Source of the DNA: a virus
Strand: one strand, 5' to 3'
Virus record (IMG/VR): IMGVR_UViG_3300042691_026427
Span: 1 to 64,000 of that record
DNA length: 64,000 nucleotides
Shown: positions 1 through 64,000 of the stretch, piece by piece
Numbering within the stretch: the stretch's first letter is position 1
Layout of the letters: every line of letters begins with the position of its first letter
Translations under genes and position numbers: made by a program
Notes under the pieces: generated by a model
What the model was told of the DNA's origin: nothing
The model's database searches: none
Seen by the model: the letters and a program-made list of their open reading frames with translations, nothing else

Positions 1-35
1 TGCCATCCAGGACCATACGGGGGTCTAGGATGACA

Positions 36-56
36 CTAGAGTTTACCTCGTTTCAT
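36..56 (-). other. 6-codon uORF MKRGKL-amber followed by a hairpin (1-35)
   Basis: AGAGG SD-like site upstream; ATG AAA CGA GGT AAA CTC TAG; then UGUCAUCC/GGAUGGCA and GACC/GGUC stems. Confidence 0.45.
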
Positions 57-84
57 GTCATTACCTCTTTGTGTTTAAGTTTTT

Positions 85-113
85 ATTATACAACCTTTTG
101 CAGTAGTTGTCAA
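85..113 (-). promoter_or_regulatory. sigma70-type promoter
   Basis: TTGACA-17 nt-TATAAT on the minus strand. Confidence 0.85.
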
Positions 114-121
114 CTGTTTTT

Positions 122-196
122 TGGTACCGGATGCGAGATTCGAACTTGCGACCAACGCCTTATCAAGGCGCTGCTCTACCACTGAGCTAACCCGGT
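122..196 (-). tRNA. tRNA-Ile(GAT)
   Basis: cloverleaf, loop TT-GAT-AA, GTTCGAATC T-loop, CCA. Confidence 0.95.
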
Positions 197-205
197 ATTC
201 AATCT

Positions 206-280
206 TGGCGCCCACATATGGAATCGAACCACAATCCCCGGTTTCGTAGACCAGTGTATTATCCATTATACTATGCGGGC
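206..280 (-). tRNA. tRNA-Arg(ACG)
   Basis: cloverleaf, CT-ACG-AA, CCA. Confidence 0.95.
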
Positions 281-287
281 AAAATCT

Positions 288-362
288 TGGTGGAAGCCGA
301 GGGAATCGAACCCTTCTAGTCAGCAACCTTGCAAGGGTTACCCGTAGCCCACTACTGCTCCC
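288..362 (-). tRNA. atypical tRNA-Ala(TGC) with minimal D arm
   Basis: CT-TGC-AA loop, G3:U70, T-loop, CCA; D arm only GUAG-UGGG-CUAC. Confidence 0.75.
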
Positions 363-470
363 AATTAAGAAACACACTACATCCAGCGAACCCATCTGCT
401 GGCTTAGTTATTAATCGCTACAGGATAACCGGAATCCTTCGCTGAGGCGTCAGTAATGTGTTTGTTAATT
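363..470 (-). ncRNA. unannotated structured RNA in the tRNA array
   Basis: ends pair over ~18 nt (AAUUAACAAACACAUUAC / GUAGUGUGUUUCUUAAUU); internal CCAGC/GCUGG hairpin. Confidence 0.55.
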
Positions 471-548
471 GGCTCCGTGTGTGAGGATCGAACTCACCTA
501 ATCACTGATTAACAGTCAGGTCCTTGCACCATGCTTGGATTTCACGGA
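470..548 (-). tRNA. tRNA-Asn(GTT)
   Basis: CT-GTT-AA, T-loop, CCA. Confidence 0.9.
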
Positions 549-557
549 ATAGAAAAT

Positions 558-633
558 TGGCGCCACAGACGGGAATCGAACCCGCCTAAATCGGATAGAC
601 AATCCGGTGCCCTACCCAGAGGACTACTGTGGC
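558..633 (-). tRNA. tRNA-Asp(GTC)
   Basis: TT-GTC-TA loop, T-loop, CCA. Confidence 0.9.
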
Positions 634-641
634 ATTAAACT

Positions 642-717
642 TGGCGCCCCGTAGGGGTTTCGATCCCCTTACCTCAGCAGTGACAGTGCTGTGCTCTCCC
701 GATTGAGCTAACGGAGC
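642..717 (-). tRNA. tRNA-Asp(GTC)
   Basis: CT-GTC-AC, CCA. Confidence 0.92.
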
Positions 718-721
718 ATGA

Positions 722-775
722 ATTACGAGCTTGTAGACTAAACTACAATTTACCGGTTTCTAGACGAACTCATAA
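722..775 (-). ncRNA. small structured RNA in the tRNA array
   Basis: closing stem UUAUGAGU/GCUCGUAA; inner UUGUAG/CUACAA hairpin. Confidence 0.45.
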
Positions 776-778
776 ACT

Positions 779-865
779 TGGTGGAGACAACTGGAGTCGA
801 ACCAGTAGTGCCTTTCGGGCGGAAGATTTACAGTCTCCTGGGGTTACCAATTTTCCTACATCTCC
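779..865 (-). tRNA. tRNA-Tyr(GTA)
   Basis: CT-GTA-AA, long variable arm, CCA. Confidence 0.95.
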
Positions 866-867
866 AA

Positions 868-948
868 ATGAAACATGCTAAAAGGGATCTAGTCCACCAT
901 TGGCACTAAGTGCAGGGGGCAGGCTAAAAGGGATCTAACACATTTCAT
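868..948 (-). ncRNA. rod-like RNA with a symmetric internal loop
   Basis: 15-nt direct repeat GCTAAAAGGGATCTA (877-891, 923-937) inside a ~13-bp closing stem. Confidence 0.6.
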
Positions 949-953
949 AAACT

Positions 954-1028
954 TGGTACTCCGAACGGGTATCGATCCCGCTTCTCCAACTTGAAAGGCT
1001 GGTGTCCTAGCCACTAGACGACCGGAGT
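954..1028 (-). tRNA. tRNA-Glu(TTC)
   Basis: CT-TTC-AA, CCA. Confidence 0.93.
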
Positions 1029-1032
1029 AAAA

Positions 1033-1144
1033 TTCTTATACAACTGCACACTCACAGGAGTCGAACCTGCCTACCCAGGACTTGCCCGAGCTGTAATCCG
1101 CTACATTAGCGTGGCCTACGCCTTTATGTGCATGTGTATAAGAA
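1033..1144 (-). ncRNA. tRNA-like RNA with a T arm and extended closing stem, no CCA
   Basis: GCAGG-UUCGACU-CCUGU T arm; UUCUUAUACA/UGUAUAAGAA and UGCACAU/GUGUGCA stems. Confidence 0.6.
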
Positions 1145-1160
1145 CTTCTTATACAATAAA

Positions 1161-1190
1161 TTTTTAAAGAACAGTGTTAATTTCTTAACA
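1161..1190 (-). promoter_or_regulatory. rrn-like boxB-boxA antitermination signal
   Basis: UGUUAA-GAAA-UUAACA hairpin followed by UGUUCUUUAAAAA just downstream of a promoter. Confidence 0.7.
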
Positions 1191-1197
1191 TGTGTAT

Positions 1198-1226
1198 ATT
1201 GTAACATGGTTTTGCCACTTTGTCAA
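1198..1226 (-). promoter_or_regulatory. internal sigma70 promoter of the tRNA array
   Basis: TTGACA-17 nt-TACAAT. Confidence 0.85.
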
Positions 1227-1268
1227 TAGTCTTTGCAACTATTTTTTGTTGTATTTTTACAACAATTT

Positions 1269-1353
1269 TGGTGCCTTTGACTGGACTCGAACCAGCACGC
1301 CTTTCGGCACAGCGACCTCAACGCTGCGTGTCTACCAATTCCACCACAAAGGC
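1269..1353 (-). tRNA. tRNA-Leu(GAG)
   Basis: TT-GAG-GT, long variable arm, CCA. Confidence 0.95.
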
Positions 1354-1363
1354 TTTTTATATT

Positions 1364-1440
1364 TGGTACCCCGTGTCTGATTCGAACAGACAACCAACTC
1401 CTTTTGAGAGAATCCGCACTACCAATTAGCGTAACGGGGC
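1364..1440 (-). tRNA. tRNA-Leu(CAA), short variable loop
   Basis: CT-CAA-AA, 5-nt variable loop, A73, CCA. Confidence 0.85.
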
Positions 1441-1449
1441 ATTTAATTT

Positions 1450-1527
1450 TGGTGCGGTGAACGGGATTCGAACCCGTACTGTACAGATTTTAAGTCTGTT
1501 GCCTCCTACCTATTGCGCTACCACCGC
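1450..1527 (-). tRNA. tRNA-Leu(TAA), short variable loop
   Basis: CT-TAA-AA, 5-nt variable loop, A73, CCA. Confidence 0.88.
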
Positions 1528-1536
1528 GATGTAAAA

Positions 1537-1650
1537 CAGGATACCTTTTTCGATGGCGTGTAAGCCATTGCTCTACCATTGAGCGATCTACGCAAAAGCG
1601 TGGAGTTGGAATCGAACCAACGTGTCGTTAGACATTGCTGTATGTATCCT
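1537..1650 (-). ncRNA. YrlA-like circularly permuted tRNA mimic (CAGCA-motif RNA A)
   Basis: AGGAUAC/GUAUCCU closing stem + CAGCA; T arm, loop-closed acceptor stem, D arm, anticodon-like arm in permuted order. Confidence 0.8.
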
Positions 1651-1658
1651 AAAACTTG

Positions 1659-1734
1659 TGGTGCCATAGACTGGACTCGAACCAGTAACACACGAATTTT
1701 CAGTCCGCTGCTCTACCATTGGAGCTACTATGAC
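1659..1734 (-). tRNA. tRNA-Phe(GAA)
   Basis: CT-GAA-AA, CCA. Confidence 0.95.
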
Positions 1735-1745
1735 ATAAACTTATT

Positions 1746-1819
1746 AGGGGTGACTATCGGGATTTGAACCCGAACTACCAGAGTCACAGTCTAGGTTGCT
1801 ACCATTACAACATAGCCAC
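1746..1819 (-). tRNA. tRNA-His(GTG)
   Basis: CT-GTG-AC, G-1; 3' end CCT (CCA not fully encoded); flanks pair (ACTTATTAGG/CCTAATAAGT). Confidence 0.9.
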
Positions 1820-1837
1820 ACCTAATAAGTCTAAAAT

Positions 1838-1911
1838 TGGCAGGGGTAGTAGGGATCGAACCTACACTCTCAGAGTCAAAGTCTGATATGCTACCATTAC
1901 ATAATACCCCA
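1838..1911 (-). tRNA. tRNA-Gln(TTG)
   Basis: CT-TTG-AC, U1:A72, CCA. Confidence 0.95.
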
Positions 1912-1920
1912 ACAAAATAA

Positions 1921-1976
1921 CAGGATGCTTATTTTTCAATTAAAAGTTGAATTTTAAAAATTGCTGAACGCATCCT
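1921..1976 (-). ncRNA. CAGCA-motif RNA B carrying a Lys(UUU) anticodon stem-loop
   Basis: AGGAUGC/GCAUCCU-G stem, GUU-CAGCAA, inner UUCAA-CUUUUAA-UUGAA. Confidence 0.75.
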
Positions 1977-1981
1977 AAAAC

Positions 1982-2057
1982 TGGTACATCGTGTAGGGAT
2001 TGAACCTACGACCTACGCCGTGTAAAGACGCCGCTACTACCGCTGAGCTAACGATGC
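1982..2057 (-). tRNA. tRNA-Val(TAC)
   Basis: TT-TAC-AC, CCA. Confidence 0.95.
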
Positions 2058-2063
2058 ATAAAT

Positions 2064-2139
2064 TGGTCTCCGTACTAGGATTCGAACCTAGACCTTACCG
2101 CCCCAAACGGCAAGTGCAACCTGATAACACTTTACAGAG
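2064..2139 (-). tRNA. tRNA-Pro(TGG)
   Basis: TT-TGG-GG, C1:G72, CCA. Confidence 0.93.
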
Positions 2140-2146
2140 ATGAAAT

Positions 2147-2220
2147 TGGCGTACCTCCAAGGACTCGAACCTTGACTGACGGTTTTGGAGACCGCGATGC
2201 TGCCATTACACTAGAGATAC
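2147..2220 (-). tRNA. tRNA-Trp(CCA)
   Basis: CT-CCA-AA, CCA end. Confidence 0.95.
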
Positions 2221-2229
2221 ATTATTAAA

Positions 2230-2283
2230 CAGGCTTCGCTTTTTTTCATTTACAGTGAAATTTAAATTTGCTGAAAGAAGCCT
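2230..2283 (-). ncRNA. CAGCA-motif RNA C carrying a Tyr(GUA) anticodon stem-loop
   Basis: AGGCUUC/GAAGCCU-G stem, UUU-CAGCAA, inner UUUCA-CUGUAAA-UGAAA. Confidence 0.75.
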
Positions 2284-2289
2284 AAAACT

Positions 2290-2375
2290 TGGAGGATAGA
2301 ATCAGAATCGAACTGATACCCATTTCTGAGTAGATCGGTTTAGCAAACCAACTTGTGCCCAGCACACTACTATCC
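2290..2375 (-). tRNA. tRNA-Ser(GCT), atypical D arm
   Basis: TT-GCT-AA, long variable arm, CCA; compact D region. Confidence 0.8.
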
Positions 2376-2382
2376 ATAAAAT

Positions 2383-2456
2383 TGGTGCCCCATGACAGAA
2401 TCGAACTGCCGTAACCTGATTACAAAACAGGTGTAATACCATTATACTAATAGGGC
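2383..2456 (-). tRNA. tRNA-Thr(TGT)
   Basis: TT-TGT-AA, CCA. Confidence 0.95.
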
Positions 2457-2461
2457 AAAAT

Positions 2462-2536
2462 TGGCTCCTCAGACTGGGATCGAACCAATGACCGATCGGT
2501 TAACAGCCGATTGCTCTACCGCTGAGCTACTGAGGA
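2462..2536 (-). tRNA. tRNA-Asn(GTT)
   Basis: CT-GTT-AA, canonical arms, CCA. Confidence 0.96.
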
Positions 2537-2544
2537 ATAAAACT

Positions 2545-2622
2545 TGGAGTAGCGGGTGAGATTTGAACTCACGGTTTTACGGATTTGCAATCCATTGCAT
2601 TGGGCCTCTCTGCCACCGCTAC
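2545..2622 (-). tRNA. tRNA-Cys(GCA)
   Basis: TT-GCA-AA, U73, CCA. Confidence 0.95.
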
Positions 2623-2631
2623 ATAAAAACT

Positions 2632-2705
2632 TGGTAGCCAGTCCACGAATTGAACGTGAAATTTCCGCTTATCAGGCGAATGTTATTCCATTTAACTAAC
2701 CGGCC
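2632..2705 (-). tRNA. tRNA-Ile(GAT)
   Basis: CT-GAT-AA, CCA. Confidence 0.9.
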
Positions 2706-2714
2706 AGTTATTTC

Positions 2715-3116
2715 TTACCACTCTGCGTATTCACTTATCATACGAGAGTTTGTATCTTGTCTTTTAGTAGATTCTACACAACGAAGTTTAACTTCTTTCA
2801 CATCACATATTGCTGTAATAGGAATAAGATATACTTTATCTAATTCGTTTACATAAACTGCTAAACAATCAATGTTACTTTCGTTGTAAGAAACTCTATT
2901 AGTGAATGTGTTTTGCGATAGTTTGATTGTAACTACACCGTTACTTTCCAACGATCTAAACTTAACTTGAACTCTTAAAAGTGTCCCATCATGTTTATCT
3001 AACACATAATCATAAGGACAACCTTGAGGCATCTTGCCAGTCCAGTACCCTCGTTTAGCAGAAGCAAGCACAAATGCTGCTTCTCCTATTTCACCTTTTT
3101 CATTTGATATACTCAT
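2715..3116 (-). CDS. free-standing PD-(D/E)XK homing-type endonuclease (I-Ssp6803I/PDDEXK_5-like)
   Basis: KGEIGE...PYDYV...RVQVK motif; AGGAG SD before the ATG at 3116. Confidence 0.8.
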   Translation of the reverse strand: MSISNEKGEIGEAAFVLASAKRGYWTGKMPQGCPYDYVLDKHDGTLLRVQVKFRSLESNGVVTIKLSQNTFTNRVSYNESNIDCLAVYVNELDKVYLIPITAICDVKEVKLRCVESTKRQDTNSRMISEYAEW

Positions 3117-3172
3117 AGTGTTTCTCCTATGAGTAGTTATAACACTCGCCAGGAAAGCGGGCGATAATAAAA

Positions 3173-3237
3173 CAGGATACTTTGTGTCGCTAGACAACCA
3201 AAAAGTTTAGCTAATTTGAATTTGCAGAACGTATCCT
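3173..3237 (-). ncRNA. CAGCA-motif RNA D (CUGCA variant)
   Basis: AGGAUAC/GUAUCCU-G stem, GUU-CUGCAA. Confidence 0.65.
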
Positions 3238-3244
3238 AAAACTA

Positions 3245-3319
3245 TGGTGGACCGTCGGGGGATCGAACCCCGACCTGAGACGTGCAAAGCCCCCGTGCTC
3301 CCATTATCACTAACAGCCC
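3245..3319 (-). tRNA. tRNA-Ala(TGC)
   Basis: TT-TGC-AC, G3:U70, CCA. Confidence 0.95.
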
Positions 3320-3324
3320 ATAAT

Positions 3325-3411
3325 TGGTGGAGTGTGATGGAATCGAACCACTTGGCGCCACCCTACTTGTTAGGCCTACCGGGTTACAGCCGGCAATAGG
3401 GAACACACTCC
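3325..3411 (-). tRNA. D-armless tRNA-Tyr(GTA)-like RNA
   Basis: acceptor GGAGUGU/ACACUCC-A-CCA, CU-GUA-AC loop, T loop; no D hairpin. Confidence 0.7.
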
Positions 3412-3417
3412 AATTTG

Positions 3418-3620
3418 TTAACACTCTCTTGTGAAAGTGCTTATTAAAACAAACTGTTACGCTATGCGTCCTGTTCTGAGTCAGAGTCAGCAGGTACCAA
3501 TTTGCTTTAATAACTAGTATTTTTTTATCTACAAGAAGATAAGCCATCCACTAGTCCGCCCGTTTACGACATGTTTTAAGTGCGTCGCCCGGGCCTCGTT
3601 CCCGTACTTTATTACACTTT
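3418..3620 (-). ncRNA. structured non-coding block including a long hairpin tipped by a Gln(CUG)-like anticodon loop
   Basis: 16-bp stem 3441-3456/3498-3513 enclosing CUGA-CUCUGAC-UCAG; GCCCG/CGGGC and ACUAGU/ACUAGU helices. Confidence 0.55.
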
Positions 3621-3625
3621 GCGTC

Positions 3626-3787
3626 CTACAACTGCTCTTGAGCAATCTCACGCTTTCTAACGGCTTTGCTGTACACTTGGGCACGTTCCATCTTTTCTAA
3701 GATCATCTTACGAAGATCTTCTTTGGATAGAGTATACTTTTGTGTAAACTCAGCTTCTCGTTGTTTCTTTTTATCTGTTTCTATCAT
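3626..3787 (-). CDS. 53-aa charged helical protein (MIETDKKKQREAEF...), first gene after the attenuator
   Basis: open frame ATG 3787 to TAG 3626; below the ORF-track size cutoff. Confidence 0.55.
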   Translation of the reverse strand: MIETDKKKQREAEFTQKYTLSKEDLRKMILEKMERAQVYSKAVRKREIAQEQL

Positions 3788-3801
3788 TTTTCCGTTCTAA
3801 A

Positions 3802-3835
3802 AACAAAAAACCCCAGGGTTTTTAATCCTAGGGTC
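3802..3835 (-). terminator. intrinsic terminator (attenuator) upstream of the tRNA array
   Basis: GACCCUAGG/CCUGGGGUU stem + U tract. Confidence 0.85.
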
Positions 3836-3861
3836 CTTTGGAGTTGTTGTGTACTTTTGTG

Positions 3862-4011
3862 TTACACTACGGTCTCCTGGGACCCCGGGTAAATCTCTGG
3901 TGTGCGATCATATGACAGACTACCACACTCGATAGATAACCAATTGGAGGCTATGACGCCTGCCTGTTTGGGCATCGTATTAAATTGTTGATGTCTGTTA
4001 AACGATTGCAT
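3862..4011 (-). CDS. 49-aa putative leader peptide containing all 20 amino acids
   Basis: MQSFNRHQQFNTMPKQAGVIASNWLSIECGSLSYDRTPEIYPGSQETVV; its 3' end overlaps the antiterminator arm; SD weak. Confidence 0.65.
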   Translation of the reverse strand: MQSFNRHQQFNTMPKQAGVIASNWLSIECGSLSYDRTPEIYPGSQETVV

Positions 4012-4070
4012 TTTGTTTTCTTTTAAAAACCTTTGTTTACATAGATAGCACCATTGCTGCCTATGTGTTA

Positions 4071-4276
4071 ATTATACATTTATTTAGTCTCGTTGTCAAC
4101 CACTATTTGTCTTTTTGAACAAAAAGTTTTTAACAACTTTCCTAACTTGTCTCTATTGTACAGTTATTTAGTCTCGGTGTCAACCTTTTTTTATTCTGTT
4201 GAACAAAAAGTTTTTTGTTAACTGCGAAACTTCCAAACCATGTGTCTATTGTATGATCATTCATCTTCTTTGTCAA
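4071..4276 (-). promoter_or_regulatory. three tandem sigma70 promoters (4071-4099, 4155-4183, 4248-4276)
   Basis: TTGACA-17-TATAAT, TTGACA-17-TACAAT, TTGACA-17-TACAAT; repeated flanks. Confidence 0.9.
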
Positions 4277-4347
4277 CCACTATTTTACGCTGTCACAAAA
4301 AGTAGTTAGCACAGTAGAGTAAATTAAATACTACTATTACTTATATT

Positions 4348-5145
4348 ATGAAAAATCAAAACTTTGTTACTATCGGATCGTTCGGCGATACATTATACAG
4401 TCTATGTGTTGCAAAAATTTTAGGTGGGGGCAACATGTATGTCAAATTGGGAGGCATGGACGAACTGGTCAGAACACTGTTCGGAAGAGAACCAGAGGGA
4501 TTTCACAAGGGCCGTTACAATCAACAAGACTACGATCTTATTGCTCCGCTGCTCAAAGCTCAAGACTATCTATCAGATGTTGCTATTTGGACCGGGCAAG
4601 AAAATCATTTCGAATCGTTAAATGACCATTGGAAATTTCACTTACCCCGAGGTTGGCAAGGTAACCAAACAGAATGTTACGCATTAACACAAGGTATGGA
4701 CATATATGAGCCTGTATTGAGTAAAAAACTATTGCTAGAGCCTTGGCTTACCCCAGTAAAACCTGTTAAAATAAAAGATAAGCCCATTGTAATCAACAGA
4801 ACACCTCGCTATCTTTATGGCTGCGATGGTGCTCAGTGGACTACATGGGTAGGCCAAGGTCTAGAAGACTATGCTGTTTTTGTAGGAACAGAACAAGAAC
4901 ATAGTGATTTTCAGAAGCAATTTAACGTCAAAGTAGAGTATAAGCCAGTTAACGATCTGTTAGAGATGGCTCAAATTATACAAGGATGTGAACAGTTTAT
5001 GGGTAATCAAAGTGTTGCGTTGTCTATTGCTATAGGGTTAGGGAAAACATTTTGGTGCGAAACAAGAAAAGATTTTCACCTAACTAAAACTCCGCATGGT
5101 TGGGGGGACGTTTGGTTCCCAAGAGTTAACGGCCACTATTTTTAA
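4348..5145 (+). CDS. glycosyltransferase, GT9/heptosyltransferase-like
   Basis: GSFGD N-terminal motif; LLEMAQIIQGCEQFMGNQS. Confidence 0.6.
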   Translation: MKNQNFVTIGSFGDTLYSLCVAKILGGGNMYVKLGGMDELVRTLFGREPEGFHKGRYNQQDYDLIAPLLKAQDYLSDVAIWTGQENHFESLNDHWKFHLPRGWQGNQTECYALTQGMDIYEPVLSKKLLLEPWLTPVKPVKIKDKPIVINRTPRYLYGCDGAQWTTWVGQGLEDYAVFVGTEQEHSDFQKQFNVKVEYKPVNDLLEMAQIIQGCEQFMGNQSVALSIAIGLGKTFWCETRKDFHLTKTPHGWGDVWFPRVNGHYF

Positions 5146-5153
5146 GGAATGAT

Positions 5154-5798
5154 ATGCACGCTATAATAAGCCACCACAATGACACATACCAGCCGTTGGC
5201 TGATTATACATGGACCGGAAACAAAATTCCCTATGCCGAAAAGCACGGGTATCAATGTCGAATGGAAGAACTAACATCGTTAGGGCACGGTGCCCAACTT
5301 CATAAAGTTGATTTTATCAATAGAATGTTGCACGATCCTCAAAACTACGACTGGATATGGTGGACTGGTTGTGATTTAATGGTTACTAACTTCAATACCA
5401 AAATTGAAGAAAAGATTGATAACCAGTATCACATGATTATCGCCACTGACTGCAACGGATTTAATGCAGACAGTATATTGATTCGAAATAGTCAAGAAAG
5501 TAAAGATTATTGGAAAATGGTTTCTGAAGTATTGCCGGGCTTACATTGGCATTGGGAAGGCGAGCAAAAGATTATCAAAGACACATATCCTAATTACAAA
5601 GACATTATCAAAGTTGTTCCACAGCGAGATATCAATGCTTATGATTATTCCACTTACGGTGGTGCATACCCTTCAATTGATTATCTAAACACTGACGGCA
5701 ATTGGCAGCATGGCGATTGGGCTATACAATGGCCGGGACTGGGATTAGAACTAAGATTGCAATTGGCCGAACTGTATTCACAAAAGGTTGTCAAATAA
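5154..5798 (+). CDS. glycosyltransferase, GT34 (GMA12/MNN10)-like
   Basis: YAEKHGY, DWIWWxxxD, FNADSILIRNS, EQ motifs. Confidence 0.7.
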   Translation: MHAIISHHNDTYQPLADYTWTGNKIPYAEKHGYQCRMEELTSLGHGAQLHKVDFINRMLHDPQNYDWIWWTGCDLMVTNFNTKIEEKIDNQYHMIIATDCNGFNADSILIRNSQESKDYWKMVSEVLPGLHWHWEGEQKIIKDTYPNYKDIIKVVPQRDINAYDYSTYGGAYPSIDYLNTDGNWQHGDWAIQWPGLGLELRLQLAELYSQKVVK

Positions 5799-7117
5799 TG
5801 GAACATATTTTAAAACAGATTCGCGAATACATTGACGAAAAGAATTCTAAAAAATCGTGGACTGCTGGTAAGGACTTTGTTAACTATGCAGGTCCACATT
5901 TTAATGCAGATGAAATTGTCAGTGCTACTGAAACCTTACTAAATGGATGGCTAGTAATGGGCGACAAATGTCTTAAGTTTGAAAAAGAATTTCCTAAGCA
6001 GTTTGGAAAAAACTTTGGAATACTTACAAACAGTGGTAGCTCCAGTAACTTGTTAATGATGGCAGCTTTGACCAGCAAGCGTGGACATCATTTGCCCAAA
6101 GGTACAAAAGTATTAATGCCTATTGCGGGATTTCCTACTACACTGAATCCTACACTTCAAGTAGGTTTTGAACCGGTATTTGTTGATATCGAAATTGATT
6201 CACTTAATCTAAATCTCGATCAAGTAGAACAAGTGCTAAACTCTGATCCAGATATTCGTGTTATTACATTTGCACATGTATTAGGTAATCCACCTAATAT
6301 GGATCAATTAATGGCATTAGTTCGCAAACACAATTTAATCTTGTTAGAAGATTGCTGTGATGCATTAGGCAGTACCTATGCAGGTATTCCTTTGGGCAAG
6401 TTTGGAGAAATGGCATCATGCAGTTTTTATCCAGCACATCATATGACCATGGGAGAAGGTGGCTTTGTTGCCTGCAGAGATTATCAGCAAGAAGTAATTT
6501 TAAGATCATTTAGAGAATGGGGCCGTGGTTGTTATTGTGTGGGTCCAGAAGCCAATAAACTCAAGTGCGGTAGTTGCGGTAATCGATTTAAAGAATGGAT
6601 TCCGGAAATGCCAGGAGAAATTTTTGACCACAAATATGTTTACGACGAAATTGGGTATAATTTAAAACCGATTGAAGTGCAGGGCGCCATGGGTCTACAT
6701 CAACTAGAAAAGTTAGACGAGATCCACAGTCTAAGAAAACGAAACTACCACTTGTTGTTTAGCATATATAAGAAATACGAAGAGTTCTTTCATCTTCCCC
6801 GACCTACTGCTAAATCAGATCCTAGTTGGTTTGCTTTTCCGTTGACTATCCGTGAAGGTGCACCTTTTAAGCGTAGCGACATTGTTGATTATTTAGAAGA
6901 AAATTTAATTCAGACTCGTCCGTACTTTGCCGGTAACATCATGTTGCAGCCTGCATACAGCCATTTGATGAATCCTGCTGATGCCCGTGATAACTTTCCT
7001 GTTGCTACTCATGTGATGCGCAACACGTTCTTTCATGGTACTAGTCCAGTTATTACTCCAGAACAAATTGCTTACATTGGAGAAAAGGTTGACGGTTTTA
7101 TGAGTTTATTTGTTTAA
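5798..7117 (+). CDS. rfbH: CDP-4-keto-6-deoxyglucose 3-dehydratase (DegT family, RfbH/DdhC type)
   Basis: SFYPAHHMTMGEGG (His replaces the PLP Lys), WGRGCYC..C cluster, FDHKY; start coupled as TAATG. Confidence 0.88.
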   Translation: MEHILKQIREYIDEKNSKKSWTAGKDFVNYAGPHFNADEIVSATETLLNGWLVMGDKCLKFEKEFPKQFGKNFGILTNSGSSSNLLMMAALTSKRGHHLPKGTKVLMPIAGFPTTLNPTLQVGFEPVFVDIEIDSLNLNLDQVEQVLNSDPDIRVITFAHVLGNPPNMDQLMALVRKHNLILLEDCCDALGSTYAGIPLGKFGEMASCSFYPAHHMTMGEGGFVACRDYQQEVILRSFREWGRGCYCVGPEANKLKCGSCGNRFKEWIPEMPGEIFDHKYVYDEIGYNLKPIEVQGAMGLHQLEKLDEIHSLRKRNYHLLFSIYKKYEEFFHLPRPTAKSDPSWFAFPLTIREGAPFKRSDIVDYLEENLIQTRPYFAGNIMLQPAYSHLMNPADARDNFPVATHVMRNTFFHGTSPVITPEQIAYIGEKVDGFMSLFV

Positions 7118-7125
7118 GGAAAAAT

Positions 7126-7668
7126 ATGAAAAAAGCATTAATTATTACCCACAGCGGATTTCAAGACCACGAATTAGTTTATCCATACTATCGATTGTTA
7201 GGAGAAGGATTCGAGACACATATAGTTGCAGACAAAAAAGACGCACTAGGAAGATGCTACGGTATCTTTGGATTAAACATGCCTTGTCATATTTTGCTAG
7301 ATGATTTTGTAAACAATCTAGACAGATATCAAGATGAGTATGATGTTGTTGTTCTACCTGGTGGTGTAAAAGCTCTTGAAAAGTTGCGTTTGATCAAACC
7401 GGTACTGTCGTTTATTCACCAATGGAATCAGAACGGTAAAGTTATTATCAGTACCTGCCACGGGGCTCAGCTATTGATCAGTGCAAAAATTGTCAAAGGT
7501 CGTAAGATCAGTGGCTATTATAGTTTAGAAGATGACATTAACAATGCTGGCGCAACTTATGTCAATGCTCCGTATGTGATCGACGACAATATTATTTCTA
7601 GTCCGCATTACGATCATATGGGAGTGTGGATGGAAGAAGCAATTAAACTATACAATGCACGAACATAA
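7126..7668 (+). CDS. DJ-1/PfpI family protein
   Basis: GFQDHE, LPGG, CHGAQLL. Confidence 0.85.
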   Translation: MKKALIITHSGFQDHELVYPYYRLLGEGFETHIVADKKDALGRCYGIFGLNMPCHILLDDFVNNLDRYQDEYDVVVLPGGVKALEKLRLIKPVLSFIHQWNQNGKVIISTCHGAQLLISAKIVKGRKISGYYSLEDDINNAGATYVNAPYVIDDNIISSPHYDHMGVWMEEAIKLYNART

Positions 7669-8323
7669 CATCATAAGAAAACCCTGGGGCTATGAATACA
7701 TAGCCTATCAGAATGACAGCGTAGCACTCAAGGTGTTGCATATCAGTGCAGGCGAGAGAACTAGTCTACACTGTCATCCTAACAAAAGCACAGGATTAGT
7801 ATTATTAGCAGGCACTGCGGAAATTAATTTTATTGCAGATAGCAAACAGTTAACCGCTCCGGCAAAACAAATGATTCGACGGGGCTTATTCCATCAAACT
7901 CATGCAGTAAGCGACAACGGCATAATTATGTTTGAAATAGAAACTCCTGTAGATAAGGATGACCTTGTTAGATTACGTGACAACTACGGACGTAAGGATC
8001 AAGGATACGAGGACAATCAATTTGAACTGCCTAAAGATAGCGAATGTCTTTGGATTAACGATCCAGTTCTCGGAACTTCAGATTTTTATAAAATAGGTAC
8101 ATGTGATGTTGAAATTACTTGTGCCACTGATACATCAATTTTTGAAAACAGAAATTCTAATGACATTGTTATGTTTTTAAAAGGTGGTCTAATTAAAGAA
8201 GTTAACAATCGACCACACTTGGTAACACAACCTGGTGATGTAGGGCAAGTAAAAGTAGTAAAGCAGGTATCTCAAGAAATGGATTGTTTTGCTCCAGACA
8301 CTATAATAGCATTTATCAAATGA
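7655..8323 (+). CDS. cupin (mannose-6-phosphate isomerase-like) protein
   Basis: KPWG, TSLHCH, EIETP..DDLVRLRDNYGR. Confidence 0.75.
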   Translation: MHEHNIIRKPWGYEYIAYQNDSVALKVLHISAGERTSLHCHPNKSTGLVLLAGTAEINFIADSKQLTAPAKQMIRRGLFHQTHAVSDNGIIMFEIETPVDKDDLVRLRDNYGRKDQGYEDNQFELPKDSECLWINDPVLGTSDFYKIGTCDVEITCATDTSIFENRNSNDIVMFLKGGLIKEVNNRPHLVTQPGDVGQVKVVKQVSQEMDCFAPDTIIAFIK

Positions 8324-8721
8324 AAAACCATTTTCCTCCCGGATTTGCCGATGACGCTAACAATCTAAGTATCGACTTCGACGGTGTAATTCACAGTCAT
8401 CATTTAGGATTTCATGATGGCACTATATACGGTTATCCTATAGAAGGCAGTCTAGAAGCGGTTCGAGAACTTAGCAAATATTATCGCATAGTAATTTTCA
8501 CAGCAAAAGCCAAGTCTGATCGACCATTGGTAAATGGCAAGACTGGTACCGAGTTAGTATGGGAATGGTTGGCAAAGTACGGCATTTCCGATTGCGTAGC
8601 AGAAGTTACATCAGAAAAACCTCGTAGTTTTTTGTACATTGACGACAACGGCTACCGATTTGAAAATTGGGAAAATACACTAAACTACGTTAAGAGCAAT
8701 TATGAAGATAAAAGTAAGTGA
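8320..8721 (+). CDS. HAD-superfamily phosphatase
   Basis: IDFDGVIH, KP..YIDD. Confidence 0.75.
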   Translation: MKNHFPPGFADDANNLSIDFDGVIHSHHLGFHDGTIYGYPIEGSLEAVRELSKYYRIVIFTAKAKSDRPLVNGKTGTELVWEWLAKYGISDCVAEVTSEKPRSFLYIDDNGYRFENWENTLNYVKSNYEDKSK

Positions 8722-10483
8722 TTATATAATCAAATTATTAGAACAAAAGGGCGTTGATACAGCGTTTTGTATCACAGGCGGAGCAGCAGCGCATTTAATC
8801 GAAAGTCTTCGTATCAGCGATATGCAAGTTTTTCACAACTATAACGAACAAGCCTGCGCTATGAGTGCTGATGGGTATGCTCGTATTGCCAAAAAGCCAG
8901 CACTAGTCATGGTCACTAACGGACCAGGTAGTAGTAATGCTATTACCGGAGTATTAGGTGCGTGGCAAGACAGTGTTCCGATGATTGTGTTGAGCGGTCA
9001 AGTGCCGAGGCATCAAACACTTGCAGCCGAAGTTAGATCATTACGTCAATTAGGATTACAAGAAGCTGATATTATCAGCATGGTCAAACATTGTACCAAT
9101 CATGCTGTTCAGATAACACAGACAAGTAACATCAAACAAGAAATAGACAAAGCCTGGCACTTGGCAACTAGCGGTCGTATGGGGCCCGTTTGGTTAGACA
9201 TTCCTATCGATATTCAAGCAGAAATAATCGAAACTGATGACCAGTTAGAATATGTAATAGAAGCTGTTGATACTCGTGTTCACTCCATCGAAGGTATTGT
9301 TACTGCAATAAAGAATTCTAAGAAACCTTTGATAGTTGCAGGTAACGGTATTCATTTAGGCAATGCTGAAAATGAATTTTTACAATTAGTAAATCAATTA
9401 CAAATTCCAGTTGTAGCAACATGGAATGCCAAAGATCTTTTTAATTCAGATGACGACTTGTATGTTGGTAATTTCGGATTGCTAGGTGAAAGAGCTGCTA
9501 ACTTTGCTATTCAACAAGCAGATTTGTTAATTGTACTGGGCAGTAGATTAAGTATTCCTGTAACTGGATATAACACAAAAGACTTTTCTCCTAACTCTAA
9601 GAAGATCATGGTTGACTTAGATGAAAATGAAATACTTAAACATACATTAACTATCGATTATCCTTATGTTGGACATGTAAAAGATTTTATTAATGATATA
9701 AAAGACATTATCGAACCATCAAAGAGGCAGCTTTGGAATAATACCGTTAAAGGATGGAAAGAAAGATTTCCAGTGTTTAGTGAAAATCATGTTCGTGCCG
9801 ATGGTTTCGTTAACAGCTTTGATTTTATGCAGCATTTAAGTAATGCCATGCGACCAGATGATGTAGTAGTAACTGACATGGGAACTAGTTTTACTTGCAC
9901 TATGCAATCTTTGCAGCATACAGGCAAAGACAGACTGTTTACCAGTAGTGCTTTGTGCAGTATGGGATTTGGTTTGCCCGGAGCAATCGGCGCATATACT
10001 GCTAACGCTAATAATCGTGTAATTTGTATTGCAGGAGACGGTGGATTCCAAATGAACATTCAAGAGCTGCAAACTGTAGCTCAATACAATTTACCAATTA
10101 AAATTATTATCTTAAACAACGACGGATATCTAGCAATCAGTCTAATGCAGGATAATTTGTTTAATGGAAATCATTTTGGTGCAACTAGTGCTAGTGGTGT
10201 AGGAAGTCCTAAGTTTGTTGAATTGAGCAAAGCATATGGAATTCCTGCATATAAATTAAAAACTATCACAGATGTTAAAAATAATTTGGCTTTCTTGTTA
10301 AGTGAGTCAGGACCTTGTTTAATTGAAATTAACATGGTAAGAAACCAATTGTTAATTCCTCGTGTTCAAAGTAAACGAGATGCTTCTGGAAAGATTGTCA
10401 GCGGAAGCATAGATGCTATGTTTCCATTTTTAACAGATAAAGAAATAGACCAAGTATTAACTGAAAGCCGTAGTTGTGAATAA
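8702..10483 (+). CDS. TPP-dependent acetolactate-synthase-like enzyme (YerE-like)
   Basis: EQAC..ADGYAR, TNGPG, GDGGFQMNIQEL..NN; located in an NDP-sugar operon. Confidence 0.85.
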   Translation: MKIKVSDYIIKLLEQKGVDTAFCITGGAAAHLIESLRISDMQVFHNYNEQACAMSADGYARIAKKPALVMVTNGPGSSNAITGVLGAWQDSVPMIVLSGQVPRHQTLAAEVRSLRQLGLQEADIISMVKHCTNHAVQITQTSNIKQEIDKAWHLATSGRMGPVWLDIPIDIQAEIIETDDQLEYVIEAVDTRVHSIEGIVTAIKNSKKPLIVAGNGIHLGNAENEFLQLVNQLQIPVVATWNAKDLFNSDDDLYVGNFGLLGERAANFAIQQADLLIVLGSRLSIPVTGYNTKDFSPNSKKIMVDLDENEILKHTLTIDYPYVGHVKDFINDIKDIIEPSKRQLWNNTVKGWKERFPVFSENHVRADGFVNSFDFMQHLSNAMRPDDVVVTDMGTSFTCTMQSLQHTGKDRLFTSSALCSMGFGLPGAIGAYTANANNRVICIAGDGGFQMNIQELQTVAQYNLPIKIIILNNDGYLAISLMQDNLFNGNHFGATSASGVGSPKFVELSKAYGIPAYKLKTITDVKNNLAFLLSESGPCLIEINMVRNQLLIPRVQSKRDASGKIVSGSIDAMFPFLTDKEIDQVLTESRSCE

Positions 10484-11297
10484 AATTGCAGTATTAGGCG
10501 CTAACGGATATATTGGTCGATATCTTGTTGAAAATTTAACTACTGATGGTTACGAAGTATTGCCTGTAACTAGGTCCGAGTTGACATTAACTAATACTCA
10601 GCAGGTTAAGAATTGGTTAGAAAAATACAGACCATATGCAATAATCAACTGTGCGTCTTCTGTGTCAATTACAGGCGTTCGAGAACACAATGTAAACTTT
10701 GATGATCTGCAAAATAATATCAATATTTTTCTTAATTTTTATTATCACAGTGATTTGTTTTCAAAATTTATCAACATCGGAACCGGTGCTGAGTTTGATA
10801 AAACAAGAAGTATTACAGAAATAACAGAAACCGAACTTACAAAATCATTTCCTACTGAAACTTATGGATACAGTAAAAATTTAATTTCAAGATTTGTTTT
10901 AGAAAAAGAAAAATTTTACACACTAAGACTATTTGGATGTTTTGATAAATCAGAACCCACTGCTCGACTGTTTCAACAATTGCAAATCAAAGATCAAGTT
11001 ACTATTGAAGATAAACAATTTGATTATATTAGTGCTCGAGATTTCTATAAGGTATTAAATCATTACTTAAATAATAATGTAGAACACAAAGATATCAATT
11101 GTGTATATTCAAAAAAGTATATGCTTAGTGAAATTGCAAATATGTTTAAAGAATATCACAACTTACCAGTAGACATTGTTATATCGGGTATTGGTAAAAA
11201 TTACTCAGCATGTGGAAAGAAACTATCGCAATTGGCAATAGCATTAGATGGATTAGAAAAATCCATCAAGAGTTATAACGCTAATAGTTTGATTTAA
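10476..11297 (+). CDS. NAD-dependent epimerase/dehydratase
   Basis: GANGYIG, YGYSK. Confidence 0.85.
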   Translation: MNKIAVLGANGYIGRYLVENLTTDGYEVLPVTRSELTLTNTQQVKNWLEKYRPYAIINCASSVSITGVREHNVNFDDLQNNINIFLNFYYHSDLFSKFINIGTGAEFDKTRSITEITETELTKSFPTETYGYSKNLISRFVLEKEKFYTLRLFGCFDKSEPTARLFQQLQIKDQVTIEDKQFDYISARDFYKVLNHYLNNNVEHKDINCVYSKKYMLSEIANMFKEYHNLPVDIVISGIGKNYSACGKKLSQLAIALDGLEKSIKSYNANSLI

Positions 11298-11311
11298 AAA
11301 TTAAGAATAAT

Positions 11312-12250
11312 ATGAAAAAAATTGTATATGTAACTGGATGTCTAGGATTTATCGGATATCATGTAACCAAAGCCTGTTTAGACAAAGGTTGGTATGTTCG
11401 TGGAATTGACAAAGGCACCTATGCTGCCAATTGGAATCTACTTCCCACACTGGAAAAGTATAATAATTTTACATTCGAACATGTAGACATTAACGACTTA
11501 GATAGAATATACGATTGTGATTATTTTATCAACACCGCGGCCGAAACTCACGTTGACAACAGTTTAGAAGAAAGCGACTGTTTTGTCCATAGCAATATAA
11601 ATGGAGTTCATCATATTCTCAAATTGATCAATCAAAGAAAATATCGTAAACCTGTATTGTTGCAATTTAGTACTGATGAAGTATATGGAGATATCGAGCA
11701 GGGCAGTCACACTGAAGAAGATAGATTAGCTCCTAGTAATCCTTATAGTGCTACCAAAGCAGCAGCTGATATGTTGATACTAGCTTGGGGCCGCAGTCAT
11801 AATCTTCCCTATATAATTGTGCGTCCCACAAACAACTACGGCATTGGCCAATATGTTGAAAAACTTATCCCTAAAACTTGTAAGTTTCTAACTATTGGAA
11901 AAAAGATCGACTTACATAACAACGGTACTCCTGTGCGTACTTGGTTACATGCTAGCGATACTGCTCGTGCAGTGCTAACAATTATAGAATCAGGAGCGGT
12001 AAATGAAGTCTACAATATAAGTGGGCCTTATCAGACTGAAAATATCAATGTTGTTACTAAGATTCTTAAATTATGTGGCATAAAAGGAGATCCTTTTGAT
12101 CACATTGCACAGGCTTCTCGACAAGGGCAGGATGTTCGATACTCAATCGATGATTCAAAGTTAAGAAGTTTAGGTTGGACTCCTGTTGCAGACTTTGATA
12201 AAGAACTAAGCAAAATTGTAAAATATTATAAGAACAATTTTGTATGGTGA
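11312..12250 (+). CDS. rfbB: NDP-glucose 4,6-dehydratase
   Basis: GCLGFIG, AAETHVD, STDEVYG, PYSATK, NNYG. Confidence 0.88.
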   Translation: MKKIVYVTGCLGFIGYHVTKACLDKGWYVRGIDKGTYAANWNLLPTLEKYNNFTFEHVDINDLDRIYDCDYFINTAAETHVDNSLEESDCFVHSNINGVHHILKLINQRKYRKPVLLQFSTDEVYGDIEQGSHTEEDRLAPSNPYSATKAAADMLILAWGRSHNLPYIIVRPTNNYGIGQYVEKLIPKTCKFLTIGKKIDLHNNGTPVRTWLHASDTARAVLTIIESGAVNEVYNISGPYQTENINVVTKILKLCGIKGDPFDHIAQASRQGQDVRYSIDDSKLRSLGWTPVADFDKELSKIVKYYKNNFVW

Positions 12251-12251
12251 T

Positions 12252-12278
12252 AAAAAAAGCCCCTTATGGGGCTTTTTT
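12252..12278. terminator. bidirectional terminator
   Basis: A7-GCCCC-TTAT-GGGGC-T6 between convergent genes. Confidence 0.85.
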
Positions 12279-12900
12279 ATTGTTTAGGCAATCTGCCTTT
12301 TCTTAAAATTTCTTCACTAGTCTTTTTACGAACAATGAATTCAATAGCACATTCACTGATACTGTGATATGTTTGATCATATCGTTTTGTATCATATATA
12401 AATGAAGCATTAACTAACTCTGCCTTGAGCACTTCAATCTTGTCTCTAAATTGATACAAAAATTCAATTAGATTAATACTAGCTGGGCTCCAACTTTCTT
12501 GTTTTAACAGAGTCCAGCTTGTTTTGTGATCAGGATTATGATTACTAGGCCACACACCTTGTTCATATAAATCTTCATCTGGGATAGTCGTAATAATGTG
12601 GCCACCTGGTTTGCAAATACGAATCCAGTTATCAAATGCTTCGTAAGGATCATGCAAATGCTCTAGACAATGACTACTGTGTACAAAATCGTAAGAGTTA
12701 TCGGCAACGCTTTCCATTTTTTGTGCATCACCGTCTGGCATATCCCAAACCTTAAGTGAAATCATTCCTGGAAATTGTTGTCCATATTTAATTAATGGGT
12801 CAGGTCCAGCGCCAATATCAATACCATCTCCTTTGAAGTAAGTACTAACAAATCTAGCATCTTGTAAACGGCGAATTAACGCTTTGCTTGTTTCATTCAT
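12277..12900 (-). CDS. class I SAM-dependent methyltransferase
   Basis: GIDIGAG, DFVHSSHCLEH, KPGG; start trimmed because the longer frame overlaps a tRNA. Confidence 0.85.
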   Translation of the reverse strand: MNETSKALIRRLQDARFVSTYFKGDGIDIGAGPDPLIKYGQQFPGMISLKVWDMPDGDAQKMESVADNSYDFVHSSHCLEHLHDPYEAFDNWIRICKPGGHIITTIPDEDLYEQGVWPSNHNPDHKTSWTLLKQESWSPASINLIEFLYQFRDKIEVLKAELVNASFIYDTKRYDQTYHSISECAIEFIVRKKTSEEILRKGRLPKQ

Positions 12901-12918
12901 TTTTAAACCTTTGTTGTT

Positions 12919-12993
12919 TGGCCCGGCGTCCAGGACTCGAACCTGGATTAATTGCTTAGAAGGCAACTATATTATCCCTTATATTAACGCCAG
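12919..12993 (-). tRNA. tRNA-Arg(TCT)
   Basis: CT-TCT-AA, T loop, CCA; own promoter TTGACA-17-TATAAT at 13002-13030. Confidence 0.93.
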
Positions 12994-13091
12994 TTGTATA
13001 TATTATAGCAGTATTTAATGAAGTTGTCAAGTTATATATGTAGTTTTAGATTATTATCTACATAGTAAATATCGATACACTGGAGCAAAAT

Positions 13092-13367
13092 ATGGACTTT
13101 TTAAAATTAGTAGCAGAACTGGGCTTCCCTATAGCTGGGGCTATGGCTGCGGGCTACTTTGTTTTTCTAACATTGAAGTTTATTCTTGCTGGAGTGACCA
13201 GCTCAGTAAACGGTATGGGCGGTATTATTAAGGGTTTAGACAGCAGAGTTGACACCATGACCAATCAACTGCAACGTATTGATGTTAAAGTTAGTCATGC
13301 ACTAGGACTACAGCCCGATTACGATCGCATTGCTCGTGCCGATCAAGTAGATCAAAGGAAAGACTAA
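13092..13367 (+). CDS. small membrane protein (TM + coiled coil)
   Basis: GFPI N-terminal helix; GGAG SD; paralog of 13546. Confidence 0.7.
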   Translation: MDFLKLVAELGFPIAGAMAAGYFVFLTLKFILAGVTSSVNGMGGIIKGLDSRVDTMTNQLQRIDVKVSHALGLQPDYDRIARADQVDQRKD

Positions 13368-13546
13368 TGAAGTATATCGATTACGAATGGGATCTACGTA
13401 AGGACAAGATTGTGCTAGATCGCCAACTCGATATTGACAAGTTAGAATGGCGAGCAGGTGATCATTTTGAATTGCAAAATGTCAATGGACAAATGCAACT
13501 AGTTAAAGTAGATCCATTGATAAAGTTTGTTAAGGGATACAAGTAA
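13367..13546 (+). CDS. 59-aa hypothetical protein (AbrB-like pattern)
   Basis: TAATG coupling at both ends; MKYIDYEWDL...LEWRAGDHFEL. Confidence 0.6.
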   Translation: MKYIDYEWDLRKDKIVLDRQLDIDKLEWRAGDHFELQNVNGQMQLVKVDPLIKFVKGYK

Positions 13547-13908
13547 TGGACATAGCAGAGATGATTAACAAATATGGATTTCCTATTGTTGCTGCTGGTG
13601 GAATGGGATACTTCATATACTATGTTTGGACATGGGTAACTACCGAAATTAAACCCGTTATAGGACAAGCCAATGGAACTCTTATTGCTCTTATTGATCG
13701 TATTCGTATGCTGGACAACGACCTTATAAGGTTGAATCAAAAAGTTGAAACAGTTATGGAATTACGCGGCAAGACCATTGAAAAAGAACGTATTGCTGCT
13801 GATGCATCTATAAACAAAGAGCCAGAACCTGTTAAAGAAAAGCTATCCCCTATACCTCAGAGAAGATTTACACAGCAAGAAATTAACGACGCAGCTGGTG
13901 ATGAGTAA
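13546..13908 (+). CDS. small membrane protein (TM + coiled coil)
   Basis: YGFPIVAAGGMGYF, similar to 13092. Confidence 0.7.
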   Translation: MDIAEMINKYGFPIVAAGGMGYFIYYVWTWVTTEIKPVIGQANGTLIALIDRIRMLDNDLIRLNQKVETVMELRGKTIEKERIAADASINKEPEPVKEKLSPIPQRRFTQQEINDAAGDE

Positions 13909-13920
13909 GTTAAATACTTA

Positions 13921-14634
13921 ATGATACAACTTTTATACATACTGATTTTAACACACATTACCATAGTGTCTGTTACATTATTTTTACACAGAGGTCAAGC
14001 ACATAGAGGCATTGAGTTCCATCCTATACTCAGTCATTTTATGCGATTCTGGCTTTGGCTTACTACAGGAATGACTACCAAACAATGGGTAGCCATTCAT
14101 CGTAAACATCATCAAACTACTGACGTACAAGGTGATCCTCATAGTCCTCACGTATTTGGACTCAACACTGTGATGTTCACAGGCTGGTATTTGTATAATA
14201 CTGCCAGCAAAGATGCTGACTTTGTCATGCAATATGGCAAGGGAACTCCTAAAGATTGGATAGAGCGTAAACTATATACTCCTCATCACAAGATGGGAAT
14301 CCTATTGATGTTACTGATTAACCTAATGTTGTTTGGTCCTGTGGGATTACTTATTTGGGGTGTACAGATGATATGGATTCCATTCTGGGCAGCTGGTATG
14401 ATCAATGGATTAGGTCATTGGTGGGGATATCGTAATGGGGAAACTAAAGATCACAGTCGTAATATAAGCCCTATAGGAATCATTGTGGGTGGAGAAGAAC
14501 TACATAATAATCATCACCTAGATCCAGCCAATCCTAAACTAAGTAGAAAGGTTTGGGAGTTTGATATCGGGTGGATGTGGTTTAAAATATTTGAATTTAT
14601 AGGTTTAGCAAAACTAAGATCATCTAATGGATAA
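13921..14634 (+). CDS. membrane fatty acid (delta-9) desaturase
   Basis: His boxes HRGQAH, HRKHH, HNNHH; DPHSP. Confidence 0.92.
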   Translation: MIQLLYILILTHITIVSVTLFLHRGQAHRGIEFHPILSHFMRFWLWLTTGMTTKQWVAIHRKHHQTTDVQGDPHSPHVFGLNTVMFTGWYLYNTASKDADFVMQYGKGTPKDWIERKLYTPHHKMGILLMLLINLMLFGPVGLLIWGVQMIWIPFWAAGMINGLGHWWGYRNGETKDHSRNISPIGIIVGGEELHNNHHLDPANPKLSRKVWEFDIGWMWFKIFEFIGLAKLRSSNG

Positions 14635-14639
14635 TTTTT

Positions 14640-15035
14640 GAAGTTTTGTTAGATTGTGAAGCCATACGACACCCTCTTCGGAGGGTGATCTTTTGTGTTT
14701 GTTGAGTTGCTCGGCACACACTGAGACAATAGGTGTCTTGATTTCCACGCTTCTGGGCTCTGTACCTTACCCCACCTATTACGACTTTTAAACTAACTGC
14801 GGTGTCACTGTTAGTATGAGCGTGTAGGAAATCGTTTCAACTGTTACGACTATTCAAACGTTTCGTGCCGTAGGGCAGACGTTTAAGCATCCTTTCGGGT
14901 AGTGAATAGAAGCTGCCTTCGCAATGAGGCATAGATCAGTGGGTCGCTTGTTAAGAACCTTGACCAGCAGAGAGTTACTGGCGCTGCTACGCCTTCTGTT
15001 GCGATTGATAGGGTGTGAATGTAAGTGTCTAACTT
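14640..15035 (-). ncRNA. large (~400 nt) pseudoknotted non-coding RNA candidate
   Basis: no ORF; many complementary helices including crossing pairs; TATAAT at 15038-15043. Confidence 0.55.
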
Positions 15036-15093
15036 ACATTATATAGGATATCCAAAATGATCGCGACCGAAACGGCGATCTATTTTGGATAGA

Positions 15094-17157
15094 TTACTTC
15101 GACGTTGCTCGGTATGTGCCGTCCCAGTCTGCAGGAAGATATCTAGTACGCATTTCAGCAATACGCTCTTGCCATAGTGTATAGTAGTCGTCCATCTTAC
15201 CGTCAAACTCGCCTATAAGTTCTTGGCACAGTGTAATGGCCTTGTCCCACTGCTGTTCACGATAGTACTGCAACATCAGTTCATGATGCTCACGGGCACT
15301 GATCCAATCTGCTGCTACTGTAACATCTGGATTGTAGAACACTGTGAAGATGTTAACACCGATGGTCTTACCTTTAACAGCAATGCAGTCTAACGGAATT
15401 GTAAAGTAGTTGTCACCTACACGAGCTTGTGTAAACTCACTAATGATAATTAACACACCGTAGTTCTTGGTCTGACCTTCTAAACGTGCTGTCAAACTAA
15501 CGCTGTCACCTAAGACGTCATAGCCAAAACGGTCCTTACTACCAATGTTACCAATCAGTGTAGGACCTGTGTTGATACCCAATCCGCAACCTACTAATGG
15601 CTTGCCTTCTTTGGTAAGTTCAATGTTAAACAGTTCAACAGCATGTAACATTTCTAAGCCTGTACGAACAGCAGCCAGCACATGATCTGGGTCTTGTTCT
15701 TCTTGAATAGGAGCACCATGAACGTGTAGTGACGCATCACCAATGAACTTGATCAAGCATCCGTTGTTGCGTAAGATAGGTTCGGCAATAGCAGTCATGT
15801 ATCGATTCATAGTGTGTGTAAATGCCACAACGTCATCGCCATAAGTCTCACCTAAGCCAGTGAAGTTACGCATGTCGCTCATGATAACTGTTAGATCTTT
15901 CTTTTCGCCGCCCAGTTTAATAAAACTTGGATCTTTCTGTAAGCGTTCTACGATAATAGGATTAACATAACCGCCAAATTGTTTCTTGATCTGTTGCTTC
16001 TGTAAGAACTCACTTACAAACTTGATGCCATAGGCATGCAAAGCGACCAAAGTTGTGCCAACTGCAAAGGCAGTAGCATCGAATAAGAATAGAAGATTAC
16101 TGTAAGCAAGAATACTGCCAGCAATACCCCCACCGACCAATACAACCACTGCGGCAAGTCCAACATATGTCCACCTTGTTAAAAATAGTAATAATAAACC
16201 TGCTAATAGAATAGCCACAGTTTCTAAATCATCTGCGTAGCCAGGACGTTGAATAGTAGTGCCTGACATCATTGTGCCTAGCAAACTGGCCTGCATGTCC
16301 TGGGGCCAAATTTCACCAAGACTAGTAGCTACTGGTTGCACTAAGCCTGCTGCACTCAATCCCACAATAACAACCTCACCATTAAAGTCTTTGGGCAATT
16401 TGGCAAGACTATGCTGCTTGGGCTGCTGACTCCAATCAATCCATACACGACTCAAAGGGTCCACATTGATACGGTTCAGTTTAGGTATTCGCACTGCTTC
16501 AACGCCTGCGTCAGTAATTTTAACCTGTATCTTTGTATCCCCTGCTGCCATTCTAAGTGTTTCTAAACCAATAGCAGGATGCACAGTTCCACTGCTTAGT
16601 ATTAACAACGGCATACGACGAACAACACCATCTATTTCAGGAAAGGTATTTACAATACCCGTGCCCGCCGCACGTTCTTCTAACATAGGGACGTTGGCGA
16701 TAATGCCTGGATATTCTACTAGACTACCGTTAGGATCAGCTCCTACAATTTGCACAGCAGATCCAAATGTTTTATTTTTGTCGGTAGTACTGGCAACTTG
16801 CGGCAGTACCACTGGATATTTTTCTAATGCTTGGGCCAGTTTATTATCTTGACCAAACCTATCTGCTTCAGGCATGAGGATGTTGAACACAACAAGTCCA
16901 GCATTTCTATTATATAAATCTTTAATAATGTCGGCATATAGTCCTCGAGGAAAAGGGAATTGTCCATATTTGTCTAGTGCTGCTTCGTCAATATTAACTG
17001 TGTGTACAGGAATATCTTTTGCAGGTTGGCTTGTGACCAGTTGATCAAAGTAGCGTAGTCTTACGCTTTCTACAAATGCAGGATCTGCAAATCTAATACC
17101 TACAATTAATACTAGCGTTACTAATGCTGTCCAAGGACTTAATAATATTTTTTTCAT
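15094..17157 (-). CDS. CHASE2-domain class III adenylate/guanylate cyclase
   Basis: IDEAALDKYGQFPFPR, DGVVRR, TM helices, SDMRNFT, KFIGDA, GDSVSLTARLEG. Confidence 0.92.
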   Translation of the reverse strand: MKKILLSPWTALVTLVLIVGIRFADPAFVESVRLRYFDQLVTSQPAKDIPVHTVNIDEAALDKYGQFPFPRGLYADIIKDLYNRNAGLVVFNILMPEADRFGQDNKLAQALEKYPVVLPQVASTTDKNKTFGSAVQIVGADPNGSLVEYPGIIANVPMLEERAAGTGIVNTFPEIDGVVRRMPLLILSSGTVHPAIGLETLRMAAGDTKIQVKITDAGVEAVRIPKLNRINVDPLSRVWIDWSQQPKQHSLAKLPKDFNGEVVIVGLSAAGLVQPVATSLGEIWPQDMQASLLGTMMSGTTIQRPGYADDLETVAILLAGLLLLFLTRWTYVGLAAVVVLVGGGIAGSILAYSNLLFLFDATAFAVGTTLVALHAYGIKFVSEFLQKQQIKKQFGGYVNPIIVERLQKDPSFIKLGGEKKDLTVIMSDMRNFTGLGETYGDDVVAFTHTMNRYMTAIAEPILRNNGCLIKFIGDASLHVHGAPIQEEQDPDHVLAAVRTGLEMLHAVELFNIELTKEGKPLVGCGLGINTGPTLIGNIGSKDRFGYDVLGDSVSLTARLEGQTKNYGVLIIISEFTQARVGDNYFTIPLDCIAVKGKTIGVNIFTVFYNPDVTVAADWISAREHHELMLQYYREQQWDKAITLCQELIGEFDGKMDDYYTLWQERIAEMRTRYLPADWDGTYRATSK

Positions 17158-17444
17158 TCTTCGCAATTCCAACGACTTAATGCTTTGGCTTTTGGAGTAG
17201 GGCGGCCTTTCTCATCCTTCATAGGACCTTTGTTACCTGACATCCTAGCACAGAAACTCTTGCGGCGTTTAGCATCCTTGCTACCTGCTTTGAGTTTACT
17301 AGGCTTAGTAGTAACAGCAGTCTTTAATTTACTGCCTGGATTCTCACGACGATAAGCATTAACTGCTTTTTGACTTAGGCCGTCAGTCTTGTCTTTTCTA
17401 TTGACTTTATTCCAGTCTTCATTAATAAATTCGTGTGCTCTCAT
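17154..17444 (-). CDS. basic phage protein with CTS-like N-terminus
   Basis: MRAHEFINE; RRKSFCARM. Confidence 0.7.
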   Translation of the reverse strand: MRAHEFINEDWNKVNRKDKTDGLSQKAVNAYRRENPGSKLKTAVTTKPSKLKAGSKDAKRRKSFCARMSGNKGPMKDEKGRPTPKAKALSRWNCEE

Positions 17445-17635
17445 TTCTTTTTGGCCTTTCCTGCTTTCATGTTAGCCATCCAATGAGCTAGTTGCCCTTT
17501 ACGCCCACCTTGCTTGGCAACCTTGCGTAGTGTGCTTACGCTGGCTTTTGTCGGAACACCATGACGCTTACTATCGCCTTTATCTTGTGGATTCTTACCG
17601 TCGGCAAAGTTCTCAAGTAATTCGTGTATTTTCAT
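17441..17635 (-). CDS. small basic phage protein with CTS-like N-terminus
   Basis: MKIHELLE; TAAATA box 5 nt upstream. Confidence 0.7.
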   Translation of the reverse strand: MKIHELLENFADGKNPQDKGDSKRHGVPTKASVSTLRKVAKQGGRKGQLAHWMANMKAGKAKKK

Positions 17636-17646
17636 AGTGATATTTA

Positions 17647-17940
17647 TTATATAGTGGGCTTGAGAAAAACTTGTCTGTGATTTTCGCCAGTGCCAAGAAC
17701 GCAGGCAATGTTATCGTTAAATTGCACGAAACTCCATGTTTTAGTTTTTTCGTTTACCATCATTATAAATCGACTAGTGGTGTCGTTTCCAATCCAAAAC
17801 GGCTGTTCTCTGTAGCCACTTCCGCTTAATGTTTCGATTACAATTTTTGGGGTATCGCAGACTACTGGTTTTTCTACGGTTACGGGCTGTGCGTATGCCA
17901 AGGCGGGTAAGAGTAGAACACCTAAGATAAATTTGTGCAT
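17647..17940 (-). CDS. exported hypothetical protein
   Basis: signal peptide, GGAG SD. Confidence 0.65.
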   Translation of the reverse strand: MHKFILGVLLLPALAYAQPVTVEKPVVCDTPKIVIETLSGSGYREQPFWIGNDTTSRFIMMVNEKTKTWSFVQFNDNIACVLGTGENHRQVFLKPTI

Positions 17941-17960
17941 AGTGTTCTCCTATGCTGTAT

Positions 17961-19856
17961 TTATGGTCCGCCACCCTGTGTTACAGAAACACTACATCCC
18001 GAAAGTGTAGCACATTGCTGTGTAATATTGATGTTTTGTGCTGTAGCACCTTGTTGTACAAGGTTAATTGTACTAGCCCCACCTGCATTAGTTAGATTAA
18101 TAGTAGCTTTGTGACTACCTGCGTCTTTTTGGTTGGCTGTTACGTTATGTCCGTTACCAGTTAAACTTAAATCAAAGTAGTTTACACTGCCCTGCTGTGT
18201 AACATTAAACACATTGCTGCTGCCGTTAACTATGCCAAAGAACGTTTTTTCACTGTTGTTTGACTGTGTCAATGTGCCTTGATTGTTATTACCAGTAACA
18301 TCAACATAGGCAAAGTGCCCTGAAGAGGCGCCTCCAGTGTTACTTTGTTTTAAGCTCAATGTATTGGTGCTGCCATTTACATTTAATCCCAAATAGTGTC
18401 CACCACTCTCGCCTCCGTCTTGCAATCCTGTTGTAGGGTTACGTGCTTGCCATATAGTTACATTATTAGTATTGCCTACTACATTAAACTCAATAAGATT
18501 TTTACCTAGTGTATCACCTTGACGAACATTAATAGTATTGTTGTCACCATCAATGACAGCATAAGTTCCACCGCCTATGCCAGCAATTTTGTTGAAATTT
18601 CCAGTCTGTTCAATAGTTACATTATTACCGCTGCTGCCAATCTTTTGTTCAAGATGCAAGCTGTTGCCTAACACTATGTTTGATACTCGATTCTTGGCTG
18701 AATTACGCTGTGTAGTCTGCCCGGCAGTTATATCACTAGTAGAAGGCCAACTAGGAGCACAGTCAGCACAAACGCTGCCTGCTTGTCCTGGGTTACTAGG
18801 TGTGCCACCTGAACCAGTAGCTGTTGAAGTTACACCGTCATTTAAATCATAGTAGTAGGTAACTTCACCAATCTGCATACTATTGCAGTTTTCTCCGCAA
18901 CCTTCACCTGCTTTGGTCGTAGGAAACAGAATGAAGTAATAGACATAGGCAGTGGTGTTGCCCGTTTGTATTTCGGGACTGGTCCAGTATCGTGACTCAC
19001 TTAGACTTAGTGAATCTTGTTTAATCAATGTCCAAGTAACACCGTCATTTGATCCATACAGCTTGTAACTTGTAGGATCACGACCAGAATAGTCATTGGC
19101 AGTAGTAATGGTAAACTTTTGTACCACGCGGCCTTGACTTAGCTTAACTGTAACACCAGCATTGGCTTTGTCAAAGTTTAGGTACTTGGTGTAGGGATTA
19201 CCGTCAAAGGCATTGGCAGCACCTTCGCCACTTGGACTGTTATAGCTAGTAGGATAGATGTTGCTGATAACAACAGGATTACTGTTAGTGTTAACTGTTT
19301 GCCAGTTTGGTGTAGGGGTAGCTGGCGCTGCCGTCTGTCCTGCTGCTAGAGGAGTAGAACTTGGCGGTGTGTAGGCCTGTAGTTGTGAGTTTGTAGGATT
19401 ACTTTGTGTTACTGCCCAGTTACCACTTTGTCCGTTAGTATATCCTTGCCCTGTAGTAATTAATGTGCCCCACATGCCGTTACCGTTGTAAAATATAGCA
19501 CCGTTAGCTAATGCAGCAAAAGATCCTGTGTTGTTGATTATTTTATAAGTTGAGCCATCACTGTTGAACACAGCCATACCATAAGTACCAGGATTAGTAG
19601 TACTATTGAAGAATCCTATGTATCGTCCGTTGCTGTTAGCATCTGAAGTCTGTGCCGCAGTCCAACGTGCCGCACTTGTTGTTTGAGTAGAATAGTTTAC
19701 CGAAGCATAGATATAGTTGAATCCGCTGGCATACAATGTGCCGCCGCTGATATACCATTGCACATCAAATATTTGTGCTGTACTTAATTTTAAGTCAGTG
19801 ATGGCTGCAAATGCATTAGAGCATAAGAACATTAGGGCAAATAATATCTTTTTCAT
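17961..19856 (-). CDS. secreted curlin-repeat protein with an F5/8 (discoidin)-like domain
   Basis: signal peptide; NAFDGNPYTK..RDPTSYKLYGSNDG..W; C-terminal Q-x-G-x-x-N repeats. Confidence 0.8.
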   Translation of the reverse strand: MKKILFALMFLCSNAFAAITDLKLSTAQIFDVQWYISGGTLYASGFNYIYASVNYSTQTTSAARWTAAQTSDANSNGRYIGFFNSTTNPGTYGMAVFNSDGSTYKIINNTGSFAALANGAIFYNGNGMWGTLITTGQGYTNGQSGNWAVTQSNPTNSQLQAYTPPSSTPLAAGQTAAPATPTPNWQTVNTNSNPVVISNIYPTSYNSPSGEGAANAFDGNPYTKYLNFDKANAGVTVKLSQGRVVQKFTITTANDYSGRDPTSYKLYGSNDGVTWTLIKQDSLSLSESRYWTSPEIQTGNTTAYVYYFILFPTTKAGEGCGENCNSMQIGEVTYYYDLNDGVTSTATGSGGTPSNPGQAGSVCADCAPSWPSTSDITAGQTTQRNSAKNRVSNIVLGNSLHLEQKIGSSGNNVTIEQTGNFNKIAGIGGGTYAVIDGDNNTINVRQGDTLGKNLIEFNVVGNTNNVTIWQARNPTTGLQDGGESGGHYLGLNVNGSTNTLSLKQSNTGGASSGHFAYVDVTGNNNQGTLTQSNNSEKTFFGIVNGSSNVFNVTQQGSVNYFDLSLTGNGHNVTANQKDAGSHKATINLTNAGGASTINLVQQGATAQNINITQQCATLSGCSVSVTQGGGP

Positions 19857-21028
19857 CTGTAGTTCTGATTAATAACAATCTGGCCTATAGGTTTACCTGG
19901 GGCAAAGTTCCATTGATTAGTTTGCATGTCTTGTGTAACTGTGACTTGAACCTGAGTGTTAATTGGCATAACCACATTAGCATAGTTTCTGCTGTTAGGA
20001 CTTAGGCTTTCATACAGCCAGCCAACTTGCTGTGTTTCACTTTTGTCTTTGAATAATTTTTTAACATAAGGATTATCAGTGTCGCCTACACTGGCTACTT
20101 CGTTAACTAATGCATCTTTGTTTGATTTTTGATCAACGCCTACTTTGGTTCCGTTGGCAGTGTCTTCATCACCTTCGTTAGCACTACGATCTCGACGCTG
20201 TGATCTATTACTGCTGCCGCTTTCTTGTCCTCCAGCTACCTGTTGTTTTTCAACATCTTTAGCATCATCTTTAGCATCATCTTTGTCGTCTTTCTTATCA
20301 CTTTTTCTAGCATCGCCTGTAGCTATTGCGGCAGCACGAGCAGCAGCAATTACATTTACCCCAGTAGTTGTTTGTGGCGGACTAACCATTAAGTTGTTGC
20401 CAATAGCCATGCCATTAAGAGCAACGATAACAGCAGGACTAGGCATGCCATTTAATGTTTCAACTAGTGTAGCTTGATAAGGACGATTAAGTTTAACGAT
20501 ACCTGCTGGTGTTTCTACATCGATAGCACCACTTCCGCAGCTAAGACCTTTAAGATTTACGTTTTGTTCTATCTCACAGGTTGGCATTAGCATGATCATA
20601 CTAGAACCTGTTTCACTCACAGCCATAACGAAATCTGTACCGCGAACAGCAATGGCTGCTGTGGGTGTGTTGATTTTTACATTCTTAGGATCTTTGGCAA
20701 TAGCACCTGATACATAACGTACAGTACCTGCGGCTGCTTTGAGCCCTAGCTTGCCAGCTCCGCTCTTAGGATCATATACAAAATCATCAATAACAAGGCT
20801 ACTCGACTCAGTAACAGTAACGTTCGTATCGTCTTTAAAAACAATCTTAACCTTACCATTCTTAGTCTCTACTTTGTCGTTGATTTTGATTTCTGTGCCT
20901 TTGACAATTTGAATTGTATCTTTGCCGCGTTTGATAATGGCCGTACCTGATGATTCGGTAACAGAACCAATGTCTGCCCAGGCTGATGTAGCCAGCAGCA
21001 GGCCCGCGATAAGAGCAGCAACTCTCAT
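19853..21028 (-). CDS. FecR-domain exported protein
   Basis: signal peptide; INTPTAAIAVRGTDF. Confidence 0.85.
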   Translation of the reverse strand: MRVAALIAGLLLATSAWADIGSVTESSGTAIIKRGKDTIQIVKGTEIKINDKVETKNGKVKIVFKDDTNVTVTESSSLVIDDFVYDPKSGAGKLGLKAAAGTVRYVSGAIAKDPKNVKINTPTAAIAVRGTDFVMAVSETGSSMIMLMPTCEIEQNVNLKGLSCGSGAIDVETPAGIVKLNRPYQATLVETLNGMPSPAVIVALNGMAIGNNLMVSPPQTTTGVNVIAAARAAAIATGDARKSDKKDDKDDAKDDAKDVEKQQVAGGQESGSSNRSQRRDRSANEGDEDTANGTKVGVDQKSNKDALVNEVASVGDTDNPYVKKLFKDKSETQQVGWLYESLSPNSRNYANVVMPINTQVQVTVTQDMQTNQWNFAPGKPIGQIVINQNYR

Positions 21029-21037
21029 TGCCGCTCC

Positions 21038-21826
21038 TTAGTTCTTTTGTGTTATGTTGAACATGCCATTGTTAGACACGCTCTTAATATTAATCACATT
21101 ATCAATTGTGCCAGTTTGACTCATTGTCAATGTGTTGCTACTACCAGTTAGATCAACCCAAATGCTAGAACCAGCGGCTCCTGTACTACGTTGGTTGATA
21201 TCAAATGTATTGGTGTCGCCTGCTACTTTAATAGTTTGGCTATGCTTGTTGCCGATGGCATCAATACGGAAAATGTTACTGTTACCTGTAACATCGATGG
21301 CGCTCTTTAGATCAGCACCAGTACCACGGAATTGTAGATCATTGCTGTCGCCAGTGAATTTCCAGTTTAGGTCAGCAGCATTACAACCTGTTAGGGCTGT
21401 ACCACCTGTTGAAGCAGTGCCATATCCGCAGGCTGCGTCAACTTTGTTGCTATCACCAATTTGCTGAATGGTGATATTAACACCTTTGCCGGTGCCTGTT
21501 GTATCATTAACTGCTTCTAGACTGATATCATTGCTAATGCCAATCTGACGAGTAACGACCTTTTGGTCAATACCACGTAGGTACACAGGACGGCCGCCAC
21601 TTCCGGCAGCATTGCCTGTACCATCCTGTGTCATGTTGACATTAGGATTGTCGCCGCTCTGATCAATGAAGATACGGTTAGTTGTGCCAAGGGCTAATGC
21701 GGCTGCTGCGTTAGGGCTAGTTATGGCCATCGTTGGAATAACGGGTGCCGACGGTGCCGAAACCGCTGTTTGTGCAAATGCCGGTAGTGTTGCGGCTAAT
21801 AATATTGCTAGTAGTGTTTGTTTCAT
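21038..21826 (-). CDS. curlin-like (CsgA/CsgB-type) subunit
   Basis: signal peptide; repeated QxGxxN units. Confidence 0.75.
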   Translation of the reverse strand: MKQTLLAILLAATLPAFAQTAVSAPSAPVIPTMAITSPNAAAALALGTTNRIFIDQSGDNPNVNMTQDGTGNAAGSGGRPVYLRGIDQKVVTRQIGISNDISLEAVNDTTGTGKGVNITIQQIGDSNKVDAACGYGTASTGGTALTGCNAADLNWKFTGDSNDLQFRGTGADLKSAIDVTGNSNIFRIDAIGNKHSQTIKVAGDTNTFDINQRSTGAAGSSIWVDLTGSSNTLTMSQTGTIDNVINIKSVSNNGMFNITQKN

Positions 21827-21853
21827 TTTTTGCTCCTAACCTTATGGGTTATT

Positions 21854-22807
21854 TTATTTTGTTGAGTTGATGGGCTTTCCTGATCCATCAACTGCGTTTG
21901 TAACAACTTGGCCTGTTCCCACAGCTTCTCTGCTGTTGGACTGTAGTGGTGCGGATGAAGCTTTGGCGGCTCCTTCACGTGGGGTTTCCTTTTGAACCAA
22001 CTCATTAGGTTTCTCCTTGAATTTCCACAAATTTTGACGTTCGCCTTTATTAATTAACTCAATAACTGCTGTTTCGATTGCAGAACGTAGGGCATAGTTG
22101 CCTGGTTCGTTAAATGTTTGACTTGAATCAAATTCAAAAGCTCTTGTTGCCTGGTTGAAAAATTTCAACGCAGTAGCGCCATCGGCGGTGCTGAGTAAGT
22201 TCTTTTCTACAGTGACTGTAGTTAAAACTTCCCCAGTCTGAACACTCACTAGTCGTAAACTGATTACAACTACATCTTGAGTGTATGCTGTTTGTGCTCC
22301 AATGCCTAACCAACGTGCTCCTGTGCCACCTGTTAGTGTATTAGAGTTATAGTCAATAATGCCACCTTCTAAAATAACACCTGCCATTTGCAGTGGTGGT
22401 AACATCTTAGCATTAGCACCGTCATAGATCTCACGTGTCTGTTTGATCATTTGGCGCTCTTTCAACAAGTTGTCTAGGCCGACACGCTCAACTACAGTGA
22501 ACCATTGACGATTGCCAACTTCTTGTAAACTCTTGATCAAGTATGCTTCTGCACCTTGTGTAACTGCTGTGCTAAACAAGCTCAACGTCGAACTTGGTTT
22601 ACGTTGTCCAGTTAAGTCTTTGAAACCGTATACAGCTACGGTCACGGCCGGGCCAGCAGGACTTGGTATATTGCTAAAACTCTTGTTGATATTTTCACTT
22701 ACCTTAGCTTCTTCTTTTATCTGTATGCTGCCCCATGGACGCACAGTAGAACAACCTGCTAGGACTACAACTGCCAGTGTAATTAAGGATAGTTTGATTG
22801 TGTTCAT
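21854..22807 (-). CDS. csgG: curli secretion channel lipoprotein
   Basis: LAGC lipobox; FKDLTGQRK, STAVTQGA, VVERVGLDNLLKERQMI. Confidence 0.93.
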   Translation of the reverse strand: MNTIKLSLITLAVVVLAGCSTVRPWGSIQIKEEAKVSENINKSFSNIPSPAGPAVTVAVYGFKDLTGQRKPSSTLSLFSTAVTQGAEAYLIKSLQEVGNRQWFTVVERVGLDNLLKERQMIKQTREIYDGANAKMLPPLQMAGVILEGGIIDYNSNTLTGGTGARWLGIGAQTAYTQDVVVISLRLVSVQTGEVLTTVTVEKNLLSTADGATALKFFNQATRAFEFDSSQTFNEPGNYALRSAIETAVIELINKGERQNLWKFKEKPNELVQKETPREGAAKASSAPLQSNSREAVGTGQVVTNAVDGSGKPINSTK

Positions 22808-22817
22808 TCTTTACTCC

Positions 22818-23303
22818 TTAAAAACTAAAACTAGCAATTGGGACTATAACGGTAGTAACTGTGCCTTTGGCATCTACTACTGTTAGTGTAACTTTGTCGT
22901 TAGCTTTACGCCAAGTGACTGTATTGCCGTCTAGTACAAAGTTACCAGTGTCTGGATTTACACAACCGGGAATAGCAGTACCGTCTGCGGCTGCACATTT
23001 GTTTGTGAATAAGTTGTTGCTTAACTGTGTTGCAAGTTGAGCATATACTTGACTTTGAAATAGACTCATAAATCTATTCAGTGGAGTGTTTAATAATTCT
23101 GCTTCTGCTTTGGCAATAGCAGATTTCTTATCTGCTTCAATGGCATCACGACGTGACTTTTCAATGCTGTCGATAGTTAGTACGTGGCTGCTAAATCCAA
23201 TGCCACTAAAAGCTGGGTTTTTAAATTGATGTACTAATTCTGCATGTGCCGAAGTAAGGCCTAGTGTTAGCCATACTGCTGCTGCAATCAAGGGTTTCTT
23301 CAT
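22818..23303 (-). CDS. csgF: curli assembly factor
   Basis: signal peptide then ELVHQFKNPAFSG; adjacent to csgG. Confidence 0.85.
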   Translation of the reverse strand: MKKPLIAAAVWLTLGLTSAHAELVHQFKNPAFSGIGFSSHVLTIDSIEKSRRDAIEADKKSAIAKAEAELLNTPLNRFMSLFQSQVYAQLATQLSNNLFTNKCAAADGTAIPGCVNPDTGNFVLDGNTVTWRKANDKVTLTVVDAKGTVTTVIVPIASFSF

Positions 23304-23375
23304 AGTTCGCTCCGATGTCCTTAATCATATTTAAGGACTACCAGGGGCAAATTAAGTGAGTGGTTTTCTTTTAGA

Positions 23376-23747
23376 TTAACCAATCACCAAATACCATATC
23401 ATCCATACGTATGTAAATTGGTGGGCCAGTTGATCTAATCCAAATTGTGTCCAGAAGATAGGCTTGGTGTTGTCTTTACTGCCGTACCTCACTTTGCTGT
23501 AATCAATAAGGTAGTGTGTGATGCCTTCTATTAACACTGCAAACACTATAGCAAATACGCTGACAGGAACAAAAAAACTAAAAATCAGTATTGCAACCAA
23601 AGAACACCACATGTGATCTAATGTATGACTTATTCCGACAGGGTTTAACCAGACTCCCTTTTTGACAGTCTGCATGTAAGTCTGCAGAACGAAGTCTGCA
23701 TAACAATGCTTGATCTGCAAAAGAAGAAGTAGAGAGAGTAATTCCAT
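23376..23747 (-). CDS. DUF3307-like membrane protein
   Basis: KHxxADFxLQ, HYLIDY, GLDQLAH. Confidence 0.75.
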   Translation of the reverse strand: MELLSLLLLLQIKHCYADFVLQTYMQTVKKGVWLNPVGISHTLDHMWCSLVAILIFSFFVPVSVFAIVFAVLIEGITHYLIDYSKVRYGSKDNTKPIFWTQFGLDQLAHQFTYVWMIWYLVIG

Positions 23748-23811
23748 ATCTTTTCTATATAAGAGTATTTAACTCTGTAGAGTTATTTAAGTCTTAGAAA
23801 AGAACGTGAAA

Positions 23812-25386
23812 TTATTGTGGATTTGCACCCATTGGCTCTCTGGATCCGCCCAATGTTTTGTTCATATTTCTAGTGCCGGGCGTGGAAAACTGTGTGCCCT
23901 GCAATGTTGAGGTATTAGGACCAGATTTGATTCCAGCTAAGTTTTTTATATTTTGCAACTCATCAGGTTTAGCTGCCGTAGGAGTTTGATTAGTAGTTGC
24001 GCCCGGAGCAGGTTGCTTAGTTGCCATGGTTGTTAATTCGGCCAACAACGGCTCCATTGTAATGGCATTCCAAATCTTTTTATTATCACCAGTTGCATGA
24101 TAACCAAGTTTTACCAAAGATTTTCCAGAATTTGCATCTTTAATGTTAATCTCAGGCCTAGGTTCACCTGTTTTACTTTTTCCAACTCGGTAATCAACAG
24201 TTAAATTAATATTATCTGATATTAATTTTTGTAATAGTCCTCTAAAACTATGGACTGCACTAACACCTTTTTTACTTAATTGCACCAATCGAACAGTTTC
24301 GTCGCCTTTAGTAGCATGATTAACAATCATATCAGCAATTTTAGTAACAATTCCCGCTTCAGATTTAGCATTGTCTCCTGCTAACAGTTTAGATAATTGT
24401 TGAGCAGCTTGATTGTAGGCTTGATTCCACCATTCAATTTTTGTCGTAGGAGCTTTAGAGGGTGGTGATAATTCTATTCCTAATGGACTAAAAAAGTTAA
24501 CAGAGCTTTGATAGATACCTTTAGCACTGGTAACATCGCTAGTTACAGATCCTGCGCCCTGTTGTCCAAACTGGCTGCTACCGGCTTTCAAACTGATCTT
24601 GATGTTCTTAAGAGAACGTAGTTGTCCATCTTCGCCTTTTACATATGCTTCGATATCAGTTTTTCTACCTTTCTGATCACTCATTCCGTCACTTTGGACT
24701 CTGATTTCATCAACCTTACCATTCTTATAAAAATAATCGGCATATCGATCAATCTGACCACTGTTGGCATAATGCACGGCACTTTGTGCTATGCCACCGA
24801 CGTGGTCCCAAAATTCAGGTTTTTGCATGAATAACTTGGTAGGTTCTCTAACTGCGAGTGTAAATGTTATCAAATCAGCAATGGCACTATTTTTATCTGT
24901 AGGTTTATACGATGATGTTCCGGAAAAGACTGCATCATTCAACACATTTTTTAAATCTTCGATATCGATATTTTCTACTTTGTTAGAACCACGTTTAATT
25001 AATTTTGCTACTACCGCGGCACTAAGCACTGGCTCAGACAAGTCGCCTACATTGCCTTCTGTGCTGCCTTTTTGTCCAGGGGCATGTATCAAGCCACCTT
25101 GTATTGCACTGTCAGATCCAGCGATATTAAAATAAGAATTGTTACTTCTCTTAAATGATCTTAAATTTTCGCCTTTGCCAAATTGTACTGTAGCAGTTCC
25201 TCGGGGAGCTTTTTCGACCCATTCGATGTCTTCTATAGGATCGTAATCTGGAACAACTTGTTTAATAGCTTTAAATAGAGCGCGGCCTTTATCTGATGAT
25301 ACACCTACTCTAACTTTATGTCCGTAGGAGTATTTGTCAAGACGTGTAAAAATGCTAGCTTCAGGTAAAAATTCTTTTAATCGCAT
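23812..25386 (-). CDS. large hypothetical protein with CTS-like N-terminus (possible head-packaged protein)
   Basis: MRLKEFLPE; TAAATA box upstream. Confidence 0.7.
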   Translation of the reverse strand: MRLKEFLPEASIFTRLDKYSYGHKVRVGVSSDKGRALFKAIKQVVPDYDPIEDIEWVEKAPRGTATVQFGKGENLRSFKRSNNSYFNIAGSDSAIQGGLIHAPGQKGSTEGNVGDLSEPVLSAAVVAKLIKRGSNKVENIDIEDLKNVLNDAVFSGTSSYKPTDKNSAIADLITFTLAVREPTKLFMQKPEFWDHVGGIAQSAVHYANSGQIDRYADYFYKNGKVDEIRVQSDGMSDQKGRKTDIEAYVKGEDGQLRSLKNIKISLKAGSSQFGQQGAGSVTSDVTSAKGIYQSSVNFFSPLGIELSPPSKAPTTKIEWWNQAYNQAAQQLSKLLAGDNAKSEAGIVTKIADMIVNHATKGDETVRLVQLSKKGVSAVHSFRGLLQKLISDNINLTVDYRVGKSKTGEPRPEINIKDANSGKSLVKLGYHATGDNKKIWNAITMEPLLAELTTMATKQPAPGATTNQTPTAAKPDELQNIKNLAGIKSGPNTSTLQGTQFSTPGTRNMNKTLGGSREPMGANPQ

Positions 25387-25392
25387 AATAAT

Positions 25393-26067
25393 TTATTTAC
25401 CTAATTCAGGAAACAATACTTCCTGTACAAATTGCTCAATAATAGACTGCTCATAGCCCATAGCAACCATGCTGCGTACTACATGCGGATTCTGTTTTTG
25501 ATAGTGACAATATCTATTTTGTAGGTCACTGTAGTCTGCGCCAGGTGTTGAATAGCCGTTGCAGTTGTCCAAATAGTAGTCTAGTGCATCAAATCCCAAT
25601 TCAATGAATTGGTCTACTTCGTGCAAATCTTGCACATTACCCGCCGCAACCATACTTTTGCTAAAAATAGCCTGTGCCCACTCGGGTAGTTGCCTAGGCT
25701 TATTCCATGTGTACCCCGAACTCTTGTCTTCCCACCATTTAAACATGGGGTGATCGGAGGTACCTGCCAAACTGAAATCGTGAAATGCACCTGTGATTTT
25801 GTTTTTTCCACACACAGCATCAAATCCCCATATGGGCGCACTAGATGTTACATGTGGAAATACTGTAGCGTGAACAATAAACAGTCCGTATTTCTCACGC
25901 TGGTCAACAACTTCCACATGACCTCGACGATATACGGTGCTAGTATAGATATGATTTTCCCAATTGTATTTCTTCAATATAGGATCATCATATAGCTGAC
26001 CGGCAGCTAACATTTTATTTTTCAAAGAATCTGCACAAGATTCCATTCTGGACCACACTTCGCTCAT
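25393..26067 (-). CDS. ferredoxin-dependent bilin reductase (PcyA/PcyX-like)
   Basis: RRGHVE, HxxxFP, PIWGFD, GAFHDFS, LPEWAQAIFS, QNRYCHYQKQNPH. Confidence 0.88.
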   Translation of the reverse strand: MSEVWSRMESCADSLKNKMLAAGQLYDDPILKKYNWENHIYTSTVYRRGHVEVVDQREKYGLFIVHATVFPHVTSSAPIWGFDAVCGKNKITGAFHDFSLAGTSDHPMFKWWEDKSSGYTWNKPRQLPEWAQAIFSKSMVAAGNVQDLHEVDQFIELGFDALDYYLDNCNGYSTPGADYSDLQNRYCHYQKQNPHVVRSMVAMGYEQSIIEQFVQEVLFPELGK

Positions 26068-26639
26068 TTGAATTCTTTTAATTTATTCTTTATAATTTCG
26101 ATAACTTTGGTTGACACAACTACCTCATAATGATTTACGTCAACTTCAATAATTTCCATATCTTGTTGTCGTCTTTTCATGGAGGAAATAGTTACTACTC
26201 CGTCATTAGGAACATTCATCCAGGGACTGCGGCCAGCAGTGGTAACTATGTTGATCCAAGGTCTTGTAATTTTGTCTACCCTAGCATGTTGCATGGGCCA
26301 ACTGTTGGGACCAATATCTCTTAGCAATCTACTGAATGGCAAAAAGTATTTTGCATAGTCGGCAACTTCTGCGCCACCATAAGGTGTACTGAGAGTGATA
26401 GCACCTTTTACTCGTTCGGGAAAAATGTTGGCCAAGTGTAGTGAATAGATTCCGCCAAGACTGTGTGCAATAAAAATTATGTCATTATAATTTTTAATTA
26501 CTTCCGCCATTTCCTCCAGATTTTCTTTAAATCCGTGAGCACTGTCGTATTCTATAGCAATATCGGGCTGTTTAATATGCTGTCTTATATAATTGAAACT
26601 TTCAGCAGTTGCGCTGGCCCCATGTATATATACTATCAT
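26064..26639 (-). CDS. alpha/beta hydrolase
   Basis: IHG, AHSLGG, STPYGG, NDGVV. Confidence 0.85.
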   Translation of the reverse strand: MIVYIHGASATAESFNYIRQHIKQPDIAIEYDSAHGFKENLEEMAEVIKNYNDIIFIAHSLGGIYSLHLANIFPERVKGAITLSTPYGGAEVADYAKYFLPFSRLLRDIGPNSWPMQHARVDKITRPWINIVTTAGRSPWMNVPNDGVVTISSMKRRQQDMEIIEVDVNHYEVVVSTKVIEIIKNKLKEFK

Positions 26640-27184
26640 TGCAGTATAGGCTCACTTAGCTCTTTCATAATTTTAATAGCCCATTCAAATGCAACTCTAG
26701 CTTCAGGGCCGAGATCATCTGTAAGTTCGGCTCTAATGGATTGTTTTAATATTTCAACGTCTTTAAACTGATAAAATTTACCACTGCCTGGAACTCGTTT
26801 GGCGATAATTTGTCCACCGAATAGATCTCCCATATGTCTGCAATAAAGGTGAGCTTTTATTAAATGTCGTTTTTCAGGATCTTGATTAAGATCAAGTAGA
26901 TATTTGTAATAGTCTACTACACTAGGCAACCATTTTAATTGGTGATGCTTACCTACCAATTCTATGCAATCTTGATAAATTTTGTGTGTTCGTTCTATAT
27001 CAGGTAAGTTTTTAAACATACCCTGACTGTTTCCTGAAGTTTCAATACCATTATATACAAGAACCATTTGCCACAAGTAGTTGGCATATTCTTCTTTAGA
27101 AAGAGTTCCTGCAATTAATTTTTTAGCAAATAAAGATCTCTCAGCTTCTGTGTGTAGATCTTTGGTAATTTCTTTTAGACTCAT
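26636..27184 (-). CDS. heme oxygenase
   Basis: LKEITKDLHTEAE, AHLYCRHMGDLFGGQ. Confidence 0.92.
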   Translation of the reverse strand: MSLKEITKDLHTEAERSLFAKKLIAGTLSKEEYANYLWQMVLVYNGIETSGNSQGMFKNLPDIERTHKIYQDCIELVGKHHQLKWLPSVVDYYKYLLDLNQDPEKRHLIKAHLYCRHMGDLFGGQIIAKRVPGSGKFYQFKDVEILKQSIRAELTDDLGPEARVAFEWAIKIMKELSEPILQ

Positions 27185-27219
27185 AAATTCTCCGTATGGG
27201 ATATTTATGGGCCTGAAAA

Positions 27220-27522
27220 TTATTCTTCTTCAACTTTGATTACAAGGGGATGATTGCTGTTTCGAGCTAACATTGTGGCATCAACTGCCTTTTGTTCTGC
27301 AATTTCAAAATTATATGTTCCTGCTACAGCAGAACCTTCATTGTGAATCTTCATTGTGAGATCAATTGCAGCCGACTCACTATGTTTGAATACTCCGATA
27401 AGCAGTGCAACTACAAACTCCATGGGAGTTTTATCATCGTTAAGAATTATTACCCTATACTTTGAAGGTTCTTTAATACGATTACTAACTAGATCTCTGC
27501 TTTTAACTGCGGTGTCTGACAT
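27220..27522 (-). CDS. clpS: Clp protease adaptor
   Basis: YRVIILNDDKTPMEFVV, IHNEG, EIAEQK. Confidence 0.93.
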   Translation of the reverse strand: MSDTAVKSRDLVSNRIKEPSKYRVIILNDDKTPMEFVVALLIGVFKHSESAAIDLTMKIHNEGSAVAGTYNFEIAEQKAVDATMLARNSNHPLVIKVEEE

Positions 27523-27585
27523 GAAAGTCCTTAAAGTTTTTTATATTATACAGTAATACTAGAAAGGGCGCAAGGCCCTTTCTGC

Positions 27586-28020
27586 TCATTCGCCAGTAAT
27601 TTTAATCTTACGCGGCAATAGTGCTTCCGGAACAATACGTTTCAAATAAATGGTAAGAATACCATTTTTAATAGTTCCAGTTTCTACAACCATATGATCT
27701 GCTAATGTCCAGCTTCGTGTAAAATCACGTGTGGCTAGACCTCTATGCAGATATTCATGGGCCAGGTCGTCTTCTCGAGCTCGTTGCCCTTTGACAATAA
27801 GTTGGTCTTGATCTACTTCTACTGAAATTTCTTCTTTATCAAATCCACTTACTGCGACTTGGATCTCATAGTTATTTTCTCCAGTTTTAATAACATTGTA
27901 TGGAGGATAATTTTGAGTTACCTGTGTTGCAAACCTAGCTTCGAAATCATCAAAGAATCGATCAAAGCCTACAATGGCCCTGTTTAGAGCGGTTGTATCA
28001 AATCTTGCTATTTGTGTCAT
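27586..28020 (-). CDS. small heat shock protein (Hsp20/IbpA)
   Basis: YPPYN, YLHRGLATRDF, NGILTI. Confidence 0.93.
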   Translation of the reverse strand: MTQIARFDTTALNRAIVGFDRFFDDFEARFATQVTQNYPPYNVIKTGENNYEIQVAVSGFDKEEISVEVDQDQLIVKGQRAREDDLAHEYLHRGLATRDFTRSWTLADHMVVETGTIKNGILTIYLKRIVPEALLPRKIKITGE

Positions 28021-28077
28021 TTTATTTTCTCCTTAAAAGTAAGATAATAGTTGGGGCCCATTAGGTGCCCCAGATGA

Positions 28078-29970
28078 TTACGCCGACTTAACTTCTGTTG
28101 CGTCGACATCTACCACACCGTCGGTAGATTCTTGTTTAGGCTGCTCGGGATTCTCAGCCTTGTATTTTACACTAGTCAATGGTGCTAACGATTGAAATAC
28201 TTCAGAAATCTTCGCTTGAATGTCTTCTGCGTCTTCGCCCTTGACAGATTCTTTAAGAGCAGTAACAGCAGTGTCAATCTTGCTCTTTTCTTCGTCTGTA
28301 ATTTTGTCACCATATTTTTCAAGATCTGTTGCAGTTTCATTTAGCAGTGCTTCTGCAGAATTTCGACGGTCAACTAATGCTCGACGTTGCTTATCTGACT
28401 CTGCATTGAGTTCTGCATCTTTGATCATTGCTGCAATTTCAGCTTCACTCAATCCACTGTTAGATTTAATAGTGATCTTGTTTTCTTTACCTGTGTTCTT
28501 ATCCTTGGCACTGACATGCATAATGCCGTTGGCGTCAATGTCAAAGGTAATTTCAATCTGTGGAGTACCACGACGAGCTGGCGCAATACCTTCTAGGTTA
28601 AATTCACCTAACAGCTTGTTGTACTGTACAAATTCACGCTCACCTTGGAATGCCTTGACAGTAACAGCTGGTTGATTGTCTTCGGCAGTAGAAAATGTTT
28701 GGCTAGCCTTAGTTGGGATAGTTGTATTCTTTTGAATCAACTTGCTCATTACGCCACCCATAGTTTCAATACCTAATGATAGTGGAGTAACGTCTAACAA
28801 TAGAACGTCTGTACGGTCTCCTGCCAGTACTGATCCTTGAATAGCGGCACCTGCGGCCACTGCTTCGTCTGGGTTAACATCCTTACGTGGTGCTTTGCCA
28901 AACAACTGTTCAACAACTTCTTGCACCTTAGGCATACGTGTCATGCCACCAACAAGGATAACTTCGTCGATGTCTGCGGCTGTGACGCCTGCATCTTTCA
29001 TAGCAGTACGGCAAGGTGTTAGACTACGTTGAATTAATTCGTCAACAAGACTTTCTAACTTGGCACGTGACAACTTAATGTTCATGTGTTTAGGACCACT
29101 AGCGTCTGCTGTGATGTATGGTAAGTTAACATCTGTTTGAGCACTGCTTGACAATTCAATCTTTGCCTTTTCAGCGGCTTCTTTTAGACGCTGTAGGGCA
29201 AGTGTGTCTTTCTTAAGATCAACACCATTGTCTTTCTTAAACTCGTCGACTAAGAAATCCATAATACGCTGATCAAAATCTTCACCACCTAGGAATGTAT
29301 CACCGTTGGTGCTCAACACTTCAATTTGCTTTTCGCTATCTACGTTGGCAATTTCAATAATGCTAACGTCAAAAGTTCCACCGCCTAGGTCATAAACTGC
29401 AATTTTTCTATCTTTTGTTGATTCTTTATCAACGCCGTATGCCAATGCAGCGGCTGTTGGTTCGTTAATAATACGTAAGACTTCTAAACCTGCAATACGG
29501 CCTGCATCTTTTGTTGCCTGACGTTGACTGTCATTGAAGTAAGCGGGCACTGTAATAACAGCCTGTGTTACTTCATGTCCTAGATAGTCCTCAGCAGTTT
29601 TCTTCATCTTGCGAAGAACTTCTGCTGAAATTTGTGGTGGCGCTAATTTTTCGTTATTTGCTTCTACCCAAGCATCACCGTTGTCTGCCTTGATAATTTT
29701 ATAAGGCATTAGGTCGATGTCTTTTTGCACGGCCTGCTCTTCGAACTTACGCCCGATTAATCGCTTGCTAGCATAGATAGTATTTTTGGGGTTTGTTACA
29801 GCTTGACGTTTTGCTGATGCACCTACTAGAATTTCTTCATTTGCATATGCAACAATACTAGGTGTAGTACGAGCACCTTCGCTGTTTTCGATTACTTTTG
29901 TTTGTCCGTTTTCAATTACGGCTACGCATGAATTTGTTGTACCTAAATCGATACCGATGACTTTACTCAT
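28078..29970 (-). CDS. dnaK: Hsp70 chaperone
   Basis: [25 protein letters not shown]; full length. Confidence 0.97.
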
Positions 29971-30072
29971 TTTTTTCTCCTTAATTAAGTAAGATTTATT
30001 GCCCTAAGGGCTTTGCCTTAACCTCTAAAGTATTAAAGCTACATATATTTATACAGCCTTTCTATCTAAAAG

Positions 30073-30810
30073 TCAAATTTCTATGTTTTTTATGTCGTTT
30101 TTAGTCAATACATATACGCCATTATGCTGTACAGATATTGAACTGGCCTTGTTTGCAAATTGAATTGCTGTGGCCATATTTTTAGTATCCAAATATTTAA
30201 AAACTAGCGCACTTAAAAATGTGTCTCCAGCACCACAGACATCCATTACTTCTACTTTTTCTGTAGGATAATGTATGTCTTTATAATATGCACCATCGTC
30301 TCCGGCAGTGACAATCAATTCTGTAGGAACAGTTTTAGCTAGAGAAAATTCTTGCGAATTTATTTTTACAATACAACCTTCGAATCGAGATAGATCATGT
30401 TTCTTTGTATCTACAAAAATAGGACCAGTGTAAGTTGCTCTAATTTCTTCTACAGTTTCGTAATCAATTGTACCTTTGATGTAGTCACTTATTACTACAG
30501 CATCGTAAAAATTAGGAATATTAGTATCGAATGTTATAGGTTCTGATTTCTCATCTACATCAATTCTTACAATATGTTGTCTGCTTCTCAGATCGATTAA
30601 TCTAGTTTTAGTAGATGTTTTTCCGTGTAAAAAATCTACTTTGCAATCAAACGCTTGTAAATTCAATGCAACATTACCAGCCATGCCGGGTTTGCTTTCT
30701 TCGTGACTGAATTTAAAAACGGGCACTGGCGCTTCTGGACTGATACGATCGATCGTTCCATATTGATAAATGTCTGTGCAATTGTCACCTAGCAGTAAAA
30801 TTTTATACAT
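30073..30810 (-). CDS. PfkB-family kinase (HldE/RfaE kinase-like)
   Basis: RISPEAPVPV, DVCGAGDTF. Confidence 0.88.
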   Translation of the reverse strand: MYKILLLGDNCTDIYQYGTIDRISPEAPVPVFKFSHEESKPGMAGNVALNLQAFDCKVDFLHGKTSTKTRLIDLRSRQHIVRIDVDEKSEPITFDTNIPNFYDAVVISDYIKGTIDYETVEEIRATYTGPIFVDTKKHDLSRFEGCIVKINSQEFSLAKTVPTELIVTAGDDGAYYKDIHYPTEKVEVMDVCGAGDTFLSALVFKYLDTKNMATAIQFANKASSISVQHNGVYVLTKNDIKNIEI

Positions 30811-30811
30811 T

Positions 30812-31090
30812 CTAATCTTTTTCATTCATATGATCAGCTACTGGTTTGCCCTTTTTCAAATATGCTTCTTCGTAGCGTCTTTTCGAGTCTTCGACATCAT
30901 AGTTATTTTTAATCTCTTTAACAGAAGTTAAAAGTGGATGCATAATTTTTTGAGTTAATTTGGTTGACAATATTTCTAGCACTTCATTAATTGGCATACC
31001 ATTTTTTAAATTTTTATGTGCATTGTCCAATTCGTGTACTCGTGCCCGCCCAACCCATTGTTCATAGCTTTCATTAGAAAGTTTTCTCAT
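30812..31090 (-). CDS. stand-alone HemA (glutamyl-tRNA reductase) dimerisation-domain-like protein
   Basis: ELDNAHKNLKNG.PINEVLEILSTKLTQKIMHP resembles the HemA C-terminal ELxxAxxxLxxGxxxxxVLxxLxxxLTNKLLH pattern. Confidence 0.55.
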   Translation of the reverse strand: MRKLSNESYEQWVGRARVHELDNAHKNLKNGMPINEVLEILSTKLTQKIMHPLLTSVKEIKNNYDVEDSKRRYEEAYLKKGKPVADHMNEKD

Positions 31091-31368
31091 GACCACCTTA
31101 GAATAAACATAGTCATATCTTTTTCACTTTTGAAATAAAACCTGCGTTCTTTCTCAAACCAGCGAGCACCACTGTTTCCATATTGGCCTCGACACCATTC
31201 GGTGGCTAGTTCTGTAGTGTTTTCGTATTTGTTCTTTTCAGTTACAGGCAAACTGACCCAATGATACTCACCTATCCAGCCTTTGGCCTTGCCCGTTTGC
31301 ATTGGTTCTAATGCTGGCTCCATTGACACTCCATTAAACACGCTTGTGTTAAAAGATCCGATACTCAT
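31087..31368 (-). CDS. small paralogous-family protein
   Basis: WC..G..W..F.F..E.D..F.LRW motif. Confidence 0.7.
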   Translation of the reverse strand: MSIGSFNTSVFNGVSMEPALEPMQTGKAKGWIGEYHWVSLPVTEKNKYENTTELATEWCRGQYGNSGARWFEKERRFYFKSEKDMTMFILRWS

Positions 31369-31407
31369 CTTACAAGTCCTTTGATAATTTCATATTGACG
31401 AACAGCT

Positions 31408-31671
31408 TCATGACCAGTGTATCCTAAACATTGTTGCTACCCGGGCGTCTTTGAATGCGTATTGATTGCCAGCTTTGGCCCAACCGTGTTCTCCGGCATA
31501 TTGCTTACACCATTGTATTACAGTGGTTAGACTGTTATGCTTCCATGGATCAATTTGACATGTGTGCCATCCACTTTGGCACATTAGGCTGAACAATATT
31601 TCAGCGTCAATTTCCTTAGCAATCTCTGCAGATAGTATTGCCGAATATTCTTCTTCTAATGTCATAACCAC
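31408..31671 (-). CDS. small paralogous-family protein
   Basis: QWC..G..W..YAFKD..MFRIHW. Confidence 0.7.
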   Translation of the reverse strand: MVMTLEEEYSAILSAEIAKEIDAEILFSLMCQSGWHTCQIDPWKHNSLTTVIQWCKQYAGEHGWAKAGNQYAFKDARVATMFRIHWS

Positions 31672-31919
31672 CTCAAAATAAACAATAACAAATCTTGTTC
31701 GTAAGCAAAGCAGAATCTATACTTGCCTGGCTGGTCTCTACCTGCCCAAAATAAACACCAGCGTCCGGATCGATAATCTATAGCTTCCCAACGCTGACCA
31801 AAATGTTCTGCACACCATCGAGCTGCGTCATTATGTTTTTTAGAATCTATTAGCACTTCGTGATCTAAGTGTCTAAATTCTTCATTAACGATTTTAGGTT
31901 CTTGCACTGCCACTTCCAA
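31662..31919 (-). CDS. small paralogous-family protein
   Basis: RWCAEHFG..FCFAYEQDLLLFILRW. Confidence 0.7.
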   Translation of the reverse strand: MEVAVQEPKIVNEEFRHLDHEVLIDSKKHNDAARWCAEHFGQRWEAIDYRSGRWCLFWAGRDQPGKYRFCFAYEQDLLLFILRWL

Positions 31920-32148
31920 ACTTCAAAGCAAACATACTGGAGTATTTTTCACCTTTGTTCATAAATTTGAAGATAAGTTTTTCTTCGGCATGCCACACTG
32001 ACCATTCGAAGTCAAGGCCCATAATTAGTCCTTGATCCTTGCACCATTCTGCTAGTTCAATAGCATGATTGCTGGCATGATGCAGTTTCATAAAGTCCAG
32101 GTGCTTGTATTGAACTATCGTATCGAACGGTATATGCAGTTCAATCAT
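31894..32148 (-). CDS. small paralogous-family protein
   Basis: EWCKDQG..FKF..MFALKF. Confidence 0.7.
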   Translation of the reverse strand: MIELHIPFDTIVQYKHLDFMKLHHASNHAIELAEWCKDQGLIMGLDFEWSVWHAEEKLIFKFMNKGEKYSSMFALKFGSGSART

Positions 32149-32495
32149 CTAATGACTACTAGATCTTCTCGACTGCGATCGCTGTAAATTTTATGGCCGC
32201 GCTCTCGAATAAGTTCCGCTGTATATTGCGGATCTTCTTTCCATTGTTGTTTCCAGAATGCTTCATCTAAACTAACATCGCAGTCTACTGCATATATTTC
32301 ATAGTGGCGATGTGTATTAAATCTGGCTCTCATGATCAGCTGCTGAACAATACTGTCTAGTGGATTTCGAATCCGTGATTGATCCTTCAACATTCGCATG
32401 AGATTTTCTTTGTCGTGATGCTCATACTGACTAATTGGAATAATACTTTCAATACCAAGTTGATCCCACGAAAATATAAATGCGTTAGTAGTCAT
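32145..32495 (-). CDS. hypothetical protein
   Basis: ORF with overlapping start/stop coupling. Confidence 0.7.
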   Translation of the reverse strand: MTTNAFIFSWDQLGIESIIPISQYEHHDKENLMRMLKDQSRIRNPLDSIVQQLIMRARFNTHRHYEIYAVDCDVSLDEAFWKQQWKEDPQYTAELIRERGHKIYSDRSREDLVVIR

Positions 32496-32740
32496 AAGAA
32501 TTTCCCAATGTATTCAACAGCCAACTGCTCTTCAGCAATAATTTCTGCATTCCACCGCAGTGCCATTACCAGTGCATCTTTATTACTTTTAAAAACAAAG
32601 TCCATATAGTTGACATTGGCGTGGGTTTGAAATCTGTCCCCAGGCAACCCAAAATATTCGATTGCCCAGGCACAGACTTCATTCCAGTAGGTGTCGTTAT
32701 CGTACTCTCTTGTCCAGGATATGCGAACTGTTGATCTCAT
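32492..32740 (-). CDS. small paralogous-family protein
   Basis: WAIEYFG..FVFKSNKDALVMALRW. Confidence 0.7.
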   Translation of the reverse strand: MRSTVRISWTREYDNDTYWNEVCAWAIEYFGLPGDRFQTHANVNYMDFVFKSNKDALVMALRWNAEIIAEEQLAVEYIGKFL

Positions 32741-33549
32741 ACTTCAAAATACTGTCCAGCTAGAAATCCGTTGTCTTCTTCCCAGGGAATATATCCACGT
32801 GGGTTGCAAACAACACGAGTATCACCGACCATATAGTCTACAGGATCATGAACATGCCCATGCACCCATACTTTAATGTTGGGATTGTCCAAAATCAAGT
32901 TAGACAGATCCGAAACATAAGCACCATTGCTCAACTCGCCTTTATATTTGTCATTGATACTCATATAAGTTGGACCCATGTGAGTGATCACTACTACTGG
33001 CATGTCAGCATACTGTTTGGCCTTTTCTTCAATGTAACGCTTGCTCTCGATGTGCATGTTGACAGTATCCATAGGACGCATCTTGTGGTATGCGTTGTAC
33101 TGGGGATAATGAAAAGTGATAGCCTTGTAGTCGTTCATATAGTTCTGCATAGAGTGCAAGGTTATAGGGTCACCTTTGTTCATATCAGTCCACAAAGTGG
33201 CACCAATAAAAACTACACCTTCGTAGACTTCGCACTGATTTTCCAGCACGGTTATATTCTTTGGCAACACACGTTCTAGTTCAGCTTTGGTTTTCCAAAA
33301 CTTTCCACGATAATGTTCGTGGTTTCCCATAACGTAAAACACTTTTTTATATTTTGCACACTCGAATTCAAAGAAGTCATAGCAGGGAAACTTGCCGCCA
33401 GTGTACGGCAACTCTTTGGTGCTGTGATGTTCGTGAACTAACTCGCGAGCTTCGCAAGCATCGCCCGCAACAATAAGAACATCTCCGCCAGGTAGCTCGA
33501 GATGTTTACTGATATCCAAATGCAGGTCTGATAAGAATTGTATGTTCAT
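32737..33549 (-). CDS. calcineurin-like metallophosphoesterase
   Basis: SDLH, AGD, GNHE, HGHVH; promoter TTGACT-17-TATAAT at 33556-33584. Confidence 0.9.
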   Translation of the reverse strand: MNIQFLSDLHLDISKHLELPGGDVLIVAGDACEARELVHEHHSTKELPYTGGKFPCYDFFEFECAKYKKVFYVMGNHEHYRGKFWKTKAELERVLPKNITVLENQCEVYEGVVFIGATLWTDMNKGDPITLHSMQNYMNDYKAITFHYPQYNAYHKMRPMDTVNMHIESKRYIEEKAKQYADMPVVVITHMGPTYMSINDKYKGELSNGAYVSDLSNLILDNPNIKVWVHGHVHDPVDYMVGDTRVVCNPRGYIPWEEDNGFLAGQYFEV

Positions 33550-33612
33550 AGAGTTATTATACATGATTTTTATTTAAAAGTCAAGCCACAAAAAAAGAGC
33601 CAATGGGCTCAT

Positions 33613-33825
33613 TTATTGTCTGCGCTTCTTCCAATTGTATTCAACACCATCTGGACAAAGTCCATCTTCTATACTGTCTACTCCGAACTTGCCGACTATT
33701 TCCATTCCATTACCTATTATGGTAACAAATACTGCTACAGTCTTTGCCCAATCCATCGCTGGACCTAAGTTATCAAATTCTCTATCAAATTGGTCATCGC
33801 CTATCTTCCATAGGACTTTATACAT
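33613..33825 (-). CDS. hypothetical protein
   Basis: AAGGAG SD. Confidence 0.7.
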   Translation of the reverse strand: MYKVLWKIGDDQFDREFDNLGPAMDWAKTVAVFVTIIGNGMEIVGKFGVDSIEDGLCPDGVEYNWKKRRQ

Positions 33826-33835
33826 TTCTCTCCTT

Positions 33836-33863
33836 TATAAAAAATGGGGCACTAAGGCCCCAT
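33836..33863 (-). terminator. terminator after the DUF2828 gene
   Basis: ATGGGGC/GCCCCAT stem + T run. Confidence 0.75.
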
Positions 33864-33870
33864 AAACACA

Positions 33871-35268
33871 TTAAGCAATTACGCTGTAACGTGGACTGTT
33901 TAGTGTCGCCAACATTACGTTGGTTGGATCTAAATCTTCTGCCTTCAAGATTGAAGTCATGATGCTTGGGCTGAACCCAGACACCAATGCAACTCCCTTC
34001 TTGTCGAACTTGACTGGACTTTGTCCCGCCTTAGCGTTCAAGTTCCAGAATACAATGTTTGGCACAGTGTATCCTGCTTCGGCAAACTTACGTTCGATCA
34101 TTTGCATAGCAGAGTCATCGTGACGAGCACATTGATCAAACTGCATATCACTCATGATCAGAACATACTTTGGCATGTCGTTGGCACTAACACCACCTGC
34201 CTTGGCAACACGCAACACTTCTTCAAATGCGGCGTTTAGGTTAGTGTTCATGTCCCAATCTGCTCGTTGCAACTGTGCCAACTTGCTGGTCAAGTTACCC
34301 TTCAAGATTTCGATCTTGCTCTTTGCAGAGAAAGTCAAAAACATGTCCTTGAATGGACCAGTGTTCTTGTCAGCGAGGTACAGGCCCAAGCTAACGCAAA
34401 CGTCCATACAAGTCAAGTTGGCGTTTCCACCAACTGGGCAGCTCATAGAGCCCGATACGTCACACATTGGTAACACCAGTTCATCACCGATGTAGTTTGG
34501 CAATGCATCCCATTGGGCTTGCATTACAGTGGCATCGCCGCCAAACTTGTTGCTCTTGATGACATCGTAAGGGTAAACAGCCGAAGCGTTTACCTTTGCT
34601 TCACCAGTAACCAACTTGCCCTTGTAAGCTTCATACCCTGCGGCATCGTGCTTCTTAAAGGCCTTTTGGTAACGTGCAGCCGCAAGCGACGGCACATGGC
34701 TATAGTTGATGTTGGTCCAGTCGTTGGCACACATGTTCTGTTCCACAGTCTTGCTCAAAGAGACAAGGCTCTTACGGTAAAACTTTGGGCTCATTCCGAA
34801 GAATGTGCGGATTTCTGCGGCCAATGCACCCTGACGTGGCATCCACTTTGCAGCCAGGCCGTTACGTTCACGAAGAGCGTCACCGATTAGGGTAAATGCC
34901 TGTGCCTTTGCTTCCTTAGAAGTAAAGATCAACAGGTCATCCCAACGACCAAATTCTGCAAGGTGAGGGATCAAACGAGCCAACGCCTTAGGGTTAGTCT
35001 TTTCAAGATTCAAAAGAATCTTACGCACGACTTCACGTTCGCCTGCGCCACCACGGACGTCACGTGCCCACATCAAAAGACGTAGGGCCAGTGTTTCGTC
35101 CTGTGCAAGGGCACGGGCAAATTGGGTGCTCAAGTCCTTACCACGGCTTGCGCCAATAGTGAAGAACAGATCAACAAGATCGCTCTTGCTGGAATCGAAA
35201 GTCTTCATACCGTTATCGGTACGGACAGTCTTAGGTACGGTCTTAACCGCTTGAACAAATGCGTTCAT
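33871..35268 (-). CDS. DUF2828-family Ro60/TROVE-like helical-repeat + vWA protein
   Basis: TDNG..LVDLFF, ARDVRGGAGER, GRWDDL, AAKWMPR, YSHVPS, MIDAS DVSGSM, IVFWNL, LVSGFSP. Confidence 0.85.
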   Translation of the reverse strand: MNAFVQAVKTVPKTVRTDNGMKTFDSSKSDLVDLFFTIGASRGKDLSTQFARALAQDETLALRLLMWARDVRGGAGEREVVRKILLNLEKTNPKALARLIPHLAEFGRWDDLLIFTSKEAKAQAFTLIGDALRERNGLAAKWMPRQGALAAEIRTFFGMSPKFYRKSLVSLSKTVEQNMCANDWTNINYSHVPSLAAARYQKAFKKHDAAGYEAYKGKLVTGEAKVNASAVYPYDVIKSNKFGGDATVMQAQWDALPNYIGDELVLPMCDVSGSMSCPVGGNANLTCMDVCVSLGLYLADKNTGPFKDMFLTFSAKSKIEILKGNLTSKLAQLQRADWDMNTNLNAAFEEVLRVAKAGGVSANDMPKYVLIMSDMQFDQCARHDDSAMQMIERKFAEAGYTVPNIVFWNLNAKAGQSPVKFDKKGVALVSGFSPSIMTSILKAEDLDPTNVMLATLNSPRYSVIA

Positions 35269-35280
35269 TTTATTTTCCTT

Positions 35281-35321
35281 CAGGTTACTTTTAAATTAAA
35301 AAATTATGCTGTATATAACCT
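35281..35321 (-). promoter_or_regulatory. CAGCA-motif element E1 abutting the DUF2828 SD
   Basis: AGGUUAU-AUA-CAGCA...GUAACCU-G directly followed by AAGGAAAAUAAAAUG. Confidence 0.75.
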
Positions 35322-35327
35322 ATACAA

Positions 35328-35564
35328 CAGGATGGGTGGAACCGTAATATTTTTTCTGGCCAACTTTCCCCAGTATATCGGTTCAGTTCCTTGGCCCTAT
35401 CCTAACTTGTGTCTGCGTTAGAAAACATATATGTCTTTCCATAAGTCGTCAGTTCCATTAGTGTTATAGTTTATACATTTCTGTATTCCTACTACAGCCT
35501 TTCCACGGGCCACTGTCTACTGCATTTACGGCTTTAGTATTGTTTAAATTGCTGAATCCATCCT
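35328..35564 (-). ncRNA. CAGCA-motif RNA E2 (~240 nt)
   Basis: AGGAUGG-AUU-CAGCAA...CCAUCCU-G; inner GCCGUAA/UUACGGU helix. Confidence 0.75.
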
Positions 35565-35573
35565 AGGATTTAA

Positions 35574-35737
35574 CAGGTTAGTTGTTGACTGCTTTTATTT
35601 TACTCAGGCCATCACTCTGAGCTTGTTGGTCTATTTCAATAGCTACCTTCACAGCACTTGGGCGAACCTTTGTGCTCCAGCGGACTACCATAGGGTCCAA
35701 CGATCCATAGTAATATGAATGTTGCTGTACCTAACCT
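35574..35737 (-). ncRNA. CAGCA-motif RNA E3 (~165 nt)
   Basis: AGGUUAG-GUA-CAGCAA...CUAACCU-G; several inner hairpins. Confidence 0.75.
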
Positions 35738-35761
35738 TAAAAACTTACTGTCTAAGCATTT

Positions 35762-35790
35762 ATTATATAGTAACTTAATTATCTTGTCAA
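35762..35790 (-). promoter_or_regulatory. sigma70 promoter of the E3-E2-E1-DUF2828 unit
   Basis: TTGACA-17-TATAAT. Confidence 0.88.
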
Positions 35791-35817
35791 TACTTTTTTG
35801 GCACTAAAATAGCCAAA

Positions 35818-36588
35818 TTATACACGAATTCCATAAGTTACTACTTGCCACTTATATCCATTCCAGCGACTGTTAACTTTCATTAACGAATTACGTCGAA
35901 TGTCATGAAAAATTGGCACACCTTTTACATCAAAAATCATGCTGTCAACTAGATTAAAAAAGCTACTGGCAACACAATGAATTTCAGATGCATTTTCAAT
36001 GAGCTTTTTATATTGCAACATGTTCTCCGCTTGCCCTGGGCGTACTTCGATAATTTTTTTTGGCTCGAGTCCCCTAGCAGCTCTGTATGTAGGAACATCG
36101 ATAGCAATACCTTCTGGATGATCACTGGCATATCGATGTACCAAAATGTAATCATCAACACCTTCAGTTAACCAAGTGTATAGTTCGTCTGAACCTGTGA
36201 TAGTTTTGGGCATGTGAAAATCTAGATATCTCATTTTGTATGGAATATCCCAATTTTCATATAATTGCTGTTGCCAATGTATTTGTATCTGTTCTAATTC
36301 GCAACCTTTTCTATCAATTTCTTGAGTAATTAAAGGCAAACTTTTTAGATGAATAATATCTGGATTGGCCGTTAAAAAAACATCTTCTTGATCATTGCTG
36401 TAGAATCTCCAAACTTCAATATTTGGATAATCTTGATATAAACATTTGAGTGTTTCAAAATATTCACCTCTAGCCGGATAGTACAATTTTTTGCACATCC
36501 TTGCATAGTGATGCACAATAGGACTCATTACAAATGCATCACCTAATCCTACGCATCTATCAAAAAATAATTTATTAAATTTTGTCAT
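35818..36588 (-). CDS. glycosyltransferase-like protein
   Basis: GLGD, LIENASEIHCVASSF. Confidence 0.55.
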   Translation of the reverse strand: MTKFNKLFFDRCVGLGDAFVMSPIVHHYARMCKKLYYPARGEYFETLKCLYQDYPNIEVWRFYSNDQEDVFLTANPDIIHLKSLPLITQEIDRKGCELEQIQIHWQQQLYENWDIPYKMRYLDFHMPKTITGSDELYTWLTEGVDDYILVHRYASDHPEGIAIDVPTYRAARGLEPKKIIEVRPGQAENMLQYKKLIENASEIHCVASSFFNLVDSMIFDVKGVPIFHDIRRNSLMKVNSRWNGYKWQVVTYGIRV

Positions 36589-37115
36589 TTTTGCCGAATT
36601 TTTAATTTAGTATAAATGTTTTGCACTCCGACGGCCTGGCGAATAGCATCTTGCAAGGCATCGTGTTTACTGCCTTTTGGCATATCAGGATCATATCCTA
36701 GATCAAACAATGTGCGAGTATCACGCAGTTGCCAAAAATTCCAAGGCAAAGGCTTGTTTAATTGTCGATAGATATTTTCAATAATGACCAAGTCGAAGGT
36801 AGCACCGTGACTCCAAAATGCATCACAGCCCCAGGCGAACTTATGGAACTGATCCATAGCATCCACTAACGAAATACGATTGTCCGGACTAAATGCTTCT
36901 TCCATAACTACTGGATCTTGCTTACTCCACCAATCAATTGTGTTGGGATCTATTTCTCTGCCCAACTTGTCTTGATCATCGAGGTCAATACGGAAGTACA
37001 GTTTATCTCCGTATCCGTTGCCCCAGGGATTGAAATGTACAGCACCTAGGCTAAGAACTACTGCGTTTGGGGAAACTGCCATAGTCTCCATATCGATCAT
37101 AAGATGTTTTGTCAT
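36585..37115 (-). CDS. DEDDh 3'-5' exonuclease (exonuclease VIII/RNase AS-like)
   Basis: MIDMET, WSHGATFD, RDTRT, HDALQDA. Confidence 0.85.
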   Translation of the reverse strand: MTKHLMIDMETMAVSPNAVVLSLGAVHFNPWGNGYGDKLYFRIDLDDQDKLGREIDPNTIDWWSKQDPVVMEEAFSPDNRISLVDAMDQFHKFAWGCDAFWSHGATFDLVIIENIYRQLNKPLPWNFWQLRDTRTLFDLGYDPDMPKGSKHDALQDAIRQAVGVQNIYTKLKIRQK

Positions 37116-37146
37116 CTTATCATTATACTATAAACAGGAACAAAAG

Positions 37147-37902
37147 TCAAATTTTAACTTCGTCGGGATAGAGGCAGTATTGCCAATCCAATCTAAATAT
37201 TCTTGGCAAATCGACAAAACTAGGGGGCATATACCTACTGATCAAATGACAAGGTACTGTTTTTGGAAGATACACTTCGGCTAAAATAGGAACAGACGTA
37301 TCTACCGTAATTAATCTACTGCATTTTTCAATGACTTTGATCCAATCAAATACTGAGTATCCTTCTAGTTCTGTCATGTAAATTGCTTTTCCCGGAGGTG
37401 GGCTAATATTGATAACGTGAGAACTGCAATTTTGATTGATTAAGGTATATTCTGTATCGTCTTTAAGATCTAATACGTTATAGAACAAATTGTTTTCTTT
37501 GTCCATATTTCTGTTTATTTTTACATATTGTTGCCAGTCTTGATAATCAACGTCTGCGGCCGAATACTTTCCGGCCATCATATCATTTCTTTCTATAGTA
37601 GAAGGACCACAACTTAGATAAATGAATTCATCTGCTATCACTGGTTTTCGAAACAGTGCATTAGTAGAACCCATTAGATAATAGAATTGCTCAGAAAATT
37701 CAAAAGAATCTTTCAAAGTTCTATTGTTGTTCATTAAAGGAAACGATATCCTTGGTCCTTGGAGGTATGGGACTATCCAGCTGTAAAATTCAAATAACGG
37801 AAATACAATTTTGTATCCTAACTTTCGATAGTGATGCACTACCTTTTGAATGAATATAATATCTCCAACGCCTTGTGGTTGGTAAATGAAACAGGTTTTC
37901 AT
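37147..37902 (-). CDS. glycosyltransferase-like protein
   Basis: QGVGDI, FDWIKVIE..VDTS. Confidence 0.55.
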   Translation of the reverse strand: MKTCFIYQPQGVGDIIFIQKVVHHYRKLGYKIVFPLFEFYSWIVPYLQGPRISFPLMNNNRTLKDSFEFSEQFYYLMGSTNALFRKPVIADEFIYLSCGPSTIERNDMMAGKYSAADVDYQDWQQYVKINRNMDKENNLFYNVLDLKDDTEYTLINQNCSSHVINISPPPGKAIYMTELEGYSVFDWIKVIEKCSRLITVDTSVPILAEVYLPKTVPCHLISRYMPPSFVDLPRIFRLDWQYCLYPDEVKI

Positions 37903-37905
37903 CTA

Positions 37906-38139
37906 TTAAAATAGTTTCTTTGGTAAGCTATCAGCTTCTAATTTTTTAAGCCAGCGAGCTCTTGCAGCTCCCTTTTTACGTTTTTTTTCAGTTGTGGGCT
38001 TTTCGTAGGCAGTTCTTTTAATGATGTCAATCAACTTGTTGCTTTCGTCGACTTTCTTCTTAAATTTACGTAGTGCAGAAACAATATTACCGTCTCGTAC
38101 CTCTACAGTAATGCCCTTTTTATGATAGTTTTTTGTCAT
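37906..38139 (-). CDS. rpsU: ribosomal protein bS21
   Basis: ALRKFKKKV, YEKPT..KRKK..ARAR. Confidence 0.88.
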   Translation of the reverse strand: MTKNYHKKGITVEVRDGNIVSALRKFKKKVDESNKLIDIIKRTAYEKPTTEKKRKKGAARARWLKKLEADSLPKKLF

Positions 38140-39358
38140 TCGTTTTATCAAAAATTAATTTTGCAGCGTTTCCTTCAACTGCTGATTTACTTATAATAAT
38201 TTTGGAAAGACCGCGCTCAACGAGATTAATTGCATCAAATTGATAGGGCAACAATATCTTTTCTAAAATATTTTTTAAACCTCTTGCATTGGTTTTTAAA
38301 CTTTTAGATTTTTCTGCAATGGCACTAAACGCTTCGTCGTCAAAATCTAAATTAATTCCGTCAATGTCGAACATATATTGGTACTGACGAGTTAAACTAT
38401 TTTTAGGTTCTTTTAGAATTTTTACCAGTTGTTCTGTGCTAAGTTCTTCAACACTGGTAATGATTCCAAATCTTCCTACAAATTCCGGAATCATGCCATA
38501 GGTAATTAAGTCTTTTGTTATGACATCGCTGTAATTTAATGCAGAATCGTCTTTAGCATTAACTTTACTATTAAATCCTATACTAGTGCCGGTGTTCTTT
38601 CGTTTTTCAATAATTTTATCAAGACCTACAAATGCGCCGCCGCATATGAATAAAATTCCCCTAGTGTCAATTTCGATAATATCGCCCCTAGGGCTTTTTC
38701 GTTTGTCACTAGCTGGGACTCTGCTAATAGTACCCTCGACCATTTTTAGCAAAGCCTGTTGTACGCCTTCTCCACTAACATCTCTAGTTATACTAGTGCT
38801 TTCGCCTTTTCTAGAAATCTTATCAATTTCATCAATGTAAACGATTCCACGTTGAGCTTTTTCTACATCACCGTCTGCAGATGCCAATAATCTAACCAAT
38901 ACACTTTCTACATCGTCCCCTACGTAACCAGCTTCAGTTAATCCAGTAGCATCGCAGATAGCAAACGGAATTTCTAAATAGTCTGCCAATTTTCTAGCAA
39001 GAAATGTTTTGCCGCAGCCAGTAGGACCCAACATCAACACATTGGTCTTTTCTAGATCAATGTCTTTGTTGGGATGATTGATTCTTTTAAAATGTTGACA
39101 TACTGCAACACTTAGGGCAATCTTTGCCTCATCTTGCCCAATAATGTACTCATCTAAGTAATCTTTTATTTTACTGGGATTATAAACTGACTTAGTTTCG
39201 TCAATTGGAAACTTCTTAACTTTTTCGTCTTTTAGTATATCCACACATAGATCTATGCAGTCATTACATATGGCGCTTTGATCACTAACAATTAGTTTTT
39301 CAACATCCTGTTTGCTTTTTCCACAAAAATCACAGTGGTGTTCATTGTTCTGTTTCAC
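38120..39358 (-). CDS. clpX: Clp protease ATPase subunit
   Basis: N-terminal C4 zinc finger, GPTGCGKT, EAGYVGDDVE, DVSGEGVQQALLK, IGF loop. Confidence 0.96.
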   Translation of the reverse strand: MKQNNEHHCDFCGKSKQDVEKLIVSDQSAICNDCIDLCVDILKDEKVKKFPIDETKSVYNPSKIKDYLDEYIIGQDEAKIALSVAVCQHFKRINHPNKDIDLEKTNVLMLGPTGCGKTFLARKLADYLEIPFAICDATGLTEAGYVGDDVESVLVRLLASADGDVEKAQRGIVYIDEIDKISRKGESTSITRDVSGEGVQQALLKMVEGTISRVPASDKRKSPRGDIIEIDTRGILFICGGAFVGLDKIIEKRKNTGTSIGFNSKVNAKDDSALNYSDVITKDLITYGMIPEFVGRFGIITSVEELSTEQLVKILKEPKNSLTRQYQYMFDIDGINLDFDDEAFSAIAEKSKSLKTNARGLKNILEKILLPYQFDAINLVERGLSKIIISKSAVEGNAAKLIFDKTNDKKLS

Positions 39359-39740
39359 CGATCGCTCTTTCTAAAAATTCCTTGACACTGTTTAATCTAT
39401 TTTGATTAATGTGGCCATACACTGCTTGTTTGTTTTTATCGCTGGTAGAATAAAATGTATTAGTTTTTCCTAAAACATATCCGGCCAGCATGTCAATCAT
39501 AGGTGCCGCGTTATCAAGGTTAATATACTTATGACTAGAGGATGCCATGGCGTGAAAAAACCAAACAACGTTTGGTTCTTTCTGTATAAAATAGATGTTG
39601 AGATCTATATCTCTTTTACAATCTGCCAACCACTTAGTGGCTTCATCTTGTTCGCTATCTGATATGTTGATTAGAAAAATGCTGGGACTGTCATTTTCAA
39701 AAATATCAGGTGGGGTTACTAGGGTTATTGTTAGGCTCAT
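39342..39740 (-). CDS. hypothetical protein
   Basis: ORF within operon. Confidence 0.7.
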   Translation of the reverse strand: MSLTITLVTPPDIFENDSPSIFLINISDSEQDEATKWLADCKRDIDLNIYFIQKEPNVVWFFHAMASSSHKYINLDNAAPMIDMLAGYVLGKTNTFYSTSDKNKQAVYGHINQNRLNSVKEFLERAIGETEQ

Positions 39741-41154
39741 TTTTATCTTTTTCTAATTTTAATCTGTATTCTTGTTCTGTAATTACTTTGTTCCAGATTC
39801 CGCTTTCTGTCTGCTCTTCATTCTGGACATAATTTGAAACTAGGTGTTTTGGGCCATACATGTCTTTGGCTGCTCGAACGTTCATTCTTTCCCCTTTGAT
39901 AGTAATGTATCCGTCTGGCGGCAATTTATCCCATTCTATTTGAGATATTTCATCATCCTGCGGTGCTACATAATTAACGGGACGTTCTGCATCTGGAATT
40001 TTAGTTTGTGTTAAACTACTATCTTCGTTTAGTATCTCTGTAGCTATAGGATCAACGTTAGTTTCTTCCGATTTATATACCATTGGCTTCAAATTTTTAA
40101 AATGTGCAAATGGTTGATTTAGATAGGGATTCTGTTCTAATATAGATTTTTCTTTTTCTGTATTTCTAGCAATGCTGTCGGGAAACATCCAGCCAGGAAT
40201 GTGAGGATTTTGAGATTTCGTGACAGTGGGTTGTTCTTCAACTATGTCAATAGAGCCCTTTGGGCTGTCACCCTCCGTAATTTCTTCAAACGTTGGGAAC
40301 AGATCATCGTCCTTTAGTTCTTCTGATGTAGGTTTTTCTCCTACATCGGCAATCCAAGCATCGGGTTTGTTTACTTCACGCTCTCGGAAGTTTTGGAAAC
40401 TGATCTGACTAGACAGTAGTAGTATAACGGCCAGTGGATCGAATACCACAATAAGAACAATAATTACCCACGTGACTGCTTTTTCCAATATTGTAGGATC
40501 TGTTTCGCCGTAGACAAAGGCCGCAATATATTTTATCGGACCTACTTCTGCTTCGACTTTACGTACCTCAGCGGCAATAGGCGCCCTCTCTTCAGATAAC
40601 TGACTAATAGTTTTCTGTTCGGCTGCGATCTCAGTTTGGATACGAGCACGTTCTTTTTGTTGTGCTCTTCGAATTGCAACTGCTTTGTCAGCACCTTTTT
40701 CATCTTGGCTTCGGCCCATGACTTGGTCCACAGCCTCATCCATCTGTTTAAGCGCCCTACGGTTCGCATCTATATTGTCCTTTGCTGTTTTAATCTTTTC
40801 ATCGTAGACTGCAATCTTACTCAGCACATCGCCTGACACTAAACTTTGGTCACTGTGCGCCTTTGACAGAAATCCAAAGATACCCATTGAAGTGATCAAC
40901 ATCAATACTGCAATGGCAGATAGTAGATATGACCGAATGGTCCAAGGTGCAATAGACCAATTTTGTTTTAGCCATAAGGTAGCAGTGATCTTACCTACAC
41001 CTAGTGCAATCCCCATGATTACCACTGACCAAGGAGCGGCAGAGAAAATGGCCATGAGGCCCAGAATACTATAGTACTCTGCTACAATTGACAGCGTGAT
41101 ACCGCTGACTAATGCTAGATAGGCGAGAAACTTTTCATTTAATGTTGGCTGCAT
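39706..41154 (-). CDS. multi-TM coiled-coil membrane protein
   Basis: three N-terminal TMs, TSMGIFGFLSKAH, coiled coil, VFDPLAV. Confidence 0.75.
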   Translation of the reverse strand: MQPTLNEKFLAYLALVSGITLSIVAEYYSILGLMAIFSAAPWSVVIMGIALGVGKITATLWLKQNWSIAPWTIRSYLLSAIAVLMLITSMGIFGFLSKAHSDQSLVSGDVLSKIAVYDEKIKTAKDNIDANRRALKQMDEAVDQVMGRSQDEKGADKAVAIRRAQQKERARIQTEIAAEQKTISQLSEERAPIAAEVRKVEAEVGPIKYIAAFVYGETDPTILEKAVTWVIIVLIVVFDPLAVILLLSSQISFQNFREREVNKPDAWIADVGEKPTSEELKDDDLFPTFEEITEGDSPKGSIDIVEEQPTVTKSQNPHIPGWMFPDSIARNTEKEKSILEQNPYLNQPFAHFKNLKPMVYKSEETNVDPIATEILNEDSSLTQTKIPDAERPVNYVAPQDDEISQIEWDKLPPDGYITIKGERMNVRAAKDMYGPKHLVSNYVQNEEQTESGIWNKVITEQEYRLKLEKDKNEPNNNPSNPT

Positions 41155-41163
41155 GGAGAGTAT

Positions 41164-41556
41164 TTATCGACGCATGTTGGCAATGGCCACAGCTTCTTCG
41201 TCGCTAAAAATAGGCACAGCGTTTGACTTGTGCATAGTACCAATGCCTTTAATTTTATCGCCAGTATAAACCTTAGCCGGTGCCAAGGCAGCAACTCCTG
41301 CACCGGAGTTGAGACTAGGAATATGATTTGAAGTTGCGCGGCCTACTGGTGCTGACAATTGGTAAGACAATGGCTCAGCAGACAGGGCTCGTTTGCGCTT
41401 TTTATCTTCTGCCTCCACTTCCCACTTTTTCTGTAGTTCCTTCCATGACTCATCGAGTTCACGTGCTTTGCGAGCTTCGTCAGCATTGCGGAATTTAACC
41501 TTGCCCTTTTTCTTGCCGTTAAGACTAAGGCTGGGATGGTGTAGATGCATTGTCAT
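41164..41556 (-). CDS. conserved-looking phage hypothetical protein
   Basis: YTG..GIGTMHKSNAVPIF. Confidence 0.75.
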   Translation of the reverse strand: MTMHLHHPSLSLNGKKKGKVKFRNADEARKARELDESWKELQKKWEVEAEDKKRKRALSAEPLSYQLSAPVGRATSNHIPSLNSGAGVAALAPAKVYTGDKIKGIGTMHKSNAVPIFSDEEAVAIANMRR

Positions 41557-41810
41557 TCTTCGTCCTTTAGTTGATCTCGAAACAAGGATAGTTGATCAAT
41601 AAGATGTTGAACCCCTAGTTTGGTCATTGTAATCTCATGCAACCCCATACTAAATGCAAGCCTGTTCTCATTGGTAACACCCAATCGATAAAAGACCGTT
41701 GCCGGTTTTTCTGGTTCAGGCCTGGGCGGCACAATGTAGGGAACTTTTTCCGGGAATGGAACGACATTGTCGGACATGCCTTTTCCCTTATTTTTAAACC
41801 AATCAAACAT
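41553..41810 (-). CDS. hypothetical protein
   Basis: coupled ORF; NVVPFP motif. Confidence 0.65.
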   Translation of the reverse strand: MFDWFKNKGKGMSDNVVPFPEKVPYIVPPRPEPEKPATVFYRLGVTNENRLAFSMGLHEITMTKLGVQHLIDQLSLFRDQLKDEE

Positions 41811-42138
41811 GAACTTCTTCTAGTTTAGGAAAGTTAATAGGACTAGCAGTATTCGAAACGTGTGGCTCAAATGTTTTTTGGATCTTGCTGGGAATGCCCG
41901 TAAATCGAGCTACTGTACCGTTAGGGTTAATTTTCAGCGAGCCGGCGACTACCCAAATTTGTTTTCCGCTAGCATCAACTCCTGCTAACTTTCGTACTAC
42001 TCCATTGATCAGGCCAGTAGGGGTATCCTTACCGCGAGTCCATTGATAATGTGTATCTTTGTTAAACCAAATTTGCTCGGCACCGGATTGTGCGATGCAC
42101 CAAAGTTTCAATTGTGTAAGTGTGTATTCAGCGTTCAT
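41803..42138 (-). CDS. hypothetical protein
   Basis: AGGAGG SD; promoter TTGACA-17-TATACT at 42159-42187. Confidence 0.75.
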   Translation of the reverse strand: MNAEYTLTQLKLWCIAQSGAEQIWFNKDTHYQWTRGKDTPTGLINGVVRKLAGVDASGKQIWVVAGSLKINPNGTVARFTGIPSKIQKTFEPHVSNTASPINFPKLEEVHV

Positions 42139-42203
42139 TATGAACCTCCTATTGCATTAGTATACAACAATAAGGAGGTTTTGTCAACAACTGATTTTAC
42201 CAT

Positions 42204-43421
42204 TTATGTAATGTTTGGATCAACTGGAGTTGTTGCTTTTAAAATTAATGGTGCAACAGCTTTGGTAGTTTCTAAAATATCAGGTTTAACAGTGCTTTCA
42301 AATAATGCCTTCTGTTCTGGGTTAGTAATACCAACGTAGGTATTAGAAATTAATCCTATATCATCTAATGAATTTTGAGCTTTTAAAGATACTAAAATAT
42401 TTTGTTGATCTGATTGGACTTGTAACTTAATAGCGTTACCGGCAGTTTCTACAGATGCAGCAGCAGCGTCAAATTGTTCTTTAAAGAAATCGAAACTATC
42501 TATCAATACAGCCTGATCAGCAAGTGATAATGAATTAAGGCCTAATTCTGCAATTTCTGGATTTGTCGTAGGAATAGTACCTCCCAACCCGTCATCTATA
42601 TTAACTACTGGATACTTCAATGCTGATGATTTTCTCAAATTTAATAATTCTTTTTCTAATTGATCTTTTGCTTCGACTAAGTCTTTATATAGATCAGGCC
42701 TTGCCAGGGTTCCGACTAATGATGTTAAGGTTGGTACATCACCGATTCCGAGATACTCGGCCATAAATTTAGTATGACTACTGTTAACAATATCGAATGC
42801 ATCAGTTAATTTAAAATCACCAGTTCCTAGTGTTAGTTCATTTGACCAACCTTTGGCCTTATCAATGGCACCAGTAACTACGCTACCTAATTTTGTTAAG
42901 CCTGCACCAAATTGCCCTGATAATGAAGGATCATCTGCATACAAGGCTTGCAGTCCTGATAATTTACTAATGTCACCATTGAGTGCAGCTTTTGCACCGT
43001 CTAGTACATCTCCTATAGGATTAATAAAGTTATCAGTGACAGACTGTAGTCCACCTTCCACTGTTGTTTTAAATGCAGCTAAATTGCCACCCTCCGGAAT
43101 TAATCCATCGATACCTGTTTTTAAACTGTTTACAGCATCACCGGCGGATTTGGCTAGTGCTCTTGCTGGTTCAGACAGTTCTTTTGGTAGGGTATCAAGG
43201 AATTTATTAAGTCCCGCAGTGCCGCCTTTGATAAATTCAAATCCGCCCAGTGCTGCTTGAATTCCCAGTTGCGTTAAACCTGCTTGCAACATTTCTCCAA
43301 AACTGGATTTACGTACAGCTGGTTGTCCGTCAATTTCAACACTGTTGCTGGGTCGTGTTTTATTTTGTCCATACCACGTTTTAAACGCAGCTATCATTTG
43401 GGGATAAGTTACGTTAGCCAT
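42204..43421 (-). CDS. hypothetical protein (possibly virion)
   Basis: 405-aa ORF, Ala/Gly-rich helical. Confidence 0.7.
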   Translation of the reverse strand: MANVTYPQMIAAFKTWYGQNKTRPSNSVEIDGQPAVRKSSFGEMLQAGLTQLGIQAALGGFEFIKGGTAGLNKFLDTLPKELSEPARALAKSAGDAVNSLKTGIDGLIPEGGNLAAFKTTVEGGLQSVTDNFINPIGDVLDGAKAALNGDISKLSGLQALYADDPSLSGQFGAGLTKLGSVVTGAIDKAKGWSNELTLGTGDFKLTDAFDIVNSSHTKFMAEYLGIGDVPTLTSLVGTLARPDLYKDLVEAKDQLEKELLNLRKSSALKYPVVNIDDGLGGTIPTTNPEIAELGLNSLSLADQAVLIDSFDFFKEQFDAAAASVETAGNAIKLQVQSDQQNILVSLKAQNSLDDIGLISNTYVGITNPEQKALFESTVKPDILETTKAVAPLILKATTPVDPNIT

Positions 43422-43424
43422 AGA

Positions 43425-43712
43425 TTATACCAATGCAATGCCAGTGGTGCCCTGCATATACTGATCAGCAGCGTCTTTCTTTGCGGGCATAACAATAAAC
43501 ACATGCTCTCTTTTTAGAGTCATTGTTTCCTTTGAACCTAGGAACACCCAGGGAATCATTCCTAGGCCACCACCGCTCATTGTAAGAGCCAACGGGCGAT
43601 TGATAGTATATCCATCATGGTTATCCTTTTCTAAACGTGCAATGAGTTCATCACCGTTGATTAATTTGATACTGACTACGTCCCCTTCGGACATTGGTTT
43701 TTCGATTAACAT
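43425..43712 (-). CDS. small Sm-like-fold phage protein
   Basis: VSIKLINGDELIA pattern. Confidence 0.6.
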   Translation of the reverse strand: MLIEKPMSEGDVVSIKLINGDELIARLEKDNHDGYTINRPLALTMSGGGLGMIPWVFLGSKETMTLKREHVFIVMPAKKDAADQYMQGTTGIALV

Positions 43713-44099
43713 TTATAATTCTCCTGATTGTGCTAACTTTAACATTAGACTGTATTGTTCGTATGCCTTACGTACTGCTGGGTATTTGCTTCTTAACTGT
43801 TGTTCTTGTTCTTTTTGTTCCATAAGAGTTTCAAACAATCTGTAGTGCCCAGTTTCTTTCATGTTGTTAAACACTTGATTTTCAAACCCTGCAATTCGAG
43901 TCAGTTCGCTTTCACTGATTTCAACAGTGTAAAGAGTTTCGGTTTCAAACGTCAGGTGGTCCTGCATAAACTTGTTATAGTCATTGGCATAATGAAACAG
44001 TGCTACATTAGCTTTGGTATGCCTGTGAGCACGTTTGTCTGAGTTAATCACTCTAATACCGTGCTCATTGCAAAATTTCTGCGTTGTTATATCTACCAT
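43713..44099 (-). CDS. hypothetical protein
   Basis: PAVRKAYEQY C-terminal motif. Confidence 0.7.
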   Translation of the reverse strand: MVDITTQKFCNEHGIRVINSDKRAHRHTKANVALFHYANDYNKFMQDHLTFETETLYTVEISESELTRIAGFENQVFNNMKETGHYRLFETLMEQKEQEQQLRSKYPAVRKAYEQYSLMLKLAQSGEL

Positions 44100-44281
44100 T
44101 ACGATCTTCCTATAGCAGATGCAAGTTGATTCATTTCTGATTTTCTACGACTGTTTTCACGTTCTAGAAAGTTAACACGATTTTCTAATTCCTTAACATA
44201 TCTTTCAGTTATTCTAAGTTGTTGCAGAATTTTTTCTATGTCAATTTGTTCTTTACTTTTCGGCGGAATCATTTGAATCAT
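44099..44281 (-). CDS. small coiled-coil protein
   Basis: coupled ORF. Confidence 0.55.
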   Translation of the reverse strand: MIQMIPPKSKEQIDIEKILQQLRITERYVKELENRVNFLERENSRRKSEMNQLASAIGRS

Positions 44282-44696
44282 CTCCGATCAATCTTTCTAG
44301 CATTTTGTAATTGTCGTATGCTTTTTTCAATGCGGCAAACTTTTCTAGTTTCGCAGGATCTGGATCTTGCAAGATAGCTAACCTGTCTTCAATCTTTTTC
44401 AAGGTACTAGCAATGTTTGAGCCTTTGATAGTAACATCGCCATCAAACACAGCATTACTGGTAACATGTAGACCGGCACTGCCATTGGTTATACTGCTTG
44501 GCCAAGCGGTGCTGCTAGTACCCCAAGATACACCAATTGATCCGGTTGCTCCGGTCTGGAGCATCGATCCGGTTGCTCCAGTAGCAATACTATACGTTTG
44601 ATTTGTAGGACTGGAAAACATATAGTTACTGGATGTAATACTACTGGTATCTATACTAAGTGTATCTATGTCGATTGTGATATCTTTGTCATCCAT
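44253..44696 (-). CDS. hypothetical protein
   Basis: S/T/G-rich N-terminus; IEDRLAIL..LKKAYDNY. Confidence 0.7.
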   Translation of the reverse strand: MDDKDITIDIDTLSIDTSSITSSNYMFSSPTNQTYSIATGATGSMLQTGATGSIGVSWGTSSTAWPSSITNGSAGLHVTSNAVFDGDVTIKGSNIASTLKKIEDRLAILQDPDPAKLEKFAALKKAYDNYKMLERLIGDDSNDSAEK

Positions 44697-44913
44697 TTAG
44701 TTTGACCTTAAGTTCTGTATATCCGCCTATTAGTTCTTCATCTAAAAAGATTTGTGGAACTGACCGTGCATCGGGCACGGCTTCTAATAATTCTTCTTTT
44801 GTATATCCATCTCCGATTTTCCTTTCTTCGAATTCAATACCGTGTTGTTTTAATAATGCCTTTGCTTGATCACAAACAGGGCAGTGATATTTTGACCATA
44901 CTACAGCTTTCAT
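44689..44913 (-). CDS. glutaredoxin
   Basis: CPVC, SVPQIF, IGGY. Confidence 0.93.
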   Translation of the reverse strand: MKAVVWSKYHCPVCDQAKALLKQHGIEFEERKIGDGYTKEELLEAVPDARSVPQIFLDEELIGGYTELKVKLNG

Positions 44914-44915
44914 TT

Positions 44916-45089
44916 TTAATCACCTCTTTCAATTTCTACAGTAATTCCGCTACCAAGTAATTCTGTTGCCACTTGCTCTAATGAATTTAAAAACTCGTTG
45001 TCAGCTAACAGGATATCGGACGTATCTTCTTTATTCTTTAACAATTTACTTACTCTTAGTATTACTATTTCTTCTATAACTTTGGCCAT
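44916..45089 (-). CDS. hypothetical protein
   Basis: GAGGAG SD before MAKVIEE. Confidence 0.65.
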   Translation of the reverse strand: MAKVIEEIVILRVSKLLKNKEDTSDILLADNEFLNSLEQVATELLGSGITVEIERGD

Positions 45090-45099
45090 TGTTAACTCC

Positions 45100-46200
45100 T
45101 CATAAATCTGGTAATTCTTCATACTTAACGCTGTCCGACATTACGCCAATGACATAGTTAGTTGATTCATTTTCTTGCAGAGCAGTCTGCTTCTTGTTAA
45201 TGTTTACATGCTTGTTAAACCAAGGAATAGGACTTGCCTTAGGGTGTTCACCTTGATACTTGATACCAATTTCTTTTAAACGGGTAAACGCAGTATAGTC
45301 AACAAAGTCGCTTAAAATTGCAGCGTTTAGTCCGATAACTGGCCCTAACTTGAACAGGTATTGAGCCCATGCTTTTTCCTCTTCAATAACTTCCATGTAC
45401 ATGTTATATACTTCTTGTTCACATTCTGTTTCTAATGTAACAAAGTCTGGATCGTCACGAGTTACATTGTTGATCAACCAAGCAGTCCATTCGGCATGTA
45501 GAATTTCATCTTGCAGAATTAAACTAATGATGTTGCCGTTACCAATGTAGATCTTGTTCTCTACCATTGCTAAACTGGTAGCAAAGCTCACCATGAAGCG
45601 TAGAGCCTCCAATGCATATGATGCGTGTAGAGCCATCCAGATTGCTCGCTTGTGCTCCATGCTTGGAATTGTCTCTCCCAATTCTTTGCGGCAGTTAAGA
45701 ATATGAAGATCCTCATAGTAGCGACCAATGTTAGCAGCCATGCCAACAATTTCAGCTGTGTCGTGAATCTTGTTAAACTCTTCTTTAGGTACTCCATATA
45801 CGTTCCTAATGATGTGACTGTAGCTCTTTGAATGGATGTTAGTTTCAAAGAAACTCCAATTGCTTACTAATGATTCAAGTTCGGGAATACTGATAACAGG
45901 CTGAAATACCTGATTAGGTGCTCGCCCTTGAATACTGTCTAATGCGGTCTGTCTTAACAAGTTACTAGTGAAGATATGTTTAACCGCATCACTAGCTTCT
46001 TTGTGATCCATCTTGTCTTTGGTAAGACTAATCTCTTCAGGAACCCAAAAGAATCCCCGAGCAAGTTCTTCATATTTGGCAATCTTGGGATACTTGACTT
46101 CTTCGAATCGCTGTACAGTTACTGGACCTGCGGGATCCAAGAACATTGTACGTTTGAGATAGTTTGTTTGTTTTGATAAGTTATACTGTTGTTTGCTCAT
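45100..46200 (-). CDS. nrdB: ribonucleotide reductase class Ia beta subunit
   Basis: FFWVPEE, LDSIQ, ETNIHSKSY, DEILH. Confidence 0.95.
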   Translation of the reverse strand: MSKQQYNLSKQTNYLKRTMFLDPAGPVTVQRFEEVKYPKIAKYEELARGFFWVPEEISLTKDKMDHKEASDAVKHIFTSNLLRQTALDSIQGRAPNQVFQPVISIPELESLVSNWSFFETNIHSKSYSHIIRNVYGVPKEEFNKIHDTAEIVGMAANIGRYYEDLHILNCRKELGETIPSMEHKRAIWMALHASYALEALRFMVSFATSLAMVENKIYIGNGNIISLILQDEILHAEWTAWLINNVTRDDPDFVTLETECEQEVYNMYMEVIEEEKAWAQYLFKLGPVIGLNAAILSDFVDYTAFTRLKEIGIKYQGEHPKASPIPWFNKHVNINKKQTALQENESTNYVIGVMSDSVKYEELPDL

Positions 46201-46427
46201 TTATTGTCCTCTATAGTTGAAATAACGTCTGACATGTTAGGAGCAGTGGGATTATCATTAAATTCAAACATCAGTGCTCCGTTATCTACATATACCATTT
46301 CAAGATCAGCAGATTCTAAAAAATTTAATAATACTTCTTCTACTTCTTTTTCAATAACTACTTGTTCTGAAATGTTATGATTTAAAAGATGGAGTCTTAT
46401 TTTTTCTATAGTAGTTAATTTACTCAT
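46197..46427 (-). CDS. hypothetical protein
   Basis: coupled ORF. Confidence 0.55.
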   Translation of the reverse strand: MSKLTTIEKIRLHLLNHNISEQVVIEKEVEEVLLNFLESADLEMVYVDNGALMFEFNDNPTAPNMSDVISTIEDNK

Positions 46428-47064
46428 TATAATGGTTCCCCGATGCAAGTACTATCTTGCAAATATGTTCCAATCTCTCAATATGTTCGTAAGCACGCCA
46501 CGGGCTAGTGTCTATGGCCACAACTCCGTGTCCTTTGATACCTACAATGTCATAGGCAATATTACCTTCATGATCTAATTGTAACATCTCAAAGCATTTG
46601 TCTGCAAGTTCTTGGCTAATGGGAGGTACATCACCTACGTTGGGTGCAACCTTAGTGTAACGATTCAATTCTGGAAATGCTGCACTAATTGTACTGAGAT
46701 CAATTCCGGCATGCATGGCAGCAATACAGTATGTAGGATGCACATGAACTACTACCCGGACATCGTTGCTGTGTTGACCCATACGTTTTTGTAAGCCAAA
46801 GTGCAGAGGTATCTCTCCACTAGGTTTTAGATTGGCACTTATATCAGTGTAAGGTAAATCTATCCAGTCCCATCTTTCGACTGGTTGGAACATGATGCCA
46901 ATTTTTTTAAATTGATCAGGTTGTAGGGTTTGTTTACGTACTCCACTAGGAGTAATGTAAAAGTGATCACGGTCGTGGTGACGAATGCTCACATTACCAT
47001 CGCGACTGGTAATCCAATTACGCTTGTAAGCGTCTACTAATATGTCACATATTGTTTCTAACAT
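46420..47064 (-). CDS. class II aldolase/adducin family protein
   Basis: DGNVS, ITPSG, PSGE..LH, HVHP, GHG. Confidence 0.88.
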   Translation of the reverse strand: MLETICDILVDAYKRNWITSRDGNVSIRHHDRDHFYITPSGVRKQTLQPDQFKKIGIMFQPVERWDWIDLPYTDISANLKPSGEIPLHFGLQKRMGQHSNDVRVVVHVHPTYCIAAMHAGIDLSTISAAFPELNRYTKVAPNVGDVPPISQELADKCFEMLQLDHEGNIAYDIVGIKGHGVVAIDTSPWRAYEHIERLEHICKIVLASGNHYNE

Positions 47065-47596
47065 TAATATGATCCCAGTTAATAATTTTCCATTGGTTAT
47101 CTAGGTATTTCTTTTTGTCGTGTTGGTAATCGAGCGAAAATGCATGTTCCCACCAATCAATTAATAACACAATGTCTTTCTTAACTTCGTGATTTTTAAT
47201 TGTTTTAATCTTACCATCTTTGGCAAGGTAGACCCAGCCGCTGCCTTGTATCTTCATTGCTTCTTTGGCAAATGATTCTTTAAAATTTTCAAAGTTTTTA
47301 TAGTGCTCTACAATAAATTCTAGTATACCTCCTGTGGGTTTGTTAGAACCGTTAGGTGACTGGTATTGCTGAAATAGAATGTTGTGTAAGAATACTCCAG
47401 CTTCGTTAAATCCTGCATCACCTTCGTCATTGTTATAACGTTCGGCATAAGTCTTAGCCAACTTGCCGTAATGATAGTTAATGGTATCTTCAGAGATTGC
47501 TGGATCTAATTCATCAGTATCGTAAGGCAACGGGAGAATTTCTAATTTATGTTCTCTTCCTTCCTTTAAGACATTTCGTAAGAAACTAAAAGTCAT
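47045..47596 (-). CDS. Fe/Mn superoxide dismutase
   Basis: LPY..L.P.IS..T..YH, LHN, GSGW, DWWEHA. Confidence 0.9.
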   Translation of the reverse strand: MTFSFLRNVLKEGREHKLEILPLPYDTDELDPAISEDTINYHYGKLAKTYAERYNNDEGDAGFNEAGVFLHNILFQQYQSPNGSNKPTGGILEFIVEHYKNFENFKESFAKEAMKIQGSGWVYLAKDGKIKTIKNHEVKKDIVLLIDWWEHAFSLDYQHDKKKYLDNQWKIINWDHINVRNNM

Positions 47597-49929
47597 AACT
47601 TACAAGCCTCGCAATCAGCATCCTCGTAAATTGTAATTGGTTCAGTCATTACTTGTGCAGTAGTAGCAGTAACTCCTTCCTTGGCACCAACTTTATTGAT
47701 TAAACTATAATACACTGTTTTAAGACCCCACTTGTAAGCCAGCATTAAGTTCTTGGCAATCAATGTACCTGGAACTTTTCGGTCCTGCTGTGAATTATCA
47801 CTGGCAAAGTGTGCAGGGTTATAAAATGTATTAGTACTTAAACTTTGATCAATATAGGCAGCTAATACGGCACTGGTCTTCAAATAGTCCACACAGTCTT
47901 TCTGGTCCCACATCAACTGATAACGATTCTTTAGACGTTTATACTCTGGCACGACCTGTACAAACGATCCAGCTTTCGATTCCTTAACACTAATCAATTC
48001 CATCGGCATTTCAATTCCGTTAGTGGAGTTTAACACAACTGAGCTAGACTCGACTGGTGCCACTGCCATCAATGTAGCATTACGGATACCGTACTTGATC
48101 ATGCGCTCACGCAATGGCTCCCAGTCTAGGCTAGGAGTAAAATCTGTTAGTTCATTAACGCCCGCTGCTCGGCGTTCCCAAGGAAACACGCCCTTGCCGT
48201 AGTAAGTGTATTGACTACGAACACAGGGTCCGCGTTCTTGAGCAAGCTCAACACTGGTTTCCGTTAGGTAGAAAGCCTGATGCTCTATCCAACGCTTAAC
48301 TTCAGCGAGAGAATCTTTCTCTCCATACTTGAAGTTACGCTTGGCATGCCAGTAGGCTAAGTTAGTAATGCCAACGCCCAATGGTTCAAAGTCTAAGTTA
48401 GCTAAACGGCTTTGTACACTCAAGAAGTCTTGATATGATAGCAAGTTACTTAGGCTACGAACTAGCACACGACAGGCTTTTCTCATTTCCTGTGGATTGC
48501 GGAACGCACCCCAGTTGATTGACCCAAGAGTGCAAAGAGCAATTCGTCCCTCTGGATCTTCAATTCTCTGGAAAGGGCGGGTGGGTAAAAGTATCTCTTG
48601 GCATAAGTTTGATTGATATATCGGATCCAAGGTTGTATCAAATGGGCCTTGGTTAATAACGTTGTCGATGTTGACAAGATATATGCGCCCTGTATCAGTA
48701 CGCTCTTTAAGTATACCAGCTTTGAATATCGCATCCGCTGATACAACCTTCTTTTTCTTTGTCTTATCTTGTTCATACTGTGTGTAGAGTTTTTCAAATA
48801 GGCCACTATCCCTATAGTAGGCTTCGTAGAGGTCCGGAACTTCAGCAGGATCAAACAAGCTGATCATCTCTCCGTTCTTGTAACGGTTCCAGAACATCTT
48901 ATTGACTACTACACTATAATCCATTTGACGTACACGAGTTTCTTCTGTACCTTGATTATTTTTAAGAACGATAAGATCCTCAAATTGATAATGCCAAACG
49001 GGAAATGTAACTGTACAGCTGGCATTGCGAATGCCGCCTTGACTGCAACTGCGAAGGTCACTAAACCATTTCTTCAAGAAAGGAATCATTCCAGTATGTT
49101 TGATCTCACCGTTGCGAATAGGGGCACCTAACGGTCTGATTCTGCCTATTTCGAGACCAATTCCGGCTCGTTTTGAAGCATATTTGGCCATCATTTCGCC
49201 TGCTGCAAAGATACTGTCTAATGTGTCGTCTGAGCTGATCAATACACAACTACTGAATTGTTTTGTTGTAGTTCCTAAGCCGGCGAGAACAGGTGTTGCT
49301 AGTGTGAAGTGTCCATCACTGGCAGACTCATAATATTCCTTAACCCACTTTAGTCTTTTGTCTTTAGGTTCTGCATGAAATGCCGTTGCTGCGGCAACAG
49401 CATATCGCACCTGGGGTGTTTCGTAAATTTGTCCAGTGGCACGATTTTGTACTAGATATTTTTCAGCTAACTGTGCAATGGCTGCAAAAGTATAGGATTC
49501 GTCTTTGGCATGATCAATAAACAGATTGATGATATCCCATTCTTCTTTGGTATACCAATCTAGTAGTTCACTGGTGTACATACCAAGTTCTACATTTTTC
49601 TTTACAATATCGTACAGTGCAGGAGGTTCGTAGTCACCGTATACTTCCTTACGCAACATGCTGACTTTTTGTCGGCCTGCTACATATTGATAATTTACAT
49701 TATTAATTTCTGGATTTTCTTCTTCGTCAATTAAATTGACCATAGCCTTGAGCAGCAGTTCGTCGATGGTATTTGTTGACATACCATCGTGCAGTTCTAT
49801 CTGTGCTTTAATTTCAATCATTGATGGGCTAACGTTGTCTATGCCCCTGCACGAATATGCAACTTGTCTCTGTATCTTTGCGATGTCTAAGGGGACACGA
49901 TTCCCATTTCGTTTAACTACTGTGATCAT
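47593..49929 (-). CDS. nrdA: ribonucleotide reductase class Ia alpha subunit
   Basis: ATP cone VVKRNG, SSC, SNLCQEI, C-terminal CEAC. Confidence 0.96.
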   Translation of the reverse strand: MITVVKRNGNRVPLDIAKIQRQVAYSCRGIDNVSPSMIEIKAQIELHDGMSTNTIDELLLKAMVNLIDEEENPEINNVNYQYVAGRQKVSMLRKEVYGDYEPPALYDIVKKNVELGMYTSELLDWYTKEEWDIINLFIDHAKDESYTFAAIAQLAEKYLVQNRATGQIYETPQVRYAVAAATAFHAEPKDKRLKWVKEYYESASDGHFTLATPVLAGLGTTTKQFSSCVLISSDDTLDSIFAAGEMMAKYASKRAGIGLEIGRIRPLGAPIRNGEIKHTGMIPFLKKWFSDLRSCSQGGIRNASCTVTFPVWHYQFEDLIVLKNNQGTEETRVRQMDYSVVVNKMFWNRYKNGEMISLFDPAEVPDLYEAYYRDSGLFEKLYTQYEQDKTKKKKVVSADAIFKAGILKERTDTGRIYLVNIDNVINQGPFDTTLDPIYQSNLCQEILLPTRPFQRIEDPEGRIALCTLGSINWGAFRNPQEMRKACRVLVRSLSNLLSYQDFLSVQSRLANLDFEPLGVGITNLAYWHAKRNFKYGEKDSLAEVKRWIEHQAFYLTETSVELAQERGPCVRSQYTYYGKGVFPWERRAAGVNELTDFTPSLDWEPLRERMIKYGIRNATLMAVAPVESSSVVLNSTNGIEMPMELISVKESKAGSFVQVVPEYKRLKNRYQLMWDQKDCVDYLKTSAVLAAYIDQSLSTNTFYNPAHFASDNSQQDRKVPGTLIAKNLMLAYKWGLKTVYYSLINKVGAKEGVTATTAQVMTEPITIYEDADCEACKL

Positions 49930-49981
49930 ATGTCGACCTTTTATTATATTTTTATGAAAGAACAAACTTTTAGAAAGATAT

Positions 49982-50416
49982 TTACCTTGGTTTCTCTATG
50001 TCGACTAGGTTTTCCATCAATAGTGATTCGGTGATTTCTTGGGATTTTATACTTTTCCATTTATCGTAATTTAGCACTATATCGTTATCTATATACACTA
50101 GATTATACAGCTTTGTACGATGTTCATCAACCATAGTACGTAGATCTATACGGCTATTGGCGAATTTAGTTGTTAGTTTTAAAGTCCACGCCATCATTAG
50201 ACTGATGGTAAAATCATCATATCTATTTTCAGCTATGATTTCCCATGGTGTGGGCCAGCTTTTTGAATTGTACTGATCTATCGTGTGATTGAATGCTGTT
50301 AATGGAGCATTGCTCCAAAATTCAGAAAGATCAGTTAGTGGGTCGTTAGAGTGGTCTAAACTTTCTCTTAATTTTTTCCACTCCGACAATCTTTCATCCG
50401 GAGATTTGTTAAACAT
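49982..50416 (-). CDS. hypothetical protein
   Basis: WPTPWE motif; coupled to the upstream gene. Confidence 0.7.
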   Translation of the reverse strand: MFNKSPDERLSEWKKLRESLDHSNDPLTDLSEFWSNAPLTAFNHTIDQYNSKSWPTPWEIIAENRYDDFTISLMMAWTLKLTTKFANSRIDLRTMVDEHRTKLYNLVYIDNDIVLNYDKWKSIKSQEITESLLMENLVDIEKPR

Positions 50417-52074
50417 TAATAAAATTGATCGAGTTGATAAGTTAATGTACCAGTTACGGTATTTCCAGTGTATCCAATAATGATAGTATTGTTTCCGCTG
50501 TCAAACGTGCCGTTAAAAATAATTCCCGTATCGCTTGTGCCTGTATACTTATAATTGTCAGTTACATCTACAATACTACTTTGACTGCATACAATTGTCA
50601 AGTCTCCCCAACGAGTAATTCCAGATGCAGTAATTTGGTATTGTAATTTGATATTAGTAGTTACACCGCTGTGAGCAACCTTGACTATGCTGCCCGTTGC
50701 AGATGAATCGGATATAGCAACATTGTTTACTCTATGATCTATTAGAGATGCATTGCCTGCTACAGGAACAATAAATGCCGCAGCAGTGGTTGTTGAATTA
50801 ATTTGTACATTTCTATCAAATGAATCATAATCCGATACATTACCACTGGTTTCAAAATTTATAATTGAAGTAACTTGACCACCAATATCTCCTAATCCTG
50901 GCGTATCGTATGAACTGCCGTTGCCTACATTTATATAAGAATTTTGAGATAAGATATGATTTGAATATACATCAGTACTACCGGCTACTGAAATTGCTTC
51001 TTCATAGATAGTATGAAAAATATTTCGAGTAAATCTAGTTCTTACAGGACCAGTTAAATGAACACCACCAGATGCAATGTCGTAATTTACACCTCGATGT
51101 AAATTTTCAAATCGGCAATTGTCAACCACAGTGTCTTCAATGTCATGGTCGGAAAAGACTCCATAATACAATGACTGAAATACACAATTGGTAATTCTTA
51201 AATTTCTACTGGTTATACCGCCCTGGCCTCTAATTTTAATGCCCGAATGATTTACGTTAGTTACAGAACTAGTTCTTACTCCTAAGAATTTAACATTGTC
51301 TATCATAGAGTCTAAACAACCGTCTGCAAACAGTAATGGTAATGTGCCTGACGGGTCTGCTGCTTCCGGATCATACTTGATAGTCATTCCTGAGATTATA
51401 ATATGTCTAGGACTTGCTGCACTATCAAATGAGCTAACGGTTACATAGCTACCTGGGGTGCTGTCAAACCCTACAAATTGTAAACATGCTGCGGCAGAAG
51501 TTTTGAAAACTAAAACTGTTTTGTCTTTGCCTTCGCCTATTAAGGAGCAATATGAAGGGATGTAAACTGGATCTTCTAAGTTATATGCGCCAGCAGGAAT
51601 CTTCAATATGACTCTACCAAAAGTTTCTGCTTTGTCAGAATTTAAGTATAGTTCGTCAATTGCTCTTTGTAATATAGGAGAAAAATTTAGATCAAGACTT
51701 AATAAGTCTTCTTTTGGTATAAAATCATATAAACTGACAAAGTCGTCGAGTTTGTCTTTTACAGTTCTTATGAGATCAGAATCTCCAGCACCTGTATTAA
51801 TGTCAACATTTCTATGGCCTTCATAAAAGTATGTGCTGGTTGTGATGCTGTTTGAAAAAATATTAGGTAAGTCTAATACCGTTAAAATTCTTGTGTTGGT
51901 AGTGACAGCAGCACCTTCAGTAACTCTATTACCGATGAATAACTCTGGAACTATTGATTCCGGATCTGTTCCAGAAATGGCCCAGCCAAATTCTCCAGTA
52001 TCTAATTGAGGCATGCCTTGAGTTCTAGCATCCCCTCTTCTAACCTGTATTTTTGCAATCTCTACGACAGCCAT
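50416..52074 (-). CDS. virion structural protein with a pectate-lyase-like beta-helix
   Basis: IQVRRG..PQL..GEFGW N-terminus; LQRAID..IPAGAY..LIGEG. Confidence 0.7.
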   Translation of the reverse strand: MAVVEIAKIQVRRGDARTQGMPQLDTGEFGWAISGTDPESIVPELFIGNRVTEGAAVTTNTRILTVLDLPNIFSNSITTSTYFYEGHRNVDINTGAGDSDLIRTVKDKLDDFVSLYDFIPKEDLLSLDLNFSPILQRAIDELYLNSDKAETFGRVILKIPAGAYNLEDPVYIPSYCSLIGEGKDKTVLVFKTSAAACLQFVGFDSTPGSYVTVSSFDSAASPRHIIISGMTIKYDPEAADPSGTLPLLFADGCLDSMIDNVKFLGVRTSSVTNVNHSGIKIRGQGGITSRNLRITNCVFQSLYYGVFSDHDIEDTVVDNCRFENLHRGVNYDIASGGVHLTGPVRTRFTRNIFHTIYEEAISVAGSTDVYSNHILSQNSYINVGNGSSYDTPGLGDIGGQVTSIINFETSGNVSDYDSFDRNVQINSTTTAAAFIVPVAGNASLIDHRVNNVAISDSSATGSIVKVAHSGVTTNIKLQYQITASGITRWGDLTIVCSQSSIVDVTDNYKYTGTSDTGIIFNGTFDSGNNTIIIGYTGNTVTGTLTYQLDQFY

Positions 52075-52106
52075 AAGACTTCCCCTATTATAGGGTATTT
52101 ATCGTA

Positions 52107-52832
52107 TCACCCCATGTGAATTCTGTAGTACTCTTCAACTTTATTGAGCCACATGTCTTGATATTTGTTGAAATCTTGGGGTAATAGATCAAACTGTTGA
52201 TAGATTTCACCACCTACCTTAATACTGTCGTCACCGCGGCTACACATGAAAATAACGCCACGACGCATGTCTGTGCCATAGACTTCATTATGTGCTAGGA
52301 TATATGCCATTAGCTGTAGATAGTAATCTTCTACCCATTCTGCTTTCTTAGGCTTGTTAGTCTGCTTGTGATCGCATACAGCAGGCTGGCCTTGATACAC
52401 ACCCACTAGATCAGTAGTACCGCTGTACAAGCCCGGAAAATACAGGCTTTGTTCCATAGCCCACACTTCATCCATTTTACTCAATCCGTTGACAATGATT
52501 TGATCAGCCATTGCGTTGGCTTTGATGTGTACAGGATTGTTGCCTGGCTGACGTTGCTCACCGATTAGAAAACGCTCTAAATTGGCGTGCATTGCTGTGC
52601 CTACTCCGGCTGCTTCTGTGGTAATACGTTGGGCGTTGGCTTCGCCTACTCGTTTCTTCCACTCATTCAAATGCGTCATATCCTTAGTTGCACTAAGAAT
52701 AGTTGTTACGCTGGGAAGTTTTTCTCCGTCTGGAGTTCGATATACTCTTTTACGAGTAATTGGGTCATTTACTTGTTCGCAATTTTTATACTGGAAACGC
52801 TCCACGAATGGAGGAGGATTTAGAATGTTCAT
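52107..52832 (-). CDS. PD-(D/E)XK exonuclease (MGME1/Cas4-like)
   Basis: PSVTTIL, GTAMH, GTTD, DHKQ, YYLQLMAY. Confidence 0.85.
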   Translation of the reverse strand: MNILNPPPFVERFQYKNCEQVNDPITRKRVYRTPDGEKLPSVTTILSATKDMTHLNEWKKRVGEANAQRITTEAAGVGTAMHANLERFLIGEQRQPGNNPVHIKANAMADQIIVNGLSKMDEVWAMEQSLYFPGLYSGTTDLVGVYQGQPAVCDHKQTNKPKKAEWVEDYYLQLMAYILAHNEVYGTDMRRGVIFMCSRGDDSIKVGGEIYQQFDLLPQDFNKYQDMWLNKVEEYYRIHMG

Positions 52833-52846
52833 TCTAACAGTATATA

Positions 52847-53206
52847 TTATTTGAAGTCTGGTTGCAAGCCTTTTGACACAGCTCTGTCAGCCATTTGATC
52901 TACGCTAGGTCCGGCTTGTGTATCTACTTGCGTTTGTTTCTCAACATCGGGCGCTTCTTCTGTTCCTAGAACAATGCCTTCTTCGTTGAAATTTTTAATT
53001 AATGGTTGAATTGCGGGATTAGCATCATAAATTTTGCTAAATCCTGCATAATCGATATCACCATATCCAAATGGTGTTAGCATGTTGCTTAATGCAATCC
53101 ACGTGAGTGTTTTAGGAGCTTGTTTAGCATCACTCCTACCGATTTCATTTCTTAGAATGGTTTGTAGATCATCTACAAACCTATCCGCAACTTCAAACAA
53201 TCTCAT
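52847..53206 (-). CDS. hypothetical head-region protein
   Basis: MRLFE N-terminus; coupled ORF. Confidence 0.7.
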   Translation of the reverse strand: MRLFEVADRFVDDLQTILRNEIGRSDAKQAPKTLTWIALSNMLTPFGYGDIDYAGFSKIYDANPAIQPLIKNFNEEGIVLGTEEAPDVEKQTQVDTQAGPSVDQMADRAVSKGLQPDFK

Positions 53207-54579
53207 CGTGCTAACTTGCTAATAATACTGTGGCTTTCTGCAATCTTGCGATAGCGACTTTCTCTAACTTGACGGCCGGATGTTTCTGCGCCGCCAGCTG
53301 CTGCGTCACTTGCACCAAACTCGTCTTCTGGAGGGTTCATAGAATCTGGTTCTACATCCATTGGCACTTCGCCGCCCATTGGTGGCTCGCCCATACCTGG
53401 CTCTTGACCCATCGGTGCTACGTCAGTTGCTTCGCCGGCTAATACTGCAACAGCGTGACTGATAGCTTCTCTCTGTTGAGTCAATGTATCTAATGTAGCT
53501 GCCAATGCTGGACTAACTGATTGCTTAAATGCTTCAGCTTCTTGTTCGCCGAAATCTGCACGAATAGCATCTGCTAACTCAACGATGGCTTTTGTTTGAT
53601 ACTGACCTACACGTTGCATCCATGTTGTAAAATCGTTAACCATGTCGCTGGCTGCGGTAATGGCTTTGGCCTTGCCTTCTTCATCTTCGTTAATTAGATA
53701 CTTTAGACTTTCATTGACCAATCTTACGTGCAAGCGGAAAATGTCTTCTTTCATTTTCTTCTTAAGATCTTTCTGGCCTTTACCGTCAGCTGCAAATGCA
53801 GGAACCATTTTACCCTTAGGACCTTTTACCATTGGCAAGCCTTCTTTAACTTTGGCTGCTTTCTTGGCCTTTTTAGTATCGCTGTCATCACCACCGTCAG
53901 TGAATGTATTAGACTTGCGAGTGTAGACTGTACCTGTGCTAGTCTGCTTCTTGTCAAACTTACCAGTAGTCTTTTCTTTTTCTGCACGAGCCTTAGCATC
54001 TGCTACAGTTGGGAAGCCTTCTTTCATATTGTCGCTAGTTGCCTTGGCAATAGCTTTTTTCTTTGGCACGCCGCCAGCGGTCATTCTGGCTACTTGAACA
54101 TCGTCGAAGTTCTTCTTGCCATCGCCTGTGCGGTCTATTTTTTTACCTTCAGTTGTTCTGTTATTCATATTTGTTTCCTCGATGCCCTCTTCGGCGTTGG
54201 TTTTCTTTTTCTTTGGATGCTTGATATGTGCCCAAGCAATTTGCTCTGCTTCGTCCTTAGACTTGCCTTTCTTCATCATACTAGTAGTGATATGTTTAGC
54301 TTGACGGTCTACTTTAGCACCTTCACCTAACATTTCTTTAATCTTAGTATTCAAAAGTTCTAACATGTGCTTGTCTTGTTGATAAGTTTCGTTAGCAAGC
54401 AATTCATTAAATTTAGAGCTAGATTCAGTTTGGTGAATTTTAGTTCTAAGAATATTGCGATAGTCTTCTAGTTGTTCTTGTGTATATTTGCTAAAATTAA
54501 TTTTAGTACCGAATCGTTTGAACATGTTTTCGTTCAATTGTGCGGCTGTTACCTTAGCAATAAAATCAGTTGTCTTCAT
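53203..54579 (-). CDS. putative prohead core/scaffold-like protein
   Basis: many xxE cleavage-like sites, K/E-rich modules, acidic Pro-rich tail. Confidence 0.55.
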   Translation of the reverse strand: MKTTDFIAKVTAAQLNENMFKRFGTKINFSKYTQEQLEDYRNILRTKIHQTESSSKFNELLANETYQQDKHMLELLNTKIKEMLGEGAKVDRQAKHITTSMMKKGKSKDEAEQIAWAHIKHPKKKKTNAEEGIEETNMNNRTTEGKKIDRTGDGKKNFDDVQVARMTAGGVPKKKAIAKATSDNMKEGFPTVADAKARAEKEKTTGKFDKKQTSTGTVYTRKSNTFTDGGDDSDTKKAKKAAKVKEGLPMVKGPKGKMVPAFAADGKGQKDLKKKMKEDIFRLHVRLVNESLKYLINEDEEGKAKAITAASDMVNDFTTWMQRVGQYQTKAIVELADAIRADFGEQEAEAFKQSVSPALAATLDTLTQQREAISHAVAVLAGEATDVAPMGQEPGMGEPPMGGEVPMDVEPDSMNPPEDEFGASDAAAGGAETSGRQVRESRYRKIAESHSIISKLAR

Positions 54580-54606
54580 GGGTAGTTCCAAAGATTAATA
54601 GTATAT

Positions 54607-55077
54607 TTAGTGTATCTTTCTAAGTTTTTCAAAGCTATTGAAAATAGTTGACTTAGCAGAATTACCTCTTGCTCGAGCAATACCTAATCTAGTGAATAGA
54701 AAATCTGCTCGATCTACGTTATTTTTCTTTAGACTACTGTGTGCTCGCTTTGATAATAATTCAACTTCGAAAGTTCTAAATCCATACTCTTGATCTAAGT
54801 TATACAATTTAGTGTCTACCATCTTACCCAATGCTAGACTGTTGGCCAACAGCACAGCACTTTGTGGCAAATTAATGTTGCCTAATATTATGTCACCAGA
54901 TTTATTTTTAATACTGTAAAACCCTGTAGATTCTTTTATGACAAAATATTGATCGAGTGCAATAGAACCATCAGAATTTTTTACTGGAACTGCAATACCT
55001 TGTTTTTTCAGATCGTTCTTAACGGTACTGACAACTATCTTAAATTTTTTAAGTATTTGGTCTGAGACTAAAGACAT
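54607..55077 (-). CDS. hypothetical protein
   Basis: ORF within operon. Confidence 0.7.
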   Translation of the reverse strand: MSLVSDQILKKFKIVVSTVKNDLKKQGIAVPVKNSDGSIALDQYFVIKESTGFYSIKNKSGDIILGNINLPQSAVLLANSLALGKMVDTKLYNLDQEYGFRTFEVELLSKRAHSSLKKNNVDRADFLFTRLGIARARGNSAKSTIFNSFEKLRKIH

Positions 55078-55270
55078 TTTTAACCCTTGTTATTTGGCCT
55101 GCGCTGTTACTTATTTCATATAAGCCTTTGCGCACAAGGTTTTGAGCTAACCAAACTTCTCGTTCATTTAAGCTGGTCAATCGAACATCATCACCATGCC
55201 TGGAAACAAATTCTCTTTCTTCGCGATTGATTACAACCCCGATAGAGTTAATAACATCTTTAATTTTCAT
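55049..55270 (-). CDS. hypothetical protein
   Basis: MKIKDV; LAQNLVRKG. Confidence 0.7.
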   Translation of the reverse strand: MKIKDVINSIGVVINREEREFVSRHGDDVRLTSLNEREVWLAQNLVRKGLYEISNSAGQITRVKNVFSLRPNT

Positions 55271-56103
55271 GCTAGGTCCTTAGGGTCAACAATAATAGGG
55301 TAACCTAGAGTTTTAGTTGTATCTAACTTAATTCCTTTTCCACCAGGATTAGGCAGTACTTTGATACTACCTTTCCCAGTAATTGGATCTTTAATTGTTT
55401 GGCCTGCTTTAGGTTGCGAATTCAGAACTTGATTAACGTAGGCTTGTGGATTTACTCCACCGCTTGCCGCTGCTGATGAATTTTTCATACCTAGACTACT
55501 CAAACCTTTGGCAGCAAGAGTTTGTGCCATACTGGCATCTGGATCTATGCCCATGCCTTTCTTAAATCCTTGTGCAAGGCCACCAAGGAAACCAGACGGC
55601 GCTGCTTGAGTAGCAGCAGGTGCGCCTAGTGTAGGAGCACTTCTCATTATTCCTGGGGAAAGTTTTTGTGCGGCTGCAACTTGGGCAGCAGTTTGTGCTT
55701 TTTGCGTAGTATTAACTGATTGACCGGGTACTTTTACATCAACATCAGTTGCAGCAGTTTTATCTTTTGCCGCCAATGTACTTTTAGCTGTTTGCTGAGG
55801 AGTGCTCTGTCCAGTTTGTTGAGTAGTTTGCTGAGTAGTACTCTGTCCAGGTTGTTGAGTAGTTTGCTGTTGCGCCCCTACTGGCTTAATGACAGGTTTA
55901 GGGACTCCGGGTGCTGCATACTGACCTATCATCTTATCGAGTGAAATATCAGTTGCAGGTTTAGAATCGTCTCGAAAGCGTAAGTTTGCCAGGCTAGAAG
56001 TCTTTAATGCTTGATCTTTATTAGCTCGTATCTGTGCTCTTAGCTGATCTTGGCTAGGTGCAGGTAATCCTACAGCTTCTCTGATAAATTCTTTAGCTCT
56101 CAT
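55267..56103 (-). CDS. Q/T/A-rich protein with CTS-like N-terminus
   Basis: MRAKEFIRE; tandem QQTTQQxGQST repeats. Confidence 0.7.
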   Translation of the reverse strand: MRAKEFIREAVGLPAPSQDQLRAQIRANKDQALKTSSLANLRFRDDSKPATDISLDKMIGQYAAPGVPKPVIKPVGAQQQTTQQPGQSTTQQTTQQTGQSTPQQTAKSTLAAKDKTAATDVDVKVPGQSVNTTQKAQTAAQVAAAQKLSPGIMRSAPTLGAPAATQAAPSGFLGGLAQGFKKGMGIDPDASMAQTLAAKGLSSLGMKNSSAAASGGVNPQAYVNQVLNSQPKAGQTIKDPITGKGSIKVLPNPGGKGIKLDTTKTLGYPIIVDPKDLA

Positions 56104-56348
56104 CAGGGCATCTTAGTTAAAATAATAACCAAAGTGCTTAACACTGTTGCTACAACAGTACCGGCTGTGCCGATCAATACCTTGGTCATACTCATTTGAC
56201 CCTTCTCAACAACAGAAGCTAATGTTGAAACTTTTTCTTCTATAGTTTCTAATCTTGTTTCTAACTGTCGATATCGTTCTGCACATAGTTCTACGTGCGC
56301 CTCAAGATTTTCTTTTTCAATCTGAGTTGTTTTAGTTTGGCCAGCCAT
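56103..56348 (-). CDS. coiled-coil protein with a C-terminal TM
   Basis: LEAHVELCAERY; hydrophobic tail. Confidence 0.7.
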   Translation of the reverse strand: MAGQTKTTQIEKENLEAHVELCAERYRQLETRLETIEEKVSTLASVVEKGQMSMTKVLIGTAGTVVATVLSTLVIILTKMP

Positions 56349-56782
56349 TATTGTTCCTCCGAGTCTACGATGTTTATTTCAACAATGGTATTTCTGTACG
56401 CATCGTCATTGAGATCGAAAACCGCCTTAGTCATATTTATTGTTTCGTCTAATTTTTCAAGCACTGGCACTTGATGAAGATCATTGATTAATAAGTCCAA
56501 CGGACCCTGATCTGTATGAAATGGCGCACTACGATCAGTTGAAAATTCAAAGGTCCATACTTTGTGTTTTCCCTTGTGCTTCTTTCCAAATTTTAAATCT
56601 TTTAGATCTAATACTTCTACTGAAGGATTACTGCGATATTCTATAATAGATCGTAAACCTATACACTGTAGCAATGTTATCCAATTTCTATGTTGACCAA
56701 ACTCTCTGTCGGCGCCAGGTCTTGGTCTGCTGACTCCGGAATTTGTAATATCTACGAGCGTTTTGATTATGATAGTTTCCAT
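56348..56782 (-). CDS. hypothetical protein
   Basis: TLVDIT..NW.TLLQCIGLR. Confidence 0.7.
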   Translation of the reverse strand: METIIIKTLVDITNSGVSRPRPGADREFGQHRNWITLLQCIGLRSIIEYRSNPSVEVLDLKDLKFGKKHKGKHKVWTFEFSTDRSAPFHTDQGPLDLLINDLHQVPVLEKLDETINMTKAVFDLNDDAYRNTIVEINIVDSEEQ

Positions 56783-56816
56783 ATATACCTACTTTATGAT
56801 ATTTATGGTCAAAAGA

Positions 56817-56840
56817 AAAGGGTGTTAAAAAACACCCTTT
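56817..56840 (-). terminator. intrinsic terminator
   Basis: AAAGGGTGTT/AACACCCTTT stem + T run. Confidence 0.75.
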
Positions 56841-56860
56841 GTCATTACTTAATTTAAAAA

Positions 56861-57271
56861 TTAAGCAAGGTATGGGAAACCAGTTGTATTAGTAACCAAT
56901 GCAGCGTTTAGGTTAACGCTACCAACACCAACGCTAGTTAATGTTCTGATTTCGGTTTCTAAGAACTCAGCAAGAGTTTCGTTGTTTGTTCCGTCATATG
57001 TGTCTTGACCGTACTGGCCTTCAACCATGATGTCGAACATTTGACCAGCGTTAGAACCATCAGTGCGTAGAGCACTCATAGCAATAACAGTTACATTGCG
57101 ACGTAGAACGTCTAGAACTGCTTGAACGGCGCCTGTTGGGCCCATTTCTGTTGAAGCAAAGTTTGTACCGTTTACGGCCAAATCAATAGTAAAACCCATA
57201 ATGGTTCTACCGTTGAAGTTTCTAGAAACGTTTGCTAGTGTTGGGTTTTGTTTTGTAATTCCACCTGACAT
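56861..57271 (-). CDS. probable highly expressed virion protein
   Basis: AGGAG SD, own terminator, TAAATA box upstream. Confidence 0.6.
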   Translation of the reverse strand: MSGGITKQNPTLANVSRNFNGRTIMGFTIDLAVNGTNFASTEMGPTGAVQAVLDVLRRNVTVIAMSALRTDGSNAGQMFDIMVEGQYGQDTYDGTNNETLAEFLETEIRTLTSVGVGSVNLNAALVTNTTGFPYLA

Positions 57272-57360
57272 AATATTCTCCTATTTTGTGTCATACCCCT
57301 TCGGGGCTATTGTGCAATTATTTAGCCAGAATGAAAAAAAATGCCTCAAATGGGCAAAAA

Positions 57361-57678
57361 TTAATCGTCTTTGACGTCACCTTCGATGATTGTAAGACCT
57401 TTGAGAACTTCCTTGTTATCTCGTAATTTACGTATGCTGCGAGTGAATTTAGCAGGATCGCTGCCTTTAATACTGTTGATGAACCTGCGCTCTAGCTCAT
57501 ATGCAGTTTCTGGATCAAAATTTTCTTTGATTAACTCTAATAGATTGATTGCACTGTTGATAACATGAGTTGCACGGCTTTCGATGACCAACTCGCTATC
57601 ACGTTTAACAGCTACTTCGTTTAATTCTTCTAACAGACTTTTGGTTTTACGTTGCACAGTGTTATAATCCTTCTGCAT
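57361..57678 (-). CDS. hypothetical protein
   Basis: TKSLLEEL..IESRA. Confidence 0.7.
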   Translation of the reverse strand: MQKDYNTVQRKTKSLLEELNEVAVKRDSELVIESRATHVINSAINLLELIKENFDPETAYELERRFINSIKGSDPAKFTRSIRKLRDNKEVLKGLTIIEGDVKDD

Positions 57679-57817
57679 ATTTATTTTATTTGCTTACAGT
57701 ATAACACCTATTTTGGTAAACTGCTATCTTGTAAATTGTGGCAGTGCAACATATACTAGTATAAATACTATCAGTAGAAACCATGAGTCTCTACACTTTA
57801 ACACACAGGAAAACACA

Positions 57818-57994
57818 ATGAAATACATATCAGAAAAAATGCTAGCAATCTTGGAACGATTAGCCGAAATGTTCCCAGGATCTAGCTATCAAAGTAGCCT
57901 AGATTCTTATCTAGCAACCAAGGGCATTACCGATGCCGCACAGTTAGAACACTATGTTCGACAATTTAATTCTCAAAAGGAATCTTATCTATGA
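57818..57994 (+). CDS. DUF3563-like small protein
   Basis: AGGA SD; LDSYLA...DAAQLE..RQF. Confidence 0.5.
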   Translation: MKYISEKMLAILERLAEMFPGSSYQSSLDSYLATKGITDAAQLEHYVRQFNSQKESYL

Positions 57995-58113
57995 AAAAAT
58001 TACTAAACATTCTATACGAAATTGGCCTAAGCATTGGTCAAGCTCGTGCTGCCGCTGCTATGGCTCGTGCAGGCATGTACACCGAAGCACAGGCATTAAT
58101 GGCTGGCAAGTAA
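57991..58113 (+). CDS. 40-aa hypothetical protein
   Basis: ATGA overlap; MKKLLNILYEIGLSIGQARAAAAMARAG. Confidence 0.55.
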   Translation: MKKLLNILYEIGLSIGQARAAAAMARAGMYTEAQALMAGK

Positions 58114-58222
58114 TATTGTATTTTGTCAGACCGCTTTACAGATAACACTGTTGCCTGTATAATAAATACTTAGACAGTAAATTAGTTACTGTTTATTCAG
58201 ACACATACACAAGGAGAAAAAT

Positions 58223-58513
58223 ATGTCTATTCCAGAAGTAAAATTACCAGAAGTAAAATTCAACAAGAACGGTTATGAAATCCGCACAGATATCTTAGCA
58301 ATGGCCAAGGATCTAGTACAATCGGAACACAGTGTAAAGTTTCATGGTTGGGAAATGTCCGCCAAGCGTGACGAAAAGACAGGCCAGATCGTTACGTCAG
58401 TAGGTATGCCAGAGTTTCCAGGACTTGATAAAGTTTTAGAAACCGCTGAAAAAATGTACGGTTTCGTCAACCAAAGTGTTAACACTGTAAATAAAGTTAC
58501 CACTAAAAAATAA
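58223..58513 (+). CDS. hypothetical protein
   Basis: AAGGAG SD; NGYEIRTDILAMAKD. Confidence 0.75.
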   Translation: MSIPEVKLPEVKFNKNGYEIRTDILAMAKDLVQSEHSVKFHGWEMSAKRDEKTGQIVTSVGMPEFPGLDKVLETAEKMYGFVNQSVNTVNKVTTKK

Positions 58514-58559
58514 TATAATATAATTATAATAATATAGGTGCATAGCACGTTAAAATAAT

Positions 58560-58582
58560 AAAAGGGCGTTAAACGCCCTTTT
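58560..58582. terminator. bidirectional terminator
   Basis: AAAAGGGCGT-TAA-ACGCCCTTTT between convergent genes. Confidence 0.8.
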
Positions 58583-59003
58583 ATTTTGATCTTACAATAT
58601 ATATTTTGTCTATGGAAAAAAACTGTGGATGATCTTTTGCAAAATTTCTCATTATGATGCCTGCTTGTCCGTTGGCTTCATTTTCTTCATTGCTGCCCGT
58701 GTCTCCGCTATGCGGATCTAATCTGTTTTCAATATCTTGTTTGTAATGAACAAGCTCGTGTGCAAATGTTCTTAAAATGTCAATCGGGTGTCTATTTAAT
58801 ACTGCCAGTATAATTGAAGAATCTTCAGTGGAGTATCTTCCAAATGTCGGTTGATCGTCTTCTGGGACTTTGTCTACTAGAGAAATTTTAGGTAAGCTAG
58901 GTAAATCTAGTTCTGATTTTATAAAGGGAAGAAACTTTTCAAGAGCATCTAGCAAATCAACTTTGCCGCCCACGGATTCTCTTAAAAGTTCAGTTACCTT
59001 CAT
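58581..59003 (-). CDS. HEXXH metallopeptidase-like protein with CTS-like N-terminus
   Basis: RTFAHELVH..ENEAN; MKVTELLRE. Confidence 0.75.
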   Translation of the reverse strand: MKVTELLRESVGGKVDLLDALEKFLPFIKSELDLPSLPKISLVDKVPEDDQPTFGRYSTEDSSIILAVLNRHPIDILRTFAHELVHYKQDIENRLDPHSGDTGSNEENEANGQAGIIMRNFAKDHPQFFSIDKIYIVRSK

Positions 59004-59016
59004 ATAGTGTATTTAG

Positions 59017-59110
59017 TGCTCACTTTTAATTTCGGAGTAGCGAATTCCTAGATCAGCCCAGCAGCCGGGCCACACATACCGTTACGAGTAACGGGTCCTA
59101 AGGTGTGTTC
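59017..59110 (-). ncRNA. GC-rich structured intergenic RNA candidate
   Basis: CACAC/GUGUG, CCGUUAC/GUAACGG and GCCCGG/CUGGGC helices. Confidence 0.5.
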
Positions 59111-59111
59111 T

Positions 59112-59441
59112 TTATGCCCACGGTGAATCGATTACGATCACTGGGGGATTTAATTTTAGATCAATCTGTCTGGTAACTTCTGTTTCAGCCATTACACGAT
59201 CGACTCCATTTGTCCAAAGCCAACTAATAACTTGAGATTCTGTAAGATCTTCTAACTGACTAAATTCAGCGCCTTCGGGCCAAATATTGGCAAATCCTTC
59301 AGTAGTACCAGTATGTGTTACTTGTCCTACTGTTGTAGTACCATTTACACTATACCATACTTTGCTGATAAATTTTTCAATTCCGTAGTGGCCAGGCAAA
59401 CATTCAATTTTATCTACTTTCCAAGAGATGTCAATACTCAT
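59112..59441 (-). CDS. small tail-fibre-associated-like protein
   Basis: EDLTESQVISW..PW C-terminus; AAGGAG SD. Confidence 0.6.
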   Translation of the reverse strand: MSIDISWKVDKIECLPGHYGIEKFISKVWYSVNGTTTVGQVTHTGTTEGFANIWPEGAEFSQLEDLTESQVISWLWTNGVDRVMAETEVTRQIDLKLNPPVIVIDSPWA

Positions 59442-59473
59442 ACTAACTCCTTTAATGTAATATTTATCTTATA

Positions 59474-60142
59474 TTACGGAAGTAATTTTCTATAGATATC
59501 GTAAATGGCTTCGGCTGTAGGTCCTAAATAGTCATCGTTTGCAATTCCGTAGTCAATTTCAGTAATCCAAAACATTCTCAATTCAAGTTCGGCTTGTTTC
59601 TCAATTAAGAACTCTAATGGATGAAATGTCATATGATCTACTGTAGGAACTTTAGGATATGCAATCAATCGACCATTTTCATTATTAAAAATCCAACGAT
59701 GATGCATTGTTCCTCTAAAATTGCCTTCTCTACGTTGTAGTTCATTGTACTTGCTAGGAACAGCAATAAATCCCTGTTCTGCAATTCTAGGTAACATATC
59801 TAGTACCAGCATAGGATTGGCTAAATCTTCAAGAGTATGAGTACAATTAACAAAAGTAAATTTCCCGTGTTGCTCGACATAATCTAGCAAAGGTTTCCAA
59901 TCTTCATACTTGTTCATATTGCCTACAAATCCGTGAACTCCTTCAAAGCTAGTAGGCAGTATGTCAAACGTGTGAGTTAGAAATTCCTTATTAAAAGGAT
60001 TGTGGCTCGCACCAACATCGATAAGACTAAATTTCTCACCTCTATTGGCTTTTAGTCCTGTCACGGCATCTATTACCTCGGGTCTTAGATGCCATGGCCA
60101 TTCTTGTGTTTCTCTTGCGTTTAAGTATATTTGTTGTGCCAT
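59474..60142 (-). CDS. methyltransferase-like protein
   Basis: IDVGA, CTHTLED, HHRW. Confidence 0.65.
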   Translation of the reverse strand: MAQQIYLNARETQEWPWHLRPEVIDAVTGLKANRGEKFSLIDVGASHNPFNKEFLTHTFDILPTSFEGVHGFVGNMNKYEDWKPLLDYVEQHGKFTFVNCTHTLEDLANPMLVLDMLPRIAEQGFIAVPSKYNELQRREGNFRGTMHHRWIFNNENGRLIAYPKVPTVDHMTFHPLEFLIEKQAELELRMFWITEIDYGIANDDYLGPTAEAIYDIYRKLLP

Positions 60143-63100
60143 TATTCTACTCTAAATGTCCATGAACCGTGATGTCCGCACAAAATTGTAGTGTCCGCCC
60201 AGATTTGTTTTCCTTGAGCCTTAGCTTTTAGACAAAAGTATACATCTTCACTGATTGTATATTGATGATCTAATGCACTTTTATAAAGGAAGTGAGGATA
60301 TTCAATACTGGTAAACACATCTTTCTTGATTAGAACACAGCCGAATCCACAACTGTCGACTTCAACTAGACCCCTGCCTTTTAGTTGTTCCCAAGGAACA
60401 TGAGTTACGCCACCATGTTCGTTTCTTTTCATAACTTCTATGCAATGCTTGCCCGGAATTCGCTGTATATAAAGACCTGTCACCATGTCTTTGTTATGTG
60501 TTAACATTTTTTTCAATGTGTCAGCTGGAAAACTGATGTCAGAATCTACTGCAAATAGATAATCATAAGGTCCCTTGACAATCCAGTCTGCAATTAAATT
60601 TCTAACTTGTTCAACTTGATATCCATAAAAATATTGAAACTCTGCTTCGTATCCATCTGGTATTTCTAAGTCGTAGATACTTTTAAAAGTTTCTGCTTCA
60701 ATTAGATTTTTGTTAGGAATAGCAATGAGAATTCTTTTCTTGGGCACCTGTGGTGGTACAGGTTGCATGGTGTTTAGTTGTAGCTTGGTAGCAGCTTCAA
60801 CTCTTCTTTGCGGAATCTGTTCTATTGTTTTCATATTTTTGTTTAAAATCTTTCCTGCTGTCTTATTTTGTTCTTGACCGTTGATTTTATAATCATTCAA
60901 AGGATTAATGTCATTGTAATTATACACAATATCTGAGTTAACAAATATTCTTGCAGGATCACACTGTTCTAATGGATTATAGAATGTAGAATTGTCGCCG
61001 CCAGCTTTGAACCATTGACCATTTTCATCTTTGAATTCGCTTTCGGGAATGTCTTTAATTAACTTAGCTTTGTAAGTTCTCAAATGTGTATAAGGCATAT
61101 TCCAGTTGAATCGATAGTTTCTATAATTTTTAGAATCTTTGATTTCTGGAGGATAGGGCTGACTGATTAACGGAATATTATCAACCATACTCCAGCTAGA
61201 CCCATAGACAAAGTCAGCATCTTGATGCAGTTCATTGTAATAGGTGAAAATGTCATTTCTGTTGGCAAGACTGTCGTCGCCGTCTAGCAACATTATAATA
61301 TCATCATCGTCGAGCTCTAAGTTTTTAATCATAGTAACTTGATTAGCTACCGCACTGCCGTTTCTTGTTTGATTTTTAATTAAAACAAATTTTTGTCTCA
61401 ATGTATCTGGCAAACAATCAATTGCTTCTTTTGCTAAATCAAGCCCATTGTCTTCTGAACAATCGTCTATTAGATAATGGACATAGTTATCATAATCCTG
61501 TGCTGCAACACTTTCAACACACTTTGCAATATAAGGTGCAGCATTCCAGAACGGACTGATAACAACTATTCTTTTCTCGTCTGAAATTTTAGGGCAAGTC
61601 CACAATTCAGGTCCAGATGTTTTCCTGCCAAATATTTTATTGTATTTGGCTGCAAAATAATTGCTTCGCTGAAATTCGCCTCGTTGAATATGCAAACCTA
61701 ATTTGGAATATAAATGATGTTTCCACTGTAATGCAGTGACATCCCAACCTACTAGGTCCTTAATTTCATCGAGTGCTTCTTGACGTCTACGCAATTCTTT
61801 TGGATTCCTATGCACATCTAACACTAACTTGACAAAGTCATCTGCTTGTTTTTCTGGATTGATATGTGGAAATAGTCCGTTGGGCACTATTGCATAGTCA
61901 ATCATCCAGCTGTGCTCAGTTGCAGTTTCTTCCAATGCACCAAATCTGCAGGTAATCAACGGTGTGTTAGCATACAGACTTTCTAAGGTACTAATGCCGT
62001 AAGTTTCCGGTAATTCTGCTGGGAATATAAAATAACTAGCTTCTGCAGAAATTTCTGCAACTTTTTGTTGACTGATTACTCCGGTAAATTCAATGCTAGA
62101 GTCATTGATAGAATTACCAACTAAATCTCTAAAATGCTTTTCTTGATCATCACCTGCAAATGCATTGCCTAGCTTGTAAAATCCGCCTATTACTTTTAGT
62201 CTTGCTTTGGGAATAGACTGTTTGACTCTAGGCCAAATGACATGCAACAGACTACGCAGTCCTTTGCTCATATTTGCATTGAAGAAAAACAAGTTGGGAT
62301 CTTTTTTATCTAGATCAACTTTATCAAAGTATTTTGTAATTCCGTTACGTGTGATCCACATGTGTTTTCGTAACACTTCGTAATTGCGAGGCTTACCGTG
62401 ATTGCAATTTGTCACATAAGTTGTGTGGAAATCACTTAAACACCAGATTTCATCTACAGCACCGCTGATAACTAGATCCTCGATAGTGTCGTCACCCCAG
62501 CTGAATGTGTCATGCATCCAGAATACTTTAAACTTGGCATTTTCTCTTAACCGTTTGAACATGTCATAAGGATACTGTCGTGCAGTATTGATCCTTAATT
62601 CATAGAAAGGTTCTGTAACAAATGGCATGACAGTTCTTGAACTGATTACCACATCATAGTTGCAAGGATCATCGGCAATGTCGGTAATGGGTCTATATGT
62701 AACTCCGCTATATGTGCCAGGTGCGCTGTCATCTTCATTACAACCGTTAAACACTGTTACATCAAATCCGATCTTCACTAGATTTTTTGCAACTAAAATA
62801 ACAGCACTTTCACTACCACCAAGACCTCTTCGATCCAACGTACCACCGTCGTAACTCATTCCAGGAATGTCTACAATAGCCAGTCGTACTCGAGCGCCTT
62901 CTTGATGTACAGGTACTGTTACTTGCGGGATAATAATTTCTTCCGGGTTCATAAACTTTCTGCCAAAAGTTTTGTGAACACGATAGTTGATCCAATCGGC
63001 ACGAGCCTTGTCTTCCTTGGATAATTCTAAACCTAGCTTATAAAAGAAATGTTGTTTCCATTGAACAGCTACAGTATCCCATGTGCTGACATCTTTTACA

Positions 63101-64000
63101 GCATTACAGGCATATTGTTTTTGCTGATGCAGATAAGGATTGTTTACAGCAGCAACGACCATCTGTGTAAATTTCTCAAACTGCTGACCCGGATCGATGT
63201 TTGGAAACAACCCATTGGGAACTACAGCATAGTCAATCATATAACTGGCTGCTTCTGTTGCAGTTTCTTCCATTGCACCGAATCTAGTGCCCAACACAGG
63301 AGTGTTATAGTTAATAGATTCTAATGTTGCAATTCCACTAGTTTCTGGAAATGCGCCAGGGTAAATCATATAAGATGATTTGGCCACAATTTCTGCAATC
63401 TGCGGTTGGGGAATAATACCAGTAAATTCTACACTGGCATCATTCTTATACATTTCCTGAAGTCTTAGTACAGTATGTCCTGCTTCATTTAAGGGCTCAT
63501 TGGGAAACTGATAGTAACCACCGATGATTTTTAATTTAGCCTGAGGTATTGCTTGTTTGACTCTGGGCCAAATATGTTCCAATAATGGAACCATACCTTT
63601 GGTAACGCTGGCGTTGTAAACAAACTGAAATGGATCTTTGGCTTTTACATCAACCCATTCGATCCAACGATTCATTGCGTTACGTGTTTGGAAGATTTTG
63701 TTTTTTAATACTTCAAAATTTCTACGGGGACCATGTTGATTGTTGGTAATATAATTGGTATGCCAATCACTTAGTGTAAACAATTCATTGATATAGCCTT
63801 TGACTACCAGTTCCTCTAGGATGTGATCACCCCAAAGGAACGTATCCTGCATCCAAAGAATTTTCAACTGTCCAGGACGTTGAACTTGTCGCCAAGTGTC
63901 AAAGTCATGATCTCGTGGCGGCGGCTGCTTGACTTGATCATAGAGATGCGATGGCGTAAAAGGAATAACAGTTCTTTGACTGATAACAATATCAAAGTCA
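60142..64000 (-). CDS. giant multi-domain glycosyltransferase (two GT-B/GT4-like + two GT2-like modules), 5' end outside the window
   Basis: duplicated WMHD..ETxGI..LES modules, GLGGSE, LDGDD, VDSD, GFGC; frame open to the window edge. Confidence 0.85.
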   Translation of the reverse strand, partial: DFDIVISQRTVIPFTPSHLYDQVKQPPPRDHDFDTWRQVQRPGQLKILWMQDTFLWGDHILEELVVKGYINELFTLSDWHTNYITNNQHGPRRNFEVLKNKIFQTRNAMNRWIEWVDVKAKDPFQFVYNASVTKGMVPLLEHIWPRVKQAIPQAKLKIIGGYYQFPNEPLNEAGHTVLRLQEMYKNDASVEFTGIIPQPQIAEIVAKSSYMIYPGAFPETSGIATLESINYNTPVLGTRFGAMEETATEAASYMIDYAVVPNGLFPNIDPGQQFEKFTQMVVAAVNNPYLHQQKQYACNAVKDVSTWDTVAVQWKQHFFYKLGLELSKEDKARADWINYRVHKTFGRKFMNPEEIIIPQVTVPVHQEGARVRLAIVDIPGMSYDGGTLDRRGLGGSESAVILVAKNLVKIGFDVTVFNGCNEDDSAPGTYSGVTYRPITDIADDPCNYDVVISSRTVMPFVTEPFYELRINTARQYPYDMFKRLRENAKFKVFWMHDTFSWGDDTIEDLVISGAVDEIWCLSDFHTTYVTNCNHGKPRNYEVLRKHMWITRNGITKYFDKVDLDKKDPNLFFFNANMSKGLRSLLHVIWPRVKQSIPKARLKVIGGFYKLGNAFAGDDQEKHFRDLVGNSINDSSIEFTGVISQQKVAEISAEASYFIFPAELPETYGISTLESLYANTPLITCRFGALEETATEHSWMIDYAIVPNGLFPHINPEKQADDFVKLVLDVHRNPKELRRRQEALDEIKDLVGWDVTALQWKHHLYSKLGLHIQRGEFQRSNYFAAKYNKIFGRKTSGPELWTCPKISDEKRIVVISPFWNAAPYIAKCVESVAAQDYDNYVHYLIDDCSEDNGLDLAKEAIDCLPDTLRQKFVLIKNQTRNGSAVANQVTMIKNLELDDDDIIMLLDGDDSLANRNDIFTYYNELHQDADFVYGSSWSMVDNIPLISQPYPPEIKDSKNYRNYRFNWNMPYTHLRTYKAKLIKDIPESEFKDENGQWFKAGGDNSTFYNPLEQCDPARIFVNSDIVYNYNDINPLNDYKINGQEQNKTAGKILNKNMKTIEQIPQRRVEAATKLQLNTMQPVPPQVPKKRILIAIPNKNLIEAETFKSIYDLEIPDGYEAEFQYFYGYQVEQVRNLIADWIVKGPYDYLFAVDSDISFPADTLKKMLTHNKDMVTGLYIQRIPGKHCIEVMKRNEHGGVTHVPWEQLKGRGLVEVDSCGFGCVLIKKDVFTSIEYPHFLYKSALDHQYTISEDVYFCLKAKAQGKQIWADTTILCGHHGSWTFRVE

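What the first reader, a model, noticed from the sequence alone, without database searches (positions are those of the whole stretch)
1537..1650. Circularly permuted tRNA (YrlA-like) mounted on the CAGCA stem
Seen, 5'->3': closing stem, CAGCA, T arm GUUGG-UUCGAUU-CCAAC, acceptor-like stem UCCACGC/GCGUAGA closed by UUUU, UC, D arm GCUC-AAUGGUA-GAGC, then AUGGC-UUACAC-GCCAU (a Val-UAC-like anticodon arm with a 6-nt loop), then the closing strand. Established: bacterial YrlA Y RNAs have the T arm 5' of the D arm and a loop-closed acceptor stem. The difference here is that an anticodon-like arm is kept and the protein-binding stem is grafted at the variable-loop position. This independently supports the Y-RNA reading of the motif family.
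Basis: partly seen in the sequence, partly recalled or inferred. Interest (0 to 1): 0.82.

Follow-up and report, generated by a model that had tools for sequence, protein, structure and literature searches.

The report
Scrambled tRNA mimic on Y-RNA handle
A large phage carries, among its tRNA genes, a small RNA that is a complete tRNA cloverleaf in rotated order, mounted on a conserved "handle" stem; the same handle marks the RNAs next to the phage's Ro60-like ring protein, so this is most likely a new variant of the tRNA-mimicking Y RNAs.

Summary

- **Conservation:** 14 distinct homologs in viral contigs keep the same six helices, with compensatory changes (94% of cells paired against 32-38% when the partners are slid).
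- **Permuted tRNA:** when the order is rotated in silico, ARAGORN of 14 as tRNAs and none in their native order.
- **Partner protein:** the handle (AGG-stem, ACAGCAA, A-rich strand, CCUG) is shared by six other RNAs in the window. Three of them lie just upstream of a DUF2828/DUF7788 gene whose predicted structure is a Ro60 ring (Z 21.5 to Xenopus Ro60). The DUF2828 gene is present in 15-16 of 19 viral records that carry such RNAs and in 0 of 20 controls. Handle RNAs flank it in 8 of 8 cultured phages checked, including Felix O1.

The reading as a YrlA-like Y RNA is therefore supported in kind. It is not a member of Rfam YrlA (29.6 bits against a cut-off of 69), it has a different handle motif, and it has a separate anticodon-like arm. 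The "Val-UAC" loop is not conserved.

The handle also matches Dictyostelium Class I RNAs. This scan has already recorded DUF2828-plus-handle RNAs on other DNA. Binding, expression and function are untested.

The parts
1644..1651 (-). 5' strand of the closing (handle) stem, UAGGAUAC
   Evidence: Pairs with 1537-1544. The helix is 98% paired in 14 homologs, and 3 of 8 pairs show compensatory changes. In the wider set all 8 pairs covary.
1635..1643 (-). Handle motif AUACAGCAA, predicted single-stranded (CAGCAA at 1640..1635)
   Evidence: CAGCAA was required by both collection scans, so its constancy in alignment A2 is not evidence. The support comes from elements not retrieved by the scan patterns: the other six window RNAs (five CAGCA, one CUGCA), and the CAGCAA stems clustered beside the DUF2828 gene in 8 cultured phages (a CAGCAA-seeded scan with shuffle controls). 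It also matches the CUUACAGCAA of the Rfam Class I RNA consensus.
1623..1634 (-).
   Evidence: Present in the independent folds of 12 of 13 homologs with varied sequence (for example GUCA-UUUA-UGAC). It is the weakest helix, 74% paired.
1605..1621 (-). T arm GUUGG-UUCGAUU-CCAAC
   Evidence: Matched by the YrlA and tRNA models. 99% paired, with 4 of 5 pairs covarying across 70 distinct family members.
1587..1604 (-). Acceptor-like 7-bp stem UCCACGC / GCGUAGA closed by UUUU, with a C.A mismatch at the third pair
   Evidence: 6 of 7 pairs show compensatory changes in 14 homologs. The third pair is C.A in 8, U-A in 4 and U.G in 2.
1570..1584 (-). D arm GCUC-AAUGGUA-GAGC, preceded by UC (1586..1585)
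   Evidence: It is invariant within the close set because the search pattern imposed it. It covaries (CG/UA, UA/GC) in the wider set and is 99.6% paired.
1553..1568 (-). Anticodon-like arm AUGGC-UUACAC-GCCAU (6-nt loop), one nucleotide after the D arm
   Evidence: 97% paired, with 4 of 5 pairs compensatory in 14 homologs. Loop length and sequence are not conserved.
1545..1552 (-). A-rich 3' joining strand CGAAAAAG of the handle
   Evidence: An A-rich run precedes the 3' stem strand in the window elements and in the cultured-phage elements.
1537..1544 (-). 3' strand of the closing stem GUAUCCUG, followed by UUUUA
3174..3237 (-). Handle RNA E1 in the tRNA array (its motif reads CUGCAA)
2231..2283 (-). 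Handle RNA E2; its cargo is one stem-loop UUUCA-CUGUAAA-UGAAA
   Evidence: The Rfam Class I RNA model aligns over its full length at 28.6 bits.
1922..1976 (-). Handle RNA E3; its cargo is one stem-loop UUCAA-CUUUUAA-UUGAA
   Evidence: The Rfam Class I RNA model aligns over its full length at 30.7 bits.
35282..35737 (-). Three tandem handle RNAs (35737..35575, 35564..35329, 35321..35282) between a TTGACA-17-TATAAT promoter and the DUF2828 start codon
   Evidence: Of 12 related viral loci, 11 carry at least one handle RNA and 10 carry two or three beside the gene.
33871..35268 (-). DUF2828/DUF7788 gene (465 aa): predicted Ro60-fold ring plus a vWA domain with a DVSGSM MIDAS motif; the candidate protein partner
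   Evidence: Pfam PF11443 and PF25043. AF2 model with pLDDT 93. The top 13 Foldseek hits are all Ro60/TROVE. VIA-align gives Z 21.5 over 403 residues to 1yvp_A.

Best explanation
The element is a gene for a small non-coding RNA of about 115 nt built from two modules.

**Module 1, the handle.** The 5' and 3' ends pair in a 7-8 bp stem. The stem is followed by single-stranded ACAGCAA on the 5' side and preceded by an A-rich run on the 3' side. This handle is the common feature of seven RNAs in this phage and of RNAs that flank DUF2828 genes in many phages. I infer that it is the binding site for the phage's Ro60-like ring protein (DUF2828/DUF7788).

**Module 2, the tRNA mimic.** This is a complete tRNA cloverleaf in rotated order: variable-arm-like hairpin, T arm, acceptor stem closed by a loop, D arm, anticodon-like arm. 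It keeps the nucleotides that build the tRNA elbow: U8, A14, GG in the D loop, UUCGAUU in the T loop, and a pyrimidine before the T stem.

**Proposed mechanism.**
1. The RNA is transcribed with the tRNA array and cut out by the tRNA-processing machinery (inferred).
2. It then acts like a bacterial YrlA-type Y RNA (inferred). The handle holds it on the Ro-like ring, and the tRNA-shaped module recruits or occupies a tRNA-binding factor. That factor could be a processing, modification or repair enzyme, or a nuclease. This would tether or gate the ring during infection.

**Shown here:** the structure, its conservation, the predicted Ro60 fold of the protein, and the genomic co-occurrence.
**Inferred:** expression, binding and biological role.
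For: **Structure**
- The fold has z -3.9.
- 13 homologs fold on their own into the same helices.
- On the 14-sequence alignment 94.3% of cells pair against 32-38% when slid, 15 pairs change on both sides, and 0 of 500 shuffles reach this.
- Across 70 distinct family members 93.4% of cells pair and 32 of 33 pairs are compensatory.

**tRNA nature**
- The YrlA model aligns over its full length.
- ARAGORN of 14 rotated sequences as tRNA and 0 of 14 native ones.

**Partner protein**
- The DUF2828 model has pLDDT 93.
- The top 13 PDB hits are all Ro60/TROVE.
- Z is 21.5 to Xenopus Ro60, against 10 or less for vWA-only hits.
- The MIDAS motif is invariant.

**Linkage**
- Three handle RNAs lie upstream of the gene, and 11 of 12 related loci also carry handle RNAs beside it.
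- PF11443 is found in 15-16 of 19 RNA-bearing viral records, TROVE in 0 of 19, and PF11443 in 0 of 20 control records.
- 8 of 8 cultured phages from eight host genera have 2-5 handle RNAs beside the gene.
- Tests with other models give tRNA-like hits in Felix O1 and mycobacteriophage Nicholas.

**Precedent**
- YrlA RNAs bind Rsr and mimic tRNA (PMC4201824; 10.1101/312249).
- The Ro60 of phage phiLo binds two phage Y-like RNAs (PMC12135203).
Against:
- The element lies 32 kb from the protein gene.
- The Rfam YrlA score is far below the curated cut-off, and the handle motif differs from the Ro60-binding motif of known Y RNAs. Binding to the Ro-like ring therefore rests on co-occurrence only.
- Many of the 19 co-occurring records are related phages, so the counts are not independent.
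- The covariation alignments were fitted to the model, and the D and T arms were partly fixed by the search patterns.
- No conserved neighbouring nuclease: the exoribonuclease gene next to DUF2828 in the window is not syntenic in other phages.
Confidence: 0.68

Rival explanations
1. It is a permuted tRNA gene that matures into a working, two-piece tRNA. RNase P cuts in the acceptor loop before G+1, the upstream end is trimmed and receives CCA, and the two halves stay together through the acceptor stem and the handle stem. The RNA is then charged and used in translation.
For: - The acceptor stem has 7 bp, which is the feature that made M. smegmatis YrlA an RNase P and CCA-adding substrate in vivo (PMC4201824).
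- All four arms are present, and ARAGORN accepts the rotated form.
- Two relatives carry a canonical 7-nt loop with CAU (L020, L031).
Against: - The window copy has a 6-nt loop. Homolog loops vary from 6 to 7 nt with no conserved anticodon.
- 8 of 14 copies have a C.A mismatch in the acceptor stem.
- No CCA is encoded.
- The handle is shared with RNAs that carry no tRNA parts at all.
Confidence: 0.07
2. It is a decoy for a host tRNA-targeting defence nuclease or tRNA-modifying enzyme. It works through its tRNA shape alone. The handle serves only for processing and stability, not for binding the Ro-like protein.
For: - It sits in a phage tRNA array, a known counter to tRNA-cleaving defences (established knowledge).
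- Sister RNAs display bare anticodon-like stem-loops.
- The elbow nucleotides are conserved.
Against: - The anticodon-like loop, the usual target of such nucleases, is the least conserved part.
- This does not explain the tight co-occurrence and adjacency of handle RNAs with DUF2828.
Confidence: 0.15
3. It is not a functional RNA. It is a decayed fusion of the 3' half of one tRNA gene with the 5' half of the next, or a spacer or processing signal of the tRNA operon.
For: The covariance model does pick up junctions of two adjacent tRNAs at low scores of 27-30 bits (for example L022:577-695 and L009:1121-1237). T arm followed by D arm in that order can therefore arise trivially.
Against: - The acceptor strands pair with each other across a 4-nt loop and covary at 6 of 7 positions.
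- The closing stem and the anticodon-like arm also covary.
- The element scores 126 bits against 27-30 for tRNA junctions.
- Its place in the array changes between relatives while its structure is kept.
Confidence: 0.03

Closest known systems
YrlA, the tRNA-like bacterial and phage Y RNA (Rfam RF02553; Chen et al. 2014, PMC4201824; Wang et al. 2018, 10.1101/312249)
   Same: - Modular RNA whose ends pair in a stem that carries a conserved 5'-strand motif.
- The second module has the T arm, then a loop-closed acceptor stem, then the D arm.
- The elbow nucleotides and a pyrimidine before the T stem are kept.
- It is encoded by a genome that also encodes a Ro60-fold protein.
- One tRNA-like RNA occurs among several partner RNAs.
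   Different: - 29.6 bits against a gathering score of 69.
- The motif is ACAGCAA instead of GNCGAA(N)G.
- In YrlA the anticodon stem is formed by the two strands that lead into the Ro-binding stem, and there is no anticodon loop. Here a self-contained anticodon-like hairpin and a variable-arm-like hairpin hang off single-stranded joints.
- The acceptor-to-D linker is UC, not UA.
- The partner is DUF2828/DUF7788, not a Pfam TROVE protein.
- The gene lies in a tRNA array 32 kb from the protein gene.
Thermus phage phiLo Ro60 with Yrl1/Yrl2 (PMC12135203; PDB 9KOP, 9L5Y)
   Same: A phage-encoded Ro60-fold protein with Y-like RNAs encoded just upstream of its gene. The phiLo protein is among the best structural matches (Z 15.6-16.6).
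   Different: As described in that paper, the phiLo RNAs have a CGAA motif in a large internal bulge, and no tRNA-like module is reported. The protein family and the handle differ here.
Dictyostelium Class I RNAs (Rfam RF01414; Kjellin et al. 2021, PMC7919456)
   Same: The handle is the same: a short terminal stem, the adjacent motif CUUACAGCAA, an A-rich 3' side, and ends reading AAG... and ...CUGU. The model aligns over its full length to the sister RNAs E3 and E2.
   Different: - Class I RNAs are 42-65 nt with unstructured or variable cargo and are reported as unique to dictyostelids.
- E4 is 115 nt with a tRNA cloverleaf as cargo.
- The scores (30.7 and 28.6 bits) are below the gathering score of 41.5.
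- No Ro-like partner is described for Class I RNAs in the paper read.
Circularly permuted tRNA genes of Cyanidioschyzon merolae (from my own knowledge; not read here)
   Same: The 3' half of the cloverleaf is encoded upstream of the 5' half.
   Different: Those genes mature through a circular intermediate into ordinary tRNAs with normal ends and anticodons. Here the acceptor end is closed by 4 nt, the loop is not a conserved anticodon, and the ends form a conserved protein-type handle.

Membership tests
YrlA (Rfam RF02553) | Reaches the curated gathering score of the family model | tested here: not met
   29.6 bits against 69, although the alignment covers model positions 1-114. The related RNA of mycobacteriophage Nicholas scores 37.9 bits. 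None of 10 related loci reaches the cut-off.
YrlA (Rfam RF02553) | tRNA-like module ordered T arm, loop-closed acceptor stem, D arm, with elbow-forming nucleotides | tested here: met
   The sequence shows it and the structure with covariation supports it. U8, A14, GG and UUCGAUU are present, and a pyrimidine precedes the T stem in 13 of 13 sequences. The three-dimensional elbow itself is inferred.
YrlA (Rfam RF02553) | Anticodon-stem equivalent made of the 5' and 3' strands that run into the Ro60-binding stem; no anticodon loop | tested here: not met
   A local hairpin (1568..1553) with its own loop takes that place and covaries. The joints to the handle are single-stranded.
YrlA (Rfam RF02553) | GNCGAA(N)G motif on the 5' strand of the Ro60-binding helix (PMC4201824) | tested here: not met
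   The conserved motif is ACAGCAA.
YrlA (Rfam RF02553) | Encoded within about 4 kb of, and on the same strand as, a TROVE-domain Ro60 ortholog | tested here: not met
   PF05731 was absent from all 19 related viral records; the window's own record was not searched with it. The DUF2828 protein of the window matched only PF11443 and PF25043 in a Pfam scan. The Ro60-fold DUF2828 gene is on the same strand but 32 kb away. Other handle RNAs do sit beside it.
Y RNA (functional class: partner RNA of a Ro60-type ring) | Physical binding to the Ro60-type protein through the terminal stem | not testable with these tools
   Only genomic co-occurrence is available.
Ro60/TROVE superfamily (for the partner protein) | Helical-repeat ring followed by a vWA domain with a MIDAS motif | tested here: met
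   AF2 model with pLDDT 93. Z 21.5, rmsd 3.8 A over 403 residues to 1yvp_A. DxSxS is invariant. By sequence the link is only weak: profile against PDB gives E 0.07.
tRNA (RF00005) / permuted tRNA gene | Cloverleaf with a 7-nt anticodon loop, a conserved anticodon and free acceptor ends | tested here: not met
   The rotated form is accepted by ARAGORN only as tRNA-??? with a 6-nt loop. The loops of homologs vary. The acceptor end is closed by UUUU.
Dictyostelium Class I RNA (RF01414) | Short terminal stem, adjacent 11-nt motif, 42-65 nt, reaches the gathering score | tested here: inconclusive
   The handle sequence agrees (AUACAGCAA; the element ends CCUGUU). The sister RNAs E3 and E2 align over the full length at 30.7 and 28.6 bits, below the 41.5 cut-off. 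E4 itself is 115 nt and is not matched.

The most novel reading that the evidence does not exclude
The RNA is cut by RNase P in its acceptor loop and receives CCA, as M. smegmatis YrlA does. This would yield a two-piece, complete tRNA held together by the handle and carried on the Ro60-like ring. The particle would present a chargeable or nuclease-baiting tRNA, through which the phage senses, repairs or shields tRNAs under attack by host defences. The shared handle would also make the unexplained Class I RNAs of social amoebae members of the same ancient particle.
Probability: 0.12. Interest if true: 0.88.

Novelty: new variant of a known kind. Interest (0 to 1): 0.68.

Why it matters
Ro60 and its Y RNAs are a conserved RNA-surveillance particle whose bacterial and phage roles remain unclear.

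- **Scale.** This element belongs to an apparently undescribed branch of that system. The protein family (DUF2828/DUF7788) is found in 711 cultured phage records, and its partner RNAs have their own handle.
- **A fuller tRNA mimic.** In this subtype the tRNA mimic is a full cloverleaf including an anticodon-like arm, which is more complete than any YrlA described in the papers read.
- **Testable.** The same pairing occurs in tractable phages such as Felix O1, cluster-L-type mycobacteriophages and Listeria, Staphylococcus and Campylobacter phages. The function of tRNA mimicry in Y RNAs can therefore be tested directly.
- **Link to amoebae.** The identity of the handle with Dictyostelium Class I RNAs suggests a protein partner for those RNAs.

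Tried and rejected
- **Near-identical cultured phage:** megablast of the array against cultured phages found only tRNA-sized matches.
- **Sequence link to Ro60:** a single-sequence search of DUF2828 against PDB found nothing meaningful. The profile search gave only E 0.07 to Ro60/TROVE at the MIDAS motif. The link rests on the predicted structure.
- **Conserved nuclease partner:** the Rv2179c-like exoribonuclease beside DUF2828 in the window lies tens of kb away in other phages. I dropped it as a conserved partner.
- **RNA repair genes:** RtcB and a CCA-adding enzyme were not found in the 149-kb record, which is only 44% complete.
- **Literature:** searches for DUF2828, 'Ro-like RNA binding' and permuted tRNA in phages found only gene annotations and no description of the RNA family. 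The supplement of Chen 2014 that lists its phages is not held.
- **'Val-UAC' identity of the loop:** rejected from the homologs.

Full report
**Setting.** The window is the first 64 kb of a 149-kb viral record that CheckV rates 44% complete. Positions 122-3319 hold 22 tRNA genes on the minus strand. The finding lies between tRNA-Phe (1659-1734) and tRNA-Leu-UAA (1450-1527) on that strand.

**Observation.** Window 1651..1537, read on the minus strand, gives these parts in order:
- closing stem UAGGAUAC / GUAUCCUG;
- AUACAGCAA;
- a 4-bp hairpin UGUC-UAAC-GACA;
- C;
- T arm GUUGG-UUCGAUU-CCAAC;
- acceptor-like stem UCCACGC / GCGUAGA closed by UUUU;
- UC;
- D arm GCUC-AAUGGUA-GAGC;
- A;
- arm AUGGC-UUACAC-GCCAU;
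- CGAAAAAG.

The small hairpin 5' of the T arm was missed. The fold has a z-score of -3.9 and no shuffle folds as well. The Rfam YrlA model aligns over its full length but scores 29.6 bits against a gathering score of 69, with E 1.4e-3 in 3.6 kb.

**Homologs and covariation.**
- A DNA pattern built from the element found 28 viral-contig loci.
- 13 distinct sequences have the same six helices, and each folds that way on its own.
- On a plain MAFFT alignment 90.4% of cells pair against 32-38% when the partners are slid. 13 pairs change on both sides, and 0 of 500 shuffles reach this.
- A covariance model built from these sequences found 94 matches, 70 of them distinct, in 100 sources.
- On that alignment 93.4% of cells pair against 43% or less when slid, and 32 of 33 pairs show compensatory changes. 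This includes the D and T arms, which the search patterns had fixed in the close set.
- For the 14 close ("type 1") RNAs, the acceptor stem has 6 of 7 compensatory pairs. The anticodon-like arm has 4 of 5 and is 97% paired.
- The third acceptor pair is C.A in 8 sequences, U-A in 4 and U.G in 2.
- These alignments are fitted to the model, which favours the structure. The slid controls and the independent single-sequence folds argue that the result is real.

**Permuted tRNA.** I rotated the order in silico to 5' acceptor strand, D arm, anticodon-like arm, five natural linker bases, T arm and 3' acceptor strand, and added ACCA.
- ARAGORN then of 14 type-1 RNAs as tRNAs. It calls none of the 14 in native order.
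- The window copy is called tRNA-??? because its loop has 6 nt.
- The loops of homologs are UUACAC, UUCCAA, UUCAUC, UUACAA and UUCACA (6 nt), and CUUCAUG, UUAAACA, UUAAAAA, UUCAUAC and CUCAUAA (7 nt; the last two read CAU).
- The arm is therefore conserved but no anticodon is, and the 'Val-UAC' reading is a coincidence.
- The break in the circle lies between the anticodon arm and the variable region, where the extra hairpin sits like the variable arm of a class II tRNA.
- Low-scoring model hits (27-30 bits) are junctions of two neighbouring tRNAs. The element scores 126 bits. Its acceptor strands pair with each other, which rules out the 'decayed fusion' reading.
- The flanking tRNAs differ between relatives: Phe/Leu here, Met/second handle RNA or Trp/Cys elsewhere. 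The unit therefore moves as a whole.

**The handle and its protein.**
- Six other window RNAs share the AGG-stem, (A)C(A/U)GCA(A), A-rich strand and CCUG.
- Three lie in the tRNA array.
- Three lie in tandem between a TTGACA-17-TATAAT promoter and the start codon of a 465-aa DUF2828/DUF7788 gene.
- The AlphaFold model of that protein has pLDDT 93. Its 13 best PDB matches are all Ro60/TROVE proteins.
- VIA-align gives Z 21.5 (rmsd 3.8 A, 403 residues) to Xenopus Ro60, and 13.5-16.6 to phage phiLo Ro60 and Deinococcus Rsr. Proteins that match only the vWA domain reach about 10.
- The MIDAS motif DVSGSM is invariant in 55 relatives.
- The Pfam TROVE model does not match the protein.

**Co-occurrence.**
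- Of 19 larger viral records that carry tRNA-like handle RNAs, 15 have DUF2828 above the cut-off and one more has a weak match. The three without it are 10-40% complete. None has a TROVE protein.
- Of 20 control viral records, fetched by the same loose pattern but lacking the RNA, none has DUF2828.
- These records are partly related, so the counts are not independent.
- In 11 of 12 related loci, handle RNAs flank the gene.
- tblastn finds the protein in 711 cultured phage records. It is often annotated 'RNA-binding protein' or 'Ro-like RNA binding protein'.
- All 8 cultured phages examined have 2-5 short handle RNAs on the gene's strand right beside it, against 0.7-1.4 hits expected per locus. 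The phages are Felix O1, mycobacteriophage Nicholas, Listeria WIL-1, a Staphylococcus phage, Campylobacter CPX, Ralstonia RSP15, Synechococcus B3 and Bacillus FADO.
- In Felix O1, Nicholas, RSP15 and FADO, one of the RNAs is tRNA-like.

**Comparison with what is known.**
- YrlA RNAs have the T arm, a closed acceptor stem and the D arm. They lack an anticodon loop. Their anticodon stem runs into the Ro60-binding stem, which carries GNCGAA(N)G. They lie within 4 kb of a TROVE gene (PMC4201824; 10.1101/312249).
- The present RNA shares the logic but fails four of those features.
- M. smegmatis YrlA, the only one with a 7-bp acceptor stem, is cut by RNase P and receives CCA in vivo. The present RNA also has 7 bp, so the same processing is a testable possibility.
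- Phage phiLo Ro60 binds two upstream Y-like RNAs and can assemble with host PNPase (PMC12135203).
- The handle equals that of Dictyostelium Class I RNAs. The Rfam consensus GaUcuC-CUUACAGCAA...AAAAA...GagAuC-UG aligns over its full length to the sister RNAs E3 and E2 at 30.7 and 28.6 bits, below the 41.5 cut-off.
- The published features agree: a start of AAG, an end of CUGU and an 11-nt motif. Those RNAs were thought unique to dictyostelids (PMC7919456).
- Neither Rfam 15 nor the papers I could search describe the phage RNA family.
- This scan has already recorded DUF2828 with handle RNAs on other DNA, including the link to Class I RNAs.

**Verdict.** The element is best described as the tRNA-mimic member of a handle-RNA family that partners a divergent Ro60-like protein. 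It is a new variant of the Y RNA / YrlA kind. Expression, binding and function remain to be shown.

Noticed in passing
window 3328-3412 (-): A tRNA-like sequence that ends in CCA, with an 8-bp acceptor stem (GGAGUGUG/CACACUCC) and a long extra arm. It matches the tRNA-Sec model at 29.2 bits (cut-off 47) and is not called by ARAGORN.
   Followed up: no
window 2231-2283 and 1922-1976 (-); L007:2536-2655 (+): The sister handle RNAs E2 and E3 carry only an anticodon-like stem-loop (CUGUAAA and CUUUUAA). In related phages the E2-type loop sits on a longer RNA that also has a T arm, a closed acceptor stem and a D arm. There the loop varies as CUGNAAA (GUA, GCA, GAA, GGA), so it is not a fixed Tyr anticodon.
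   Followed up: partly
window 35282-35321 (-): The third handle RNA upstream of DUF2828 ends 13 nt before the start codon, directly before the AAGGA ribosome-binding site. Protein bound to it could regulate the protein's own translation.
   Followed up: no
L129:4863-4972 (+), Synechococcus phage B3: A 110-nt feature annotated 'tRNA-Pseudo-GCA' lies just downstream of the DUF2828 gene and of a small handle RNA. It is an unpermuted tRNA frame (normal acceptor, D and T arms). Its anticodon region is replaced by an insert that contains CUGCAA and GGAGCC. The GGAGCC also occurs in the permuted RNAs of L017 and L019.
   Followed up: no
L123, L127, L128 (Felix O1, Campylobacter CPX, Ralstonia RSP15); L125 (Listeria WIL-1): The DUF2828 gene directly abuts the tRNA array in three unrelated cultured phages. 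In Listeria phage WIL-1 a 'tRNA splicing ligase' (RtcB-type) gene lies 1.3 kb downstream.
   Followed up: no
window 2715-3197 (-): A PD-(D/E)XK endonuclease gene (PF11645) sits inside the tRNA array, between tRNA-Ile and handle RNA E1.
   Followed up: no
window 4348-12250 (+), 15094-17172 (-), 28078-29970 (-), 38120-39358 (-): The phage carries several host-like genes:
- a sugar-nucleotide cluster (glycosyltransferase, DegT aminotransferase, TPP enzyme, two epimerases);
- a CHASE2-adenylate/guanylate cyclase;
- an Hsp70;
- a ClpX-like ATPase.
   Followed up: no
G000 143716-143773 (-), outside the window: The handle scan hit a stem that contains repeated TTATCCACA (DnaA-box-like) words. It is not a member of the RNA family.
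   Followed up: no

What the first reader, a model, noticed from the sequence alone, without database searches (positions are those of the whole stretch)
1921..2283. Mini-RNAs displaying perfect Lys(UUU) and Tyr(GUA) anticodon stem-loops: candidate anticodon-nuclease decoys
Seen: the only structured cargo of RNA B is UUCAA-CU-UUU-AA-UUGAA (1935-1951), and of RNA C is UUUCA-CU-GUA-AA-UGAAA (2244-2260). Both are 5-bp stems with 7-nt loops matching C32-U33-anticodon-A37-A38. No full tRNA-Lys occurs in this window. Established: tRNA-Lys(UUU) is the target of PrrC and of PARIS AriB, and tRNA-Tyr is the target of the retron Ec78 PtuAB effector and of colicin E5. Inference: these are protein-stabilised baits or inhibitors for anticodon nucleases, or substrates for modification enzymes.
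Basis: partly seen in the sequence, partly recalled or inferred. Interest (0 to 1): 0.85.

Follow-up and report, generated by a model that had tools for sequence, protein, structure and literature searches.

The report
Anticodon-loop mimics on Ro60-like partner RNAs
Two 55-57-nt RNAs in this giant phage's tRNA cluster display exact copies of the lysine and tyrosine tRNA anticodon loops on a conserved "handle". The handle travels with a Ro60-shaped phage protein, so these are probably its partner RNAs, but a role as decoys for tRNA-cutting defence enzymes is untested.

Summary
RNA B (1976..1920, minus strand) carries UUCAA-CUUUUAA-UUGAA and RNA C (2283..2229) carries UUUCA-CUGUAAA-UGAAA.

Both belong to a six-member family in this window. 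Each member has the frame AGG + 7-bp closing stem + NNN-CAGCAA ... stem' + GU. Two members sit between a consensus promoter and the DUF2828/DUF7788 gene, whose AlphaFold model matches only Ro60 structures over its full length.

- **The mimicry is not chance.** Of 188 unique mini-RNAs from related phages, 90 have a 4-5-bp stem with a 7-nt CU-NNN-AA loop. Dinucleotide shuffles give 1.9.
- **The hairpins have tRNA dimensions.** Stems are never longer than 5 bp. The loop frame never varies between close relatives, while the "anticodon" does (UUU/UGU, GUA/GUU).
- **Only the loop is copied.** It usually equals the loop of the phage's own cognate tRNA, whereas the stems are unrelated.
- **The minis do not replace tRNAs.** Relatives carry mini-Lys together with a full tRNA-Lys(UUU). 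The missing tRNA-Lys here probably reflects a truncated contig.

The decoy function is plausible but untested. I found no paper and no Rfam family passing threshold for these RNAs. This scan has already met the DUF2828/handle system on other DNA (at least 124 genomes). The handle resembles Dictyostelium Class I RNAs.

The parts
1920..1976 (-). RNA B, 57 nt. Handle AGGAUGC + GUU-CAGCAA, cargo, then GCAUCCU-GU. It lies between tRNA-Val and tRNA-Gln.
   Evidence: Orthologs with the same cargo occur in relatives G001 and G002. Rfam Dicty_Class_I_RNA scores 30.7 bits full length, below the gathering score of 41.5.
1935..1951 (-). Anticodon stem-loop mimic of B: UUCAA-CUUUUAA-UUGAA (Lys, UUU).
   Evidence: The CUUUUAA loop recurs on 8 different stems among homologs. 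The isolated hairpin folds at 0 kcal/mol.
2229..2283 (-). RNA C, 55 nt. Handle AGGCUUC + UUU-CAGCAA, cargo, then GAAGCCU-GU. It lies between tRNA-Ser(GCU) and tRNA-Trp.
   Evidence: Rfam Dicty_Class_I_RNA scores 28.6 bits, below the gathering score. G002 has the same stem-loop on a different handle.
2244..2260 (-). Anticodon stem-loop mimic of C: UUUCA-CUGUAAA-UGAAA (Tyr, GUA).
   Evidence: A near-identical RNA in another phage differs at the anticodon, GUA versus GUU.
1536..1650 (-). RNA A, 115 nt. It has the same handle and its cargo is a permuted tRNA-like module: T arm, acceptor-like hairpin, D arm and a further hairpin.
   Evidence: Rfam YrlA hit over the full model at 29.6 bits, E 0.0017, below the gathering score of 69. 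Fold z-score -3.6.
3172..3237 (-). RNA D, 66 nt. The handle has CUGCAA in place of CAGCAA. The cargo is not an anticodon mimic; it belongs to the conserved GCUAAACUUUUUGGUUGUCUAGCGACA class.
   Evidence: The same cargo class appears in 8 unique homologs.
35573..35737 (-). RNA E, 165 nt, with the same handle (AGGUUAG + GUA-CAGCAA ... CUAACCU-GU). It is the first unit behind the promoter of the DUF2828 operon.
35327..35564 (-). RNA F, 238 nt, with the same handle (AGGAUGG + AUU-CAGCAA ... CCAUCCU-GU). It ends 58 nt before the DUF2828 start codon.
33871..35268 (-). Gene for the Ro60-like protein, 465 aa, carrying DUF2828 + DUF7788 and a vWA MIDAS motif DVSGSM.
   Evidence: Pfam hits. AlphaFold model with pLDDT 95. 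The 13 best Foldseek PDB hits are all Ro60/TROVE, with TM-score up to 0.67. The TROVE HMM itself does not match.
35762..35790 (-). Promoter-like site TTGACA-17-TATAAT (12 of 12 consensus positions), 25 nt upstream of RNA E.
33844..33863 (-). Terminator-like hairpin followed by a T run, directly after the DUF2828 stop codon.
122..3412 (-). tRNA array of 22 ARAGORN tRNAs. RNAs A-D occupy tRNA slots in it, each starting about 5-6 nt after the upstream tRNA's CCA.

Best explanation
B and C are two of at least six small RNAs of this phage that serve as partner RNAs, analogous to Y RNAs, of its Ro60-shaped DUF2828/vWA protein.

**The handle.** All six share a closing stem, an unpaired NNN-CAGCAA just inside the 5' strand, and a 3' CCUGU. 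This is most likely the protein's binding site. It also explains how an RNA with such weak internal pairing could stay stable.

**The cargo.** The variable cargo displays parts of tRNA: a whole permuted tRNA-like module in A, and a bare anticodon arm in B (Lys UUU) and C (Tyr GUA). The arm is held 9-10 nt from the handle. Its stem is 5 bp, and its 7-nt loop copies the loop of a real tRNA, while the triplet is swapped between phages.

**Most likely mechanism.** The protein-held loop engages proteins that read a particular anticodon loop. The leading candidates are host tRNA-cutting defence nucleases, which it would titrate or block, working alongside the phage's own replacement tRNAs.

**What is shown and what is inferred.**
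- Shown: the family, its linkage to the gene, the Ro60 fold, and selection on the anticodon-loop frame.
- Inferred: physical binding to the protein.
- Speculative, about 0.3 on its own: the nuclease-decoy role.
For: **Family and linkage**
- A scan for the handle in 80 DUF2828 loci plus this contig gives 165 hits against 2 in reversed-sequence controls. 156 of 158 lie on the strand of the gene.
- With the pattern-derived loci added, the scan gives 460 hits against 3 in controls.
- 63 of 69 loci have a handle RNA ending within 800 nt upstream of the start codon, with a median gap of 78 nt.
- All 5 complete genomes and 4 of 5 fragments found by the RNA pattern alone encode DUF2828. The background is 711 of 50,697 cultured phage records.
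- In the window, a consensus promoter, RNA E, RNA F, the gene and a terminator form one unit.

**Ro60 fold**
- The model has pLDDT 95 and pTM 0.92. The top 13 PDB matches are all Ro60/Rsr/phage phiLo Ro60.

**Anticodon-arm mimicry**
- 90 of 188 cargos have a CU-NNN-AA loop, against 1.9 in shuffles.
- Stems are exactly 5 bp in 75 of 90 and never longer. In shuffles, 10% of such hairpins have 6 bp or more.
- Pairs 29-41 and 30-40 use all four Watson-Crick types.
- Position 34 is A in 1 of 96, although A makes up 46% of cargo bases.
- Among close pairs there are 0 of 132 differences at positions 32-33 and 37-38, against 12 of 99 in the triplet.
- The loop is identical to the cognate phage tRNA's loop in 76 of 112 pairs.

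**Decoy idea**
- The commonest loop is Lys UUU. tRNA-Lys is the target of PrrC and PARIS, and tRNA-Tyr is depleted by retron-Eco7 PtuAB.
- The triplet switches between near-identical RNAs.
- A cognate full tRNA co-occurs more often than label shuffles predict: 100 of 141 against 85 +/- 4.4.
- Hughes et al. (PMC7790460) already proposed that the YrlA tRNA-like domain may competitively inhibit an anticodon nuclease.
Against: - No expression, binding or cleavage data exist for any member.
- The isolated hairpins of B and C are not predicted to be stable (0 kcal/mol), and the MFE folds of B and C choose other pairings.
- Only the loop is copied. The stems are AU-only and unrelated to tRNA stems, whereas PARIS AriB recognises and cuts the anticodon stem. 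PrrC is reported, from my own recollection of the literature, to prefer modified bases.
- A stoichiometric decoy would have to compete with abundant host tRNA.
- About half of the mini-RNAs carry cargo that is not an anticodon mimic, so the family's general role is wider than anticodon display.
- No RtcB or Rnl2-type ligase was found in the 149 kb held.
- The gene neighbours of DUF2828 are conserved only among close relatives, so nothing else in the context points to tRNA damage.
- My handle scan demands a perfect 7-bp stem, and one collection scan fixed the stem GGAUNC. The set is therefore not an unbiased census, although neither rule constrains the cargo.
Confidence: 0.5

Rival explanations
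1. Adaptor RNAs for tRNA handling. The Ro60-like ring works on phage or host tRNAs in quality control, decay or repair. The tRNA-part cargos (anticodon arm, T/D module) recruit enzymes that normally dock on those parts, such as modification enzymes, aminoacyl-tRNA synthetase anticodon-binding domains or exonucleases. This would parallel Deinococcus, where Y RNA tethers Rsr to PNPase.
For: - The Ro60 fold, and the known tethering role of Y RNA.
- Cargos include whole tRNA-like modules and non-anticodon classes, not only anticodon loops.
- In coliphage phiSUSP1 the gene sits directly in front of the tRNA array.
- A cognate full tRNA co-occurs more often than expected.
- Nearly all triplets end in U36 or A36 followed by A37. 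From established knowledge of bacterial tRNA modification, these are the contexts of t6A37 and i6A37.
Against: - Single-base switching of the triplet between near-identical RNAs, and the patchy choice of one to three anticodons per phage, fit an arms race better than housekeeping.
- A 3'-5' exoribonuclease gene lies nearby only in close relatives.
- AT-rich composition alone favours U or A at position 36.
Confidence: 0.25
2. Bait or sensor. The displayed loop is meant to be cut. Cleavage by a host anticodon nuclease changes the ribonucleoprotein, for example by freeing the ring or the vWA domain, and this triggers a phage response.
For: The same mimicry and switching evidence as above. The weak AU stems would fall apart after a cut.
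Against: No effector domain beyond the ring and the vWA domain was found, and there is no conserved downstream partner gene. The reading is purely conjectural.
Confidence: 0.07
3. Operon punctuation. The handle RNAs are processing or spacer elements of the tRNA transcript, for example RNase entry sites or folding insulators. The anticodon-like hairpins are then by-products with no partner of their own.
For: They occupy tRNA slots with the same spacing as tRNAs: CCA, then 4-6 nt, then AGG. They would be released by normal tRNA processing.
Against: - Copies also lie away from any tRNA, in front of the DUF2828 gene.
- The RNAs co-occur with that gene across unrelated phages.
- The strict loop frame and 5-bp rule have no use in a spacer.
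Confidence: 0.06
4. Chance AT-rich hairpins or decayed tRNA genes.
For: The cargo is 76% A+T. The hairpins have no predicted stability.
Against: - The enrichment is about 50-fold over shuffles.
- The stems covary.
- The stems are unrelated to tRNA anticodon stems, so these are not recent tRNA remnants.
- B is conserved across phages whose proteins are 84-87% identical.
Confidence: 0.02

Closest known systems
Ro60/Rsr with Y RNAs: bacterial and mycobacteriophage YrlA/YrlB (Chen et al. 2014, PMC4201824; Rfam RF02553) and Thermus phage phiLo Ro60 (PMC12135203; PDB 9l5y)
   Same: - A ring plus vWA protein of the same fold.
- Small RNAs encoded next to the gene on the same strand.
- RNA ends paired in a closing stem with a conserved motif at the 5' strand.
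- At least one RNA per genome with a permuted tRNA-like module (RNA A).
- Several different RNAs per protein.
   Different: - The protein is not matched by the TROVE HMM and is filed as DUF2828 + DUF7788.
- The motif is NNN-CAGCAA, not GNCGAAN0-1G.
- No member reaches the YrlA gathering score (29.6 bits here, 48.9 at best in relatives, against a gathering score of 69).
- Many copies lie inside tRNA arrays tens of kb from the gene.
- About half of the minimal members carry a bare anticodon arm, the one tRNA part that YrlA lacks.
Class I RNAs of dictyostelid social amoebae (Rfam RF01414; Kjellin et al. 2021, PMC7919456)
   Same: - Length 42-65 nt, with a closing stem of about 6 bp joining the ends.
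- A conserved unpaired motif ending in CAGCAA directly after the 5' strand.
- A variable AU-rich interior.
- Conserved start (A)AG and end CUGU.
- B and C align over the whole model.
   Different: - Scores are below the gathering score of 41.5: 30.7 and 28.6 bits here, 36.5 at best in relatives.
- The linker is one base shorter.
- There is no DUSE promoter, and the setting is phage rather than eukaryote.
- Class I RNAs are known to bind the RRM protein CIBP. I could not test whether dictyostelids have a DUF2828 protein.
Phage tRNAs that counter anticodon nucleases: T5 tRNA-Tyr against retron-Eco7, T5 tRNA-Lys against PARIS, tRNA-Lys against PrrC (PMC11555353, PMC11464382, PMC10264068)
   Same: Both are encoded in phage tRNA arrays and involve the same anticodons (Lys UUU, Tyr GUA). 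Specificity lies in the anticodon stem-loop.
   Different: Those are complete, functional tRNAs that replace or outlast the cleaved host tRNA. B and C have no D arm, T arm or CCA end and cannot be charged. ARAGORN and the Rfam tRNA model do not call them.

Membership tests
Ro60/TROVE - Y RNA ribonucleoprotein | Protein matches the TROVE domain (PF05731). | tested here: not met
   No match in the whole contig, while the controls Deinococcus and Bacteroides do match. The protein matches PF11443 and PF25043 instead.
Ro60/TROVE - Y RNA ribonucleoprotein | Ro60 architecture: alpha-helical repeat ring followed by a vWA domain with a MIDAS motif. | tested here: met
   AlphaFold model with pLDDT 95. 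The 13 best Foldseek PDB hits are all Ro60/Rsr, with E 1e-9 to 8e-5 and TM-score up to 0.67. The DxSxS motif DVSGSM is invariant.
Ro60/TROVE - Y RNA ribonucleoprotein | Partner RNAs encoded beside the gene on the same strand. | tested here: met
   RNAs E and F lie between the promoter and the gene. 63 of 69 related loci show the same arrangement.
Ro60/TROVE - Y RNA ribonucleoprotein | Conserved Ro-binding motif: GGUCCGA in vertebrates, GNCGAAN0-1G in bacteria. | tested here: not met
   The handle carries (U/A)CAGCAA instead. The motif definitions come from Chen et al. 2014.
Ro60/TROVE - Y RNA ribonucleoprotein | The RNA is bound and stabilised by the protein. | not testable with these tools
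   This needs immunoprecipitation or a gel-shift assay.
YrlA (Rfam RF02553) | Score at or above the gathering threshold of 69 bits. | tested here: not met
   RNA A scores 29.6 bits over the full model. The best relative scores 48.9 bits. B and C give no match.
Dictyostelium Class I RNA (Rfam RF01414) | Score at or above the gathering threshold of 41.5 bits. | tested here: not met
   B scores 30.7 and C 28.6 bits. The best relative scores 36.5 bits.
Dictyostelium Class I RNA (Rfam RF01414) | Architecture: 42-65 nt, short stem joining the ends, conserved motif next to the 5' strand with invariant C6, C9, A10 and A11, and a CUGU end. | tested here: met
   B is 57 nt and C is 55 nt. Both have a 7-bp stem, the CAGCAA motif and a CCUGU end. 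The motif is one base shorter than in Dictyostelium.
Dictyostelium Class I RNA (Rfam RF01414) | DUSE promoter element about 60 nt upstream, in a dictyostelid genome. | tested here: not met
   The RNAs lie in a phage tRNA operon and are flanked by tRNAs.
tRNA | Cloverleaf with acceptor stem, D arm and T arm. | tested here: not met
   ARAGORN and Rfam RF00005 do not call B or C, even at E up to 10.
tRNA anticodon arm (mimicry, not membership) | 5-bp stem, 7-nt loop, U33, purine at 37, and a variable triplet in a fixed frame. | tested here: met
   The loop equals that of the cognate phage tRNA in 76 of 112 pairs.
Anticodon-nuclease decoy or inhibitor | Binds or is cut by an anticodon nuclease and protects the phage. 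| not testable with these tools
Only the anticodon spectrum and the switching pattern are consistent with this role.

The most novel reading that the evidence does not exclude
A very widespread Ro60-paralog ribonucleoprotein uses a universal RNA handle to display exchangeable anticodon loops. The protein family has more than 6,000 clusters at 50% identity and occurs in phages of many bacterial hosts, with related DUF2828 proteins in eukaryotes; handle RNAs also turn up on giant-virus-labelled contigs. The displayed loops would act as programmable, protein-held inhibitors of specific tRNA-cutting immune nucleases. The Class I RNAs of Dictyostelium would be the eukaryotic branch of the same system: partner RNAs of a DUF2828-type protein, with the uncharacterised pull-down protein DDB_G0281243 as a candidate.
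Probability: 0.15. Interest if true: 0.9.

Novelty: new variant of a known kind. Interest (0 to 1): 0.72.

Why it matters
- **Function for an unstudied family.** A text search for "DUF2828" returned five papers, none on the protein's function. If the reading holds, a large uncharacterised protein family gains both a function and a ligand class. The family has 6,252 representative clusters and occurs in 711 cultured phage records, including Felix O1-type coliphages, Listeria, Staphylococcus, Campylobacter and mycobacteriophages.
- **Explanation for unannotated gaps in phage tRNA arrays.** The handle RNAs fill these gaps.
- **A possible third phage answer to tRNA-targeting immunity.** tRNA replacement and tRNA repair are known. 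Display of bare anticodon loops with swappable triplets would be a third answer. It would also give a direct experimental handle on the long-open question of what the tRNA-like modules of Y RNAs are for.
- **An entry point to Class I RNAs.** The handle's likeness to Dictyostelium Class I RNAs, so far reported from no other organism, offers a testable route to their unknown mechanism.
- **Feasible experiments.** E. coli K-12 phage phiSUSP1 carries the gene and four handle RNAs.

Tried and rejected
- **Single-sequence AlphaFold model.** pLDDT 43.7, unusable. It was replaced by a model built on a 100-sequence alignment.
- **Sequence search of the PDB.** No significant hit.
- **BLAST against cultured phages.** The window start and RNA B gave only tRNA hits or noise.
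- **Test of stem closure by swapping 7-mers among motif occurrences.** Uninformative, because family members share stems and GU-tolerant 7-mers close often in AT-rich DNA: 381 of 654 observed against 264 in the control. I rely on the reversed-sequence control instead.
- **Adjacency of a mini-RNA to its cognate tRNA.** Not significant: 10 observed against 6.8 +/- 2.3.
- **Conserved gene neighbourhood.** The metallophosphoesterase, Rv2179c-like exoribonuclease and ClpX genes are shared only by the 14-16 closest of the 80 loci.
- **RNA repair genes.** No RtcB or Rnl2-type RNA ligase in the contig.
- **Is DDB_G0281243, or any dictyostelid protein, a DUF2828 member?** Not answerable here. The 2011 paper is not held. 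The gene id occurs in only one paper. The proteome supplements are truncated and hold no DVSGSM/FWNL-type protein in the part kept. A search restricted to longer proteins lists named homologs from plants, fungi and a diatom, plus transcriptome (EukProt) entries whose organism was not shown.
- **Relaxed handle scan of phiSUSP1.** Mostly noise. Only the four copies inside the tRNA array are credible.
Full report
**Setting.** The window is the first 64 kb of a 149-kb IMG/VR viral contig. CheckV estimates it at about 44% complete, so the virus is a jumbo phage of roughly 340 kb. Positions 122-3412 hold a dense minus-strand tRNA array: 22 ARAGORN genes, with a 23rd at 12.9 kb. The finding concerns two gaps in that array.

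**The observation.** On the minus strand, 1951..1935 reads UUCAA-CUUUUAA-UUGAA and 2260..2244 reads UUUCA-CUGUAAA-UGAAA. Both are 5-bp stems with 7-nt loops in the frame C32-U33-NNN-A37-A38, with triplets UUU and GUA. Neither element is called as a tRNA by ARAGORN or by the Rfam tRNA model, even at E up to 10.

**What the elements are part of.** Six minus-strand elements in the window share one frame: A 1650..1536, B 1976..1920, C 2283..2229, D 3237..3172, E 35737..35573 and F 35564..35327.
- Each has the frame AGG-N4, three bases, C(A/U)GCAA, variable cargo, the complement of the first seven bases, then GU(U).
- The stems differ between copies but stay complementary.
- A carries a permuted tRNA-like module and matches Rfam YrlA over the full model at 29.6 bits, below the gathering score of 69.
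- E and F lie between a perfect TTGACA-17-TATAAT promoter and the start codon of a 465-aa gene that ends at a terminator hairpin.

**The protein.** That gene matches Pfam DUF2828 and DUF7788 but not TROVE. A model built on a 100-sequence alignment reaches pLDDT 95 and pTM 0.92. Its 13 best PDB matches are all Ro60 proteins: Xenopus, human, Deinococcus Rsr and Thermus phage phiLo, with TM-score up to 0.67 over the full length. Plain vWA domains follow far behind. The vWA MIDAS motif DVSGSM is invariant from phages to eukaryotic homologs. So this is a divergent Ro60-type ring protein.

**Linkage of RNA and protein.**
- Eighty IMG/VR loci encode homologs at 54-88% identity.
- My handle scan finds 165 elements in them and in the contig, against 2 in reversed sequence. 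156 of 158 are on the strand of the gene.
- 63 of 69 loci with enough upstream DNA have a handle RNA ending within 800 nt of the start codon, with a median gap of 78 nt.
Of ten large contigs taken from those hits, all five complete genomes and four of five fragments encode DUF2828.
- The background rate is 1.4% of cultured phage records.
- The pattern-derived loci are dense tRNA arrays.

**Is the anticodon mimicry real?** The combined set holds 368 unique handle RNAs in size classes of about 50-69, 110-120, 160 and 230-250 nt.
- Of 188 unique mini-RNAs, 90 contain a stem of at least 4 bp closing a 7-nt CU-NNN-AA loop. 200 dinucleotide-preserving shuffles of the same cargos give 1.9 +/- 1.3, maximum 6. 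For the looser U33/R37 rule the figures are 119 against 16.
- The share is the same, about half, in the 41 minis from the protein-anchored loci alone.
- The stem is exactly 5 bp in 75 of the 90 and 4 bp in the other 15. It is never longer, although 10% of such hairpins in shuffled cargo reach 6 bp or more.
- Pairs 29-41 and 30-40 use all four Watson-Crick types, and the CUUUUAA loop sits on eight different stems.
- The arm starts 9-10 nt after CAGCAA in 54 of 90.
- The triplets look like real bacterial anticodons: UUU 27, UGU 20, UCU 9, UGA 8, then GCA, GUA, GGA and GUU with 5 each. Position 34 is A once in 96, although A is 46% of cargo bases.
- Among 33 near-identical pairs there is no difference at positions 32-33 or 37-38 (0 of 132). 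The triplet differs in 12 of 99 positions, including UUU/UGU on two different scaffolds, GUA/GUU, UGA/CGA and UGU/CGU.
- The 7-nt loop equals that of the cognate full tRNA in the same locus in 76 of 112 pairs. The stems, by contrast, are AU-only and share 0-6 of 10 positions with the tRNA's GC-rich stem.

**Caveats on the observation.**
- Thermodynamics does not support the hairpins. The 17-mers fold at 0 kcal/mol, and the MFE structures of B and C use other pairings. If the arm forms, it probably needs the protein, ions or modification.
- The detection rules (a perfect 7-bp closing stem, and a fixed GGAUNC stem in one scan) select the set, though they do not act on cargo.
- About half of the minis carry other cargo. 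These include a D-type class shared by RNA D, a class with 9-nt ACUUAUAUC-type loops, and A32 variants.

**The missing tRNA-Lys.** No tRNA-Lys occurs in the window or the contig. However, the contig begins inside the array. In relatives, the same mini-Lys RNA coexists with tRNA-Lys(UUU) in G001, G002 and G005. Mini-Tyr coexists with tRNA-Tyr, mini-Ser(UGA) lies next to tRNA-Ser(UGA), and mini-Cys lies next to tRNA-Cys. Overall, 100 of 141 minis have a cognate tRNA in the same partial locus, against 85 +/- 4.4 under label shuffling. Immediate adjacency is not significant. So the minis accompany full tRNAs rather than replace them.

**Mechanism.**
- Well supported: B and C are partner RNAs of the Ro60-like protein, and their cargo is a selected anticodon-arm look-alike with an exchangeable triplet.
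- Inferred: the handle is the binding site, and the protein stabilises the RNA, as Ro60 does for Y RNAs.
- Open: which factor reads the displayed loop.
- The decoy or inhibitor reading fits four things:
  - the dominance of Lys UUU, the target of PrrC and PARIS, and the presence of Tyr, the target of retron-Eco7;
  - triplet switching;
  - the patchy choice of one to three anticodons per phage;
  - a published suggestion that YrlA's tRNA-like domain may inhibit an anticodon nuclease.
- It is weakened by four things:
  - the stems are not tRNA-like, while AriB reads and cuts the stem;
  - a decoy would need high abundance to compete;
  - many family members do not display anticodon loops;
  - nothing in the genomic context points to RNA repair.
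- The main rival is an adaptor role, in which the tRNA parts recruit tRNA-binding enzymes to the ring.

**Comparison with known systems.**
- The closest functional analogue is Ro60/Rsr with YrlA/YrlB. [quoted passage not shown]
- The closest RNA look-alike is the Class I RNA family of Dictyostelium. B and C align end to end with RF01414 at 30.7 and 28.6 bits, against a gathering score of 41.5. They share the closing stem, the CAGCAA motif, the CUGU end and the length.
- Class I RNAs were reported from no other organism. One of the four proteins pulled down with Class I RNA DdR-21, DDB_G0281243, is of unknown function. I could not check whether it is a DUF2828 protein.

**Novelty.** I found no paper on the function of DUF2828 and no Rfam family that reaches threshold. 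Earlier notes of this scan describe the same DUF2828/handle system in at least 124 other genomes, including anticodon-displaying copies and the Class I likeness. So within the scan it is a repeat sighting.

- the quantitative test of the anticodon frame;
- the 5-bp rule;
- the loop-only copying;
- the coexistence with cognate tRNAs;
- the DDB_G0281243 lead.

**Verdict.** I class it as a new variant of the Ro60/Y RNA kind.

Noticed in passing
window 3325-3412 (-), 480-558 (-), 1040-1130 (-): Three tRNA-like elements that ARAGORN does not call.
- One has a GUA loop, a long extra arm and a CCA end, and scores 29.2 bits against the Rfam tRNA-Sec model.
- One has a CUGUUAA loop and a T arm.
- One has a GGUUCGACUCC T arm.
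They may be unusual or re-wired tRNAs.
   Followed up: no
window 866-953 (-) and 363-480 (-): Two further structured gaps in the tRNA array lack the CAGCAA handle. The first is closed by AUGAAAUG/CAUGUUUCAU and contains two copies of UAGAUCCCUUUUAGC. The second is closed by a stem of about 12 bp.
   Followed up: no
window 2715-3197 (-): A 160-aa PD-(D/E)XK endonuclease gene (PF11645) sits inside the tRNA array between tRNA-Ile and RNA D. It looks like a mobile or homing nuclease insertion.
   Followed up: partly
G000:C1:143714-143773 (outside the window): The only false positive of my handle scan in this contig is a cluster of TTATCCACA repeats (DnaA-box consensus), next to tRNA-Met and tRNA-Leu at 143.2-143.4 kb. 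It could be an origin-like region.
   Followed up: no
L225 (Escherichia phage phiSUSP1, NC_028808.2) 9717-9775, 9876-9932, 10332-10402, 10422-10542: In this E. coli K-12 phage, the DUF2828 gene (annotated as RNA-binding protein) directly precedes the tRNA array. The array holds four handle RNAs of the form AAGACC...(U/A)CAGCAA...GGUCUGG, and one of them has a T arm/D arm module. This is a tractable laboratory model.
   Followed up: partly
L111 13801-13951, L135 4932-5122, L137 18-168: Contigs labelled as giant-virus MAGs (GVMAG) carry two or three tandem, nearly identical handle RNAs of 62-74 nt whose cargo is not an anticodon mimic.
   Followed up: no
L220 (relative G002, 99% complete): This phage's full tRNA-Lys(UUU) is reported by ARAGORN with an odd loop, AUUUUCG, while its mini-Lys RNA keeps the canonical CUUUUAA. 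It could be an altered anticodon loop of the kind proposed to evade nucleases, or a miscall.
   Followed up: no
window 3172-3237 (-) and homologs: RNA D's cargo, GCUAAACUUUUUGGUUGUCUAGCGACA, is conserved in 8 unique RNAs with different handles. Many other non-anticodon cargos contain UUGG(U/A)A on a CUUUU/AAAAG stem, which might mimic a D loop.
   Followed up: partly
window 32737-33564 (-) and 36585-37115 (-): A calcineurin-like metallophosphoesterase and an Rv2179c-like 3'-5' exoribonuclease flank the DUF2828 unit. They are shared only by the closest relatives (14-16 of 80 loci).
   Followed up: partly

Follow-up and report, generated by a model that had tools for sequence, protein, structure and literature searches.

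The locus lies on a viral contig of 149 kb (IMGVR_UViG_3300042691_026427; completeness about 44% by CheckV), of which the first 64 kb (64,000 nucleotides) constitute the window analysed here. From the contig size and the CheckV completeness, the whole phage genome is probably about 340 kb. DNA and protein searches returned no relative among isolated phages, and searches with two other proteins of the window gave the same outcome. The features of the locus, in the order of transcription, are as follows.

4248–4276 (−): promoter 1, 11/12 match to the sigma70 consensus (promoter scan)
4155–4183 (−): promoter 2, 11/12 (promoter scan)
4071–4099 (−): promoter 3, 12/12, with a predicted start at about 4064, some 53 nt before the ATG (promoter scan)
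3862–4011 (−): leader ORF of 49 codons, in which every one of the 20 amino acids, Met by an internal codon, has appeared by codon 35 (ORF and homologue comparison)
3903–4010 (−): ORF-long hairpin, start-codon region with codons 34–37 (22 close homologues)
3898–4008 (−): putative sensing zone, codons 2–38, where a stalled ribosome would leave the antiterminator free (footprint folding model)
3827–3889 (−): antiterminator, comprising a core (3886–3880 with 3836–3830), GGAG (3877–3874) with 3843–3840, and an apical helix (3867–3863 with 3853–3849) that holds the stop codon (folding and homologues)
3800–3836 (−): intrinsic terminator hairpin and U tract (folding and homologues)
3626–3787 (−): optional 53-aa ORF immediately behind the terminator, found in 57 of 90 loci (ORF list and homologues)
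3418–3615 (−): conserved structured RNA of about 200 nt, the first near-universal cargo, whose 3' arm has an anticodon-like stem-loop (folding and homologues)
1269–3412 (−): proximal array, made up of a tRNA-like RNA (3412–3328), 15 called tRNAs, a PD-(D/E)XK gene and small RNAs, without a promoter of its own of at least 11/12 (ARAGORN and promoter scan)
1198–1226 (−): internal promoter, 11/12 with an extended −10, followed by a boxA-like sequence (1173–1161) and independent of the attenuator (promoter scan)
122–1028 (−): distal array of 7 called tRNAs, downstream of the internal promoter (ARAGORN)

Elsewhere in the window, a DUF2828/DUF7788 protein (PHROG 850, RNA-binding) is encoded at 33871–35268 on the minus strand.

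A recount of the leader ORF agreed exactly with the preliminary description of this DNA (40 distinct codons among 49, all 20 amino acids by codon 35), as did the three consensus promoters reported to fire into it, which are of the sigma70 type. Promoters of this type are a constant feature of the family: between one and four lie within 400 nt upstream in all 118 homologues with enough sequence, and the median distance from the last −10 box to the ATG is 57 nt. The Shine-Dalgarno interaction had been called weak; at −2.7 kcal/mol it is indeed weak taken by itself, yet ordinary for the phage, whose genes have a median of −3.0 against −1.5 for random sequence.

Peptide and terminator searches yielded 121 distinct full-length leaders, nearly all on viral contigs and related by descent; a profile search extended the family to 162 leader clusters at less than 50% identity. 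The leader frame is open in 121/121, while the other frames at the same loci are open in only 0–10 of 121, with 1.4–4.4 stops each. Measured from the ATG to an Asp-Arg landmark, leader length varies in multiples of three in 117/118 cases, and pN/pS is 0.38. This pattern of constraint strongly supports translation of the ORF. The peptide itself, 42–52 codons long across the family, has no Pfam or PHROG family match; only W, D and R are near-invariant, an RTPE motif occurs in 89 leaders, the spacing from W to R ranges from 7 to 13 residues and the distance from R to the antiterminator core from 10 to 41 nt.

Searches of bacterial genomes, all of limited sensitivity, did not find a genuine bacterial copy of the leader. 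The peptide pattern had no match in GTDB genomes, and a hidden Markov model run over 400 genomes of the order of Polynucleobacter gave one match, attributable to chance. The terminator pattern gave 22 matches to bacterial genomes, 21 of them ordinary terminators and one a true copy: a full leader and switch (L235, positions 5723–5931) on a 6.2-kb contig in a Polynucleobacter metagenome-assembled genome. That contig looks like phage DNA, and its binning offers a weak hint of a betaproteobacterial host for this phage family. A few variants have a leader that reads through the terminator region, namely L214 (around 4100–4130), where the segment separating the antiterminator core from the 3' arm of the terminator has been lost, and proteins P0083, P0092 and P0131; these represent either assembly artefacts with a deleted hairpin or natural loss of the switch.

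The composition of the peptide is far more constant than its sequence. Excluding the initiator, all 20 amino acids are present in 107 of the 121 leaders, compared with 0–4 of 121 for the other frames, 2/56 for the adjacent 53-aa control ORF and about 2.5% expected from pooled composition. The other 14 are one or two residues short of the set, with Cys the most frequent absence. Among divergent clusters (less than 50% identical), 94 of 144 have the full set and 39 more have 19 residues. Cys, His, Tyr, Met and Lys shift position among leaders, and when a residue present only once is missing from its usual site, it turns up elsewhere in the peptide in 70/76 cases against a background of 118/708 (17%); chimeras assembled column by column keep all 20 residues at a frequency of 0.11–0.19 compared with 0.81–0.93 observed, both contrasts being inflated by alignment error and shared descent. 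Relocation cases restricted to close pairs agree (14/16). The position of the set is also constrained: it is complete at least 3 codons upstream of the antiterminator core in 74% of leaders, compared with 14% when residue order is shuffled, and in 83/120 of the full leader set. Most residues occur one to three times per leader (Ala averages 2.3) and never in runs; most rare residues are single-copy and thus provide one chance of stalling each. On these comparisons the leader is kept by selection at all 20 amino acids, and it is composition rather than sequence that is conserved.

Codon diversity in this leader is high by every measure applied. Uniform codon use predicts 33.9 distinct codons, with a probability of 0.006 for at least 40; under the window's own codon usage that probability is 3e-5. 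None of 329 windows of 49 codons taken from the window's genes reaches 40 (maximum 37), and among the 764 small ORFs of the genome none has a greater excess of codon diversity than the leader. Conditioned on the peptide, the null is 35.2 (P 0.008). Leaders of the family average about 36 distinct codons of 48, which places this leader at the high end, and given each peptide the family uses 35.4 codons against 33.9 for random synonyms. About 29 of 44 decoding classes are represented in the sensing part, against an expectation of 27, and 90–92% of leaders exceed this decoding-class null. Codons that are rare in the phage (GCC, GAG, ACG, CCC, ATA and CAG) are retained in the leader. Several others are absent from the sensing part in this window (GGA/GGG, GTA/GTG, CTY, CTA, TTG, AAG, AGG, CGG and GAA), and CGG and AGG never occur there across the family. 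The leader had been described as pan-codon. A small, consistent codon excess exists, but that excess is modest, the family conserves the set of amino acids and several isoacceptors are not probed. By these counts the putative sensor is pan-amino-acid rather than pan-codon. The Tyr, His and Asp codons TAT, CAT and GAT are nearly fixed, with 2/243 changes to C-ending codons compared with 29/201 in the control ORF. We do not claim queuosine sensing from these U-ending codons, as the ORF-long hairpin includes TAT and GAT; the U-ending His codon could conceivably be linked to queuosine-type tRNAs.

Downstream of the coding part, two folds compete for the same RNA. The terminator (−19.7 kcal/mol, z −2.5) begins its 5' arm at 3836, 25 nt after the stop codon, in line with the distance first reported. 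The end of the ORF pairs with this arm through 13 of 14 pairs plus an inner helix over the stop, again as described, and the resulting antiterminator (3889–3827; −25.7 kcal/mol, z −4.1, 0/200 shuffles) is more stable than the terminator. Since both folds use 3836–3830, they are mutually exclusive. Across homologues the stop codon lies mostly 26–35 nt upstream of the terminator, and in 38/40 it takes part in the pairing of the apical helix; the inner hairpin of the antiterminator has z below −2 in 37/40. The peptide frame across the antiterminator core differs among lineages (61/28/1). Because the MAFFT alignment of leaders shifts the subtypes by one base against each other, anchored scripts were used to count pairs instead; in the 89-row table of pairs and motifs, about 9 mis-parsed rows (labels CC, TT and CT, and minor mismatch counts) were disregarded. 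The base pair common to both folds is A:U in 38, G:C in 16, G:U in 3 and A:C in none, with at least 9 switches along the tree. The A:U/G:C switches may reflect recombination of the whole 3' module instead of point compensation. The terminator stem carries compensatory changes as well. In 3380–4060, no Rfam cis-regulatory family (T-box, riboswitch or leader) matched below an E value of 1.9.

How a ribosome would bias this choice was modelled by folding around its footprint, at equilibrium and not co-transcriptionally. When no ribosome is present, or when its A site is at least 5 codons upstream of the core, the median terminator probability is 0.07–0.23; from an A site 3 codons upstream of the core to the stop it is about 1.0. 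For this leader the modelled ribosome turns termination on only from about codon 39, and the ribosome-free value is 0.08 (family median 0.07), although stalls at codons 2–11 give 0.4–0.85. A few homologues (L092, L041 and L066) fold as terminator whatever the ribosome position. Because the ribosome-free fold is the antiterminator, the predicted default is on, and failure of initiation should also induce read-through. Taken together, comparison of the 121 homologues gives strong support to a ribosome-controlled attenuator.

A second, longer structure overlies the ORF. In 22 close homologues the ORF-long hairpin is paired in 98% of cells, with 5 pairs changed on both sides; among divergent leaders 14/21 fold better than codon-shuffled controls, and pairing of the start codon is not universal. 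This hairpin explains part of the synonymous constraint on the leader. By limiting re-initiation on finished leaders, it probably confines the test to the first ribosome or ribosomes.

Behind the switch, 22 tRNAs called by ARAGORN lie on the leader's strand, from 3319 to 122, and the array reaches the contig start. A same-strand tRNA occurs within 1.3 kb of the leader in 99/99 loci with at least 1.3 kb of downstream sequence, and the distant homologues that were checked and are long enough downstream have a tRNA there too. Between the terminator and the array, the structured RNA (3615–3418, z −4.2) follows the attenuator in 113/116 loci; 9/10 of its predicted pairs carry compensatory changes, and it matches no Rfam family. 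It has nested helices, a C/U/A-rich loop that is conserved, and a 3' arm that varies and often shows anticodon-like 7-nt loops (CUG here; ACG, UUG, GAA and CCG in relatives). No terminator was detected in the window between this RNA and the first tRNAs.

Further features accompany the array. In twelve relatives (L020, L025, L047, L049, L050, L052, L056, L060, L064, L085, L193 and L213) a consensus sigma70 promoter lies within the last hairpin of the structured RNA, about 260–460 nt past the leader stop, and the first tRNA-Tyr follows its −10 box by about 9 nt. The boxA-like sequence that follows the internal promoter (window 1226–1161) resembles the boxA of rRNA operons and has similar counterparts in L094, L139 and L148. 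Inside the array, the PD-(D/E)XK endonuclease gene (PF11645) occupies 3116–2718 (−), and weak Rfam matches on the same strand to YrlA, Dictyostelium class I RNA (twice) and a tRNA-Sec-like RNA lie among the tRNAs (sites 1535–1650, 1921–1975, 2230–2282 and 3328–3412). At the contig end (113–1, −) a 12/12 promoter is followed by a Shine-Dalgarno sequence with a minigene of two codons, which overlaps an ORF of six codons, and there is a strong hairpin.

The proposal that the array stays off while the terminator forms does not hold in that form. The consensus promoter at 1226–1198 serves the last 7 tRNAs, and internal promoters occur in the arrays of 46/72 relatives, ahead of the first called tRNA in 19/72, with none in 26/72. 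The presence of such promoters weakens the tie between the switch and the tRNA level, and it is more likely that the attenuator boosts tRNA supply than that it strictly gates it.

We consider it likely that the locus is a ribosome-controlled transcription attenuator of the whiB7 type, which tests the capacity of the infected cell to translate every amino acid. The core of the preliminary description, a translated leader wired to a terminator and antiterminator ahead of a tRNA array, where stalling would lead to read-through, is supported at the level of sequence. Host RNA polymerase would start at the three tandem promoters and a ribosome would translate the 49-codon leader. A ribosome keeping pace to about codon 39 or the stop would cover the 5' strand of the antiterminator, so that the terminator forms and the transcript ends near 3800. 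A stall or lag in codons 2–38, caused by an uncharged, cleaved or missing tRNA or by a ribosome poison, or a failure of ribosome loading, would let the antiterminator form, and polymerase would run on into the small ORF, the structured RNA and the tRNA array. With at least one codon per amino acid upstream of the switch, a shortage in any amino-acid or tRNA family would trip read-through. The ORF-long hairpin, burying the AUG once codon 37 is made, would probably leave the test to the first ribosome or ribosomes, and the output would raise tRNA supply rather than gate it absolutely.

The same switch could instead serve mainly to make the structured RNA at 3615–3418 and the small ORF, for example as anticodon decoys or a processivity element, with the tRNAs arising largely from their own promoters. 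The near-constant place of this RNA after the terminator, its anticodon-like loops, and the promoters before the first called tRNA, which sit mostly at the 3' end of the RNA, fit such a division of labour. We nevertheless regard it as unlikely, because the 15 called tRNAs of the proximal array have no other strong promoter here, more than a third of the relatives' arrays lack any internal promoter, and no terminator was detected that would separate the RNA from the first tRNAs. That the leader probes every tRNA isoacceptor and is the sole on/off gate of the array is quite improbable: the codon count above its peptide-conditioned null, the decoding-class coverage of most leaders and the retained rare codons agree with it, but the excess amounts to only about 2 classes, CGG and AGG are never probed, part of the synonymous constraint belongs to the ORF-long hairpin, and internal promoters exist.

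Two further accounts were considered. In one, the Trp and the Asp-Arg-x-Pro-Glu motif would stall the ribosome on a ligand or stress, making the leader a nascent-peptide arrest sensor like TnaC, SecM or ApdA. W, D and R alone are near-invariant, the motif, which we take to resemble RAP-type arrest motifs, is common, and it ends where a stall would still allow antitermination. The variable distances from W to R and from R to the core lack the fixed spacing expected of such a sensor, however, the motif codons also form the 3' strand of the ORF-long hairpin, and the relocation of single-copy residues is left unexplained; we find this account very doubtful. In the other, nothing is regulated, and a small protein or RNA gene is followed by a leaky terminator with fixed read-through. 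We give this hardly any credence, given that conservation at the C-terminal end extends to the RNA fold but not to the peptide frame, that composition rather than sequence is conserved, and that two exclusive folds covary.

Beyond the attenuator reading, the arrangement is possibly a phage surveillance device, although we advance this tentatively. Full amino-acid and partial isoacceptor coverage would let stalling report tRNA-destroying defences or starvation, answered by replacement tRNAs and small RNAs displaying anticodons; the tRNAs made would relieve the stall and close the switch, giving an inducible, feedback-controlled counter-defence. Whether the large tRNA arrays of phages optimise codon bias or replace tRNA lost to host defence or starvation is a long-open question. 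A switch that raises the array's output only under faltering translation would speak for replacement, and it makes the question testable with one 250-nt reporter. The leader also presents an unusual case of selection on peptide composition rather than sequence, and its switch a ready-made broad sensor of translation stress.

The locus had been likened to the trp and his attenuators. In trpL, hisL, pheL, leuL, thrL and ilvL, a leader peptide precedes alternative antiterminator and terminator folds with the stop codon near the terminator; attenuators of the trpL type sense one to three amino acids through codon runs and terminate when no ribosome loads. The leader peptide, terminator and antiterminator are common to the phage locus, but its leader has no codon runs and its ribosome-free fold is the antiterminator, so it is not a member of the trpL/hisL/pheL/thrL type.

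Other systems share single aspects of the phage locus. The mobile tRNA array of Anabaena (trn operon) is induced 100–1000-fold by translational stress (PMC8421152), a report that mentions neither attenuation nor a leader; unlike the phage array, it is described as being under a protein repressor, TrcR (PMC10272220). Phage tRNAs can counter tRNA-cleaving defence, as in T5 against PARIS, whose AriB is stated to target Lys(UUU), Thr(UGU) and Asn(GUU) (PMC12409363); defence-countering tRNAs of this kind supply a likely reason to sense tRNA loss, and the codons of these targets (AAA, ACA and AAT) occur in the sensing part of 36–40 of 40 leaders. In E. coli, the toiL uORF before topAI senses many translation stresses through stalls at different positions, although it acts on translation initiation and Rho-dependent termination and controls a toxin-antitoxin pair; the accessible part of that paper does not report all-amino-acid content (PMC12121999). 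In the literature searched, which excludes most subscription papers, we found no attenuator before a phage tRNA array, no leader with all 20 amino acids and no sensor that controls the transcription of phage tRNAs.

The closest parallel is the whiB7/wblC uORF of Actinobacteria, where efficient translation leads to an intrinsic terminator, stalling to an antiterminator, and loss of the start codon raises expression (PMC10274678). In M. smegmatis the whiB7 uORF contains 19 of the 20 amino acids, and the range of starvations it senses depends on that composition (PMC10274678), so the underlying logic, first thought to be undescribed, is known, and whiB7, being on by default, is the right comparison for the phage locus. 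The whiB7 uORFs differ from one another in both length and content and are enriched in Ala; in M. tuberculosis several residues are missing, and the gene controlled encodes a transcription factor (PMC10274678). The phage leader, in contrast, is phage-borne and confined to 42–52 codons, keeps all 20 amino acids by compensatory relocation, and has tRNAs and a small RNA as its output. By analogy, and with no homology claimed, the phage leader would work like a whiB7/wblC attenuator, with the same logic and the same default on without a ribosome, while not being a member of that group.
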